A DNA stretch of 64,000 bases from Laetmonice hystrix (taxonomy: Eukaryota), in the NCBI GenBank assembly GCA_965235115.1, contig OZ249452.1, positions 13,640,001 to 13,704,000 of the forward strand. The letters run 5' to 3'. Below the pieces are notes generated by a model, which was given only the letters and a program-made list of their open reading frames with translations, had not been told where the DNA came from and made no database searches. Each line of letters opens with the position of its first letter. The stretch's first letter is position 1. Of this stretch, positions 1-64,000 are shown in pieces. The translations under genes and the position numbers were made by a program.

Positions 1-45
1 CCTACCGTTGTTTTAGTAATAAATATTGTTTCTGTTTGTCGCCAG

Positions 46-3000
46 GGGGAGCCAGGGATGCCAACATTCGGCCGGCCAGGGCCACCAGGGCACGTCGGCC
101 TCCCCGGCCCCCCTGGACCGCAATCTTCATTCACTGGAGGCACCAGGGTCGTGGGAACAAAAGGTGACAAGGTCAGTGACCATGTCATGAGGACTAATGA
201 TCGATATAGATTCCCTAAAGGTAACTTTCAACTTCGTGGACAAAATGCAAGGTAGGGTCTGTGTATTTGCAGGGTCGCTTTTCTTTATGAATCACTTTAA
301 TTCGAATTTAAATAATAATTAGGTACTTTAATCTGTTTCATATCTTTCCATACATTTCAGGGAGTTGGCGGCCCTCGGGGAGTTCCCGGTAATCCGGGTA
401 TCGCCGGTTTCCCTGGAAACCGGGGTCAACAAGGAATTCGAGGTGAAACAGGACCACCGGGCACGGAAGGAGTTCCAGGTCGCATGGTACATCTTCCTCT
501 TGCAATATTGATACTGAATGGATTAAAAACGTTTCAGTTATGAGGTTTGGCAGGCCCTGTATCTGTATGCCTGTACATATGGCTGGAGGTGGGTGTCTTA
601 CATGAGGCCTCATGGGGTTTAATTAGCTTTGAATCCTGTTATGTTAAGGAATAACTGTTGTGAGTGTGTTGGTCCTCACCTGTAGGGACCTGTCGGAGAC
701 CGCGGGGACCGTGGACCAGCGGGTCCACCGGGACCGGTCGTTGTTAGGGGCAATGACGGAAGGTTCCAGATCCAGGTGAGATCACATTGAGCGATTAATC
801 CGGATATGTTGATTAGCTTGCCGACATGGGCCTGTTTTTTAAATCTTCTCATTGGCTGCTTACAGTAAGCCAGGCAATGGAAAGCACTAAGCACTAAGTA
901 GAACATAGTGAAGCGCTGACGTCACCAGGGGTAACGTGACGTCACAACTGTTCCTTGAATAACGTCACCGAGTTCCCACTCTTTGACGTCCCACTGTGTA
1001 GAATGACGTCACTGAGTGATAACGTCTGTTCTCGCCACCAGGGGGATCCTGGAGAATCAGGAGAGCCAGGAGTTCCCGGCAGGCAGTGCGACACGTGTGC
1101 CGGTCAGAAAGGAACGAAGGGAGAACGTGGTGACCGGGGAGTGGATGGTCGGCCTGGACCCCCGGGTGTAAGGGGTGCTGCCGGTATGGTGGGACACATT
1201 GGACCCCCCGGACTGCTGGTTAGTAGAATCTACGGCGGTCACTCACAGAGGGCGTTGTTTAATTGTAAAGATTTGTAAGGATATTTCATTCTTAAAACTA
1301 CCTGAATTAACACCTTTAATTAGCAGTTTTGTATTCAAAATTGAATAATGCCATAGATTCTTTTATTAGTATTCTAGTATAATATTAGTAGTTTTGTCTT
1401 CACTGCCAATAATATTCATTTTAAAAACAAGTTTATTGAAAGATTATACCAAATACATCGAATGTATCCGTATTTTCCTGTTTTCTAAACGATGTAAAAG
1501 TTCAGATAAAGCAGTCTATTTGACATGGTACCGTTATGAGAGTATCCCTAATACTGACTTGGGCTCCCCCCCCCCCCCCCCCCAGGGCCAGACGGGTCTC
1601 CCTGGGCCAGTCGGAGCCGTGGGCCGGGACGGGCTCAGCGTACCGGGACTGAAGGGTGAGCGGGGACTCGTCGGTCAGGTGGGACCTGACGCCTACCTTG
1701 AAGACTTCGCCAACGTCATCCCAGGGTTCAGAGGCGACCAGGTAGGATTACTATTTTCTTCTTTCTCTTTTTCTTCTTTCTCTTTTTTTTTTCTCTGTTT
1801 CTCTGAAGCTGCCTCATTCTCGTTTCAGGGTGACTCCGGCGACCTTGGGCCGCCAGGAATTATGGGACATCCTGGATCACCCGGCCTTCCAGGACAGAGA
1901 GGTTTGATAAATCATTCTGATAAAAGTTCTCACAATAAAAATCTGGTTATATAATCTGGTTCTGTAGCCGTTGTCTTGTACATGATATTTTTATTGATAT
2001 AAACCATTTAGCCGGCTGTTCTTTCTATCAGTAGCATACCAATCTGTCTAATTTATTTTCGAAATGACCTTTTTCAAAAAGATTTTCGTGTGTACTTTTT
2101 TAGGGGACAAAGGGGAGCAAGGATACCCTGGTCGACCGGGAGAGTCGGGTCGACCGGGGGGCACGGGGGCTGTGGGCGCCCCTGGACCCGTGGGCAGGCA
2201 GGGGCCGCCTGGGATGAAGGGCAAAAAGGTAACTATCACAATACTTATCTATTGTGTTGTTTCGTTGTTGTTGTTGTTGTTTATTGCATTCTTTCTATAA
2301 TGGTTTTTATTTCCTTCTAGGGACCGACAGGAGACCCCGGGGAGCAGGGGCCCGTGGGAATCAAAGGTCGTCATGGCAACCCGGGTCTGCCTTCCCAAGT
2401 GTTCTCCTGGGAACGGTCGTATCTGTGGGGACCGTCGGGATCTCAAGGGTTCAAAGGTCGCCAAGGGACCGTGGTGGGTAAACCAGTCAAAGGCTTGGGA
2501 TGATCAACGCACTTAATGACCTCTATGGAGCCTGGATGTCAAAGAAATAGGTCTAAATATGTAGGCATCCTCGTTGGTTGGAGCAACGTCCAAACTATGA
2601 AAACATATCTTAATATGGGGTGTGATCAATCTTTTTGATGTCTTTAGCTATGGCTAAGCTAAAAGTTTTATTTTGTTTTTGTCCGCCAGGGACCGAGGGG
2701 CCGCGACGGCAGATCGATTCCAGGTCGCCCAGGGCCAGCAGGACCCCCTGGCTCTCCTGGCCAGAGTCTCCAGGGGGGCCACGGTTACCCGGGCTCCCCT
2801 GGCAAAGTCACAACGAAAGTCGGACCCGGTGGGGACCCCGGGCCCCCGGGACAGCGGGGAGTGACCGGGCCGCCAGGGGGCAGTGGAGTCTTTGGAGGCG
2901 CTGTAAGTATGACATCATCATTATTGAAGTGACGTAGATCATCTCTGTGATGTCAGTGACACTTTCTGTGCAGGACCAGCAATTGTTGTGGTCAGAGACT

Positions 3001-6000
3001 TTACATGAGGTTTTTTCATGTCTAAAACAAGAAAATGACATAAAAATATCATCATTACGTCAGAACTTGAATGTAGGGTCCTACGCCCATGATTAAATTC
3101 TCTTGACCAGCCAAGCAACGCTGTCTGTGTGTTTAAACTGTAATACCAGGCTGTCTGTGTGTTTAAACTGTAATACCAGGCTGTCTGTGTGTTTAAACTG
3201 TAATACCAGGCTGTCTGTGTGTTAAACTGTAATACCAGGCTGTCTGTGTGTTAAACTGTAATACCAGGCTGTCTGTGTGTTAAACTGTAATACCAGGCTG
3301 TCTGTGTGTTAAACTGTAATACCAGGCTGTCTGTGTGTTAAACTGTAATACCAGGCTGTCTGTGTGTTATACTGTAATACCAGGCTGTCTGTGTGTTAAA
3401 CTGTAATACCAGGCTGTCTGTGTATTAAACTGTAATACCAGGCTGTCTGTGTACTCAATCTAATACTAACTGTTTCAGTCTATCATATTCCATTCGTTGT
3501 CGGAGTTTAAGACAGCGCTATATCTGATTCCGGACGGTAAGCTGGTGTACATCCTCAACACTGAGCTACTCTACATCAAGATGGGGCCCGGCTGGCAGCA
3601 AGTCACGGTCAGTCATCTCTACACAATCTTTACCAACCCTAACTGTCCTAACTTCAATGGTATGAGTTAACCCTGTAACTGCAATGTCAGAACTCCCACC
3701 CACTGCAATATCAGTCAACCCTCACATAGAACATAATGATGTCGGTTTCATATTATTGGACGGCACGTGACTACAGCTGACCAATCATTTGCTATCATTG
3801 CGTGTCACGTGTCTTCTGTTAACCAATGGCTGGTGTTGCTTTCAGCTCGGGGAGCTCGTGCCACTACCAGGACTGGCAGCAATCGACGCCATAACACCAA
3901 CCCTCTCGGTACGTAGACACCCATAAAATGCTTTCACATAGGGGCACGGATGAATTTTACAGCTGAATCTGAATTTTATCCAGTGGCGGATCCAACGGGG
4001 GGCAAAACTGAGAACCACCTTCATATTTCCATGGAAATTAGGCCTCCACCGCTCACCCAGGCCCGGTGCCTCCCCCCGGAACCCAGTGATTATGAGCAGG
4101 AGGCTTCGACCACTGGGCCACTGAAGGTTAATCCGGGAGTCTTTAATTATCTTTGGGAGTCAAGTAACCTGTTGACAAACGTTGTTATTTCCAGTCGACC
4201 ACCTTCTCCCCGCTACCTCCCCGCTGGCCTGGGCTGACGGTGGCGCCACCGGTGGACAGTTTCGTCACCACAGACCGCGCGGTAAGTTATCTCACTGAGC
4301 GCCGCTAGGTGAAGCATGTGACGTCACGGTCCGCGCTGGGCCGCCAGGTGTCACCCCGATTCGTAGGACGCTGAATTATATTTTGTGTATTTCTTCACGG
4401 CTGGAAGTATCATTAAAATCGCAGGACGTTCGGCTCTGGTAGCTATTGGGGAACTTTGTTTGAGGACTGTTAGTTTGGAAACAGTCTCTTTGTGACGTTT
4501 CAGGAGCCTTTGCTCTTGTAGCTGTAGGAAACGTTTCTTTAGTAATAATATTGTTAGGAATCGTCTATCTTGGAGTTGCATGGAAGCATTTTAATGGGAA
4601 CTACATTATTAGGCATATTTTCGTTGAGAAATGTTAGGACGCGCTCCTGTGGGAACTTTTCAAGGACCCATCAAAAATATTTTAATATTATTGATGGGCT
4701 GCCATGTGGATAGGCCTGACTTTACCCTCCGCTCGGCTTCGTGCTGCTTACAGTTCTCAACAACCACGGCTACAACAACCACAGTTCCCACAACAACAAC
4801 CACAGTCCCAACACAGCCTCCTCCAACACGGTACCTTCACAAACTTCTTCCAGTCGGCCCGGTGGTAAGTTACATACACAAACACAACATCAATCAAATA
4901 TTACATAACCATTGAAAAATATCTGAACATTAATTTCAGACCTTGCTTTGTCTGTGTGCCTGAATTAAATCTAGCTATGTGCTTACCCAATCCTGACTTT
5001 CGTATACAGCATGTTTTTAGAAAGGAATAAAATTGATATGGGTTTCCAGTGTACACTATACATGATCACGTTGGCAGGTTTCCTATATTAGAGATTGAAA
5101 TGAAGGTATAGAGACAGGAAGACCGAGCATCTTTCTCTTTATAAAACCGGTTCATGTGAGTCTCTTTGAATAGTTCCCAAAAAGAAACAGGTTTGTACAA
5201 TTTTGATTGTTTAATACGTGTAGGCTACCTGATTATTGCTCATTCGTGTTCATTGTTCCTTGGTCCACACTTTCCATTGGTTGCAGGTTCATTTTGTTCT
5301 ATGTTTACTTACCACGGTTTTCAGGTACTTTCGTTCAGTAATTTACGTCCATTTTTCCAGGCTTTTGTTTATTGGGAGCTTACGTTTTATTTGTTTCCAA
5401 GTCTATTTGTTTGTCTACATCCATTGGTTGCCAGAAACATTTGTTTATTTCCTTACTTCAATTGATTGTCAGGCCCATTTGTAGGCTATACATACGGTGG
5501 TTACCTGGTTCTTTTGTTTACTTGTTTACGGCCTTTTGTTCACAGGTTCATTTGTTTATTTGTTTACGTCCATTGGTTAACAGGTTCGTTTGATCGCGGC
5601 TAACGAGCCTCACTCTGGGAACCTTGGCGGGATAGACGGTGCTGACGTCATCTGTAATCGCGAGGCGCGAGAGTTCGGACTGACGGGCGTCTACCGGGCC
5701 TTCCTGTCCTCTATGAAACGTAACATCGACTCCATTCTTCAGTTCCCCGAGGTTCGACAGTTCCCAGTCGTCAATTTAAAGGTATATGTCAATTATAGGA
5801 GCCTGTCTCGTCTGCTTGTTTGTGAATGTGGGGCAGCCCACGTTAGACATCAAGTTACGGTGTGGGTCGGGCCTCGGGTACTTTTACAACGCCCGTCAAA
5901 TACAGCCCGCCACCTACCGAGAGACGATAGAACGAGAGGCCGTGCGCTGTTCTGGAGCTGAGATATCGCAATTTCGGTCAATGTTAAACTGAATGTACCT

Positions 6001-6877
6001 CGATAGTTTGTAGGCAAATGTTTTCCACATATATCAATGAGTTTCGAAGAAAAGTTGTCAATACCTAGTTTTGTCATGAGGTGGCGCTATATTTGCCATC
6101 GTGAAAGCATAGGAAGGAGCCTGTGTGATTCTTTACCGTCATAAAGCTAAGCTAGGCCATACACGTTTCCGTAAGAACCGAGTCTCCTGTCCGGGTTCCA
6201 TCCTGAGTCCGTTTCGTTTTCCTTCTGACACTCACAGAGTGGTTGTTGCTCCATGCAGCTGTCCAGGTTCCGTTTCGTTTTCTTCCAGACACATCAGTGT
6301 TTATTACAGATGTCTGTTTCCGTTTCGTTTTCCCGCAGAGACAACGGTTATTTGACTCGTGGCTGAGTGTTGTGAACGGGTCGGCTGGTGTCATCGACCA
6401 CAGCGTTCCTCTATACTCCTTCTCCGGGCTCGACGTGCTCACACACCCCACCTGGTGAGTAACTCAAGAACTACGCAACGCCTCCCACACACGCTGAAAA
6501 CGATGGTAGGCCTAATTTTGGCAGACCTTTTCAAAATACTAATTTAAAATTTTTAATTAAATGATGTAGAATACCTCCTTTATGTGCTGATGGATGTTTA
6601 AGGTAAAATTTACGCGAGGTTTAAACATCTGTAATAAGAAACCTCAAATGTTTTCAGGCCTCGGAAGACGATATGGCACGGGTCGGACCGATTTGCACGT
6701 CACGTGTTTGACGTCGACTGCGGTGGTTGGCTGCACAACCACACGTCACTGGTTGGCATGGCAACCCCGACGTACCAACACAAACTGCTCAACCTACGCG
6801 AATTTACATGTGAAAAGAAACTCATTCTGCTCTGCCTGGAACAGCTGGACAGAGTACAGCTGGACAAGCGGGAATGA
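46..6877 (+). CDS. COL18A1: Multiplexin (collagen XV/XVIII family) alpha chain, 3' part; 5' exons lie outside the window
   Basis: 16 GT-AG exons join in frame (720 aa + stop): 46-171, 361-486, 686-775, 1042-1218, 1586-1741, 1829-1901, 2104-2228, 2321-2473, 2690-2902, 3479-3607, 3846-3908, 4195-4281, 4754-4864, 5584-5781, 6339-6454, 6658-6877. Interrupted Gly-X-Y repeats, then a trimerization-domain-like exon ([43 protein letters not shown]), then endostatin ([43 protein letters not shown]...VVNLK...[14 protein letters not shown]...LILLCLE). Invertebrates usually have one multiplexin, so the symbol is family-level (COL15A1/COL18A1/Mp). Confidence 0.95.
917..1011. promoter_or_regulatory. Cluster of three perfect CRE palindromes (TGACGTCA) in a collagen intron
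   Basis: TGACGTCA at 917, 937 and 1004, plus partial copies (AACGTCAC 961, TGACGTCC 984). Motif match only; function not shown. Confidence 0.4.
3119..3452. repeat. 29-30 bp minisatellite (ctgtctgtgtgttaaactgtaataccagg), ~11 copies
   Basis: Direct tandem units in the collagen intron 2903-3478. Confidence 0.95.
5200..5592. repeat. Degenerate ~35-40 bp tandem repeat ending at the first endostatin exon acceptor
   Basis: Recurrent 'tttgtttacgtccattggtt..cag-gttc'; copies at 5284 and 5543 resemble the real acceptor at 5581-5583. Confidence 0.7.
5584..6877 (+). other. Endostatin (NC1 C-terminal) domain, 3 exons
   Basis: Exons 5584-5781, 6339-6454 and 6658-6877 align by eye to endostatin motifs (GAD..C, RAFLSS, P.VNLK, LF.SW, HP.WP.K..WHGSD, terminal LC.E), with four Cys retained. 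Confidence 0.93.
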
Positions 6878-7530
6878 AAGCCTTTCAAACGGCTTCATTA
6901 GGAATATTCTAATTTAAAATATTCGGAGCATCATGGGCGGGGGGCTTAATTAAGTTAATAAAAAAAACTCTAAGAAGGAAATATTTCTACCATCAGACAG
7001 CATATAAACCCCATTATCCCATACCTCACTATTTGAAGTTACAGAAGAAGAATACAGAACATTCTCCAGGGAATTGCCTAAGGTGGTAAGGATGAAATGA
7101 ATACTTTTGATAAGAAACTTTTTATGCATAATTATTATGTTTTAACCGTTTTTCTCACAGTCTAAGCCTAAATTCCCGGGGATATGCATATTTTAAAGTT
7201 ATCTGCACTGATTTTGTTTTGAGTATATCTGTATTTAATATATTAAATGCTACATCCTAGTAGGCCCATTGATTGGCCCAGAGAAAGGCTACATTCAGCC
7301 TAAAACAAGTACTACACATGCTACATTTTATCAACTGACGTTTCAATAATTTGGATACATGTATATTGACGGTTCATTTTCAAAAAATCTCAAGATGCAT
7401 TCACAGAAAAAAAACAGCATTAGTACCGACTGCTAAGTAATATTACGGAATTCAAATAAAGGGGTAACTTATTTAGTCTGAGTCCTAATACTGTAAAACT
7501 GACAGTGTTGACATTAAAGGCTCTTCACTG

Positions 7531-7644
7531 GGCCTGGTTTTTCTACTTAAGCGTAAAATAAAGTTCTACTTAAGCTTTAACTTAAGGCTTCTGGTTGGCC
7601 GGTCTACTTTGAACAGCCAATCAGAAGACTTGAAAAACCGGGCC
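7531..7644. mobile_element. MITE, probably PIF/Harbinger type (GGCC termini, CTG target duplication)
   Basis: Left end ggcctggtttttc, right end gaaaaaccgggcc (13-bp TIR, 1 mismatch), flanked on both sides by ctg. Internal ttaag...ctggttggc/ccaatcaga symmetry. Degenerate relatives at ~41600-41755 and ~44030-44120. Confidence 0.6.
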
Positions 7645-8903
7645 CTGGTCAAATGATTAAAGGCAAGCGCTGGACACCGCAATGCCAATCTACTGCGAAC
7701 ATATCGGACCACAGACGTGTTGGTTCACCTCCAGGAATTTTTGTCGGTAGTATGAAATAAAAATAAAGGATAAAATAATCGTAAAATTGTCTCGGGCCTG
7801 AAATCACTGCAGCCTCCTGTGGCTGAGAAAATGGATGCAGAAAAAGTATTTCAAATTACTTCACTTTCAACATGCATGTATGGAGCACATAACTCCTTAA
7901 CCAAGAACACCAAGAAATTGAAAGTCCTATAACACCATTTCAAATGTCTTTGTAAAAAGCTTTATGCACACACATCACAGTTTACAAGCATTCGGCCAGG
8001 CACTCTGGTTGCCATGGCAACGTCAAACTGTCCATCCGTACTAGAAACTCGTGCTCGAGCCACGCCCCATAAGACTAACTTCCTAACAAATAGAAAACAA
8101 TATATAAACTCACACACACCCGCACGTATTTACAACTAAAACTGGCCTGGTGTGCTAAAAGAAGTCATAAAAACTTTACATCTACACAAGGGGTTGTCGG
8201 TAAATATTGTATACGACTATATGTGGTCGGGAACGAGTTTCTGGTACGCACAGAGAATGTTCCAGACGGCATAATCTGATGACGTCACACAGGCGCGTTC
8301 TATCGACGTCACCTTGACGGCATTTGGAGCAGACGTCTTCAAGTTTCGCAGTATGAGTCTGTGGTGTTTTTATCAGGTAAGGCATTCGATGGTAACAATA
8401 TACGGATGTTGGTTATAGTATTAACAAGAACATCTTTGTTCAGTGTTAAGGCAATGTACGCAGCGTTTTGTTATTATAACATTCTTTCCTGTCAGTTCTG
8501 ACATATAAATAAAAGCGGTCCGTATTCTACAAAACAGCTGCATGTATAGTAATGCACTTGTGGCAGTTAATGCATTCCAATTCCTACCTGTCAAATCTAC
8601 ACTATTGCTTTGTTCAGTCTTGGCTGTATGACGTATTGATATGACGTCATCCTGGTCACGTGGATAACGTCACGCCACGATACCGTTTGTCGGCGGACGT
8701 CATGATATTTATGTTACAATACTGGCGATATATGGCTGCTCATTGGTCAGGACGTTCGTTATAATCGGGCTAAGTCCATTATAATCAGGGTGGGATCGGT
8801 CGTTAATAACGGTACGGTCCATTATGATCCTTGAGGGGGAGGGAGCTCCATTCCAGCCGGTGGCTCCCTTCGTGGATTTCAACAAACAAATTCTGGTACC
8901 GCA

Positions 8904-9412
8904 TTGAGGCACTGGTTGTACACATCCTGTGCTGCAAGGCACTGGTTGTACACAACCTGTACTGCAAGGCACTGGTTGTACACACCCTGTACTGCAAGGC
9001 ACTGGTTGTACACACCCTGTACTGCAAGACACTGGTTGTACACACCCTGTACTGCAAGACACTGGTTGTACACACCCTGTACTGCAAGACACTGGTTGTA
9101 CACACCCTGTACTTCAAGGCGCTGGTTGTACACAACCTGTACTGCAAGGCACTGGTTGTACACACCCTGTACCGCAAGGCACTGGTTGTACACACCCTGT
9201 ACTGCAAGGCGCTGTTTGTACACACTCTGTACTGCAAGGCGCTGGTTGTACACACCCTGTACCGCAAGGCACTGGTTGTACACACCCTGTACCGCAAGAC
9301 ACTGGTTGTACACACCCTGTACCGCAAGGCACTGGTTGTACACACCCTATACTGCAAGGCGCTGGTTGTACACATCCTGTACTTCAAGGCGCTGGTTGTA
9401 CACATCCTGGTT
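8904..9412. repeat. 30-bp minisatellite (gcaaggcactggttgtacacaccctgtact), ~17 copies
   Basis: Near-perfect tandem units; explains the overlapping periodic ORFs in this interval. Confidence 0.97.
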
Positions 9413-9844
9413 GTACATGCTTTATATGAACAAGGAGATGGCTGAAGGCATTACCCTGTGGAAACAGCGGGGGGTCCTTCAAGAACTGATATGGTCCGTG
9501 AAACCTGTCGATATGGCTGGTTAATTCTGAGCAGTGCCTGGCAACGCACTACACCACGGTATTTCCAGTAGTTATTGAGCATATTTTATTGATTTGTCAT
9601 AAAACAGTCATGACGTCATGAAATGTACAGCCAATATCCATCCATGACGTGCGAAAGATACCGACAGAAGTGAGTGATCAGTTGTCGGTCGAAAGGTTCA
9701 CGTAATGCATGGAGTCAGGGAGTTTCTGTGGGACCCTGGCCGTGACCTGCCCTCCCGCAGCGAACACGTCATCTTGCCCGTATAATAGTTCCTCCAATTT
9801 TGTTTTTTGTTTCTAATATGTCGTAACTATGTCGTCCACTTTCT

Positions 9845-12800
9845 TTAACTGTCATAATTGAATATTCCGCCCACTTCGCTGCCCCGCCACCTGGCGGCGT
9901 TAGCCTCGGCCTCGGCTGACCTGTGTTTGATTGGCTGTCCTGTGATTGACAACTGGCCGTAGTTTTTCATGAGGTCTCCCATGGTGCCCTTGTTTCGCTC
10001 GGCGTACTGCTCAGCCACTCCAGTGACCCGCGGATGTTTTCTTGCTGACCCCGGCGCGTCTCCGCTGATCACAGAACCAGCCATGCCGCGGTTACGTTGA
10101 GCGTTCTGCTCAGCTTCCGGTTTCACTCTCCTGGCTTCGTGCTGGCGGGGTGAGGGTAGATACCCCTCCATGCACTCACCCATCACCCCTTTGTTTTTCT
10201 CCACGGCGTCTCGCGCTTCCGGTTTGATCCTCGGCTCGGGCCGGGTCGACTCGTAACCTTGGTTACCGTCCTGGTCCAGGTACTTGCCCATCATCCCGGC
10301 GACGTTCCTCCGAGCGAACTCCTGCGCTTCCGGTTTGATTCGGGTCTCACGCGGGGAATTGTAATTGTTATTCTCTTCGTGTTTCATGACGCGATCTAGC
10401 TGACCTTGTGACCTTTCAATCATATCCCTGGCGGATGAAGACCTGCAGCGGGGTGCGCGAGTCGGCTCAAAGTAGTTCCTATTGGCGTCGTGGTTGAACC
10501 AGTTTGAAGAATCTCCCTTATATTTCTGCGCGTACGACTGACACTCCTCTGAACCCCGTCGTGGTGACGTCATCTCCTCAGCCTGTCCGTTCTCGGCCGT
10601 TTTAAACCACTCGCTCGCGCTTCCTTTGTTACGTTCAACGTATTCCTGCGCGTCTGCTCCAAGTCGTGACGCCGCCCGCGGTCCATCTGTGACGTCACCA
10701 CCGTTCTGATCGTGTGACGCCCAGACAGGCGTGCCAGCAGGGCGTAGTTTGGAGGCGTTCTCCTGTCCAAACACCGTGGTCCTACCCTTCTGTGGCGACC
10801 CGTGGCCGTTTGTCGCGTTGGCAGACTGTTCGTCCTTGTACCAGTCACTGGCGCTGCCTGTGGCTCGGTCTTTGAATGTCTCGGCCTGGTGATCGGCCAG
10901 CCTCGATTTGGGACGGGGAGAGACGAAGTTCTGGTTCTCCTCGTGTTTGTACCACGCCTCGTCTTTACCTGATGAAAAAAACAAAGGTATGTACTGTCAG
11001 AAAAAACTCTGGTGTAAACGCCAAAATATAACCTGTATGATCGCACCTCCCATACATGCAGCTGGCATGTTTAATATATAGCATAAAAAAGAGTTTAACG
11101 TAGGTTTACATATCATGAATATCCTAATACAATCCATGCTTTCTATTTTATATTTATATTGACAGATAATATGAAGCCATATTCCAACCGTAGTAAAATT
11201 GACAGACTTCTTTGAGATTTTTGGGGTTAATTAACAGCTAGACCGACTGGCAATAGTATCCTATAGTTACTGGCAAGAACAAGTTCTCAGCCTCTTAAAA
11301 TGTCTAATTAAGTTCACATATATATTAAGCCATCATCACAAAAATTCGGTATATACACAAGAACTTTATACAACTATACACTAACATTGTGATGCAGTAC
11401 CGCTGAGACATGGGAGGGCAAGGGGGTAACTACCCCAGGGATCGGGTCTACAAGGGGGTTACTACCCCATAGACCCTGGTCTACAAGGGGTTTTTACCCC
11501 ATAGGCCCGGGTCTACAAGGACCCCTTTCTCTATCTGTCAGGAAGGGGACCCGGCAGTAAGTTCTGCCCCTGATTTCTCGGCGGCCCTGCTGTGGTGCAG
11601 AATACTGACATGGTGAAAAGGTTAAGCAACATCTGTACAAGACATTTATCCAAACATTATAATGTCTGACATGATAATACATACAGGTTTGACTAGACAA
11701 ATGTGCAACATATACAAACAGTATACAAGCTGAGGTATAATATAGGTGAGGCTAGCATCATGCGACAAATTCAGCAAGCCATGATTCTAAGCCAATAGGT
11801 CGGTGGCTCTCCGACTAGAGTGTTAGTTTTTCAATGCTTACGAGAAATGAAGGCATACCTTTATATAAATACCAAAAATAAGACTTTTCCGGAATCAAAA
11901 GCGCAGTTCAGAACACCGACTATGATAATGATACGTATTTACAAGCATAAATGGGAGTCAAATAATCGGTGTTCGACCCTGCTGGCGAAAATATTTACAT
12001 ATATTTCCAGAAAGGATCACCCAAGTGAATTTAACATATTGTTAATGTTCGCCAAATGCTGGGATTACAGATTGCGAAACCAGAGTGTATAATTGTGAAA
12101 GGTAAGTTCTTCATTTTGGTATTTAGATTGAGTAAAACACAACGTGCTGAATGACCTATACATTAGCAGAAGTTGTACTTTATCCATTGTCCCAAGCGCA
12201 GGCCTAATCGAAGGTCGGGACTTAATTGTGAGCGTTAATAGAAATTACTTTGAGCATGACACGCTCAAAGCTGCCCTTGTAATTTACGAGTTAAACCCCC
12301 CCCCCCCCCCTCCGGGAAAACCTAGGCCTGCACTTGAGCACGTGAATATCCTATAAAGTTAGGCACTACTACTCTTAACATGGACGTGAAACTTGACGGA
12401 CGGACAGAGAGGCGTGCGCACGCAGCCGACAGACCCTGGCCACGCATGCGCATCTTTACCTTTGATCTTCTCAAAATTTCTCTTCGCTTCCGCCGTTCTA
12501 CACCTGGTGGCGCCACCGGAGGGCGACCGGGGAGGCCCGTTGCCATTGACAACGCCTCCGTTCGGTTGAGGCGCGAACCATTGGTCGGACTCGCCCTTAT
12601 TTTTGACGGCCACTGCCTTGGCGGTTTTGCTGCCTGTAAGCGGGTAGGTTTGACAGAAGGGTCCAAGCAGTTAATAAGGGGTTAAAACAATTCAGAACAA
12701 AAATTCTACTCCTATTCTACTTCTACAGACAGTTGGGGTAAAGCTAGGGTAATCAGTGCTCCGTTCCGATAGACAACTGGTCAGCCTAATTTGGAATTTT

Positions 12801-13393
12801 AACAGCCCCTCTCCCCCTCCCCCAACGAGACAGAAAACTGTGTTTGACACGGTGTCTATCAACGGTCACAGAGGTCACAACATGCGGGCATTAATGTCAT
12901 CTGCGGGCACTAAATCAAGCAAAACATGACATGTAACATAGTCAGCATTAATTGGTAACCTTGGTAAGCATCTAGACTCAATCCTAGCAGAATTTTATCA
13001 TATAGGGGATATATGCCTATAGTGTCGGTATTTTTTTAGCATTACAATCCGCAGATTAAATCAAAGTGAAATGCCATTTTTCTTTACTAATCTATCGATT
13101 ACTGGTGATTATAGTCCTACTCCTCAGACCACTACTTATATATTACTGCTAGTATATTATATTATGTTATATTATATTATAATATAAACTGAGTGTCACC
13201 TTTCAGCTAGATATATGTAGTACCAAGTAAATTACCTACCTTGTCTGACGGCAGGGGGCGCTGGTAACTCTACGTTTTTGCCGTCATGTCTGAACCAATC
13301 ATTTGTTCCCTTGTTCTTCAGTGCGAACTCCTGGGCTTCTGGACGCGTGCGCGCCGCGTTGAGGCTCGGCGAGTGCGGGCGGCCTGGCTCCAT
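9845..13393 (-). CDS. Uncharacterised 483-aa protein with ~13 internal repeats (R-x-x-x-EA-x-x-F/Y-A-x-R/K-NKG-x(4)-WF-x-H)
   Basis: Exons 13393-13240 (ATG in context catcaccATGG), 12633-12460 and 10968-9845 have canonical GT-AG sites and join in phase 1/1. The same motif recurs in all three exons (TRPEAQEFALKNKGTNDWFRHD; AVKNKGESDQWF; DAQEYVERNKGSASEWF; RIKPEAQEFARRN; RVKPEAEQNAQRNRG). Confidence 0.88.
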
Positions 13394-16300
13394 GGTGATG
13401 ACGTCACAAACGTGGCAGACGTCAAAGTACGTGGATACGGTGAGTTTTCACTTGGGTGATCCTTTCTGGAAAATACGACATTTTGACGTTTTCATTTGTC
13501 ACTGTGATATTCGCATCCTCAATCCGTGTAGTGATCTCAAACTTAAAATAATTAGTTCTTAGTTAAAGCTCTTTGTGAGTCTGCTCTGGTACCAGTCTCT
13601 GTGACGTTCCATGAATTAACTGAACCACTCTGTGACGTCACCCCCACACCCCAGTCGCAGTGTGTACGGATAGCACTGAAATTAAAAGACCCCCCCCCCC
13701 CCGAGCACTGGATCCCATAAGTCACCCAACCCGTTTTCAAGTCGCTGTCCGAAATAAAGAAATTCCAACTTTCACATGACATGGATTGACACAAACCGAC
13801 AACCCCTTCCACATGTGTCATATAGGCCTATCCACGCTACAGTGGACTTAATCTGCCTGGGATCATTATGATTAGTTCAATCTACCCCAAGCAATAGACA
13901 AGATTATACTAGACTGTCCCCTGCAGGTACCAGCAACATTATAAAATCTCCCCATCCTACCGAAAGATTATGATTAATCTACCCATTAGGTACGAGCAAG
14001 ATTATGTTAATCTGTCTCACTTAGCATCAAGAATAGCTGAGCAAGATTACCTTTATCAACATCTTCTGCGGCGCGAGAACCCCCCCCCCCCCTTTACTCC
14101 CGCTACTACAAATATTATGTTAAATCCCCCCCCCCTCCGACTTTGTGAAGAATACCTTAATCCACTTCCCGCCATGAGCTACCCTCCTTTATTTGTTCAA
14201 CTTCCGACGGTCCGTGAAGTTCCTCTTACAAATAAGACAACCTATACCCAGAACTTGGAACTGGGTCACACTGACACCATTCCCAGGTCGGTTTGTATGG
14301 TCCCAAAATCATGCCGGCCTCGCAGAGTCAAGTTGGGAAGGAGCCAGGTCTAGGCTGAAGCCGAGAGCAGTGATGGTCTACTGATGGAATGTCAGGCAAT
14401 AGTTTTATATTTGAGATAACAAATAACACTGCGAGGGTCCGACGGTCCCCCCTGTAAAAAACCTGCACACATTTATTTATCGATGGACGTGGTAGGATCT
14501 GTGTTCCGTCTGTGAATGAGGTCACTTGAACGCCACAAGACATAACTTGTCCGGTACACTCTGACTCTATTCCTCGCGAAAATGATTAACATGTGTTCTA
14601 CTTAACAAGAAACATGGGGCAAGCAGGAATTGGTATTTTCATGCTGCGAATACATCCATGGAAGCGACATTCTTGATCCTGGCCTCTTGGTTTATTGGAG
14701 CATGAAGTGTAACTTTTGATACCATCTACCGAGATCCAGGTTTGAGCTATGATCCTCCGCGATACGTGTGTATGTGTGATGTAGTCCTCAGGACGACGGC
14801 CTGGGAATATCACATCTCTCTCAGACATGACTCATACATATGTTGCTCATACCTAAGTAACCTTTCCCGAGTTACTGACTCTCCACCACCACCATCTCCT
14901 GCGTGTGTGTGTCCACACCATGCTGTACAGGTCCATAAGATTAGGAGGTGAGATTATCCTTACCCCCCCCCCCCCAGTCCTCAGACCTCCTAAAAAAACT
15001 TCCTATCCCTGCCCCAAGCTCTAATCCGTAATCCCAACTCCATGGGAATACTGGGAAAGTATATACTCAGTATATTATCACATGTGCCCTTTAGGGTGAA
15101 AGTGTCTGACAGACCCCCCCCCCCCCCCCCCCCCCACCCAGACTTTAATATATCTAGAGCGTCAGGCAATCCTACCATTACTATACCCGCCGTCGGATAT
15201 TAGCCCCGTGTTACGCCCAAAAGCTCATTATTTAATACCATATATTACAACTTTGTGAATCCCCTGTGGCAGGTCGCTGTCATTAATGGTTTCCGTATGG
15301 CAGGCCGTAGTTTGGTCTTATTCCACGGTGGCAGGCCAGAGTTCCGTCTGATTCTCCTGTGACAGGCATTCTTCACCGCGTATAGAGTAGGTGGTTTCAA
15401 CCTCCCTCCCCCGCCTCAATACTAACTAAGGTCTACATCACATCTCGGTCCTCCCTACACGTCCGGCCTGAGGCTGAGGTCGGACGTGTACGGACGACTG
15501 AGGTCTACCTTCTAAAGGTCGCCTCGTACTACACCATCCCACCAGACCAAACACTCTGATGTTACAGGGTCAAGGAACCTCTACTGATAACTCTAGATCT
15601 CTAACCTTGTAATACTGACACTCGAGAGGAATGACATGGCTGATAACATTCTTACGTCAACAACGGGGGAGTATAGGAAGTGAAAGGTCGCATACTCTAC
15701 ATCAGACCTAACGATCCCAGCCTCACACCAGTTCCTACCAGAGCATCCTTGTCCTAGATTCTGGCCACCGGGGTACAGACTTTACAAATCGGCTGGTGTA
15801 GTTTGTCGTTTGTACTATGATTGATATTTGATTGAGACACCATTGACCTTGGTTGACTCATCATTGACATTTAATAGCATGGTTATATACCAGGCCCGAC
15901 CCTGGGGTCAAAGGGTCAAGATGACCCCGAACATGTAGAGAAATTGGACGTGACTATAAAACGTTGACAAGGTGTGGCTGTAGAGTTTTTACCTTAAGAC
16001 TAGCAATCAGAAGGTTTCTTAATATGGCAATTTAACCGAGGGTAGAGTTCGCCGGGCGGGGGCGGGGGGGGGGGGTACCACCCCCCTGCCCCTGAGGATG
16101 AGGAATGGTTTCATGCAGGTCTCGTGCCCTGGGGGTAAGGTTTAACCTCCGATCTATGAGGTCAAACTTGCCATTGTGTTATAAATTGGGTCAAAGATCC
16201 GCCACGTCCACGCCCCATTTCAATAAAGCCTTTGACGACGTCGTGTGTGTGCAGGTCGGAGATAGAGTCTAGGCGTGCATGGATAGTGTGGTTAGACACG

Positions 16301-16964
16301 TGAGGGTATGTTCTACACATGCTGTGCCATAGATACTACCAAGTCTCGTGCCGCCGAGATGTCACCCGTGACCTGTGGCATTCCGGGCGATTCTCGCTCC
16401 TCCGAGACTAACCTCCGTGACTTCGCGGTACTTCAGGCACTCGAACGCCCCCTTGTGGCGAGTAAACAATAAACGAAGCAGGTGGGTTGGACGAAACACA
16501 TCGTAGACATCGGATGAGGGATTCTAGCATTGCATTTGATTATAGGCCTACTAATACAGGGTCCATGTATTATAGTATTCAGAACGGGAATAAATGTTAA
16601 TTTACGATCCATAACCAGAGCAAATAAGGAAATCAAATTACGGGGTGTATCGAAAGTAAAGTCCTACTTTGGAGAGGGAGAAAAAAACTGTAATTTCCAA
16701 TAATTCGGTAAATGCCCTACAGTTTAGAGGTAAATGACCACTTTAGGATCCAATGATAGCTGTAAAATCAATGACCTGTGACCTTCAATAAGAAATCACG
16801 AGCTGTTCTGTCAACCATGGCTTGAACCCAGGAAGGTCACTGACCTCCTGACCTGGTTCCTCTGGGCAGTAGGGCAGTCAGTCAGTCAGTCAGTCGGCCC
16901 CCTCCTCCTCTCCTGACTCCTGTGAGTTGTCAGTGCTGTACATGGCCCAGGGTCCGCTCTGAGC

Positions 16965-17140
16965 AAGTCACATCAAGTCCTGGAACTTGGTCTAAACGTA
17001 CTTGGTCTAAGCATGACTAACTTACTCGGGTCAAGTCCTGGTACTTGGTCTAAGCATCACTAAGCCCTGGTGGTCTAAGCTTCACTAACTTACTCAAGTC
17101 AAGTCCTGGAACTTTCTCTGAGCATCACGAAGCCCAAGTA
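16965..17140. repeat. Degenerate tandem repeat (caagtcctggaacttggtctaagcat...)
   Basis: Three to four imperfect copies of caagtcctgg(a/t)acttggtctaag. Confidence 0.7.
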
Positions 17141-18175
17141 TAGTAAAGTTCCGGGTTTGCCTATGTAAGCTCAGAAAGCAAGGAGCCCAGTCAAACCCCC
17201 ATGTCGTCATCCCAGTAAGGTCTGCATGTTTACCGTAAGTCCTTGTGCCGTCACGTCTGTAAGTACAGTACCGTCAGTGAGGAGGTAAGGCCGAGAGCCA
17301 ATCCACCCGGTCACAGCGGTTTACATAGTGTATACACCAGCAGTCGTACCCTATGTGTCATGGTGACATGGTAGCCATGGTGTTAACAGTCACACCATTA
17401 TGTCTGGAGTATTTTAACACAGTATGAGTTGTCCCCCTTGACTGTCCGTCCTCCCCCCTAGACAACTCCTACCTGTGGCCAGGCTCTGGTCAGTGGTCGG
17501 ACGCTGCACAGACCGGAAGTTGAGCGTTCCAAAGCTCCAGCTGCTGGCGGTTCTAGTGGTTGATGATGATGATGGTTGTGGTGAACGTACAGTGTCTTCC
17601 CGGTCTGCCCCAAACTTGATCTGACGGCCAACCCGTGCCGGGCCCCCGAGCGAACCGTGGAGGTGGCGGTGGTAGTCAGTCAGTGGCCTAGAAACATTTC
17701 CACCCCAGGCTGCGGTCTGGTGTGGACCGACAGGCCCACCACACACAAACGTGTTTGCACTCTCATTTTGTAATGCCTTCCAGTTGTGTCCAGCCGTGTT
17801 GGCAGTAATTACTTAGGTTTGAGGGGGTTTGGGTCCTGATTGGGTTTTCAAAAGTAATTTATTTGGTTTGTGAAAACTTGAGAAGCGACCCGAGTTGTCC
17901 TTCGGCGGTGAGTGTACGGCAAATACGGGTTGGAGGCGGGCGAGAACCGGCCCACATGCCGACCCCCGCCCACATGTCCGTTTCCTATGTTTGACATGTT
18001 TAACATGTCCCACTGGTACCAGCCAGATACCTGGGGTACCCAAACCTCAAGGGACCAAACTCCAATGACCAAACTAGTGATTTGGTCTCCTTTCACTGAC
18101 CAATTACCAAACAACCATCAGTGACACCAACCAATCGGAGGGTCGGAGCTCCTTGTCACAGGGCAATAAATTGAT

Positions 18176-18590
18176 ACAGGGCAAGAGGCAACAGCAAGAG
18201 GCTGTCAACGGCAAGAGGCTGTCACAGGGCAAGACGAAGTCAACGACAAGAGGCTGTCAGAGGGCAAGGCGAAGTCACGGGCAAGAGGCTGTCACAGGGC
18301 AAGGCGAAGTCAACGGCAAGAGGCTGTCACAGGGCAAGACGAAGTCAACGGCAAGCGGCTGTCACAGGGCAAGACGAAGTCAACGGCAAGAGGCTGTCAC
18401 AGGGCAAGACGAAGTCAACGACAAGAGGCTGTCACAGGGCAAGACGAAGTCACGGGCAAGAGGCTGTCACAGGGCAAGGCGAAGTCACGGGCAAGAGGCT
18501 GTCACAGGGCAAGGCGAAGTCAACGACAAGAGTCTGTCACAGGGCAAGGCGAAGTCAACGCCAAGAGGCTATCACGGGGCATGGGCAAGG
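18176..18590. repeat. 35-bp minisatellite (gcaagaggctgtcacagggcaagacgaagtcaacg), ~11 copies
   Basis: Direct tandem units; source of ORF 18153-18683. Confidence 0.95.
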
Positions 18591-19564
18591 GGAGCCAGAC
18601 ACTTGTCACACTCTGAGATCACATTCTGCCGACATGGCTGGCTCCGTACTAATCAAAGAAGACCGTCCCTAGGATATCACTAACCGCCTGCGGGAACTCT
18701 GCCTCAGACTTGTTTAGATACACCTGCATCTGGCTGCACACAGGCCGATTGTATCTACAAGTTTTTGTAATTAACAGACCTCAAGGTCACCTAGATGGCG
18801 AGATAACTTGTGTTGTATGTGCATGTCGTGACGCTATGCAGTTTCTACTTTTTGCGAACGTTAGTATCTATATTTGGTCTAGAAGTGGCCAAAAACTTGG
18901 AACCTTTCCACTCTTTGTGGACACGGATTCCAGTGATTTACGAGTAGATCTTGTATTATTTCGTTTTTCTTAAGTCAAGGTAGTTACACCTTTTTCTCCT
19001 TAAATTCCAGTCAGATATATTGCCAATCCTCTTTTAATGAGAAGTTGCTGCCCCTAAGGTATAAAAGTCAGTTATATGACCAATGGAAACATACCCCTGC
19101 TGGAGGCGATATAATGACCGTACGGCCGATATCTCTAATCAATGTCCTTGACGTTAATTCTCCTGATTTCCCCAAGGTCAAAGGCCGCTAACAACCCCTG
19201 TAACACTTCCCTAGATCACCTATAGTGTCCCTGGTGTCGACAGTATTGCATGATCTAACCATGTTGTGTCTTGGGGCCGGGGTCTGAGGGTGGCAATGGG
19301 GTGTGACGTGGGTGGGGGTGGGGGTGGGGTGTGACGTAGAGATGGGGGTGGGGGGTGGGGCCGTGGTATATCAATATATGACCATCTTGCCGTCAATCCA
19401 ACTTATCATTAACCGGTGGTGAAGTGATATGTCCCGATGTTTTTTACACGTCTACTCCACATTCCTTGACATTGATAGCAACATGAGAGATGCGATAACC
19501 GTTAACCTCGACACGGGCGTGTAATCTCTGGTCACACACCAGGAACAGGGGAGGGTAGACATAA

Positions 19565-20000
19565 CAGAAACCTGGCCCAGACATGGCCCAGACACGGGCA
19601 TGGCCCAGACATAGACACGGCCCGGCACAGACACAAACACCCCTCAGCCACAAGCATACACCTGCTGCAGATAAGGCCAAGCCACAAAAACGACCAAGTC
19701 GTAGACATATGCCAACCACAGATACGCCCAGTCAGGTTTGGCCATGACCCAGACACAGGCAAGGCCCAGGCCTGGCCAGAGGCATATACCTGCCGCAGAT
19801 AAGGCCAACAAAAACGGCCAAGCCATAGACATAGGTCACCCATGACCAAGTCACAGGCCGTGGCCCAGGTATGGCCCAGGCACAGGCATGTAAGGCATCA
19901 GACACGTATGGCTCAGCCAAGTCACAGACACGTATGGCTCAGCCAAGCCATAGACACGACCTATCTCAGACCTGATACAACCACAGACCTGGCCCAGCCA
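19565..20000. repeat. Degenerate repeat tract (ggcccagacacaggc / aagccatagac units)
   Basis: Many imperfect copies of ggcccag(a/g)cac and gcagataaggccaa. Confidence 0.75.
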
Positions 20001-21865
20001 TTGACCAACACCAACGTCATGCCTGACCCTGTGGGCTCTAACTCATTCCAAATACGTGAACTTTGAAACAGTGATGTTCATGCTCTAACCTCACGTCCTC
20101 ATACACAAGGAATAATATGAATAAATCTAAATATTATTGATTAATTCACTAAAAACATACCAATGGGAGGTTAAAAGAAGTCATTATCATGTTTGCCAGA
20201 TCTGTTGATAAGTTGATAAGTTTCAGACCACCTGTAGAAGATCAATCTCACTTTGTGACACAAATACCTTAGCCCCGTTTTCTTAATTCGTGGTCTAATT
20301 TTCTGACACGATCCAGGTGCGGATCCAGAGGTACCCTTGGGTCACGTGCCCCAGTATAAACCCCATCTTGAATCCGCTCTTCAACCGGTTTTGACGTACC
20401 GTCACCGGGGTAAAGCTCAAAGATTTCAAAAGCTCAAGGTGAACATGCATGAGCCCTTGAGCTGTTAATGTTACAGCCCCCAGCGCTTCCAGCGCCAGAT
20501 AATGAATGAAGTACGGCCCCTTTACAACCTGAGGATTCCATCGGGCCAAGGACTCCTGCCAGCCGAGTTCGTCCCATGAGCTCTTCTCAAGATATCGGTA
20601 TTTTCTGCGTAATTAGTTTACCCCACCGACTCAAGCACTGTGTCAGTGGTTTCTAAAGAGAATACTCAGAGAGTTGGCAGCAGCCATTCCAGGACCTCTG
20701 GACCGTGCCAGGAGGTGGTGCCAGGGGGAGCACCTCCAGCCCAATCCTCTATCCACCCCCTTGCCGGCTGCGGCGTGGGGTGGGGGCTGGGGGCATGTCA
20801 TAGACTTTCACTCCTTATTGAGGTATTCACTCCACAAGCACTCCTTATAAATCTGTTATTACAATCTTCAGTTGGATCGGATCTCACAATGAATGGGCTT
20901 TGGCATTCACAAAGCCTCAATATGTCACCCCATAAACCCAAGGTACGGCCACAGAGGGGTTCCACTGGATACCGGCTTATCCCATCCCTGCAAGGTGGGG
21001 GCAAAATATATCCACCCTGCCTGATCCCCATCTTCCCAAGGTCACCCAAAGTATACAGTAATCTACCCCTCATAATGGGAAATTATATAACATACTTCTA
21101 TATCAGGACCAGGTCTCTGACACAGACCTGGGTACTGGAAGGTGATTACCCCACGGTACACCCACCAAATTGGTAGGGTTAGGGGGCGTCGATTGAAACA
21201 GCTATATGGATTGGATTTTTTTCTCCTTGGTGGGGGGGGGGGCTGGGGTCCCTGAGCAGGTTTTGGAATCAAATTTTAGAATCAAATTTAGGACTTGAAA
21301 TCGTGATAGATTTTCAGATCTTACCTCCAGAATTTCGTGGTGATGTCACCATGGGGTACCGACCCATTGAAAGTAAAGGTACAACCATCCAAACCACCTG
21401 GTTCTAATTATACGGACTATTTACAATCCGAAACAAAGTCCTATCTTGTACGGTTTTCATAACATGATATCATCAGCTCGGTGATACATATGGAGGGGCA
21501 AAGGGCAAGCTGCCATATGAAACCTTATCTCCAGGCAGGACGAGCTATTCACGGTTCACGGCAACTTGGTTTTCCTTTCCATGTGAACAAAAATACAAAT
21601 GTACTGGCTATTGACACCACACGACTGAACAAATATGCTTGCGATGCAGTCGGATTGAATGGTGATCAGATAGAGTGATGCACCTATTGCCCTTTGGCTA
21701 TGTTGTTTGGGGCTGAAAAAACAACAATTTCAACAGAGAGAGAGAGTGATGAGATTTTATGTCGTATTGGCTACTACTGTGCTGTACTGAGATTTAAAAC
21801 TTATAAAGTTTGGATTGATGGGCCTATGGGAACAGTGGAAAGTTGCTAAAAAGTAAAGGTCTGGG

Positions 21866-23712
21866 TATGGTTACGAGTCAGTAATACAAACTGCCATTAG
21901 GTTTATGATAGAGTAATACCCTCCCTCACAACCATACGGTATGACACAGTGATCCTTCCCTCACAACCTGTCATTAGGGTTATGAGTCAGTAATACAAAC
22001 TGTCATTAGGTTTATGATAGAGTAATACCCTCCCTCACAACCATACGGTATGACACAGTGATCCTTCCCTCACAACCATACGGTATGACACAGTGATCCC
22101 TCCCTCACAACCATACGGTATGACACAGTGATCCTTCCCTCACAACCTGTCATTAGGGTTATGAGTCAGCAATACAAACTGTCATTAGGTTTATGATAGA
22201 GTAATACCCTCCCTCACAACCATACGGTATGACACAGTGACCCTTCCCTCACAACCTGTCATTAGGGTTATGAGTCAGTAATACAAACTGTCATTAGGTT
22301 TATGATAGAGTAATACCCTCCCTCACAACCATACGGTATGACACAGTGATCCTTCCCTCACAACCTGTCATTAGGGTTATGAGTCAGTAATACAAACTGT
22401 CATTAGGTTTATGATAGGGTAATACCCTCCCTCACAACCATACGGTATGACACAGTGATCCTTCCCTCACAACCTGTCATTAGGGTTATGAGTCAGTAAT
22501 ACAAACTGTCATTAGGTTTATGATAGAGTAATACCCTCCCTCACAACCATACGGTATGACACAGTGACCCTCCCTCACAACCTGTCATTAGGGTTATGAG
22601 TCAGTAATACAAACTGTCATTAGGTTTATGATAGAGTAATACCCTCCCTCACAACCATACGGTATGACACAGTGATCCTTCCCTCACAACCTGTCATTAG
22701 GGTTATGAGTCAGTAATACAAACTGTCATTAGGTTTATGATAGAGTAATACCCTCCCTCACAACCATACGGTATGACACAGTGATCCTTCCCTCACAACC
22801 TGTCATTAGGGTTATGAGTCAGTAATACAAACTGTCATTAGGTTTATGATAGAGTAATACCCTCCCTCACAACCATACGGTATGACACAGTGATCCTTCC
22901 CTCACAACCTGTCATTAGGGTTATGAGTCAGTAATACAAACTGTCATTAGGTTAGAGTAATACCCTCCCTCACAACCATACGGTATGACACAGTGATCCT
23001 TCCCTCACAACCTGTCATTAGGGTTATGAGTCAGTAATACAAACTGTCATTAGGTTTATGACAGAGTAATACCCTCCCTCACAACCATACGGTATGACAC
23101 AGTGATCCCTCCCTCACAACCATACGGTATGACACAGTGATCCTTCCCTCACAACCATACGGTATGACACAGTGATCCCTCCCTCACAACCATACGGTAT
23201 GACACAGTGACCCTTCCCTCACAACCTGTCATTAGGGTTATAAGTCAGTAATACAAACTGTCATTAGGTTTATGATAGAGTAATACCCTCCCTTACAACC
23301 ATACGGGTATGACACAGTGATCCTTCCCTCACAACCATACGGTATGACACAGTGATCCTTCCCTCACAACCATACGGTATGACAGAGTAATACCCTCCCT
23401 CACAACCATACGGTATGACACAGTGATCCTTCCCTCACAACCATACGGTATGACACAGTGATCCTTCCCTCACAACCATACGGTATGACACAGTGATCCT
23501 TCCCTCACAACCTGTCATTAGGGTTATGAGTCAGTAATACAAACTGTCATTAGGTTTATGATAGAGTAATACCCTCCCTCACAACCATACGGTATGACAC
23601 AGTGATCCTTCCCTCACAACCTGTCATTAGGGTTACGAGTCAGTAATACAAACTGTCATTAGGTTTATGATAGAGTAATACCCTCCCTCACAACCATACG
23701 GTTATGACACAG
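21866..23712. repeat. ~1.85 kb composite satellite of two interleaved motifs
   Basis: Motif A cctgtcattagggttatgagtcagtaatacaaactgtcattaggtttatgatagagtaata alternates with a variable number of motif B ccctccctcacaaccatacggtatgacacagtgat. Confidence 0.97.
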
Positions 23713-24693
23713 TTAAACCTGTCATTACAATTTACATGGGCGAGTTCTGCCGAGCATGGCCATGGTGACACGAGGCCGACAGATTCAGTATACATTTTCT
23801 CCATGGATGAGGCGTTGATAGAAGGTCTTGGTGGTTCACACAGTGGATCCAAGGTTACCCACCCCCACCCCCACCCTCACCTCGACTTACTGCCCTCAGG
23901 TCATGCTGTGCCCCACTCCCCCGACCCAAAACGTCAGGTGAACTTTCTGACTTCTGATCATCGCGACCATTGACTGTGTCATGTATGTACACAAAGCTCC
24001 ACGGGTGGTTGTTAGGTGGGGTGGGGGTAGGGGTGTGGGGGAGAGAGTAAAACAGCCTGAGGGTATATAGCCATGATGTATGTCTATGGGGGTTCAGAAT
24101 CTACCCCTCCGAACACGGACCAACCCGGCTGGAAATCAGCACGCTTGAACTACGTTTACGGACACATGGGGTGGATCCTCAGATTGGGGTCGGGGGGGGG
24201 GGTCGGTTAGGGGACTGGGGGGGGGGGCGGTTAGGGAGTGGGTAGGGGGGGGGATCAGGGACCATTTGATGAGTTATTAAAAATAGAGGTGTTGGCCTCG
24301 GTTCACATTCTTCTCTCCTCCAGTCACCTCTGGCATTAATCTATTTGTTCATAATACAGGTCTAGATATATTTTTTTAAATATGATATGTAAATTAGTTT
24401 CTGTATTTTTTCCCGTTTGTAATGGATCCCCTACAGGCCTGTATGATTTATTGCATTCTTGACACTGTCTATATGTTGCCATCTATATATTTTATTTTTT
24501 GACGTTTTATTATCATGCCTATAAAACTTTCATAAAATGTGTGACAATTAGTTTCGACCCATGTCGGCAGGTGGCGCTACCCCTGAGGATACAGCCTCCG
24601 AGGTGGAACCTAATCGTAATAATCTTAATGACCTCATTTTAAATCCTTTAATCCACCTAATCTTATCCCACCCATTTAAATTCATATCCTTAC

Positions 24694-27517
24694 CTTAAGT
24701 CCGCAGTAGGGGTTGTCCGTACACTCAACAGGCAGACACTGAAGGTGATTTACTGGTGTTTGATAAACTCCTCTCCCAGGTTTTGAGGAGGCCTCACAAT
24801 AACTAAAACCGGCTCCCTGGGGTTCAATCTTCTCCGATACCGTTCAGGTTAACCGACAGACTAGGCAGTTCTCATGATTTAATGGAACAGTTTGATCCGT
24901 GCCACGACAAAACCCAGCTCCCTAGGGCCCAATCTGTTATGATGTCATACAACAACTAAACTTTAGGTTCACTCAGGTCACTCCCGGATTCCTCCAGTCG
25001 GGGAAATCTTGCACAACACCAAACATTTTAGCTTTAAGCGTTTAGTTTAGGCTAATGATCCAGGATAGGCCTAAAACACACGTGATCCTGCGACTTTGAC
25101 GGAGCTACCTTTCAGAGTTCAGATTGAGCAAAGAAATCGTAAGCTGTTCCACGTCCTGGTGGACCAACTTCGCTTTTTCCCATCGCGGCTAACAGAACTG
25201 TTTAAAAAAAGTTATTAAAACGTTTTCGAGATCTTTTTGTCCTTTCGGTCACATTTAACCTTGAATTTGGCGACCAAACATCAGGTTCAGTTTGGCATGC
25301 TCCAGCCATGTGCAGCGGGGCACGACCTGTGCCCCCACACCCCCACGTGTGGAGCCAACGGCCGCGGTTACCTTTGAAGTGGTCCTCTGAACCGTTAGGT
25401 GTAATATCATCTACTCCCAGTCGTCCCCTCTCATATACTTGTACATATGTCCTGTGTCGCCGTAAAACCACCCTCTCTGAACCGTTAGGTGTAATATCAT
25501 CTACTCCCAGTCGTCCCCTCTCATATATACTTGTACATTATGTCCTGTGTCACCGTAAAACTACCCTCTCTGAACCGTTATATCATCTACTCCCGGTCGT
25601 CTCCTCTCATATACTTGTACATATGTCCTGTGTCACCGTAAAACCACCCTCTCTCATATCTCAGCCGTACCCTCTCCCAAACTCTTGAACGGTTGTCGCC
25701 AATGAAGCCGACTGGTTCCGACTCCCCAGGATCGTGTCACCCGTAGTCGCCCGACGACAGCCGACGACCACAGACTTTCTTGTCTATGGTTACAACAAAA
25801 TGGACTTGTAAAAAAAAAGTTGTTGTAAAAGGTGTCGGTTACTACGAAATGTAGTCTGTCAAAGCGAGTGGAACTTCTGACAGCAATTAAAGCAATTTTA
25901 CGCCATCGCTTGCCTTGCTGAATACATTTCCATTCAAACAATTTGCTTGATCACGGTTAGGTATGTAAACAGGGCACATCTCGCAGTCGTAAGATTGGCA
26001 ACTCTGCATAGGTTTAAATAAATACTGTTACATGGCGTCCTTCCAAATTCAGATTACCTTAAAAAGTCCTGTCACTCACAATCCTTCAATTGTCAGTCTA
26101 ACGTAAAAAGAACCGTCACTCAGTTTACGTCGAAAACCGCAATTGCCTCCGTGATTTATATTCCTCAAGACCCACGTATCAGTGTCAATAGAAAAACACT
26201 TTCTTCTAATTGCGGTAAATTATGCATGCCAGCCTGTATTTTAAGTTCGTCTTGAATGTATTTTTGCAGCATTGACTATGAAAGCAACGCTGTCTACCTA
26301 TGTTTCAGTGTTCAGAAAATAATAACCCCAAGGGGTTGTAACAGAGTGGGGGGGGGGGGGGGGTGAGCAGCCAACTGGTCTCCACCCAGCCACCGCGGCG
26401 TGATACCTACCTGAATGGCAGTAAATCGGCGCGGTCTCGCAGCGCCCCCTGACGCCGAACGTCTTGTTGACAAATCTTAGACACGATGTCCGTGCAAATG
26501 TAGCGGAAAGAATGAATTGAGCTCTCGTGTTTGTTAGAGAATCTAGCGTGCGCAGAACTAGTCGGGTTTAAGTGACACTAGGTGTATTGTAAGTCACTTT
26601 ACCGCCCTAACACGTCATAAAATACGACCTTGATAGAGCGGCATCAACAGGTTGGTCATTTTAACGATTGCCCAAACTTTATGGTGGATGAAATGACCCT
26701 GATCTGAGCAGTCAGGGACTGATTCCTGGGGAAATGAACCATGTTATGATTACGATTACTTCATACTTCATGGCCTGGTCATAAAAATCATCTTAATGGT
26801 TGCTGAGAGAAGATTTCCCTGAAGGTTCTACCTTTTACACATGTCCTTAAAGGTACAACCGCTGTGAGGTGTTCCCCTCAAAGCCTGTTGGAGCGTAAGT
26901 CCTGGGTTGACACGATAAATCTCAGTCGTACAGCTGGTAAAGCGTGGTATTATAGTACCAAGCCGTCAAATTCTGTTCCAACTGTGAGTGAGCCGGGATA
27001 GGGAGGGGGCGCTATGTGTTCAGGTATTTTTCCTGTTAGTGTTAAATGTTAGAGTTACTCTTCTGAATAGGTAGGTTTATGATGCCATTGTATTCACACC
27101 ACGACATTGAAACCTTTCTAATTAATTAGTAAGGCGTCAACAGCTTGCTTGTCAATGATGATGCGTGACTTAGTTTTAGCAATTAATGTTATAACAGGAA
27201 TCTGATTCTGACATGGTTCATGAGGGTGACACAGGAAACTGCAATTAATTTAGATCGTGGCTGTCTTTCGACTAATGTTACGGGGAAAGTAATAAATAAA
27301 TTAATCAATTCAAGCCTCATTTATCACATAATTAACCTTAAATCATTCTTTCATTAATTGCAGTCTCATTAGGATTGATTGATCACCATTTTAACCTGTC
27401 TCAGCTGAACTCATACCTGCAACACTCCAACAGGCCATTTGGTCCTCTGGAGTTTGGACAGCAGACATTGTTGAGTTTCATGTGATATTTTTCCATTTGG
27501 GGACAGCACGGAAACTA
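24694..27517 (-). CDS. Probable internal exons of an unidentified minus-strand gene; may extend from ~29 kb to ~16-20 kb
   Basis: Three exon-like segments with AG/GT boundaries join in frame: 27517-27417 (VSVLSPNGKISHETQQCLLSKLQRTKWPVGVLQ), 25188-25109 (PRWEKAKLVHQDVEQLTISLLNLNSE), 24802-24694 (SYCEASSKPGRGVYQTPVNHLQCLPVECTDNPYCGLK). No family recognised. Confidence 0.4.
25385..25650. repeat. ~85-bp tandem repeat, 3 copies
   Basis: ctctgaaccgttaggtgtaatatcatctactcccagtcgtcccctctcatatacttgtacatatgtcctgtgtc.ccgtaaaac repeated, third copy with a deletion. Confidence 0.9.
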
Positions 27518-28815
27518 CTGTGTAGTTTCATTGTTCTAACCACAGGACCTTTACACATATTAACCCTATAATCCCTAACACACTACTGCTGACTAGACAA
27601 GTATTATAAATGCAAACAAAGAAAATATTTTTTTTTAGAATTGACCTATAACATCCATCATAAACCGTTTTAGACACTCTATATTTCGGTCTATAGATGA
27701 TGCTTCCTTCGTGGGTTCTGTCATTCAGTATACGTACAGGCTTACCTTTGAGGGCAGATAACAATATGCCATTACATAGGGCAATGTGACGCAATGTAAC
27801 CCTACGATTTGTCCAGCACAATGAAGTTGTTTGCCCCCCTCCCCCGGGGGTGGGGGCACTGTCTCTGGACGCCCCTACGGATGGTGGCAACTTAATAATT
27901 GTTTACCATCTGTCAATGACATCCTCCCCCGCCGGTGTGAAAACCCCATTATTACGTAACAATGCATGTGTCCCACATGTCGGTGCAGACAGTGGTGGGT
28001 GGACATCGGGACAGATTACGGGTGAGGTGTCTAATTATAGACAGGACGGAGACAATGGGCTGGGATATGATCACAATAAATATATCTATGACACCTGTCT
28101 GGCTAAGGACGACATCAAAGTGTTTGGTATGCACACAGGTGGGCGAGTCAAGATACCTGGCAAACGGGCAGGCGCTTTGTTTGTTGTTGCTAGATTGTAG
28201 CCTATAGGCCTAACGTTAGCGGCAATACGTGGTCAGCAATATTATATGTACAATGTAGGCCTAGGCTATACATGTACTCAGTAGACATGCTGTATAACAG
28301 CTCAGAATCCGACTGAGCAGAAGATGAAGGCTTTGTTTAGCTTAGCAGGTGGTAAGTGCCAAGTGGTAGGTGGACTATGGTATAGATCTACATACGACTA
28401 GCCTCTAGGCCTAGAAAAGCTTAGAAATGTTCCACTACTGCCAACAACACCTGTGCGCCGTAGTTTCAGTCCTTGTAATGTTAGAGATTTTGTCAAGATG
28501 TTGGGTCTTATTTCTCCAAGGCTACCTTTAAGAACTGAGTGTGTCGGTGATGCGAGTACACGATCGTCTAAAGCGATGAATGACACCTACGTGTGACCGC
28601 GCCTTAACCGGGCCGCGCTGACTGCCGGCCGGCCGGACGGGCCGTCCGCGAGTCGGTGTGAACGTGGTGTCCTTCTCACAACCCGCCTGTGCCGTTAAAA
28701 AGTGACTCAGATAATTCTTAGAAGGACATCCTGGTTGAAATCCTAACCTTGACAACACAGAGATCGGAACTGTTGGGTCAGAAGACCGGCATGGAAAGCT
28801 GATCCTTAACTTACC

Positions 28816-29200
28816 TCAGACAGCGGCCGACTTGTACGTTAGCTCTGATCGATACAATGATGTAGTTGTTGGCGGGATGTTCAGAACGGTTCGTCTTTAG
28901 TAGGTCCCCGTGAAAGTAGGGCGATGCGCCGCTACAGCAGACTGGCTTCAGCGACCGGGGCACCGCCTGTGTTGTGGTATCCACGTGGCCTAGTTAGCAG
29001 TGCGCATGCGTAGTAGGTCAGCGAATGGCGGGCTTCTGGTGGTGGGCGGTCGTCTGCTATGTCGTTGTTGTAGCAGGCAGGTGGTGTGTTCTAAAGGTGA
29101 TCAGTCTGGGTGAATCATAGTTAGCGGGCAATCACTTGTCACCTGGCACGCATGCGTGACGTCTGTCAATTCTACTCCTGCACCAGTCGACCCCCAATCG
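28816..29200. promoter_or_regulatory. CpG-rich promoter-like region with NRF1-like sites and a minus-strand non-coding first exon
   Basis: tgcgcatgcg at ~29001, cacgcatgcgtg at ~29149, high CpG density, and a minus-strand donor ctgag|gtaagt at ~28815. Confidence 0.45.
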
Positions 29201-29653
29201 TCATAAATGTCAGCGTTCACTTAAACTAATTAGTTCAAGATGTTCGCGACAGCTAGAGTGAATCATAGATGGGCCAAGTTGCGATAGAATTGGGAGGAGG
29301 GGGGGGGGGGGGGGTTATAGACCTGAGCAAAAAGGAAGTCTCTGTTGGCGACGATCAAGAGTAAAGACTGGGGCCTAGGCCTAGAGAATCTAGGCCTATA
29401 TGAAGTGAATAATCTATATTTATTAGCTAGGTATCTATAGGCCTATAATAGCCCTAGACTACCTACATGCCTAAACCCTTGAATAGAAAATAAAAACTGA
29501 TCAAGGCTAGTGTTTATCAGTCTTTATTATTTATTATAGGCCTAGACCTAGGCCTCAATTTCTATTTGCCGCCCCCACCCCTTCACCCCCTTTGAAAATA
29601 ACATCCCATCTCTCCGCCAGAGAGCTTCCGCTTCCAGTTCAGCTGGCATCCTC

Positions 29654-32600
29654 GTCAAAGTGTTTCCGCTTCCCGCGTTCCCCGACGTGAACTTCGGCTG
29701 ACACCGCGCACCGCTGCCGGACGCTGACAGCGCCAGAACCGAACAGGTTGACGGACTGACAGACGCCGCTATAATTAGGCCACTCACGTACGTCACGACG
29801 GCAGTCGTTACGTCAGGCTGGTCGAAAAGGTACGACCCCAGCCCTACGATTCTGGCCAGACTTGGTGTGTTTACTTTCGGGCGGTGGTTCTCCTTATTTG
29901 ACCTGAGCTGGGAACATTGAGCCCGTACTCGTCCGATGGTGACACCTGGCGGAGAAGAAGGCAATTCGGGTATCTGCTAGATGGCGCCACTGTTCTCTGG
30001 GCTGGGCCTATGCCTCGTGGTTGTTTCAAAGAGTGTAGAAGGATTCTACACTCTTTGGTTGTCTGACCTGTGAACTATAGGCCTACATGTATAGGCCTAT
30101 ACAGCCTACTACACCGTCGAGGTACATGCCCAGGGCCAGAGGCTGGAGCGTATACTGTCGACCTGGGGGTTATATGGGTGGAGGGATGTGGGCTGGCTTC
30201 TTATGTTATCGGTATTATCGGTTGCTAAGCTAATATTTGTTGTCATATTTCAGAATAATGGCGGCCGTTCCGTCGTGGCTTCACACGCTCCTGGTGGACC
30301 AGTCCACTGACAGGTGAGGTGGGAGTAGGCCTATAGGATCATGTAAACATGTTCCAGGGCCCCAAGGTGTAGGCCTAGGGCCTTACACGTTCTGGGCCCC
30401 GATGTGTAGACCCAGGGAGCTCCACGTGCTGCCCCAACCATGGGCTTCTCACCAGCTTTAGCGGATTTGTCTTTAAATGTTTTTAAAAGACACCCTTTCT
30501 GATGGTGTTAATTGGCATGTAATTGGCATGTTATCAATATCATGTCGGTATACTAGGTGGAGGCTGGCCCCCATGCAGGTCCCCCTTGCCAGATTTTTCC
30601 ACCTTGACCTCAAACCCTTAAAACTCTGAATATGGCCCTGTTTGCCTTGTAACGTTCCGCCGTTGCCGGCAGGTACCACATCGAGTACCATGGCTTCCTG
30701 TCCAACCACCTGGCCCACGGTTGTATCGCCCTCTGGTGGCTGGGGGCCGAACAACACCGCGTCCAGCAGTATATCGACTGGTACGTCACCAAACTCGAGA
30801 AACCTGTCATAGAAACGGAAAAGGTATCGGACGTATCCAGTCTCCTCGGGAAACGAACCCATTACAACACACTTCGCTCTCACTATACTCACAAACTGAC
30901 TGATGATCACAAGGGAGACGTGGATTCTCTCATACGAAGTGAGTTTCCGAAGCTGTCCCTTGGCCTCAGCTGTTCAGCGTTCCATGGCCTGATCCACCTT
31001 GGCTACGGTTACTCAGTGCGTTCGGATCGTGTTGCCCTTGAGGGACTCGCCTACCTGAACCATTCCTACAGCCCCCTGGTCCTGTCGGAGGACAAACGCC
31101 CCCTAGCGGGATTCGGGAAAGGGCAGAAACCGATCCTGGACGTTCTCGCCGAGGTTAAAGCGGATGTTGAACTGCGAGAGTTCATGTCCGCGGAGAGCAA
31201 GCGACGATATCAAAAGGCAAGTCCTCTGTGAATGATTCTAGTCATGGAATTTTAACAGACTTGTCGATCTATGCCTATGGGTCTGTTCCAGTCCAGTGTA
31301 GGCCACCGTTAAGATACACAGTCATATGATAAAGTTAATTTCTTACAGTCATGATTTCGTGTTTCAGGGAAAGAGTGGTTCCTTCCAGTACTGCGTCGCT
31401 TCACTCTTCCAGTGCAGAGGGGACCGTCTCATTGACTACGTCAACTCTATTGAAATCCCGCTACTGTCGCAGGAACTATCCCCTGGAGATTATAAAGTGA
31501 GGGCCTATAATGGCCACCATGTGTTTTTACATGTTACAACCTTTTTTTTATCAACTTGTTCATTTCTCAAGCATGCTTAACCTAGTTCCTAGAGGCCTAT
31601 ATGCCTACTGGTACCTTAAAGCAAGATTTAAGATCCATGTAGGCCTATATTTTGTTTGACAAACATATTTGTAGGTTATGGAGCTTTGTGATTGGGTGAC
31701 CGACTGTGCCATCACGGTGTACGGAATGGCGTCACGGCGTAACGACTTCTTCCTAGTTCATGGCGTGACCGCTGCGTGGAGCCTCTGTAAAATCGCGGCC
31801 GTCCTAGCGGACGGTACCGAAACCAACCATCTCCACGTTCTAACTGCAGTGAGGGTGTTACTCGCCGGGCTATTGGCGACCTACATGGCCCAGGACTGCC
31901 CCCTGCTGGACGCTTCCAACCTCGACCTGGAGACGCCCACGTGGGAGGAGCTGATTGGTCAGGCAGTTTCAATTGATCGTGATGAGCACGTGTATAAATT
32001 GGTCCAAGTGTGCCGGCACCGCTCGCAGGAAAATCATGACGCCAAAATGGCAGAATTATATCGGAAGTGTGCTTACATTGCCGTGAATTATCCACTGGCT
32101 TTCTCTGGCTAATTTAAAATATCTGACCAATTCCCTGGCAGCGACCCCCCTCCTCTTCGCTCCATCCCAGTGTAACCAAAATCATAAAACATGCTTTTAA
32201 AAACTCGATAGCAAGCCGGAAACTTACAAGGGCTTTAGGCCTAATTATTATTCTTATAATACGTTGTATTTTCAAAGTGTCTATGGTAGGCCTAGTTATT
32301 ATAGTTTCCTCAAATTGAGAGGCTGAAATGAACTACGCATAGAGGGGCCTAGGCCTACTAGCAAGGGATCTAGTACTGTAGGCCCACAGAAAAGGAGTCG
32401 GCCTCTGACTTTATATACAAATACACACTTGAACTTCGAGAACCACTTGATGTCCTAGTCAGTTCACTACGACACAACGGTCCGATAAAACCCTTCTGAC
32501 AATGTTGATTGATGGTCTCGATACAATCATGTCTGTGTGGTAAACTTGTATCTTAGCGTAGCCTTGCCACTCTTCATTCTGAAGCGAAGAACACGCCTTA

Positions 32601-32915
32601 TAGGCCTAGCTGGCCTAAATAATGGATACAGTAGTTTGCATCATATTTTAGGTACAAGGGTTTCCACACAAGAGCATGGACCCCTTTTTAATGACCCACA
32701 TATATTTTCAGAATCACCTACATCTTCAGTAGCCTACATTATAGAATGATTTCATGACGTTTTTTTCGAGAATTTTAATAAAACTATGCAACCAGTTCCT
32801 CACTTGCTATAGATTAGCTGGTGTCTTTATAACAAGGCACTTCCCTTCCCTGAAGATAGGCCCAACGCCAGAGTAGCATTTTGTTTACTTTCTCCACCGC
32901 TGTGCCCGACAGATG
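29654..32915 (+). repeat. Tandem segmental duplication, copy 1
   Basis: Collinear with copy 2 from gtcaaagtg.ttccgcttcccgcg (29654 vs 33077) through the gene to gaacacgcctt (32599 vs 36717). Weaker homology of ~32625-32915 to ~39712-40130. Confidence 0.9.
30258..32112 (+). CDS. Questin oxidase-like / DUF4243 family oxidoreductase, paralog 1 (388 aa)
   Basis: Exons 30258-30313, 30673-31216 (GC donor aag|gcaagt), 31368-31496 and 31675-32112 join in frame. Family-type motifs: GFLSNHLAHGCIALWWLGA, AFHGLIHLGYG, EGLAY, NDFFLVHGVTAAWS, DEHVYKLV. Confidence 0.85.
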
Positions 32916-33543
32916 GGTGCACAGTCTTAACGCAAAAATAGCCCAGTGCGGTCTCTATTTACTACACTCTCTGATAACGCTATGCATGTGGACTGGACCT
33001 GATCACACCCGCGCAATAATATAACCCCGTGGTTTTCTTACGCGTGACGTCATGGCCATTCCCTGATTTGACCCCCGTCAAAGTGCTTCCGCTTCCCGCG
33101 TTCTCAGAAGTGAAGTTCGGCTGACACCGCGCCTCGCTGCCAGACGCTGACCGTTCGTAGGCGGCGCCAGAACCGAACGGGTTGACGGACTGACAGACGC
33201 CGTGACTGGAGCATTCACGTAGGCTACAGTCTTCACATCTGGCTGATCGAAAAAAACGCTGCCAGCGCTACGATTCTGGCCAGACTTGGTGTGTTTACAT
33301 AAGGGGCGGTGAAACCGATCTCCTTATTTGCCCTGAGCCAGCGGCAGTGAGACCGATGGTGACACCTGGCGGAGAAGAAGACAATTTGGGTATCTGCTAG
33401 ATGGCGCCACTGTTCTCTGGGCTTTGCCTCGTGGATGCCCTGTGAACTACACTGAACCGTCGAGTTACGTTTAAAAATATCGGTGTAAAGACCTAAATTT
33501 ACGTTGCTATATAAGCTAACATTTGTTGTCATATTTCAGGATA

Positions 33544-35728
33544 ATGGCGGCCGTTCCGTCGTGGCTTCACACGCTCCTGGTGGACCAGTCCACTGACAGG
33601 TGAGGTGGGGAGTAGGATCTTGTAAACATGTTCCAGGGCCCCAAGGTGTTGCCTTATAGGGCCTTACACGTTCCGGGCCCCAAGATGCAGACCCAGGGCC
33701 TATGCTCCACGTGCTGCCCCAACCAGCGGCTTCTCACCAGCTTCAGCTGACGTGTCTTTAAATATTTCTTATCCATAAGACACCCAGTCCTTTCTGGTGG
33801 TGTTAATCTGTATACATGTTTTTATGTCGGTAGGTTTATGTATTGTCAGTGTAGGTTTAAGCTGGACCCACCCCCACCCCCACCCCCCGTTTCCTTGCAA
33901 AATATTTCCACCTTGACCTCAAACCTTTAAACTCTGAATATGGCCCTGTTTGCCTTGTAACGTTCCGCCGTTGCCGGCAGGTACCACATCGAGTACCATG
34001 GCTTCCTGTCCAACCACCTGGCCCACGGTTGTATCGCCCTCTGGTGGCTGGGGGCCGAACAACACCGCGTCCAGCAGTTCATCGACTGGTACGTCACCAA
34101 ACTCGAGAAACCCGTTATAGAAACGGAAAAGGTGTCAGACGTATCCAGTCTCCTCGGGAAACGAACCCATTACAACACACTTCGCTCTCACTATACTCAC
34201 AAACTGACTGAAGATCATAAGGGAGATGTAGATTCTCTCATACGAAGTGAGTTTCCGAAGCTATCCCTTGGCCTCAGCTGTTCAGTGTTCCATGGCCTGA
34301 TCCACCTTGGCTACGGTTACTCAGTGCGTTCTGAACGTGTTATCCTTGAGGGACTCGCCTACCTGAACCATTCCTACAGCCCCCTGGTCCTGTCGGAGGA
34401 GAAACGCCCCCTAGCGGGATTCGGAAAAGGGAAGAAACCGATCCTGGACGTTCTCGCCGAGGTCAAAGCGGATGTTGAACTGCGAGAGTTCGCGTTTGCG
34501 GAGAGCAAGCGAGGACGTGAAAAGGCAAGTCAAAAGGCAATTTTAGAGACGCTTGTCGATCTATGGGTCTGTTCCAGTCCAATGTAGGCCCAATTTGGAC
34601 CGTTAAGATACACATTATGATAAAGTTAAGTTCTTACAGTCATGATTTCGTGTTTCAGGGAAAGAGCGGTCCCTTCCAGCAGTGCGTCGGTTCACTCTTC
34701 CAGTGCAGAGGGGACCGTCTCATTGACTACGTCAACTCTATTGAAATCCCGCTACTGTCGCCGGAAGTATCCCCAGGAGATTACAAAGTAAGGGCCTAAT
34801 GGCCACCGTGTGTTTTTACATGTTGAGATTACAAAGTAAGGGCCTAATGGCCACCGTGTGTTTTTACATGTTGAGATTACAAAGTAAGGGCCTAATGGCC
34901 ACCGTATGTTTTTACATGTTGAGATTACAAAGTAAGGGCCTAATGGCCACCATGTGTTTTTACTTTTGTGGCGGATCGAGGTGGGGGGGGGGGGGGGGGG
35001 GGCAGGGGGCACGTGCCGCCTTTAGCTTCCTGAATTAGGCCTATCTTAGGACATTATGAGAGGACATAATGAAGCAAATGGTTATAACTTAGGACACAGA
35101 AGTCTGAAACATACAAAAAGATCTTTGCCTTGGTTAATGCAAACAATCATGAATGTGCCCCCTCCCTGTAGTGAAATCCTGCATCCACCAGTGATGTAGG
35201 CCTATAGTATAGGCCTAGGCCTATGTTACAACCGGTTTCATCAACTTGTTGGTTTCTCAAGAATGCTTAACCTACCTATAGGTTCTGGAGCTTTGTGATT
35301 GGGTGACCGACTGTGCCATCACGGTGTACGGAATGGCGTCAACGCGTAACGACTTCGTACTAATTCACGGAGTGACCTCTGCGTGGAGCCTCTCTAAAAT
35401 CGCAGCCACCCTGGCGGACGGTACCGAAACCAACCATCTACACGTTCTAACTGCAGTGAGGGTGTTTCTCGCCGGGCTATTGGCGACCTATCTGGCCCTG
35501 GAGTGCCCCCTGCTGGACGATTCCAACCTTGACCTGGAGACGCCCACGTGGGAGGAGCTGATTGGTCAGGCAGTTTCAATTGATCGTGATGAGCACGTGT
35601 ACAAATTGGTCCAAGTGTGCCGGCACCGCTCGCAGGAAAATCATGACGCCAAAATGGCAGAATTATATCGGAAGTGTGCTTACATCGCCGTGACTTATCC
35701 ACTAGCTTTTTACTGGCTAAATATCTGA
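33544..35728 (+). CDS. Questin oxidase-like / DUF4243 family oxidoreductase, paralog 2 (391 aa)
   Basis: Exons 33544-33599, 33981-34524 (GC donor aag|gcaagt), 34659-34787 and 35282-35728, same phases as paralog 1 and no stops. Exon 1 is identical and exon 2 roughly 94-95% identical by eye. Confidence 0.85.
34777..34963 (+). repeat. 48-bp x4 tandem repeat that contains the exon-3 splice donor of paralog 2
   Basis: gagattacaaa|gtaagggcctaatggccaccgtgtgtttttacatgtt at 34777, 34825, 34873 and 34921; single copy in paralog 1. Confidence 0.97.
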
Positions 35729-35865
35729 CTCGCCGACCTGGTTTCAGGGGCAGAACCCTGGGTGGGGTGGAGCGAATTTGTTACCAATTCCCTGGCAGCG
35801 ACGCCCCCCCCCCCCCATCACCGTTTTCTGTATAACTAAAATCATGAAACATGCCTTTAAAACTC

Positions 35866-36303
35866 TAGCCTGGTCCCCTGTGCCTACCATACGCATCCGC
35901 TATGTTAGGCCAGGTGCTGGCTGACCAAAAGCCGCGAAACGGAAGTGATTAAACTCCAAGCACTTCCGCTTCCGTTCCGTTGGTCAGCGTTAACAGAGTG
36001 ACCGACTTCTGCTTGGAGCGTGGCCGGGAGTGGCCAACATGCCCATGCGTATGCAGACCGTAGCAGGTGTGGGGACCGATGACGCTTCTACTATGTTTAC
36101 ATCCAGAAAAGCGAGAACATTTAACACTTGTATTTTAAAGGGATTGACGAAAGTATCTGTATCTTGTTGGAGAAGTACGGAGGGTACGGAACTACCTCGT
36201 TTGAGTCCATGTTTTCGATGGGCCAATCACAATGCTTTCTTTGATTAGCCTTCACCAGGCTCAATACGTATACGTAGTCAATATAGAGCTGGGGACCAGG
36301 CTA
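35866..36303. mobile_element. 438-bp non-autonomous DNA transposon (MITE), Academ(H)-like termini
   Basis: TIR tagcctggtcccc (35866) / ggggaccaggcta (36303), perfect 9-bp TSD ttaaaactc (35857-35865, 36304-36312), and the empty site is present in copy 1 (~32199-32207). Insertion is certain; superfamily is inferred from TAG...CTA ends plus 9-bp TSD. Confidence 0.85.
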
Positions 36304-38344
36304 TTAAAACTCGAGAGTAAGTCGGAAACCTACAGGGGCTTTAATTATTATTCTTTTATTATCAGAGTGTCTTAAAGTGTAACATTAGTTGGCTACGCAC
36401 ATACTAGCTAGGGATCTACTGTAGGGCCGCGGGACTAATAATGGCTGATGGTTCTTCAGTTCTGGGGAAACTACTTCTACTCTGGTAAAGAAAAACACAC
36501 AGATGGGATAGAAAAGGAGTATAGGCCTCTGGCTTTATATACAAATACACGCTTTGAGAACCACTTGATGTCCTAGTCAGTTCACTACAACACAACGGTC
36601 CGATAAAACCCTTCTGACAATGTTGATTGATGGTCTCGATACAATCATGTCTGTGTGGTAAACTTGTATCTTAGCGTAGCCTTGCCACTCTTCATTCTGA
36701 AGCGAAGAACACGCCTTGGTCACAAACAACTAAAGGGCTGAAAAGGACTTCATATAAGTCCAGAAAAAGAATAACTACTATTTTCGAGACTCCATAAATG
36801 AGATCTAATAATTTGAAATTTCATTAAAAAAATTCAAGACGCCTCATTCAATCAAGTTGTTTGATGCAAATCTTAACGTCAAACGCTTGTTATTGGTGTC
36901 TCCCTTAACATAGGGTCGATGGTTCACATTTCCGGTTGCTTTTGTCGCAGTCTGAAGGAACGTCGAAGGAGGACCGCGCCCTACCACAAAGAGCGGCATT
37001 AAATTATTGCAAATTTGTAGTAGCAATCCCAACAGTGATGTTCTTTTCCCGGAGTGTTCGTTCGAATCGCTTGTCTTGTTGTCTTGAATAATTACAAATT
37101 CATGACCTTGTACTACGTGCCTTGAGGCTGGCCGTTTGGAGCTGGTAAGTTTCCTTCACAGCTCCAAGTCAATAACTCCATTCTTTTGTAGAATCACTCG
37201 CACTGATATAGCTTAGAGTCGGTGTACATACGTAACTTTCCATGGAGAATACGACGAGGTTTCAAGTATCCTTGATGATAAAGCCTAATTTCACATATCT
37301 ACAAGTTTGTTGAAATATTTCAGAGGATTCATACAGAAGCTATAAGAGGCATCCTTTGACTTAGACTGTCTTAACGACCAAGGTCATGGTCAAGGTACAG
37401 CCGTCCACCTCTGCGCCTGCGCGGGTCCAGGAAGGGGCGGGGGAGTTAGAGGAGCACGTGTTCCTCTAGGCTAGTCACAAAATAATCTAACAGACAGACT
37501 CACACAGATTGCGCTATACCCAACCCGTTTACCCCACGCATGGAAACATTTGCGACCCCCCTCCCCCCACCTTTTTTCAACTCCCCCTCCTGGACCCACC
37601 CCTATTTCTGGACTGACATACGGTACAGGTACCTGCCCAAGTTGTAACATTTAGGATACTTCGAGAAAATTGTACACTGAGAAAAACATTAACTGCACAA
37701 GTCCATCCAAATTACTACATTAACATTTCCACGTAAAAACGGTCACATAATGACCAGTACTGGGACTAAGTACACATTCATTTGAAGATCTACAATGTCA
37801 TGTATTATGTACATGTCTACATCGTTTCCGTGATATCTGGAAGTACATTTTGTATTATCGAATAAATGTCAAGAGAGGCCAGAGCCACTTGTGACAGACT
37901 TTGTGCATTCGCGGCGACATTTAGATCTGCAGGATTGACATATATCTGATCAAGATATGTATCTAGGTCAAAGAGCAAGAATCATGACAACGTGGGTCAT
38001 ATTCGGGTTCCAGCGTTCCTGTTTTTTTTTTATACAAATACAGGATAAGTTCAAGCTGCACCCACACAAACATGAATGATATAACAACAGATATGGATTA
38101 GGACCCAGATTTTCTATACTTTATGATCATTGGTGATCATAGAGGACTGTTTTATATACAATAACAATAACAAAATGTAAACAGAATGATTGACTTACAA
38201 TGCTCAGTGAAAGCTAAAGTATTTCATCTAGTGCAACACTTAACTCCTGACTCAAGGAACTCAGCTTCACTTCTGTGTCTTCACTCAAAAAATTATATCT
38301 CTATATATGTAATAGTCTAACCAGAGATCGCCCAGTAAACTCAG

Positions 38345-38502
38345 CATCACTCACACAGTCACATCACTACACACCATCACTCACACAATCACATCACTAC
38401 ACACCATCACTCACACAATCACATCACTACACACCATCACTCACACAATCACATCACTACACACCATCACTCACACAATCACATCACTACACACCATCAC
38501 TG
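38345..38502. repeat. 30-bp minisatellite (tcacacaatcacatcactacacaccatcac), ~5 copies
   Basis: Direct tandem units; source of the SLTQSHHYTP ORF. Confidence 0.95.
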
Positions 38503-38539
38503 ATAGTTTCATTGTATGAGAATTCTCCAGTAAACTTAA

Positions 38540-38953
38540 GTATCGACAGGTCAACAGCTACGTTCAACTCTTTGATATCACCAATATCACTAGGTTTTAC
38601 CGTATTTTACCATAACACCAGTTGAACCCAGTAAGTTGGTTGGTATCGACAGGTCAACAGCGACGTTCAACTCTTTGATATCACCAATATCACTAGGTTT
38701 TACCGTATTTTACCATAACACCAGTTGAACCCAGTAAGTTGGCTGGTATCGACAGGTCAACAGCTACGTTCAACTCTTTGATATCACCAATATTACTAGG
38801 TTTTACCGTATTTTACCATAACACCAGTTGAACCCAGTAAGTTGGCTGGTATCGACAGGTCAACAGCTACGTTCAACTCTTTGATATCACCAATATCACT
38901 AGGTTTTACCGTATTTTACCATAACACCAGTTGAACCCAGTAAGTTGGCTGGT
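38540..38953. repeat. 103-bp x4 tandem repeat
   Basis: gtatcgacaggtcaacag... starts at 38540, 38643, 38746 and 38849. Confidence 0.97.
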
Positions 38954-40284
38954 CAGCCAGTAATTTGCCTAGTTGCACACACACCTTTCCAGAGAACGAC
39001 ACTGCATTACAATCACCAAATGACATCTTTACACATCAAACCCGCATACTGGTAGACTTCGTCTAATTTGGAAATACGCTTACACATTGGTACAAGATAT
39101 AAAAAGAATACTTATTATATTTTGTAAAACGTGACCAAGCTAGGTCACACTAATATCTCGTTGCACAATACGTTTTTCAGCACCGGACCAGAACGTGAAC
39201 TGCCAAAGGCATGTTTCTATTATTTCCAATGTTACGAAGATGAAGCTTGTGAAAATTTCCAAAATATGAGTTGAGGTTATTTCTCGGGACATAGCCGAGA
39301 GGTCCTTTGTTGTGATAATTCTGTTGTCAATAATTAGCACCAGCAAGTAACATACTGGTAATATTAATGCTTTTAGATAGTTTTCACAGAGATTTGACAA
39401 TATGATATTTCAATTTAGCATATAATACCCACACAAATTGGTAAAATACATTGTATGGTACTGCCAGCCAATGCCACTACAAACTTTACGACTACATAAA
39501 TATTTTGTGCATCTCTCTTGCTAGCAACAAATCAACAATCTCGCAGACGCAATCATCTGCAAAACGTAACGACATTAAATCACTTCCTCAACAAATATCA
39601 TGTCAGAAATACTGCACTAGCATCGAGACGAACTACCCAACATACAACCATCGTATCGGAGCATAAATCTGCAACCATAGCACAGTGGAAAATCCTTAAC
39701 TCTACTCCCGTAACACAGTAGCAGAACTTTATCTAAAAGTTCCTCTGGTTTCTACAGCGCGTTTTTAATTACCTAACAGTAATCAAAACGAAAGCAACCC
39801 TACTGTACATTATCAGAATCACCTATGTCTTCAGTACATTATAGAAGGATTTCATGAAGTTTCTCTCGAGGTTTTCAATAAAATTACGACCAGTTCATCA
39901 ACTGCTATGGAATAACTGGTATATATATAATAATGATAATTTACCTATTTCTGTTTCACACCATCACAGTCTTAGAAAGGAAATGACGTTGCTCTATCAC
40001 AATCATTTCCTACAAAACTCTTTTGACTTAGATAACAACTCACTGGAATAAGGGATCCATTCTTCCCCGGCAATTCTGTATCTTTTTGCATACACTGATA
40101 TTTTTACGACCATTTTGTCGTTCTGTATTTCCGCCCTCCTTGTCCTGACAGACCTAGTTCCCGGGTCGTTCCCGATTCTCAAGCGTTGCCCCTGGAGATT
40201 CGACCTAATTTGGACGAGTTCCCGGATAGCTCACTCAGGTAGTTGTTCTAAAAGTTGCCACTATGTGGCGCTGGTCTCAGAGAT

Positions 40285-43200
40285 CTAGATCTTCTCTATC
40301 TGGATCTGGTGGTAGCAAGCCTGAAGCAGAAACAGCAATGGTAATATTGACACAAGTGCCTCAATTTGGCAAAGATGTGACATAATCCCCGGCTTCAGGG
40401 AACAGATACTACCATTACAAGAGACGCAAGCGGCAAAATGGTAAGTGTCAAATTATCAATAAGGCAACATCTTGAGTAAACCTTCCCATTGCATCGAAAA
40501 TGCGATGACAATCCTGATGTTATTGAAGGATAATAACACTACATGTGTCTCCCTCCATTATAAATTATGTTATCATATATCTTACTCCTTGCCTCACCAT
40601 GACCCTGTGAACCTTGACTGACCTTGAGGGTGGTGAACATGATGCCAAGTTCACCGTGTTCCAGGTGCGGTTCCATGAGGTCGTCGATGAAGTGGATCTC
40701 GGCCCCCAGGTGGCGTATCCCCGCACGGACCACAACAAACAGGAACACTGGGAACAGTTCGTCCATACACCACTGGACTGGACCAATCCAGAGCTGGACC
40801 TCCTGAAGGTCAAACAAAGGTAATATTTACAAACCCCTAGTTCAAACAAAGGTCACGTGTATACACTCCTGAAGGTCAAGCAAATGTTACATGTACACTC
40901 CTGAAGGTCAAACAAAGGTTACATGTACACTCCCTTAGGTCGAACAGTACACGTCTACACCAGATTAAAGAGAAATCATGTCTCATTAAAGGTCACACAG
41001 TACACCAGGCAAGGTCGAAAGGGGCACATCTACAGCCCCTAAGGTCACCAGGGAAAGTCTATACTCCATCAAGGTCAAACCATACAGGGGTGTGATTCAC
41101 ATATCGTGGTCTGTAGAGATTGTAAGGAGTGGCGTGTTACCTTGTTGATAGCATTGAATGTTTCTTTGATCGTCCTCAGCTTCTCCTCCGGGCTGAATGA
41201 CGTACTGTAGAAACATCGTAAAGAATATGACGTCAGCAACAATGACAAACACGAGCTAATCAACCTGTCTGGACTCTCTATGGTCTGACTAGGATATTCT
41301 GAATATATGACATGTTGAACTGACCTGATATGTTGGAGCGTCTCGGTGGGGTCCCGGTAACACTTGTCCTTCACACTGGACAACTGCTGTAAACATAACA
41401 CACCACAACATCAATATCGCAGTGGTACCCGCAAATAAAGGACTTCGTGGGGTTTTTAAACTTTAAGTGTTAAAGTGACCAGCGGTAGAATACCCACTTG
41501 TTTGGACTTCAGCATGGATTCATCAATCAGCCAAAACTTTCTGTAAAGAGACATTCAAAATACAATCACTTATTGAACCACGGAGGCACCATGTGACGTC
41601 ACAAGCGTTAAGCTTTTTATAATAAACGACGGTTCAATTCTTCAAAACTTAAGATTCTGCTTAAGCTTATTTTTAAGCTTAATGTTTCTGATTGGCCAGT
41701 CTGCTGTAACCAACCAATCCTAAGCAAAATCTTAAGTGTTCCAAACCCCGGCCCTGGAGAGAGACAGGCCTGACTTACTGGTCCATTCCGAGAGCTGCCA
41801 TGAGACCCATGTCCGACTGTTTGTTCCACTGTGTCAGCCGTTTCCAGTATCGCTCGTCTTCCTTCTCATTGTAGAGGGCGTAGAGGGTGAACAGTGGGGG
41901 GTAGATCTTGGGTAGGAGGAGAGGGTAGAGTAGGCACCCCGCCGTCACAACCACCACCCTGTACAGATAAACGGTCACATAATGGTAAACCAAAAAATTA
42001 CTTTTTTTTTTCTTTTTTTTTTCAACTTAGCAATTTTAATAGATTTCATGTCTTTGAATTGCCGTTATGTGAATGTTATTGTCCCATTCTAGAGGTTGGA
42101 CATCATGGTCTCATATTTTGCGATATTTAAAAAAGGAGCCACGGTTTGACAAAGTATAGAACGATGGGGAGAGTCCTTACGTAGTGCTGTCCTCTGAGTC
42201 CTGGTCTGGGTTGTCGTCCTGCTGTGTGTCAATTGTGAAAACTTGATGATGGTCCTGGTTTGGTAGGCTGGGAAATAACAACCTGCGACAGGTAAAAAAC
42301 GCAAATATCAGCTGGGAAAAAAATGGGAATCACAACATGCGACAGGTAAAAACGGAAATATCATCCTGGAAAAACGGAATAACAAACTACGACAGGTAAA
42401 AAACGCAAATATCAGCTCGGAAATAATGGGAATAACAACCTGCGACAAGTGAAAAACACAAATATCAGCTCGGAAAAAACGGAAACAACAACCTACGGCA
42501 GGTAAAACTGCAAATATCAGCTCGGAAAAAAATACCCGGGATTGAGAAAAATAACCTGGTTTGGCTAAAAATAACCCGGCATGAGAAGTAACGGGCAATG
42601 AGATCGTACCTGACCAGTGGGTAGATTCTAGTAACATACGACTTGACCTCAGCGACAGCGTGGGTCAGTAATCGTGGATGGTGTGCACCGATTCCCATGT
42701 ATGTCGCTCGGTACACATCTACCAGTCCTTCCATCAACTTCCCCAGTGGGTGAAACGGAGTCTCGAACGCCTGCAATAAACCAAGTCAAAGTCTATGAGA
42801 ATTAGTCATTCTATTCAAATATCAATGAATTTACCTCAAATTGTGAAGAAAATTCACGGAAATACAGTAAACTTCACAGAATCGACTGGACTGACTCGCA
42901 TTAATCTTGCTTCCGTTTTCTCCTGTACAAACAAACCTTTGTCAGATAGTTTCGGACAATGTCGTAATCCTCAACTGACAACGTCCCCTGGGTTTGGCGA
43001 GGGATTTTCTCCAGCTGTTCCAGGATGTCACTGGCGACCTTTGACCTGATCACACAGCAAAACAAAGGAGGACAAATTTTAATTAGCAACAAAATACAGG
43101 TCAAATACGTTATTCCCGATGGTAACACGGTTTTTCAAAGCATACAAACAAAAACATCCATTACAGTTGAAACTCTACCTTTTACTGTCATCCTTGAGTG

Positions 43201-46200
43201 CCTTGCGACCGTTAGACACCATTACAGCCACAATCTCCCACGCCTTGGATGTCTCTACCACTCTGTCACCATGACAACCAAGGATGGTGTAGCAGTGGTG
43301 GAAGATGTCCTCCCACTTCCAGTCTGCAGCCACTGCCAGCTTCCCAAACGTCCTGGAAACGGCAAGGGAAACGTTGGTACATATCTTTTCTGAGGATTAC
43401 ATGGAAAATTGGAATGACTCCTCACAGGACAGCTTGCCCTGATAAAGTCCCTAACCTGACTGATGCAGTTATAATCTGACTGATTAAACCAAGGCTGAGT
43501 GACGTTCAAAAGTCCTAGCCCGAGTGGTTAAGTCCTAGGCTCAGTGGTTAAGTCCTAGCCTGAATGGTTGTGGCCTAGCCTGAATGGTTGTGGCCTAGCC
43601 TGAATGGTTAAATGTCCTAGTCTGAGTGGTTGTGTCCTAGCCTGAATGGTTATGTCCTAGTCTGAGTGGTTGTGTTCTAGCCTGAATGGTTGTGTCCTAG
43701 CCTGAATGGTTAAGTCCTAGCCCGAATGGTTAAGTCCTAGGCTGAATGGTTATGTCCTAGCCTGAGTGGTTATGTCCTAGCCCGAGTAGTTAAGTCCTAG
43801 CCTGAGTAAGAACAATGACCGTACGTTGGTACCAGGCCCAGTGAGTGAGTGAAACCCTTGCGTTCAGTCAGTGGTTCGGTTGTCTTGTAAAACATGCCAT
43901 CTTTGATCTTGATGCCCTCAGTGAATGACCCACTGAAGTGACCCTCAATGTAGTCACCATTCGGGAGGGTCAGCGTACCCTGGAAACATACCATCGCATA
44001 CAACGCAAATTACAACCTCAAATTCTTACTGAAACTTAATTCATCAGATTGGCTAATCTGCTTCAACCAGTAAATAATCAGAAGCGTTAGGTTTAAGCAA
44101 ACACTTAAGTTTTGAAAAATCGACATATCTACAAATTATAAAATCACTGACTTATCTTGGTCATGCTACCGTTATAACCCAGCCAGTGGGTAAAGCTCAT
44201 ATAGCATATAGCTCTGTATAGGAATTACCGAAATAACCAGGCCAACCTGAGCAGACAGACTGGAGGCCTGAGTACACTCACCTTGCCGTGAAGGTTAGGG
44301 CCTCCGGAGAAATCACCCTCAAAATACGAATTGTCCTCCGTCATCAGAAGACCAAACCCCTGAAACGGAACATCAATCCTCAGTTACTGTGGGAGTATCC
44401 AGACGGACACAGAGAGGATACTAATCCCTGGGACACATGAGGATACAGAGGAGGTTCTTCGTATCCCTGGATAAACTGAATGTTACTTACGGACATTTTG
44501 TCGTGGGTAAAACTTCCCTCGAAGTACATGCAGTCGAGTGTCACGATGATACCGTTACCATGGCGCGTATCGTCCTGCCACATCCCCATGTACTTCTGAC
44601 CTATCGGAGCAGACGACACAGGAACCGAGTTATGGGGGCGGGGGTTGGATTAGGGGGCAGAGATCTAATTACTTTTAGGTCTGTGCACTGGGAGGAGAGG
44701 TTAGCAGATCCGCACATAACCAACAAACGTTTTCAGTGCCATCTAGCGGATATAAATAGAACTACAGCCAGTTATATTTGGAAACACTGATCCATATTTT
44801 CACAGGCTAAGAACGTGGTAAGAACTTAGGGCTGCTCGCCTCAGCATTCCAAGCTTAAAACTACTCAAGAACTTGAAAAAGAATGAAAATCCTGCACAGC
44901 CTACCCTTTGAAATATCATCCAGAACGCCGTAGCCACACTTCTTATCGGTGACCCACTCTCCGATATAGATAGAAGCAATCGGGGGTGAACCAGACGTGA
45001 TCTTCCCACGCTTCATCACCCCATGGCCATGCTTCCTACCCTCCTTAAAGTACCCCTCATACACGTCTCCATTGGCATACCTGGATTGTCACGTGATCAC
45101 CAATTATAGTCACAAAATCAACTAAAACAACTTTATCTTTATTCTATGCAACCAGGAGCCTGTATCCTTAGTAACAGCAGGTCTGGTTAGCTTTGCCTCG
45201 TTACATCTGGTTATCTTTATCTTAGAAACATTTGAGTATCTTTAGATAACTGAGCTGCCTTGATCTGTGTGACTCACTTGACTGTTCCAAGGCCGTGCAT
45301 TTTCCCACCCTTCCAATGTCCGTCATAAACCTCCGTCTCACTTGGGTCCTTTGGGGTTGTGTAGATACCGTGGCTAAAACAATGCCGGGGGGCAACACAA
45401 ATTTATCTTTCACAAATCTCTGATATTGTACGCGGGGAAGAGTTACTTTATCTTTCTCATGTAAATCTACGTGAACCTGTGATGTTACGTACCCGTGCTG
45501 AAGTCCTTGTTTAAACTTTCCAACATAACGTCGACCGTCTGGCCAGGTTAATTCACCACTGAAACATGAGAGGTTCAGTTACAATCCTCTTTCAAAGATT
45601 CTAAACATGACTGACTGACACAACGTATAATACAGAAAACATTAAAATATGACATAGTCATGATTGACCCAGAAAGTATACACTTTAGCCATGATTGTTC
45701 CAGCTCTCCCAAATGTTGTTGGTCCTGGGCTGGTGGTCGAAAGGCCTAGACTCAAAAATTATACATAAAAAAAGTTCTGGACACAAAATGTATCGAGAGG
45801 GCAGGTTACATCAAGATGTTACTTACTGTCCGTGCATCTTGCCGGCCAGCCACATCCCGACATACTTGGCTTCCTTGAGGCTGGCGTTCTTGTAGAAGAC
45901 ATGTTTAGCTTGGCGTGCGAGCGGTGGAGTAAGTCTAGCTCCATCCACACGGGGGCGCAGCTGTTGTTTCTGGTCAGATAATGCCTTGTCGATGGCCTGG
46001 TTAAAGGCCCACAGCCACTCGGCCTGTATGTAGTTATTGTAATATTTATTTCATGATCCTGTCAAGAGTTCCGGTCATTTAGAGGATTATCTACCTGATC
46101 TATTAATTTAATCTTTGCTCAATTTTAATGATATATGTCATCACTAGAAATGATGAAGCTCACCTTGTCTGAGGCAGATGGTGCTGTGAGTATTAGGACT

Positions 46201-49200
46201 TCTTCCGGCATCGTCAATGTGATGGCGTTTCTGAATGGCAGCATACTCATTCTAATCTGTGTGTCATTTTGTTGGACTTGGTTTACGGGTTCTAGAAGTG
46301 TTGTCCAAATATTCTCCACTCTCAGCAAAAATTTGATCATTTACAAATTATTTTTATGTCAACCTAGAAATACAGACTGCATTTGACTTACTTAAGTTGG
46401 CTGGAGTCTGAAACTGCTTCGACCCAGATAGTTGGAAGGGGGAAGGTTTGGTGCATGGAATACTGAAATACAAGGTAGTGGTAAGGGGTCGATTGAAGGG
46501 TAGAATATGGGCATGCAAGGCCTGTTTTACAGGTATGCGCTGAGTGGTTTTAAATTGTTCTAATGGGCCACAGTAACATTCAAAACACAGTGACCCGTGA
46601 GCATGTCCCAATGGGCCATAAAGGCATAATGAAACAGACAACACTGTGAGGGATAAACTTGTCCAAAAATGCCACAGCAAAACTGTAAAAAACTAAGCTG
46701 TGAACTTGTACCAATGGGCCACCGTAAAATAAAAAAATATGTGAAATGTGAATTGTGCTAATGACCCACAGTAAATTCAAGCATTTTGTGAGATGTGAAC
46801 TAATTCAAATGGGCCAAGGCCGATTCAGACCACTGCAATGGGTGAGTCTAGCAATTTGGCTACAGTAAAGCTGAATTTATTGTGAGCTGTGAATTTATCC
46901 TAACGGGCCAAAACAGAGCATGTACCGGTACTTACTGGAGGAAAGCCGCCCTGTGGGTGAGCCAGACAAGAAAACAAAACGGAGCTGGATCTTCGGTGGT
47001 ATTAATGCACGATATTTACACAAGCTTTGATTGCAGGTCTGTAAAATTTACCTATCCATGAATCTATCTGTCTATGAATCCTCACCTGTCCGTGAACGAA
47101 GACGTCTGAGAACAGGATCAGCCAGTGCATTGAGAATCGTCCACTTGACGGAATGCTGATCGGGTTACCTTTGCTTTCTCTCACCAGGCGGCGCCCTGGA
47201 TGCCGCAGAGCCTCCTAGTGACAGAAATGAGAACCTTTGGAACGCTGGACAGATATGCTTTCCGTAAGTAACTACATTTGTTATATACACAAATAGTACG
47301 CTGTAAATGAGGATATTCAATAGGAAAATTCCGCATTCTACAAATTGATTATAGAATGTAAGTACATACGGCAAACTTTGGTGGACAGGCCTCCCAGAAC
47401 TTGCGTGTGTTTTCAGCCATGTTGTGCTCGGTGCTGGCCGACTGTTTGAGTGAATCCCACAGCTGGCTGAGCTGACTCAGGTGTCCGTGCTCCGCAGTAT
47501 ACTGTCATAGAACAACAACATTTACTGGTACATTTTACTGTCATAGAACAACAACATTTACTGGTACATTTTATTGTCATAGAACAACACTTACTGGTAC
47601 ATTTTACTGTCGTAGAACAACACTTACTGTTACATTTTACTGTCATAGAACAACACTTTTGTTTTATTGGTGGGGGAGCGGGATTCCCCAAATAACCGGG
47701 CATGCTTTTCTCAAAGTATGACAGCTACAATACAGTTGCAGACTAATGGAAGACCTAGCTAGAGAAATATGGACTGACAGACTTCAGCCATGTCCCTGTA
47801 CAATGTACCTTAGGAGTGGCTGCCCACTAGGGGCCCGGTAACTTACCGCCGGGTACCGCAGCGCCACCTTGCTGATATGTTTGGAGTAGTCCTTGAGTCG
47901 GTGAAGTGGAACCTGCATCAGACGCCGTAACGTGACGGCCATGTTGGAACGGTCTACTTTTGTCTCCTCTAAAACTTCAATGAAATGCTCCCGGACTTTG
48001 TCAAAAAAGGTGCTGCAAAACAGAGCGACGGTGATCATTTGTATCAGATGTTGACTCTTTATCAAACAAATCAAAAGATGTCAGATTTATCTATTTTCTG
48101 ATACCAACCAATACTGGTGACGTCTATTACTCTATTTCCAGTGTTTTTTTTCACTTCGACGAAAAGAACATTGATCAAAAACATAAAGCAAACTGAATTC
48201 TTTTTAACAGTATTTTGATGCCAAAGTGTCCTATGAAATCAAATAACCTACAAATCTCCGCTGTGCGACCTCGGCTATGAAGTAACTACAGAATCTTGAC
48301 AGTGTAGATTGTTCTACACAATAACTACAGACTCGCCATTATGAAATTTACTTCTGTAGACTTTTACAGATATATAAGCTGTCTCACAAAGGTGTAACTT
48401 ATTCTATAGGAATCTGGGTGACGGAATGGTAGGAGGAGGGATTTGTGAGAAAGACAGAACCTGATTACAACTTTGAAGTGATTGACCTACATGTATACGG
48501 TGAATGTCACTGTGACGTGACTAACGGCAACTGTGCTAAACAAAGGGTGGGATCGCTTGGATGATTCCTGGTGATTAATTAATTAATTAAATCATTGGGA
48601 AAACCCTGTGATCTCCTTAAAATACGCTTTATTTAGCACCACAAGGTTCATCTGCCAATGATCCCGTCAGAGCCTGCAATAAGGCTTTTATGCCTGAACC
48701 ACTTGAGGTGTCAAGTCACGGTGGGCTAGATAATGATCCCTTACACTAGGTCTGGCAGTGTGGAAAGAGTCCTTGGTGTAACCTTTGTTGAAATGTGTGG
48801 ATAGATTTCTTGGTGTAACCTTTGTTGAAATGTGTGGAAAGATTCCTTGGTGTAACCTTTGTTGAAATGTTTGGAAAGATTCCTTGGTGTAACCTTTGTT
48901 GAAATGTGTGGAAAGATTCCTTGGTGTAACCTTTGTTGAAATGTGTGGATAGATTTCTTGGTGTAACCTTTGTTGAAATGTGTGGAAAGATTCCTTGGTG
49001 TAACCTTTGTTGAAATGTGTGGAAAGATTCCTTGGTGTAACCTTTGTTGAAATGTGTGGAAAGATTCCTTGGTGTAACCTTTGTTGAAATGTGTGGAAAG
49101 ATTCCTTGGTGTAACCTTTGTTTAAATGTGTGGAAAGATTCCTTGGTGTAACCTTTGAGGAAAAGTTTGGAAAGCTTCCTTATATTTAACCTTCTCTGGC

Positions 49201-52200
49201 ACGCATCCCAAGCCTAAACCGAGACAATCATAATGTGGCTTAACCGAAGAGTTTCCTGTTTGTTGGGGAGGTGGCTTAGTCTTAACAAAGGTGTAGCGAG
49301 GTCTGGCTGTTTGAAAAGCTTCTTTAGCATGACCAGATGAAGGCACTTAATTTCATCTAGTTATAAGGTTGGAGGGAGGGGATTCCTTGCCTATAATTTG
49401 ACCTTGAACCGTGACCTAGATACCTACTCTGCCATCTCTAATTCATCTGAGTGATTCTTGTTTTTTCCAAACCTTGTCACACGAACAGATGACGATTCAT
49501 TGCTATAAACAAAACACACTCAAAATTCGATTTTTTTCATCAACTTTCCCATTTATATACATTTCCTTGGGAAGATCACGTGTCATTTTTCGCTGTTTTT
49601 TTTTGGCTACATTCCGAACCATATTAACCAACCTTCTGTACTATTTTTCAAATCAAAATTAAAACACTGCTGAATTGATATCATGCAAGGAAGAATATTC
49701 ATTACATTAGGCAAATAATAATGTCTTAAAATACTGAGAGGCCTCGTAACTTCGCCTGTAAAATGACATTTACCACCAGGATGTTGAATCTACAATCACC
49801 TAATTTAACCAAAATTGCTGTTCGAAAACTATGAATATTATATCACCCAAGCCGACTGAATGTCATAAAATATACATGTGTTAAATAATATCGTCCACGT
49901 ATAAATACAGCACCAGTAGCATCAAATACAGTGTACGTGTGTCGACACCTAGTGGGAGTTTTGTGAACTAGGGGAGAGCAAGCAAAAGCAGCACCACCGA
50001 CAAATGTGTTAAAAATACACTCGTTAATCGTCCGAAATTACAGTGGTTTCTTTCTGGTCTGAACAAATATTTAATATTTAAAAGGACAAAATGATCTTAG
50101 AGAGTATAATTTTATAGTTATGAAGTTGGTAGCGCTGCTTTTTGGAACAAAAAGAAATATTTACTTTTTTGATCGCCTGGGAGAAGACAAAAATATTAAA
50201 GCCGGAGTTAACATACAAGGTTCAAGGTCACAAGAAAACTGAAGGTCACTTTGAACCCCTACTGACTGGGCATCACGATGGGTGAACAATCACAGTTATA
50301 CTTCAATATATTAATTTTCTGGAACATGATTCTGCGATATTTATTTAAAGACATTTTTTTTTTAATTATCTCTTTTCCTACTTATCTAATATCATGTCCA
50401 GTGTTGTTAAAAACTATTGGCGAATCCCCAGATGGGACAATAAGCTGTCGTGACCCATGCAACGCACTGAGAAGCGAGGCGTACTGACCTGAACCCAGTT
50501 GGTTAAACTCACCTTGCAGTTTTAGTAATGTACTCAAACCCTCCAAGGGCAAGCGTGTCGCCAAAGTATCGCGAGAAGTTCTGGAAGACAGATATATGCT
50601 CCTCCGAGTGTGCCAACATTGTCAAACTCTCAAGTTCTCGTGACCCTTGGATGACCTCTGCCAGTTCTATTGTCGTTCGTGCCACCTGGAAACAATTCTC
50701 AATTAACAAATCTGAACCTCGCTCATAAAAACGAGAAAACTGACAATTATGTGATCATTCTATGACCAGTCTGACAGACAGCATGGACACTGACCGTATT
50801 GAGGAGAGACGTGAAGGAATCGACCATTTGTTTGAAGTTGATGTCATACATGTTCCCCTCTTGTTTCTTGTAATGCTCTGTGTGAGACAGAAACGAAAAC
50901 TGATTACACCACAATACAGAATTTACTGCACGAGTATTCATTCTGGGCCTCTTGTACACAGACATGGAACCCCCCTCTGCCACACCCAGTATCAAGGATT
51001 TTCTATATTGGACATATTTATATTTAAATATTATGATATTGAAGACATACCTGAGTTGATGAATGGGTTGAGGATGTTTGTAGCGATGATGTCTAGCCTA
51101 CAATGATATAACCTTTCAGTGGCTGCAAACTCGTGAAGTGTTGCAACATTGCCATTTGTGTTTCGGTCTGTGAGGCAGGCACACAGATCACCACCGGCGA
51201 CGACTTGTTTGATCCAGCCACACTGAAACAAAATGATATACAGATTGGTAACTCTACTGAAACAAAAAAACATGAAGATTTGTAACTCTGCTGAAACAAA
51301 ACGGCATTTCCCTAATCCTAATCCCTACTTCATAACCCCATCTTACTCCAAGCATGACTTGCTAATCCCACCTTGCTCCAAGTATGACAAGCGATGCTCA
51401 CCTTTTTCAGGGATGCCAGCCTCATCATGTGCAATGTTTTCTGTGTCTCGCGACCTTCGACTTCTTCACCACTGAAATCAAACCATTCACTCATCACGTC
51501 TCTTTTTATCAGTAATAACGCTTCAGAAAGTCTGTCCAATCAACAAACATGTCATATCATGGTCGTGAAGATATCAGTCTTTTGCTAAAGTCAATAGATC
51601 CCAAATAATGACAGGATCTGGGAACCAGACCCTAGATTATGATATCACCTGGGAACCAGACCCCAGATTATGATATCACCTGGGAACCAGACCCTAGATT
51701 ATGATATCACCTGGGAACCAGACCCTAGATTATGATATCACCTGGGAACCAGACCCTAGATTATGATATCACCTGGGAACCAGACCCTAGATTATGATAT
51801 CACCTGGGAACCAGACCCTAGATTATGATATCATCTGGGAACCAAACCCTAGATTATGATATCACCTGGGAACCAGACCCTAGATTATGATATCACCTGG
51901 GAACCAGACCCCAGATTATGATATCACCTCGGAACCAGACCCCAGATTATGATATCACCTGGGAACCAGACCCTAGATTATGATATCACCTGGAAACCAG
52001 ATCCCAGATTATGATATCACCTGGGAACCAGACCCTAGATTATGATATCACCTGGGAACCAGACCTTAGATTATGATATCACCTGGGAACCAGACCCCAG
52101 ATTATGATATCACCTGGGAACCAGACCCTAGATTATGATATCACCTGGGAACCAGACCCCAGATTATGATATCACCTGGGAACCAGACCCTAGATTATGA

Positions 52201-55200
52201 TATCACCTGGGAACCAGACCCTAGATTATTATATCACCTGGGAACCAGACCCCAGATTATTATATCACCTGGGAACCAGACCCCAGATTATTATATCACC
52301 TGGGAACCAGACCCCAGATTATGAGAGGAGTTAGGACAAGACCCCAGATTATGAGAGTAGTTGTTACCTTGGTTGTTTACCACAGGTCACAGGAGGAGCT
52401 TACGGTTTTGATGCCTGATTATGAGTGTAGCTGTTACCTTGGCTGTTTACCACAGATCACGAGAGGAGCTTACAGTTTTGATTCCCGATTATGAGAGTAG
52501 TTGTTACCTTGGCTGTTTACCGGTGTAGAGGACGTCTGGTGTGAATGACGTACTATCCATGACGACCACTGTGTGGGCGTGGCCTGTCGCTACATCCCAC
52601 AATGGCTGGCTGCCCAGAGCCACCTAGCGGGGAGAGTACAGGATAAGGTATGGTCACAGCGGCGGGGCGAGGGGGGGGGGGGTGACCCTTGAACGGTTGT
52701 CACAACCATACAATGACTGTATACACAATTATTGGGGACATATATCTAGTGAATTCCATAAAGTTTTTCATTGTAGCCCCTCTTAGGCACAGCTTAGTAA
52801 CATTTTATTTTATGAGATTTCTACAGTAAATATTATATAAATTATCATGAAAGTATTTTCCTCATAAATCTGAAGCTTGGGTTCAGTTGGGGTGCATATC
52901 ATAATGGGGGGGGGGGGGGGTCACCTACCTTAATGGGGTTGGGTACTGATGTGTTAGCATCTATGTGACCTAGTTGACCCTCGCTCTGTGCCCCCCACGT
53001 CAACACCTGTAAAACAATAAATGATAGGCTGGTAATGAACAGGAAACGGGAGCATACCAATTGTCAACATTATGATCAGGCGATCAGGTCCTATATAACT
53101 TCTCCTTGCTGTTGGTAAGACGCGATAAATGGGGTGAAGGCTGTGTGGTTGAGGGCCATTTGTCTCATTGGCCCGCCCAAGTGTCCCACAATTGATTTAT
53201 CAAAAAACCTGGTATATCAGGCTGTGTTTGTATTAACCGTTGCCATTTTTTCAAGATATTGTAATTTTTTTCTTGCTTTATCCTTTTTATAAACAACGAC
53301 TGCGCATGTATACCCCTGTGGTTCACATGGGTTGGAAGTTATCATCTCAGAAACCTGTCAGTGACACAATACGTTAACAATGGCATCCACAGAAACCTGC
53401 CAAAGACATACAATGTTTGCAGGTCCACCTTCCAGACAACTGTCCACGATACGCAATTCTGCGGTGGCACCTTCCACTTGGCGGTTAATATAAGCCGCCC
53501 AAGATATTTCATTTACAATGTAAAAAAACAATCAAAACCACGCCACAACTGTGGTCAGGCAGGACATCACCTCGGAGTCCGATCCAGGGTCGGAGTCTGA
53601 GTCACTGTGGTACTCCAGACACTCCAGGCATGGAGATTCCCTCCAGGCGGAATCCTCCAGGTCAGGGATTTCTTCATGCTCCATGGCAGCTCCAGACCTA
53701 TGTATACCACACCTGTCTGCGAGTTGTGAGCACTGAGTGTTCCTGGTCTGACCCACATACAGGCCAGGATCCACTCGTTCCAGTCTCTGATCACACAACG
53801 CTATAGGCCAACAGACGGTTGGACACAAAAAACCTGAAGAGCCCTGGGCAGATGTGGACTGAGTCAACTTTGTATAATAGTAAACTATCAGTGGTATTCA
53901 CAGTAGGGAACAGTGTACCAGTAGGAAACTCGCCTTACAGACGCAGAACATACAACGTGTTATATCATATGATTAATTATGTCATAACGACTTTTTACGT
54001 GCTAAAAGTAGGCTTTGCATGCCTGCAAGTGTGGCAACAGACTGTATCATATTCCCTCTAATAGTCCAATCAGAATCTCTCGACAGATGTTGACATCTGC
54101 ACTACAATTGAACATTGTGGCTGCTAGGATCTGCACAATAGTTGGCCATCATGACTGCTGATAATATCTACACAGCAGTTGGCCTTCATGACTGCTGACA
54201 TCCATATAACATTTGGCCTTCATGACAGCTGACATCTACACATCAGCTGGCCTTCATGACTGCTGACATCTACACAAAGGTTGGCCATCATGACTGCTGA
54301 TAATCTACACAGCAGTTGGCCTTCATGACTGCTGACATCTACACAACATTTGGCTCTCATGACTGCTGACATCTACATAACATTTGACCCACATGACTGC
54401 TGATATCTACACAGTAGTTGGCCCTCTTGACTGCTAACATGTACACAACATTTGGCCATCATGACTACTGACATCTACACAAAGGTTGGCCATCATGACT
54501 GCTGACATCCACACATCAGTTGGCTTTCACGACTACTGACATCTACACAAAGGTTGGCCTTCATGACTGCTGACCTCCACACAAAGGTTGGCCAGCATGA
54601 CTGCTGACATCCACACATCAGTTGGCTTTCACGACTACTGACATCTACACAAAGGTTGGCCTTCATGACTGCTGACATCCACACAAAGGTTGGCCATCAT
54701 GACTGCTGACATCTACACATCAGTTGGCTTTCACGACTACTGACATCTACACAAAAGTTGGCCTTCATGACTGCTGACATCCACACAAAGGTTGGCCATC
54801 ACGACTACTGACATCTACACAAAGGTTGACCTACATGACTGCTGACATCTAGTAGATGATTCACACATCAACATCAATTGGCTTTCATGACTACTGACAT
54901 CATGATCTACACAAAGGTTGGCCTTCATGACTGCCGATATCTACACATCAGCTGGCCCTCATGACCGACAGCATCTACACAATATCCTTAAGCCACATAC
55001 CTGAGAGTTGGCCGTCACGACAGCACAGTGATGAGCACCCGCCGCTATCTTTGTTACTCTCTTGTCAACCAAAGACTTGATACAACAAGGCGTCCTCCTA
55101 GAAGTACATCAGGAAAATGTTGACAGACTGCCATGTCAGAGTTAGCTCTGTGTGACTGGTAATCCAATGTGAGTGTTACCTAATACTTGTTCTGTGAGTG

Positions 55201-58003
55201 CTGGTGTGTGTAATGTGATTGTTATGGCTCTCTTCCATGTTGTGTGAGTGTAATCTGTTGAGTAAGAGTCACCATGTGAGTCGTTGTGTGAGTGTCAATA
55301 TCATGTGAGTGTTACCTGTCCAGAAGATCTCCATGGCCAAGCTGGCCATGACGACCACGTCCCCAGCTCCAGACTTCGGTATCCAAGGCAACTGTCTGAC
55401 TCGACGTTCCACCCACTTCACATGACAAAAAATATACATTTAGCAAAAATTTAAAATTTGTAACTAAATCTGGGAGTTTGGGGGAGTCCCTGGGCCAGCT
55501 GCACTGTTCGATTCTCCTCCCCATCACTGTTGGTTGAGCAAAGAATCAGAGTTTGCACAAAGAGATGAGAGGATTGTAGTTCCAACGTTTGACACCAGGT
55601 GACTTACCTTTGAAGAGGTTGAGTTCACCTGCCGGCAGTGAAGCTTTCCTCTCGGCATTCATCTTGGCCTTCAGGAATGAACCCAAGGATGCTGACCTTG
55701 TCATCGACCCCAATCCTAGAAAGTCATCCTCCCTGCCCTTCATGTGACCTTCACCCTTTGACCTCAACCCCGTGGCGTCCTCCTTTGGTGTTTTGCTGCC
55801 CCCTCCGGCCGCGGCGAGGTTAATGGAATCTTGGCTACTCGACTTGGACATACTCTCCAGGTCGAGGCTGTTTTGGCTGGACACGAAGGAGAAGCGATCA
55901 ATGGAAGTCTTGATGTTTGACACAACATTCTTGGTGAGGTTCGTGACGTACTCCTGCACGGCGGCTGGTGAGGAGGGAACATACTGGAGGATGTTCTCGA
56001 TGTTCTTTACGAATGGGCTGGACGGCTCCTCTTGCTCAGAGCTCCTCCCACCGCCCGCCTCCCGGAGGTCCTCGTCTCCATACAGGAGTTTCTCCAGACA
56101 CTCCTTAGCCTCGTTCTCATCCAGGAAGGAACTCCGTGATTTGGTGATTGTACATTCAGCAGGCTGGCTGCTGGAGGATGTCCGCTCCTTGTCACCGCGG
56201 AGTAAAGAGGCCAGGGTGTCGGAGCCTCCTGTGTGAGACGATGAGTTGGTCAGTATTTCAAGATCTGGCGACTTTCTGCACCGCTTGGTAATCTCCCCAC
56301 AAGTCTGTGGTGGTTCTGTTGTAGCTAACTCCCCTCCGAGACTTGTTTCTTGTACCGCTCCATCACAACTCACATCCCCTCTGACTGGGGATGACTCCTC
56401 AAGCTTTACGTATTCTAACTGCTCCCCATGATCGGAGTCCGTGAGATCTGACTCCGATTTATCACTCACAACCTGTTTGTTGTCCTCACACTGAGGTCCC
56501 AAACTATCTGACTCCTTCTTCACGTCAAGTTCTTCGGTCTCAGGGTTTGAGAACCCAGAGTCCGAGTTCTTGTCTCGGTTCGCGTCTGCCACCGTGACAT
56601 TAACGGCTTTCTTGTCCGGGGTACTTTGGCAGGAGCTGTCATCATTTCCACTTTCTTCATGGTCATCTACAGGGTCGACTGGTTTTACTTCAAGTACGTC
56701 AGCAAGAATTCGTCCCTTCCCAGACTCCTCCGCCTTGATGTCGAGGCCAAGGGGACACTTGTGTTTCGTGCTGATGATGCAAGCATCTGTAGTCTCTGTA
56801 TAGGTGTAAATTTCCTGCTGACATCTAACACAAGTCGAAGGTCGAACCTTGTGGACCTGAATTGTGTTGTTGACGACTGGTGAACCTGATCTACTCCGAC
56901 TTATCGTGAGTCCAGTTAGACTACGTGCCGACAACCCTGAGTCACTACTCCGACCAGACTCACTACTGGGACTTTTACGATCACTTGACGGCGCTTTGAG
57001 TTTCTCAACCAGAGCCAGACTATGCTGGACTCCACAGGCCACACTGAGGACCTTTCGACCCTCAAGGTACTCGACCTTGTGAGGGGACAGTACTTTCTCT
57101 GCCCGGTTCAGTCCAAGCTGGACCCCCATGCCCCATGCCCAAATCTCTCCGACATCTGACAGTACCAGGGTGTGGACGTCTCCGCATGATATCTGCTGGA
57201 TGGTCACTCTCCGCTCCTCACCGGACGACACGCCATGACTACAAGGGGTCAGTGTCTCAGTGATCTTGACCAGTCGAGGTTCTGGGTATCGTCCAGTCTG
57301 GCCAAGCCCACACTGACCACTGGTTGAGTCGCCCCAGCAGTATACGTCACCACCACACGTCACGGCCCCCGTGTGACGTGCCCCGCATGAGACAGTCAAC
57401 ACCTCCTGATCTGAAACACACCAATACACCTTGGTCTACACGGCTGACAGACAGGAAAATATGGACTTTTGGGGACCTTTTCTAGTCAGAGTTAAGGACT
57501 CTTTAATGAATAGTTTGGCCAAACTTGTGCCAGGATCACAGTATGCTACATGATGTCACCATACATATAGTTTTACCACAACCACTGGAAAGGGCGTTTC
57601 TATGTATCGTATATCAAAAATCCACAAAAGGAAAAAAGAAAACTACAGCAATATATATGTGCTACGAAAAGAAAATAATTGGGCATGTTTGAAATTGAAT
57701 CCAATTCCAGAATTATTAAAATAGAAACTGGCTTTAAATCAGTTTTCGGACCTACCTTTGAGAGCATCGATGAGTTTCGGTTCTCGCAGACAGTCTGTGA
57801 AGGTACCATCCCCTAACTGGCCATGTTGATTGTTACCGTATGTGAACACTTCCAGGTCAGAGGTCAGGAACGCGCAGTGATGCGAGCCGATGGCGACATG
57901 TGTGATTGGGATATTACGGAAGACGTCAAACGATCGTGGTGAGATGTTCTGGTAACCGTGCCACACGTAAACTTGACCATCGGTGCTGGTTGGCCCATCG
58001 TCC
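40285..58003 (-). CDS. ALS2: Alsin (Rab5 GEF: RCC1-like repeats, DH, PH, MORN repeats, VPS9)
   Basis: 32 GT-AG exons join in frame (~1830 aa): 58003-57756, 57410-55608, 55415-55316, 55097-55001, 53006-52929, 52623-52508, 51471-51402, 51222-51051, 50877-50795, 50685-50513, 48012-47847, 47501-47370, 47214-47086, 46462-46392, 46230-46164, 46023-45827, 45558-45493, 45373-45278, 45080-44905, 44600-44491, 44359-44282, 43979-43825, 43352-43179, 43045-42937, 42770-42610, 42282-42181, 41958-41779, 41540-41498, 41386-41325, 41204-41141, 40802-40623, 40320-40285. Diagnostic alsin motifs: [98 protein letters not shown]...[23 protein letters not shown]. The ATG exon was not resolved. Confidence 0.96.
40798..40930. 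repeat. Short repeat x3 containing the ALS2 VPS9-exon acceptor
   Basis: ctcctgaaggtcaa(a/g)caaa at ~40800, ~40867 and ~40899; on - this reads tttg.ttgaccttcag|gag. Confidence 0.85.
42268..42522. repeat. 50-54 bp x5 repeat containing an ALS2 acceptor
   Basis: ggaaataacaacctgcgacaggtaaaaaacgcaaatatcagct... repeated; acceptor-equivalent positions at 42283 (real), 42337, 42387, 42440 and 42493. Confidence 0.9.
43505..43805. repeat. 19-21 bp minisatellite (gtcctagcctgaatggtt..), ~15 copies
   Basis: Direct tandem units in an ALS2 intron. Confidence 0.95.
46500..46920. repeat. Old degenerate tandem repeat (aatgggccacagtaaattcaa...)
   Basis: Recurrent aatggg/gacccacagtaa motifs at ~45-60 bp spacing. 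Confidence 0.6.
47499..47657. repeat. 33-36 bp x5 repeat containing an ALS2 acceptor
   Basis: tactgtcatagaacaacaacatttactggtacattt repeated; the first unit overlaps the real acceptor at 47502-47503. Confidence 0.92.
48770..49160. repeat. ~37-bp minisatellite (ccttggtgtaacctttgttgaaatgtgtggaaagatt), ~10 copies
   Basis: Direct tandem units in an ALS2 intron. Confidence 0.96.
51618..52325. repeat. 31-bp minisatellite (ctgggaaccagaccctagattatgatatcac), ~22 copies
   Basis: Direct tandem units in an ALS2 intron. Confidence 0.97.
52348..52520. repeat. 70-bp x3 repeat containing an ALS2 splice donor
   Basis: g.tgttaccttgg.tgtttacc at ~52360, ~52430 and ~52500; donor GT (on -) at 52367, 52437 and 52507 (real). 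Confidence 0.88.
54100..54975. repeat. 34-bp minisatellite (catgactgctgacatctacacaaaggttggcctt), ~25 copies
   Basis: Tandem units that degenerate toward both ends. Confidence 0.95.
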
Positions 58004-59289
58004 CTGAAGGAATAAACCAATCAGCTCTTACCAATCATTACCGTGGCAACCCAAATCAACAACCCAATCATGTCTGCTGCCAATCACAAGTTTGGCAATA
58101 AATTTTGTTCCCCGGTTTCAAAACATCATTTTCCCTCCTTGTCATTTCCTCTGAGTGGGATACGGTCCTTGGAGACTTTGTCTTTCTTTACCCTGAATTA
58201 GTTGCCTGGAATTACTGCTTGGATTCTGCCCGGCGTCCCCCCCACCCCTTCCCTCTCCCCATACATTCCATCTGTACCCCGGTCTAGGCACCCACTACCC
58301 ACTGAAGAATCACGTTTCTGCCTTTATCTGTGGAGGTGTAACCACCTCTGTGTGCACGAAACGTCCTATTGTTGTCGGACACTGGGGCAAGGAGGCGGAC
58401 AGTGAGGACAATAGGGCAAGGAGGTGAGACTGGGCAATGCGAGCCCTGTACAGGCCACAAAGGGGGGAAATAAAGGAATCAACGTCAGTCTAGGGTAGGA
58501 ATTATATAAATATTGGTGAGCCAGACTTGATCTATCCTTGATTTGGCTGAAACTGCATAACGTCCTGAAATTGGATTTTAGTCCTTCCGTTTTCTCACTG
58601 TCACTGTCACTGCCGCGTGTCACTGTTACGTGTCACTCTGTCACTGTCGCGTGTCACGAAGTCTTGCTTCGTGTCTAATGTCATGGTCTTCACATGCATG
58701 ACTCACACTTTAACTAACGTGTTCAATTTCTGTCTGGGGTAAACTTGGAGTTTCTTTCTTCATTATATTTCAGACAAAAGATCATCTGGCCGTAAAAGTG
58801 AAGTACATTTAACATTATTACATGGGAACATATTTCTCAAATTTCTATGTCACATATGTGACAAGGTGTGAAAGTTAAGAAACTTCATGTATAAATTCTA
58901 CCCTGTCCGCCAAAGGTAGCATTGAATACCTGACCTAATTACCTGAAGGCTCTTGCCCACGTGACCTGATTAACTAAAGCGACCACTTACAACCTGTTGC
59001 TGTGTTAAGCCCTACGGCTCCATGGGGAGAACTTTGATGGTATTTGATGGTATTATGTCTATTTATACCCAGTACCCCCTCCCCGTCCCCCCTTCCTCCC
59101 CGGCCATTGAATCCTTGGAACGGAGACCACACAACAGACCGGATGGCCCTACGGTCCACACTTCATCACGCCACGGGCCTGGACCAAGCACCAACTCCAC
59201 AGGCTGGGACTCCCAGCTCGGGGCCCAAGGTGTAAGGACCGATAAACTGGCTCAGACATCGGGTTCTTAACACACAGAGTCAGGTAAAG

Positions 59290-59650
59290 ACCAGGCTGAT
59301 ACACAGGGTCTGGATACACAGGCCCAGAGACCAGGCTGATACACAGGGTCTGGATACACAGGCCCAGAGACCAGGCTGATACACAGGGGCTGGATACACA
59401 GGCCCAGAGACCAGGGGCCTTATTCACAAAGGACACGCAAGACTTGCGGACTCGCAAACTATTATTAAACAACCGGACAACAATAGTTTGCGAGTCCGCA
59501 AGTCTTGCGTGTGCTTTGTGAATAAGGCCCCAGGCTGATACACAGGGTCTGACTACACATACCCCTGATACCGGGCTGATACACATGGTTTGAATACACA
59601 GATCAAGGGCCCAGGTTGATTGATACACAGGGTCTGGATACACACAGGAT
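59290..59650. repeat. 40-bp minisatellite (ccaggctgatacacagggtctggatacacaggcccagaga) interrupted by a MITE
   Basis: Three good units, an insertion at 59415-59530, then degenerate units. Confidence 0.9.
59415..59530. mobile_element. 116-bp fold-back MITE, probably PIF/Harbinger type
   Basis: 49-bp arms gggccttattcacaaaggacacgcaagacttgcggactcgcaaactatt / aatagtttgcgagtccgcaagtcttgcgtgtgctttgtgaataaggccc (1 mismatch) around an 18-nt spacer. cag duplicated on both sides (59412-59414, 59531-59533); neighbouring repeat units show the empty site gagaccaggctg. Confidence 0.85.
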
Positions 59651-60403
59651 ATACATGCCAGACACGAGGCGGATACGCAAAATCTGAATACGACAAAGAC
59701 ACCTGGATACATCATCCCAAGATACAGAGGTGAGTTTATGAGAGGTTCTGGTCAGCTTCATAATGGCGACAGACAGGTGGGACAACACCCAGGTGGGTCC
59801 AACAGGTGGGACCAAATTGGGTCCAGGAGCGGGATCCGGAATTTGTTGTTGTTTGGGGGGGGGGGGGCTTAGAAGTGGTTAGATTTAACCATTGGGCAAA
59901 GCGCCCAGCCCAAATATCATTTTTGTATTAATTATAGTCAAATAGTTTGGTCTGAGAACTTCGGAATCCACTGACAGGTAGATCTTGTAGTCAGTGACAG
60001 CATCTCGGACTCGTGTAGACCAACTACCAACCAGTCGGTAGAATAACACAGGCATGTCACCACAGGTGTGGTATCCCTTGTAACTGCCAGCGCGCCGCGG
60101 TCCATTGTGTACCCCCAGCAGGTCAACCCCACCCCACCCCCACCCCCACCCTCACCCCCTTCCCGGCACCGGTCGTGACGGTGTCCCAGCACCCGCCGCG
60201 GTCCAATAACCAATGTGGTTGGAGCAGTCAGAGCCGTCCAGTCACGTGACCCAAAATGACCCCCTCCCCCTACCCAATCAGACGTGGAGCTTTTATTAAG
60301 GGTACCACCACCACCGCCACCATCCCCACCACCACCACCACCACCCATGTGATGGACGAGTTCAGAGCAGTATCATAGCCCTGCGCTACATTCACCTGCT
60401 CAC

Positions 60404-60560
60404 CTCAGAACACATAACTTTATAAAAGACTGCGCAGTCACACTTCTGACGACAGTCACAAACATTCACTGGGACCAGAGTCACGATTACAATTTACAGT
60501 CAAAGCGGAGGTCACATGGGTGCGTTCACAACGCAGCACTTAGGTAAGTCATGACTTAAA
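60404..60560. promoter_or_regulatory. Probable bidirectional promoter / first exons (ALS2 leftward, unknown gene rightward)
   Basis: Minus-strand donor ctgag|gtgagc at 60403 and plus-strand donor cttag|gtaagt at 60543 face away from each other across a CpG-containing stretch. Confidence 0.45.
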
Positions 60561-60758
60561 CCGTCTTCATGAGGACTTAAAATATCAAGTCATCATGATA
60601 GTTCATACAGCCTCCGTAAACCCGCATTGGATGCGGGCGGGACACACGTGGGTGGATTCCTGTTGAAGCGTGGCATATATTTGATCGCGATCTCACTAAG
60701 ATTACTCTTACATGGAGTAAAGGTGAGAACGCACGTGGGCACGCTCTGGTTCCTGTCA

Positions 60759-63404
60759 ATGGACGCTCAGGTGAGTGTCAGTTTCTGCTGGAATGAGGGC
60801 TACATAACTGTCTATCAAATCTTAGAGTGACAAGTGTCTACCCATCACAGCCTGGGGTGAGAAGTACCTGTCCATCATATAGCCTGGGGTGAGAAGTCGC
60901 CATATAGCCTGGGGTGAGAAGTACCTGTCCATCATAGCCTGGGGTGAGAAGTCGCCATATAGCCTGGGGTGAGAAGTACCTGTCCATCATATAGCCTGGG
61001 GTGAGAAGTACCTGTCCATCATAGCCTGGGGTGAGAAGTCGCTATATAGCCTGGGGTGAGAAGTACCTGTCTATCATATAGCCTGGGGTGAGAAGTACCT
61101 GTCCATCATATAGCCTGGGGTGATAAGTACCTGTCCATCATATAGCCTGGGGTGAGACCTGTCCAACATATAGCCTTGGGTGAGAAGTCGCCATATCCTA
61201 GGGTGAGAATTACCTGTCCATCATATAGCCTGGGGTGAGAAGTACCTGTCCATCATATAGCCTGGGGTGAGACCTGTCCAACATATAGCCTTGGGTGAGA
61301 AGTCGCCATATCCTAGGGTGAGAAGTACCTGTCCATCATAGCCTGGGGTGAGAAGTACCTGTCCATCATATAGCCTGGGGTGAGAAGTACCTGTCCATCA
61401 TATAGCCTGGGGTGAGAAGTACCTGTCCATCATATAGCCTGGGGTGAGAAGTACCTGTCCATCATATAGCCTGGGGTGAGAAGTGTCTGTCCATCAAAAC
61501 CTGGGGTGAGAAGTACCTGTCCATCATATAGCCTGGGGTGAGAAGTACCTGTCCATCATATAGCCTGGGGTGAGAAGTACCTGTCCATCATATAGCCTGG
61601 GGTGAGAAGTACCTGTCCATCATATAGCCTGGGGTGAGAAGTACCTGTCCATCATATAGCCTGGGGTGAGAAGTGTCTGTCCATCATAGACTGGGGTGAG
61701 AAGTACCTGTCCATCATATAGCCTGGGGTGAGAAATACCTGTCCATCATATAGCCTGGGGTGAGAAGTACCTGTCCATCATATAGCCTGGGGTGAGAAGT
61801 ACCTGTCCATCATATAGCCTGGGGTGAGAAGTACCTGTCCATCATATAGCCTGGGGTGAGAAGTACCTGTCCATCATATAGCCTTGGGTGAGACCTGTCC
61901 ATCATATAGCCTGGGGTGAGAAATACCTGTCCATCATATAGCCTGGGGTGAGAAGTACCTGTCCATCATATAGCCTGGGGTGAGAAGTACCTGTCCATCA
62001 TATAGCCTGGGGTGAGAAGTACCTGTCCATCATATAGCCTTGGGTGAGACCTGTCCATCATATAGCCTGGGGTGAGAAGTACCTGTCCATCATATAGCCT
62101 GGGGTGAGAAGTACCTGTCCATCATATAGCCTTGGGTGAGACCTGTCCATCATATAGCCTGGGGTGAGAAATACCTGTCCATCATATAGCCTGGGGTGAG
62201 AAGTACCTGTCCATCATATAGCCTGGGGTGAGAAGTACCTGTCCATCATATAGCCTTGGGTGAGACCTGTCCATCATATAGCCTTGGATGAGAAGTACCA
62301 GTCCATCATATAGCCTGGGGTGAGAAGTACCTGTCCATCATATAGCCTGGGGTGAGAAGTACCTGTCCATCATATAGCCTGGGGTGAGAAGTACCTGTCC
62401 TAGTGTCCATCATAGACTGGGGTGACACCACTTGTCCACCAAACCCTGCACTGACATCCACTTGTCCACAAACCCTCAGGTGACACCATCTTATCCATCA
62501 AACCCTCAATTGACAACGACTTGTCCATCAACCCCTCAGGTGACATCAACCTGTATTCTTTACCCTGGTCCTGACCTAGTCACGTGGTAAGCCCCTCAGC
62601 TGGGTCAATATTTACAGCCAAACGATTGGTGCCATCGTAATTAGGGTAAACATACCGAACCGGTAACCTACTGCAACTTCTTTTACCTTGCTTATTAAAG
62701 GGTAGAACTCGATTCTTTTAAAGCAAAACGCCCAGTATTCTTAGCAGGTCACCAAAGAGACGTCGAAGACCCCTTGCTAGTCCTTTGAAAACAATGCATC
62801 ATGTCCCTACGTCTGAGTTCCTTCTGACCCAATCCTCCCATTATTAACACTCCCATATTGGACCCCTCCGCCAATACCGTCTACATGGTACTCGCATTTG
62901 CCTTCCTTCCTCCCATTGTCGGACACAAATTCCACGTATAATACTGAATTATGCCGAAATAGTCATTATTGTCTCTTAGGCGGGATGGCGTTAACATTTA
63001 TACCGCGTTTATTTGGTCTTTATTCTGTTGTTGATATCCCTCTTGGTAGCTATCCTGTTTTTCTTGGGAGAAAGTTGAACCCTTATTGACTCTTATTGAC
63101 AGGACACAAATTAACCAATAAATAATTCACCTAGTTCCATTACTGGGAAGGTCGGGAAATATAAAATAACAAGAATTCAGATAATACTTCCTTTACTTCC
63201 TCGTTCTATGGCGGGTCGAGACTGAACAAAGCTAGCGCGGAGTTGAGGGTCACCGCAAGGGATTGGGGGGGGGGGGGGGGGTAGGTCGGGGGAGTACCCT
63301 CCCCCCCCCCTCCGCGACCCTCCCCAGCTGTCAGCACGTACCTAACACACTACCACTGTACAGGACATGACACAGTCATCCAGCGTTTCTCACACCTGGT
63401 ACAG
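60759..63404 (+). CDS. Possible first coding exons of an unidentified gene running off the window
   Basis: Tentative join 60759-60770 (MDAQ|gtgagt), 62600-62636 and 63328-63404 (|gtaagc) gives MDAQLGQYLQPNDWCHPVSTYLTHYHCTGHDTVIQRFSHLVQ. The last exon has good splice sites; no family recognised. Confidence 0.3.
60845..62420. repeat. ~1.6 kb 32-bp satellite (atagcctggggtgagaagtacctgtccatcat), ~48 copies
   Basis: Direct tandem units with recurrent deletion variants. Confidence 0.97.
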
Positions 63405-64000
63405 GTAAGCAATTTACCAGGTAACAATAATGGGGCAGTGGACGGTTTGAAACTTCCCGCAAAATTGACCCGCTGGCGTTAAAGTTTAAACCATTTCAAA
63501 ATAACACCAACATTATATTTCAACTTTTCGGATGAAATAGTTGAGCCAAAGATGTTGTGTCGATATGATCCAATTTTCCATTTTAAAGTTATATAACTGT
63601 TAAAATATCAGACCGAGTTTCTCAGTGTATGACACCCCTTTGTATGAGAGAAGGGGCGGCCAACTGATGCCCAACTCTGTGACAATCAAGGCGGGCAAGC
63701 CAAGAGTCCCCCCCCCCCCACCCTCCCGACAGGCACCAATTAACAGAACCAATCAGTGGGGCCTACCCTCTGTGACTCTGCCAACAATATGAGGACGTTG
63801 GAGTCAGACGGCCGGTCTCACTGAGTCGTCAGCCACCACACTGCCACCTAGTGAGAGACACGTGTACTACTTAAGTCCTGCCAAGGTCCCTTGTCCGTGT
63901 CGCCTCAGATTTTTACTCTCAATGTAATAATGACCTTTGACCCCTCCGCCAATACCGTTTACATTATGGCACTCGCCTCGTCTGTACAAGTAACCATTCA

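Follow-up and report, generated by a model that had tools for sequence, protein, structure and literature searches.

Tandem DUF4243/questin-oxidase-like genes of Laetmonice hystrix: probable members of a distinct marine-invertebrate enzyme subfamily

The 64-kb stretch of Laetmonice hystrix DNA analysed here (the window; contig OZ249452.1) carries two neighbouring genes resembling questin oxidases of the DUF4243 family, and it raises the question of what these genes encode, how they came to be in an animal and whether the family name tells anything about their chemistry. The data considered below suggest that they are probably a tandem pair of intact cytosolic DUF4243/questin-oxidase-like enzymes in a distinct marine-invertebrate subfamily.

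Gene models and the duplicated unit

Both genes lie on the plus strand and run from ATG to stop through four coding exons, with neither stops nor frameshifts in the spliced reading frames. Gene 1 (g1, 30258–32112) encodes 388 aa and its tandem paralogue, gene 2 (g2, 33544–35728), encodes 391 aa, being 3 aa longer at the C-terminus. The original prediction of two complete 4-exon paralogues is upheld: the start codon at 30258 and the last position of the stop codon, 35728, agree exactly. Coding exon 1 of g1 (30258–30313, 56 nt) ends in phase 2 at a GT donor and has the same length and phase as its counterpart in the relative L005/L006 described below. Exon 2 (30673–31216, 544 nt) carries H31 and H123, which are iron ligands by alignment, and the second-sphere H34, and it ends at a GC donor (AAG/gcaagt). 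Exon 3 (31368–31496, 129 nt, phase 0 to phase 0) encodes a variable linker with a conserved F-Q; searched by itself against Pfam, it gave no match. It is 129 nt long in g1, g2 and L005/L006 alike, and aligns to homologues across both junctions. Exon 4 (31675–32112, 438 nt including the stop) carries H272, T275, H348 and K351. In g2, exon 1 (33544–33599) is 100% identical to that of g1, exons 2 (33981–34524) and 3 (34659–34787) are 94.9% and 93% identical, respectively, both without an indel, and exon 4 (35282–35728, 447 nt including the stop) is 93.8% identical. Introns 1 and 3 are of the GT-AG type and intron 2 is GC-AG in both genes. Aligned to intronless homologues, the spliced proteins are collinear over the whole length, the indels near junctions 2 and 3 being of 0–7 residues at most. 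An AG acceptor is located 4 nt 5′ of each ATG, so that an untranslated upstream exon is likely and "four exons" would mean four coding exons.

The two genes are 94.5% identical in nucleotides and 92% in amino acids, with 30 amino-acid differences. Exons 1–3 are 93–100% identical and free of indels, and exon 4 has one 9-nt difference at the C-terminus, whereas the introns are 82–89% identical with many indels. As estimated from the aligned coding sequences (dS 0.105, dN 0.042, dN/dS 0.40), purifying selection is shown. Because dN/dS is 0.40 and exons 1–3 are devoid of indels, both g1 and g2 look functional.

A tblastn search of the 64-kb window returned only these two copies. Upstream of g1, a conserved block at 29650–30009 (plus strand) matches 33073–33429 (plus strand) upstream of g2 at 78% overall, with long near-identical stretches, and these blocks are a putative promoter and/or untranslated first exon. 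At the other end, self-BLAST matches 32388–32599 to 36510–36717 (both plus strand) at 94%, marking the downstream end of the duplicated unit. The pair would have arisen by local tandem duplication of a unit of ~3–3.6 kb comprising the promoter block, the four-coding-exon gene and the 3′ flank. The earlier statement that the genes are being amplified is correct insofar as the tandem duplication is real, but what is present is a single local duplication (dS about 0.10).

Within g2, a 48-bp tandem repeat of 3.9 copies (34777–34963, plus strand) copies the end of exon 3 with its donor site. The frame stays open only with the first of these donors, the later copies running into a stop, and the four-fold donor could impair splicing. 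One copy, most likely g2, might then be drifting toward a pseudogene or a new function instead of being a fully redundant enzyme. The repeated donor would fit this, as would intron 3, which has grown to 494 nt in g2 vs. 178 nt in g1, and the fact that residues 189–245, aligned to PaD lid motif 2, hold 11 of the 30 amino-acid differences (p = 0.003, for a region picked post hoc). However, variability across the whole family is also highest in these residues, and g2 retains an intact reading frame, all ligand residues, indel-free exons 1–3 and a dN/dS of 0.40. Such a drift appears quite unlikely.

Family membership and the putative metal site

The proposed membership in PF14027 (DUF4243/Questin_oxidase; profile length 340) is borne out by the profile search, in which exons 2 and 4 of both genes score well above the curated gathering score of 27 bits. 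Exon 2 reaches 63 bits in g1 and 64.8 bits in g2 (profile 2–177), and exon 4 reaches 46.5 and 43.4 bits, respectively (profile 225–339). Residues were mapped by aligning the clade profile against 8z4q (PaD) and 7y3w (BTG13). The four iron-ligand histidines of PaD, H63, H166, H317 and H394, correspond to H31, H123, H272 and H348 of g1 and to the same columns in g2. The ligand lysine three residues past the fourth histidine (PaD K397, BTG13 K377) is K351 of g1, within the DEHVYK motif present in both proteins. In a family alignment of 157 sequences, H or K occupies the five ligand columns in 149–156 of them, and g1 and g2 carry all five. H58 and T299 of BTG13 are second-sphere residues implicated in lysine carboxylation (PMC11951088). 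They map to H34 (NHLAH) and T275 (HGVT) of g1, and both motifs occur in g1 and g2.

By family membership, it is rather likely that g1 and g2 are iron-dependent ring-cleaving oxygenases of the questin-oxidase-like family. One non-haem iron would be bound via H31, H123, H272, H348 and a carboxylated K351 (g1 numbering), H34 and T275 would support the carboxylation of K351, as in the solved fungal members, and O2 would serve in the cleavage of a C-C bond in a hydroquinone-type aromatic ring. We infer iron binding, lysine carboxylation, ring-cleavage chemistry and a cytosolic location.

An all-helical BTG13/PaD fold is shown for the animal clade by proxy, namely by the predicted structure of a Capitella homologue. 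The AlphaFold model of this protein (P0003, 41% identical to g1) has a pLDDT of 94.4; in the PDB it is matched by PaD, BTG13 and an AflY-like enzyme alone, with TM of 0.70–0.75.

Solved fungal enzymes and possible chemistry

The solved fungal enzymes are detectable from the window proteins by profile only. The clade profile matches PaD (8z4q) over the full length with E = 2e-19, the ligand residues aligning, and AflY (8yxs) with E = 2.8e-11; BTG13 was matched too. The animal clade is 50–85 aa shorter than the fungal enzymes. PaD (PDB 8Z4Q; PMC11371914), the hydroquinone dioxygenase of penicillic-acid biosynthesis, is the best solved match to the clade profile: its iron-ligand set of four His, Lys and water aligns residue for residue, and the all-helical fold agrees with TM 0.70. 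It differs in its length of 473 aa, in sequence (~18% identity) and in being encoded by a fungal cluster gene adjoining a PKS. Furthermore, PaD motif 1 (K56–F60, a five-residue insertion) is absent from the animal clade profile. Motif 3 (T444–D448) is absent as well: the clade alignment reaches no further than PaD residue 407, beyond which only ~25 residues are left in the animal proteins. In PaD, motifs 1 and 3 form a lid selecting monocyclic substrates, and the animal clade has neither. Assignment to the PaD branch (monocyclic hydroquinone dioxygenases with lid motifs 1–3) was rejected, since motifs 1 and 3 are missing.

BTG13 and GedK (PDB 7Y3W), the anthraquinone (questin hydroquinone) ring-cleaving dioxygenases, have the same fold (TM 0.75). 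BTG13 H55, H296, H374 and K377, together with the second-sphere H58 and T299, have directly aligned counterparts in the clade, and the fourth histidine lies in a conserved motif that also aligns. These enzymes differ from the animal proteins in sequence (16–17% identity) and in having a partner reductase within fungal polyketide clusters; no such partners were seen here. The AflY/HypA-type oxidoreductase (PDB 8YXS) and MinC's C-terminal DUF4243 domain belong to the same Pfam family and fold, but another reaction type has been proposed for them, they come from fungal and actinobacterial secondary-metabolite settings, and MinC additionally carries a fused HAD phosphatase domain. Given their very low identity to the characterised enzymes, g1 and g2 could differ from them in chemistry.

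The link to questin, anthraquinone or aflatoxin chemistry made in the original prediction is not supported, as its only ground is the family name, the genes fall in a separate subfamily and the proxy model is 15–18% identical to the solved BTG13 and PaD. PaD, BTG13 and AflY are far more distant, so that there is no indication of questin or anthraquinones being the substrate. That g1 and g2 are true questin/anthraquinone ring-openers acting on animal or dietary anthraquinone pigments seems very unlikely, despite the name, the fact that GedK and BTG13 act on tricyclic hydroquinones (PMC11371914) and the lack of the PaD motif 1 insertion, in which the clade resembles BTG13 and GedK. Besides the low identity of the proxy model, neither a PKS nor a partner reductase appeared among the ~40 flanking reading frames (a Pfam scan of long open frames, in which short exons could be missed), which speaks against a GedK/BTG13-type cluster setting, and the bacterial members of the subfamily stand alone beside unrelated genes. 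The family also already spans monocyclic hydroquinones (PaD) and non-quinone chemistry (MinC). Alternatively, the same fold and metal site may serve a Baeyer–Villiger-like or oxidative rearrangement, as proposed for AflY and the MinC C-terminal domain. Both have been described as Baeyer–Villiger-type oxidases with a DUF4243 domain (PMC6908994), and the match of the clade profile to AflY would agree with this. However, those members that have a solved structure and a defined reaction are hydroquinone ring-cleaving dioxygenases, whose ligand set is conserved here, and the alternative is unlikely.

The subfamily and its origin

In the original prediction the family is mainly known from fungi and bacteria. 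The genes are no peculiarity of this animal, as full-length homologues of 37–42% identity (blastp) are already deposited as "uncharacterized proteins" from many marine invertebrates: annelids, bivalves, a nemertean and copepods (genera Capitella, Owenia, Dimorphilus, Ridgeia, Argopecten, Ylistrum, Mercenaria, Mya, Dreissena, Lineus, Calanus and Neocalanus). In blastp, ~45 subfamily members are 37–42% identical over residues 1–386. Membership in the metazoan/marine-eukaryote subfamily was judged by full-length collinearity at an identity of at least 35% with animal members and by shared motifs (NSTxKY.IEY.GFLSNH, NDFFLLHGVT and DEHxYKLVQV, IEYxGFLSNH being the N-terminal marker), and g1 and g2 have these features. 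Metazoan PF14027 proteins of the same subfamily include those of Capitella teleta (CAPTEDRAFT_214401/ELT92798.1), Lineus longissimus (XP_064623862.1) and Argopecten irradians (XP_069132384.1), which are 37–42% identical to the window proteins end to end, 378–431 aa long and equipped with the same ligand motifs. Metazoan PF14027 genes are often in tandem: Capitella and Argopecten have a pair each, and an ENA eukaryote has arrays of 2–4. Their coding sequences are intronless or have one N-terminal intron (Argopecten), whereas the window genes and one relative have three. Outside the animals, the subfamily extends to more distant members from a ciliate, a foraminifer, a chytrid and aquatic bacteria (24–26%). 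The bacterial stand-alone members (Psychrobacter, Xenococcus, Calothrix, Parvularcula and Rubrivivax; 320–490 aa) share the N-terminal and H-x-x-K motifs and align with g1 over nearly the full length (tblastn E = 1e-17 to 1e-23, 24–26% identity); they have no conserved operon context, the adjoining genes being unrelated.

Judged by these comparisons, g1 and g2 belong to a distinct PF14027 subfamily, separate from the characterised fungal enzymes. This subfamily is frequent among marine invertebrates, and some protists, a chytrid and aquatic bacteria have it as well. They are real but fairly ordinary members of a known enzyme kind, in an unstudied branch; a search of the literature for the function or activity of animal DUF4243 proteins found nothing. 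The branch is a conserved, apparently catalytically competent one of four-histidine and carboxy-lysine iron dioxygenases, widespread in marine invertebrates and often tandemly duplicated. Its substrate, if found, would add to animal metabolism an aromatic ring-cleavage reaction otherwise credited to microbes, and would be relevant to the handling of quinone pigments, algal phenolics or pollutants by invertebrates. The contribution of the window itself is modest: one more lineage, the possibility of conserved introns in the gene and a clean paralogue pair for comparison.

The surroundings of the pair are those of an animal locus. As predicted earlier, the genes have spliceosomal introns, three in each, and ordinary animal genes as neighbours: the one on the minus strand encodes Alsin-like RLD, DH, MORN and VPS9 domains, in this order, and another has collagen-like exons (G-X-Y). 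The Pfam scan of the ~40 flanking frames gave collagen, Alsin-like domains and otherwise weak matches only. In the ENA assembly ERZ25767047, a relative has a gene (L005/L006) of 47.5% amino-acid identity with exons of 56, 562, 129 and 408 nt, whose three intron positions and phases are all the same as in g1 and g2. A homologue of the window ORF 9848–10996 is located on the same contig as L005/L006, in the same relative orientation. Because the three intron positions and phases are common to the relative, recent horizontal transfer or contamination is excluded. The family's microbial reputation, and nothing else, would speak for microbial contamination of the assembly or a very recent transfer, and the chance of either is negligible: apart from the shared introns, animal genes flank the pair on either side within one contiguous 64-kb sequence, the GC content of the two genes matches that of the flanks and their closest relatives are animal proteins. 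The best explanation, likely as a whole, is that the gene has been inherited vertically within this animal lineage and that g1 and g2 arose by duplication after the split from the relative in ERZ25767047.

Further back, as the original prediction held possible, an invertebrate ancestor may have taken the gene from a microbe, with introns gained later in this lineage. Such an ancient transfer is conceivable, if on the unlikely side. It would be in line with the intronless coding sequence in Capitella and Lineus, the intronless gene body in Argopecten and in the tandem arrays of the ENA eukaryote, the occurrence of the subfamily in bacteria (Psychrobacter, cyanobacteria, Rubrivivax and others), and the named animal matches, which come from spiralians and copepods only, no vertebrate or insect entry having appeared. 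However, the best bacterial match is just 24–26% identical to g1, the animal-clade motifs occur in 0 prokaryotes among 185,579 species representatives, and distance trees nest no bacterium within the animal cluster. The chytrid and the ciliate stand between bacteria and animals, and an old eukaryotic ancestry with losses fits equally well. We regard as speculative and rather doubtful a broader scenario in which the clade opens the ring of an endogenous or dietary quinol or polyketide as an animal-encoded step in small-molecule metabolism, an intronless gene having entered or been retained in spiralians and copepods with repeated tandem expansion, and the intron-bearing window pair, its amino-acid changes being concentrated in the putative lid region, representing early substrate divergence of paralogues. 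In the distance trees of the subfamily, where bootstrap support at deep nodes is weak, a foraminifer transcriptome sequence sits inside the animal cluster.

Family membership, predicted splicing and duplication of the pair

Joining of the predicted exons gave an open frame of 388 aa for the first questin-oxidase-like gene, g1 (coding exons 30258-30313, 30673-31216, 31368-31496 and 31675-32112, + strand), and of 391 aa for its tandem paralogue, g2 (33544-33599, 33981-34524, 34659-34787 and 35282-35728, + strand). The exons were searched singly against PF14027 (Questin_oxidase, formerly DUF4243), which has a cut-off of 27 bits: exon 2 pieces scored 63-65 bits over profile positions 2-177 and exon 4 pieces 43-46 bits over positions 225-339, which confirms the family membership proposed in the original prediction. 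Exon 3 (43 aa) is the variable middle and has no Pfam match by itself; a search of NCBIfam returned nothing relevant. With exon 2 as the query, exhaustive phmmer returned 531 cluster representatives with E <= 0.001, the best full-length ones being 44-49% identical over this exon. The window's own proteins were not found in the protein collections, the best cluster representative reaching 47-53%. About 45 proteins of 376-446 aa align by blastp with residues 1 to ~386 of spliced g1 at 36-42% identity. Single-exon phmmer against the PDB gave marginal matches only (E = 0.2 to the fungal enzyme PaD).

Introns 1 and 3 of both genes have GT-AG borders; intron 2, at 31217-31367 in g1 and 34525-34658 in g2, is GC-AG and has the typical donor AAG|gcaagt. 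In blastp alignments of spliced g1, a conserved motif spans junction 1, and the variable linker that contains junctions 2 and 3 shows mostly small indels relative to homologues. The alignment across all three junctions thus supports the splice model. Rfam and tRNA scans gave no matches. The orthologous intron 2 in the relative, the animal of ENA assembly ERZ25767047, has a GT donor versus GC in both window paralogues.

A tblastn search with g1 revealed two copies only in the 64 kb. By self-comparison, each duplicated unit starts from a block ahead of the gene (29650-30009 in the first unit, 33073-33429 in the second), includes the gene and ends with a 3' flank (32388-32599 and 36510-36717, respectively). 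The pair had been described as being amplified; one duplication is indeed seen, and nothing beyond it. Over their coding sequences the two genes are 94.5% identical (dS 0.105, dN 0.042, dN/dS 0.40), with 93-100% identity and zero indels in exons 1-3 and 93.8% identity in exon 4, where a single 9-nt length difference occurs at the C-terminus; the introns are 82-89% identical with numerous indels. Judged from the sequences, this is the pattern expected for two constrained genes, and together with the open frames it bears out the claim that both copies are intact. Eleven of the 30 amino-acid differences fall within residues 189-245, which correspond in the alignment to the region of PaD's lid motif 2; since this is also the family's most variable part, little weight is placed on the clustering. 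A 48-bp x 3.9 tandem repeat (34777-34963, +) copies the end of exon 3 of g2 with its donor into intron 3, and the open frame is kept by the first donor only. The repeat is followed by a run of ~24 G bases (34980-35003, +) in the same intron.

A widespread invertebrate clade

The original prediction took the pair for the most unusual biochemistry in the window. The genes are not special to this animal: g1 and g2 add one more member to a widespread and unstudied invertebrate DUF4243 clade. Named full-length relatives are found in annelids (Capitella, Owenia, Dimorphilus, Ridgeia), bivalves (Argopecten, Ylistrum, Mercenaria, Mya, Dreissena), a nemertean (Lineus) and copepod transcriptomes (Calanus, Neocalanus), all of them annotated as uncharacterised, and no mention of animal DUF4243 members was found in the literature searched. 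More distant members, at ~25-30%, occur in the ciliate Tiarina, the foraminifer Bolivina and the chytrid Geranomyces. A scan of prokaryotes with the animal-clade motifs gave no match; the scan with a deeper cluster (A4) identified stand-alone genes in Psychrobacter, Xenococcus, Calothrix, Parvularcula, Rubrivivax and others. Aligned with g1 along almost all of its length, these bacterial proteins show 24-26% identity, and their gene neighbourhoods show no consistent neighbours and give no functional clue. In Xenococcus sp. PCC 7305 (locus L022, 1854-4284) the subfamily member divergently adjoins a short-chain dehydrogenase/reductase. Such an oxygenase and reductase pair recalls the pairing of the fungal GedK, whereas the Psychrobacter gene has no such neighbour. 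In Argopecten irradians (CM084271.1; locus L003, 1-6783) a cytochrome P450 gene is followed directly downstream by two DUF4243 genes in tandem, an arrangement that may hint at a small cluster of metabolic genes in bivalves.

Predicted iron site and chemistry

In the fungal enzymes, iron is held by four histidines, a carboxylated lysine and water (H63, H166, H317, H394 and K397 in PaD; PMC11371914), and carboxylation of K377 in BTG13 requires H58 and T299 (PMC11951088). A profile of 40 clade members matches PaD over its full length with E = 2e-19 and also matches AflY and BTG13. In this profile alignment to the fungal enzymes, with g1 numbering, NHLAH contains ligand H31 and second-sphere H34, FHGLIH ligand H123, HGVT ligand H272 and second-sphere T275, and DEHVYK ligands H348 and K351. 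The ligand columns are H or K in 149-156 of 157 family sequences, and every one of these residues is present in g1 and in g2. The Capitella homologue P0003 (41% identical to g1) was modelled with AlphaFold as a proxy, reaching pLDDT 94.4 and pTM 0.93. PaD, BTG13 and the AflY-like enzyme were the sole PDB structures that this proxy model matched, with TM 0.70-0.75, the next match having E = 0.3. The clade differs from PaD in lacking both its motif 1 insertion and the region bearing motif 3.

By analogy, the protein would fold as the all-helical DUF4243 scaffold, K351 would be carboxylated with the aid of H34 and T275, and Fe(II) would be bound via H31, H123, H272, H348 and the carboxy-lysine. 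Oxygen would be activated at this Fe(II) site, and a C-C bond adjoining a hydroxyl of a para-diphenol-type substrate would be cleaved. The known chemistry of the family extends from tricyclic to monocyclic hydroquinones and beyond (PMC11371914, PMC6908994). We give slightly better than even chances to hydroquinone ring cleavage specifically as the reaction of g1 and g2. The narrower proposal of anthraquinone or questin turnover goes further than the data: it derives from the family name, and identity between the characterised fungal enzymes and the clade model is 15-18%. Among the ~40 flanking reading frames scanned with Pfam, no polyketide partners were seen.

Genomic setting and inheritance

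An Alsin (ALS2)-like gene (41078-57978, - strand) is marked by four collinear Pfam matches in the Alsin domain order: an RCC1-like domain (55549-57435) and, individually below cut-off, DH_Alsin (47787-48080), MORN (44383-44649) and VPS9 (41078-41410). Two short G-X-Y collagen-type exons in one open frame (1370-1951, +) represent an unannotated collagen-like gene, and the GC content is even across the window. These three features indicate that the window is animal DNA and that g1 and g2 are not contaminants, in agreement with the animal setting originally described. A 383-aa open frame (9848-10996, -) with repeated KPEA...RN.G modules has no Pfam match; its homologues are ENA and Logan proteins of up to 74% identity, and the named ones are only molluscan, uncharacterised and 33-38% identical, which makes a spiralian host likely. 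Close relatives of the neighbouring genes, at 58-74% identity, are in unannotated ENA long-read assemblies.

The DUF4243 gene of the relative has exons of 56, 562, 129 and 408 nt, encodes a protein 47.5% identical to the window protein, and shares the positions and phases of all introns with the window genes. The introns are therefore older than the divergence of the two animals; the spliceosomal introns of the original prediction are borne out. The Alsin-like exon also has a 61%-identical counterpart in the relative, and a 58%-identical homologue of the 383-aa frame lies ~87 kb from the relative's DUF4243 gene on the same contig, in the same order and orientation as in the window. Given the shared introns and this linkage, the DUF4243 gene is vertically inherited in this animal lineage. 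A search for synteny in the immediate flanks between the window and loci L004-L006 found none. Distance trees with bootstrapping place g1 and g2 together with 100% support and group them with the relative at 74-84%; they also recover bivalve groups and show no bacterium nested among animals, the deep nodes being weakly supported.

Recent transfer of the DUF4243 genes is excluded by the introns common to the relative. Ancient horizontal transfer at great depth, as originally suggested, is possible: the named distribution is patchy, and the copies in most animals are intronless. Capitella and Lineus have no intron in the coding sequence, and Argopecten has a single N-terminal one that matches no window intron. 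An unannotated ENA eukaryote has arrays of two and of four tandem copies whose coding sequence likewise lacks introns, as judged by gene lengths alone. Within the lineage of the window and its relative, vertical inheritance stands.

Several minor features were also observed. An upstream exon of the Alsin-like gene (57751-57978, -) is conserved with locus L004. A third assembly has a homologue of the 383-aa frame and DUF4243 copies on one 788-kb contig. Sub-threshold Pfam matches at 48691-49179 (-), in an intron region of the Alsin-like gene, include a Gag p24 C-terminal-like one (20.7 bits vs. a cut-off of 25.9) and may mark a retroelement remnant. At 8712-9521 and 18081-18680 several frames are open on both strands with only a weak CCCH zinc-finger match, which suggests compositionally biased or repetitive DNA, not genes. 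The palindromic octamer TAGGCCTA occurs 24 times in the window against 0.68 expected, 19 of the sites lying within 28205-35223 and others at 6507, 13823, 16543 and 25066. The sites cluster in introns and spacers of the two DUF4243 genes and immediately upstream of them, and the octamer may represent either a small dispersed element or a motif specific to the lineage. CTTCCGCTTCC occurs three times (29625, 33086 and 35963, +) against 0.01 expected; two sites are within the duplicated upstream blocks, and the third, 235 nt past the g2 stop, could mark either a promoter-like element of a gene further on or what is left of a third unit.
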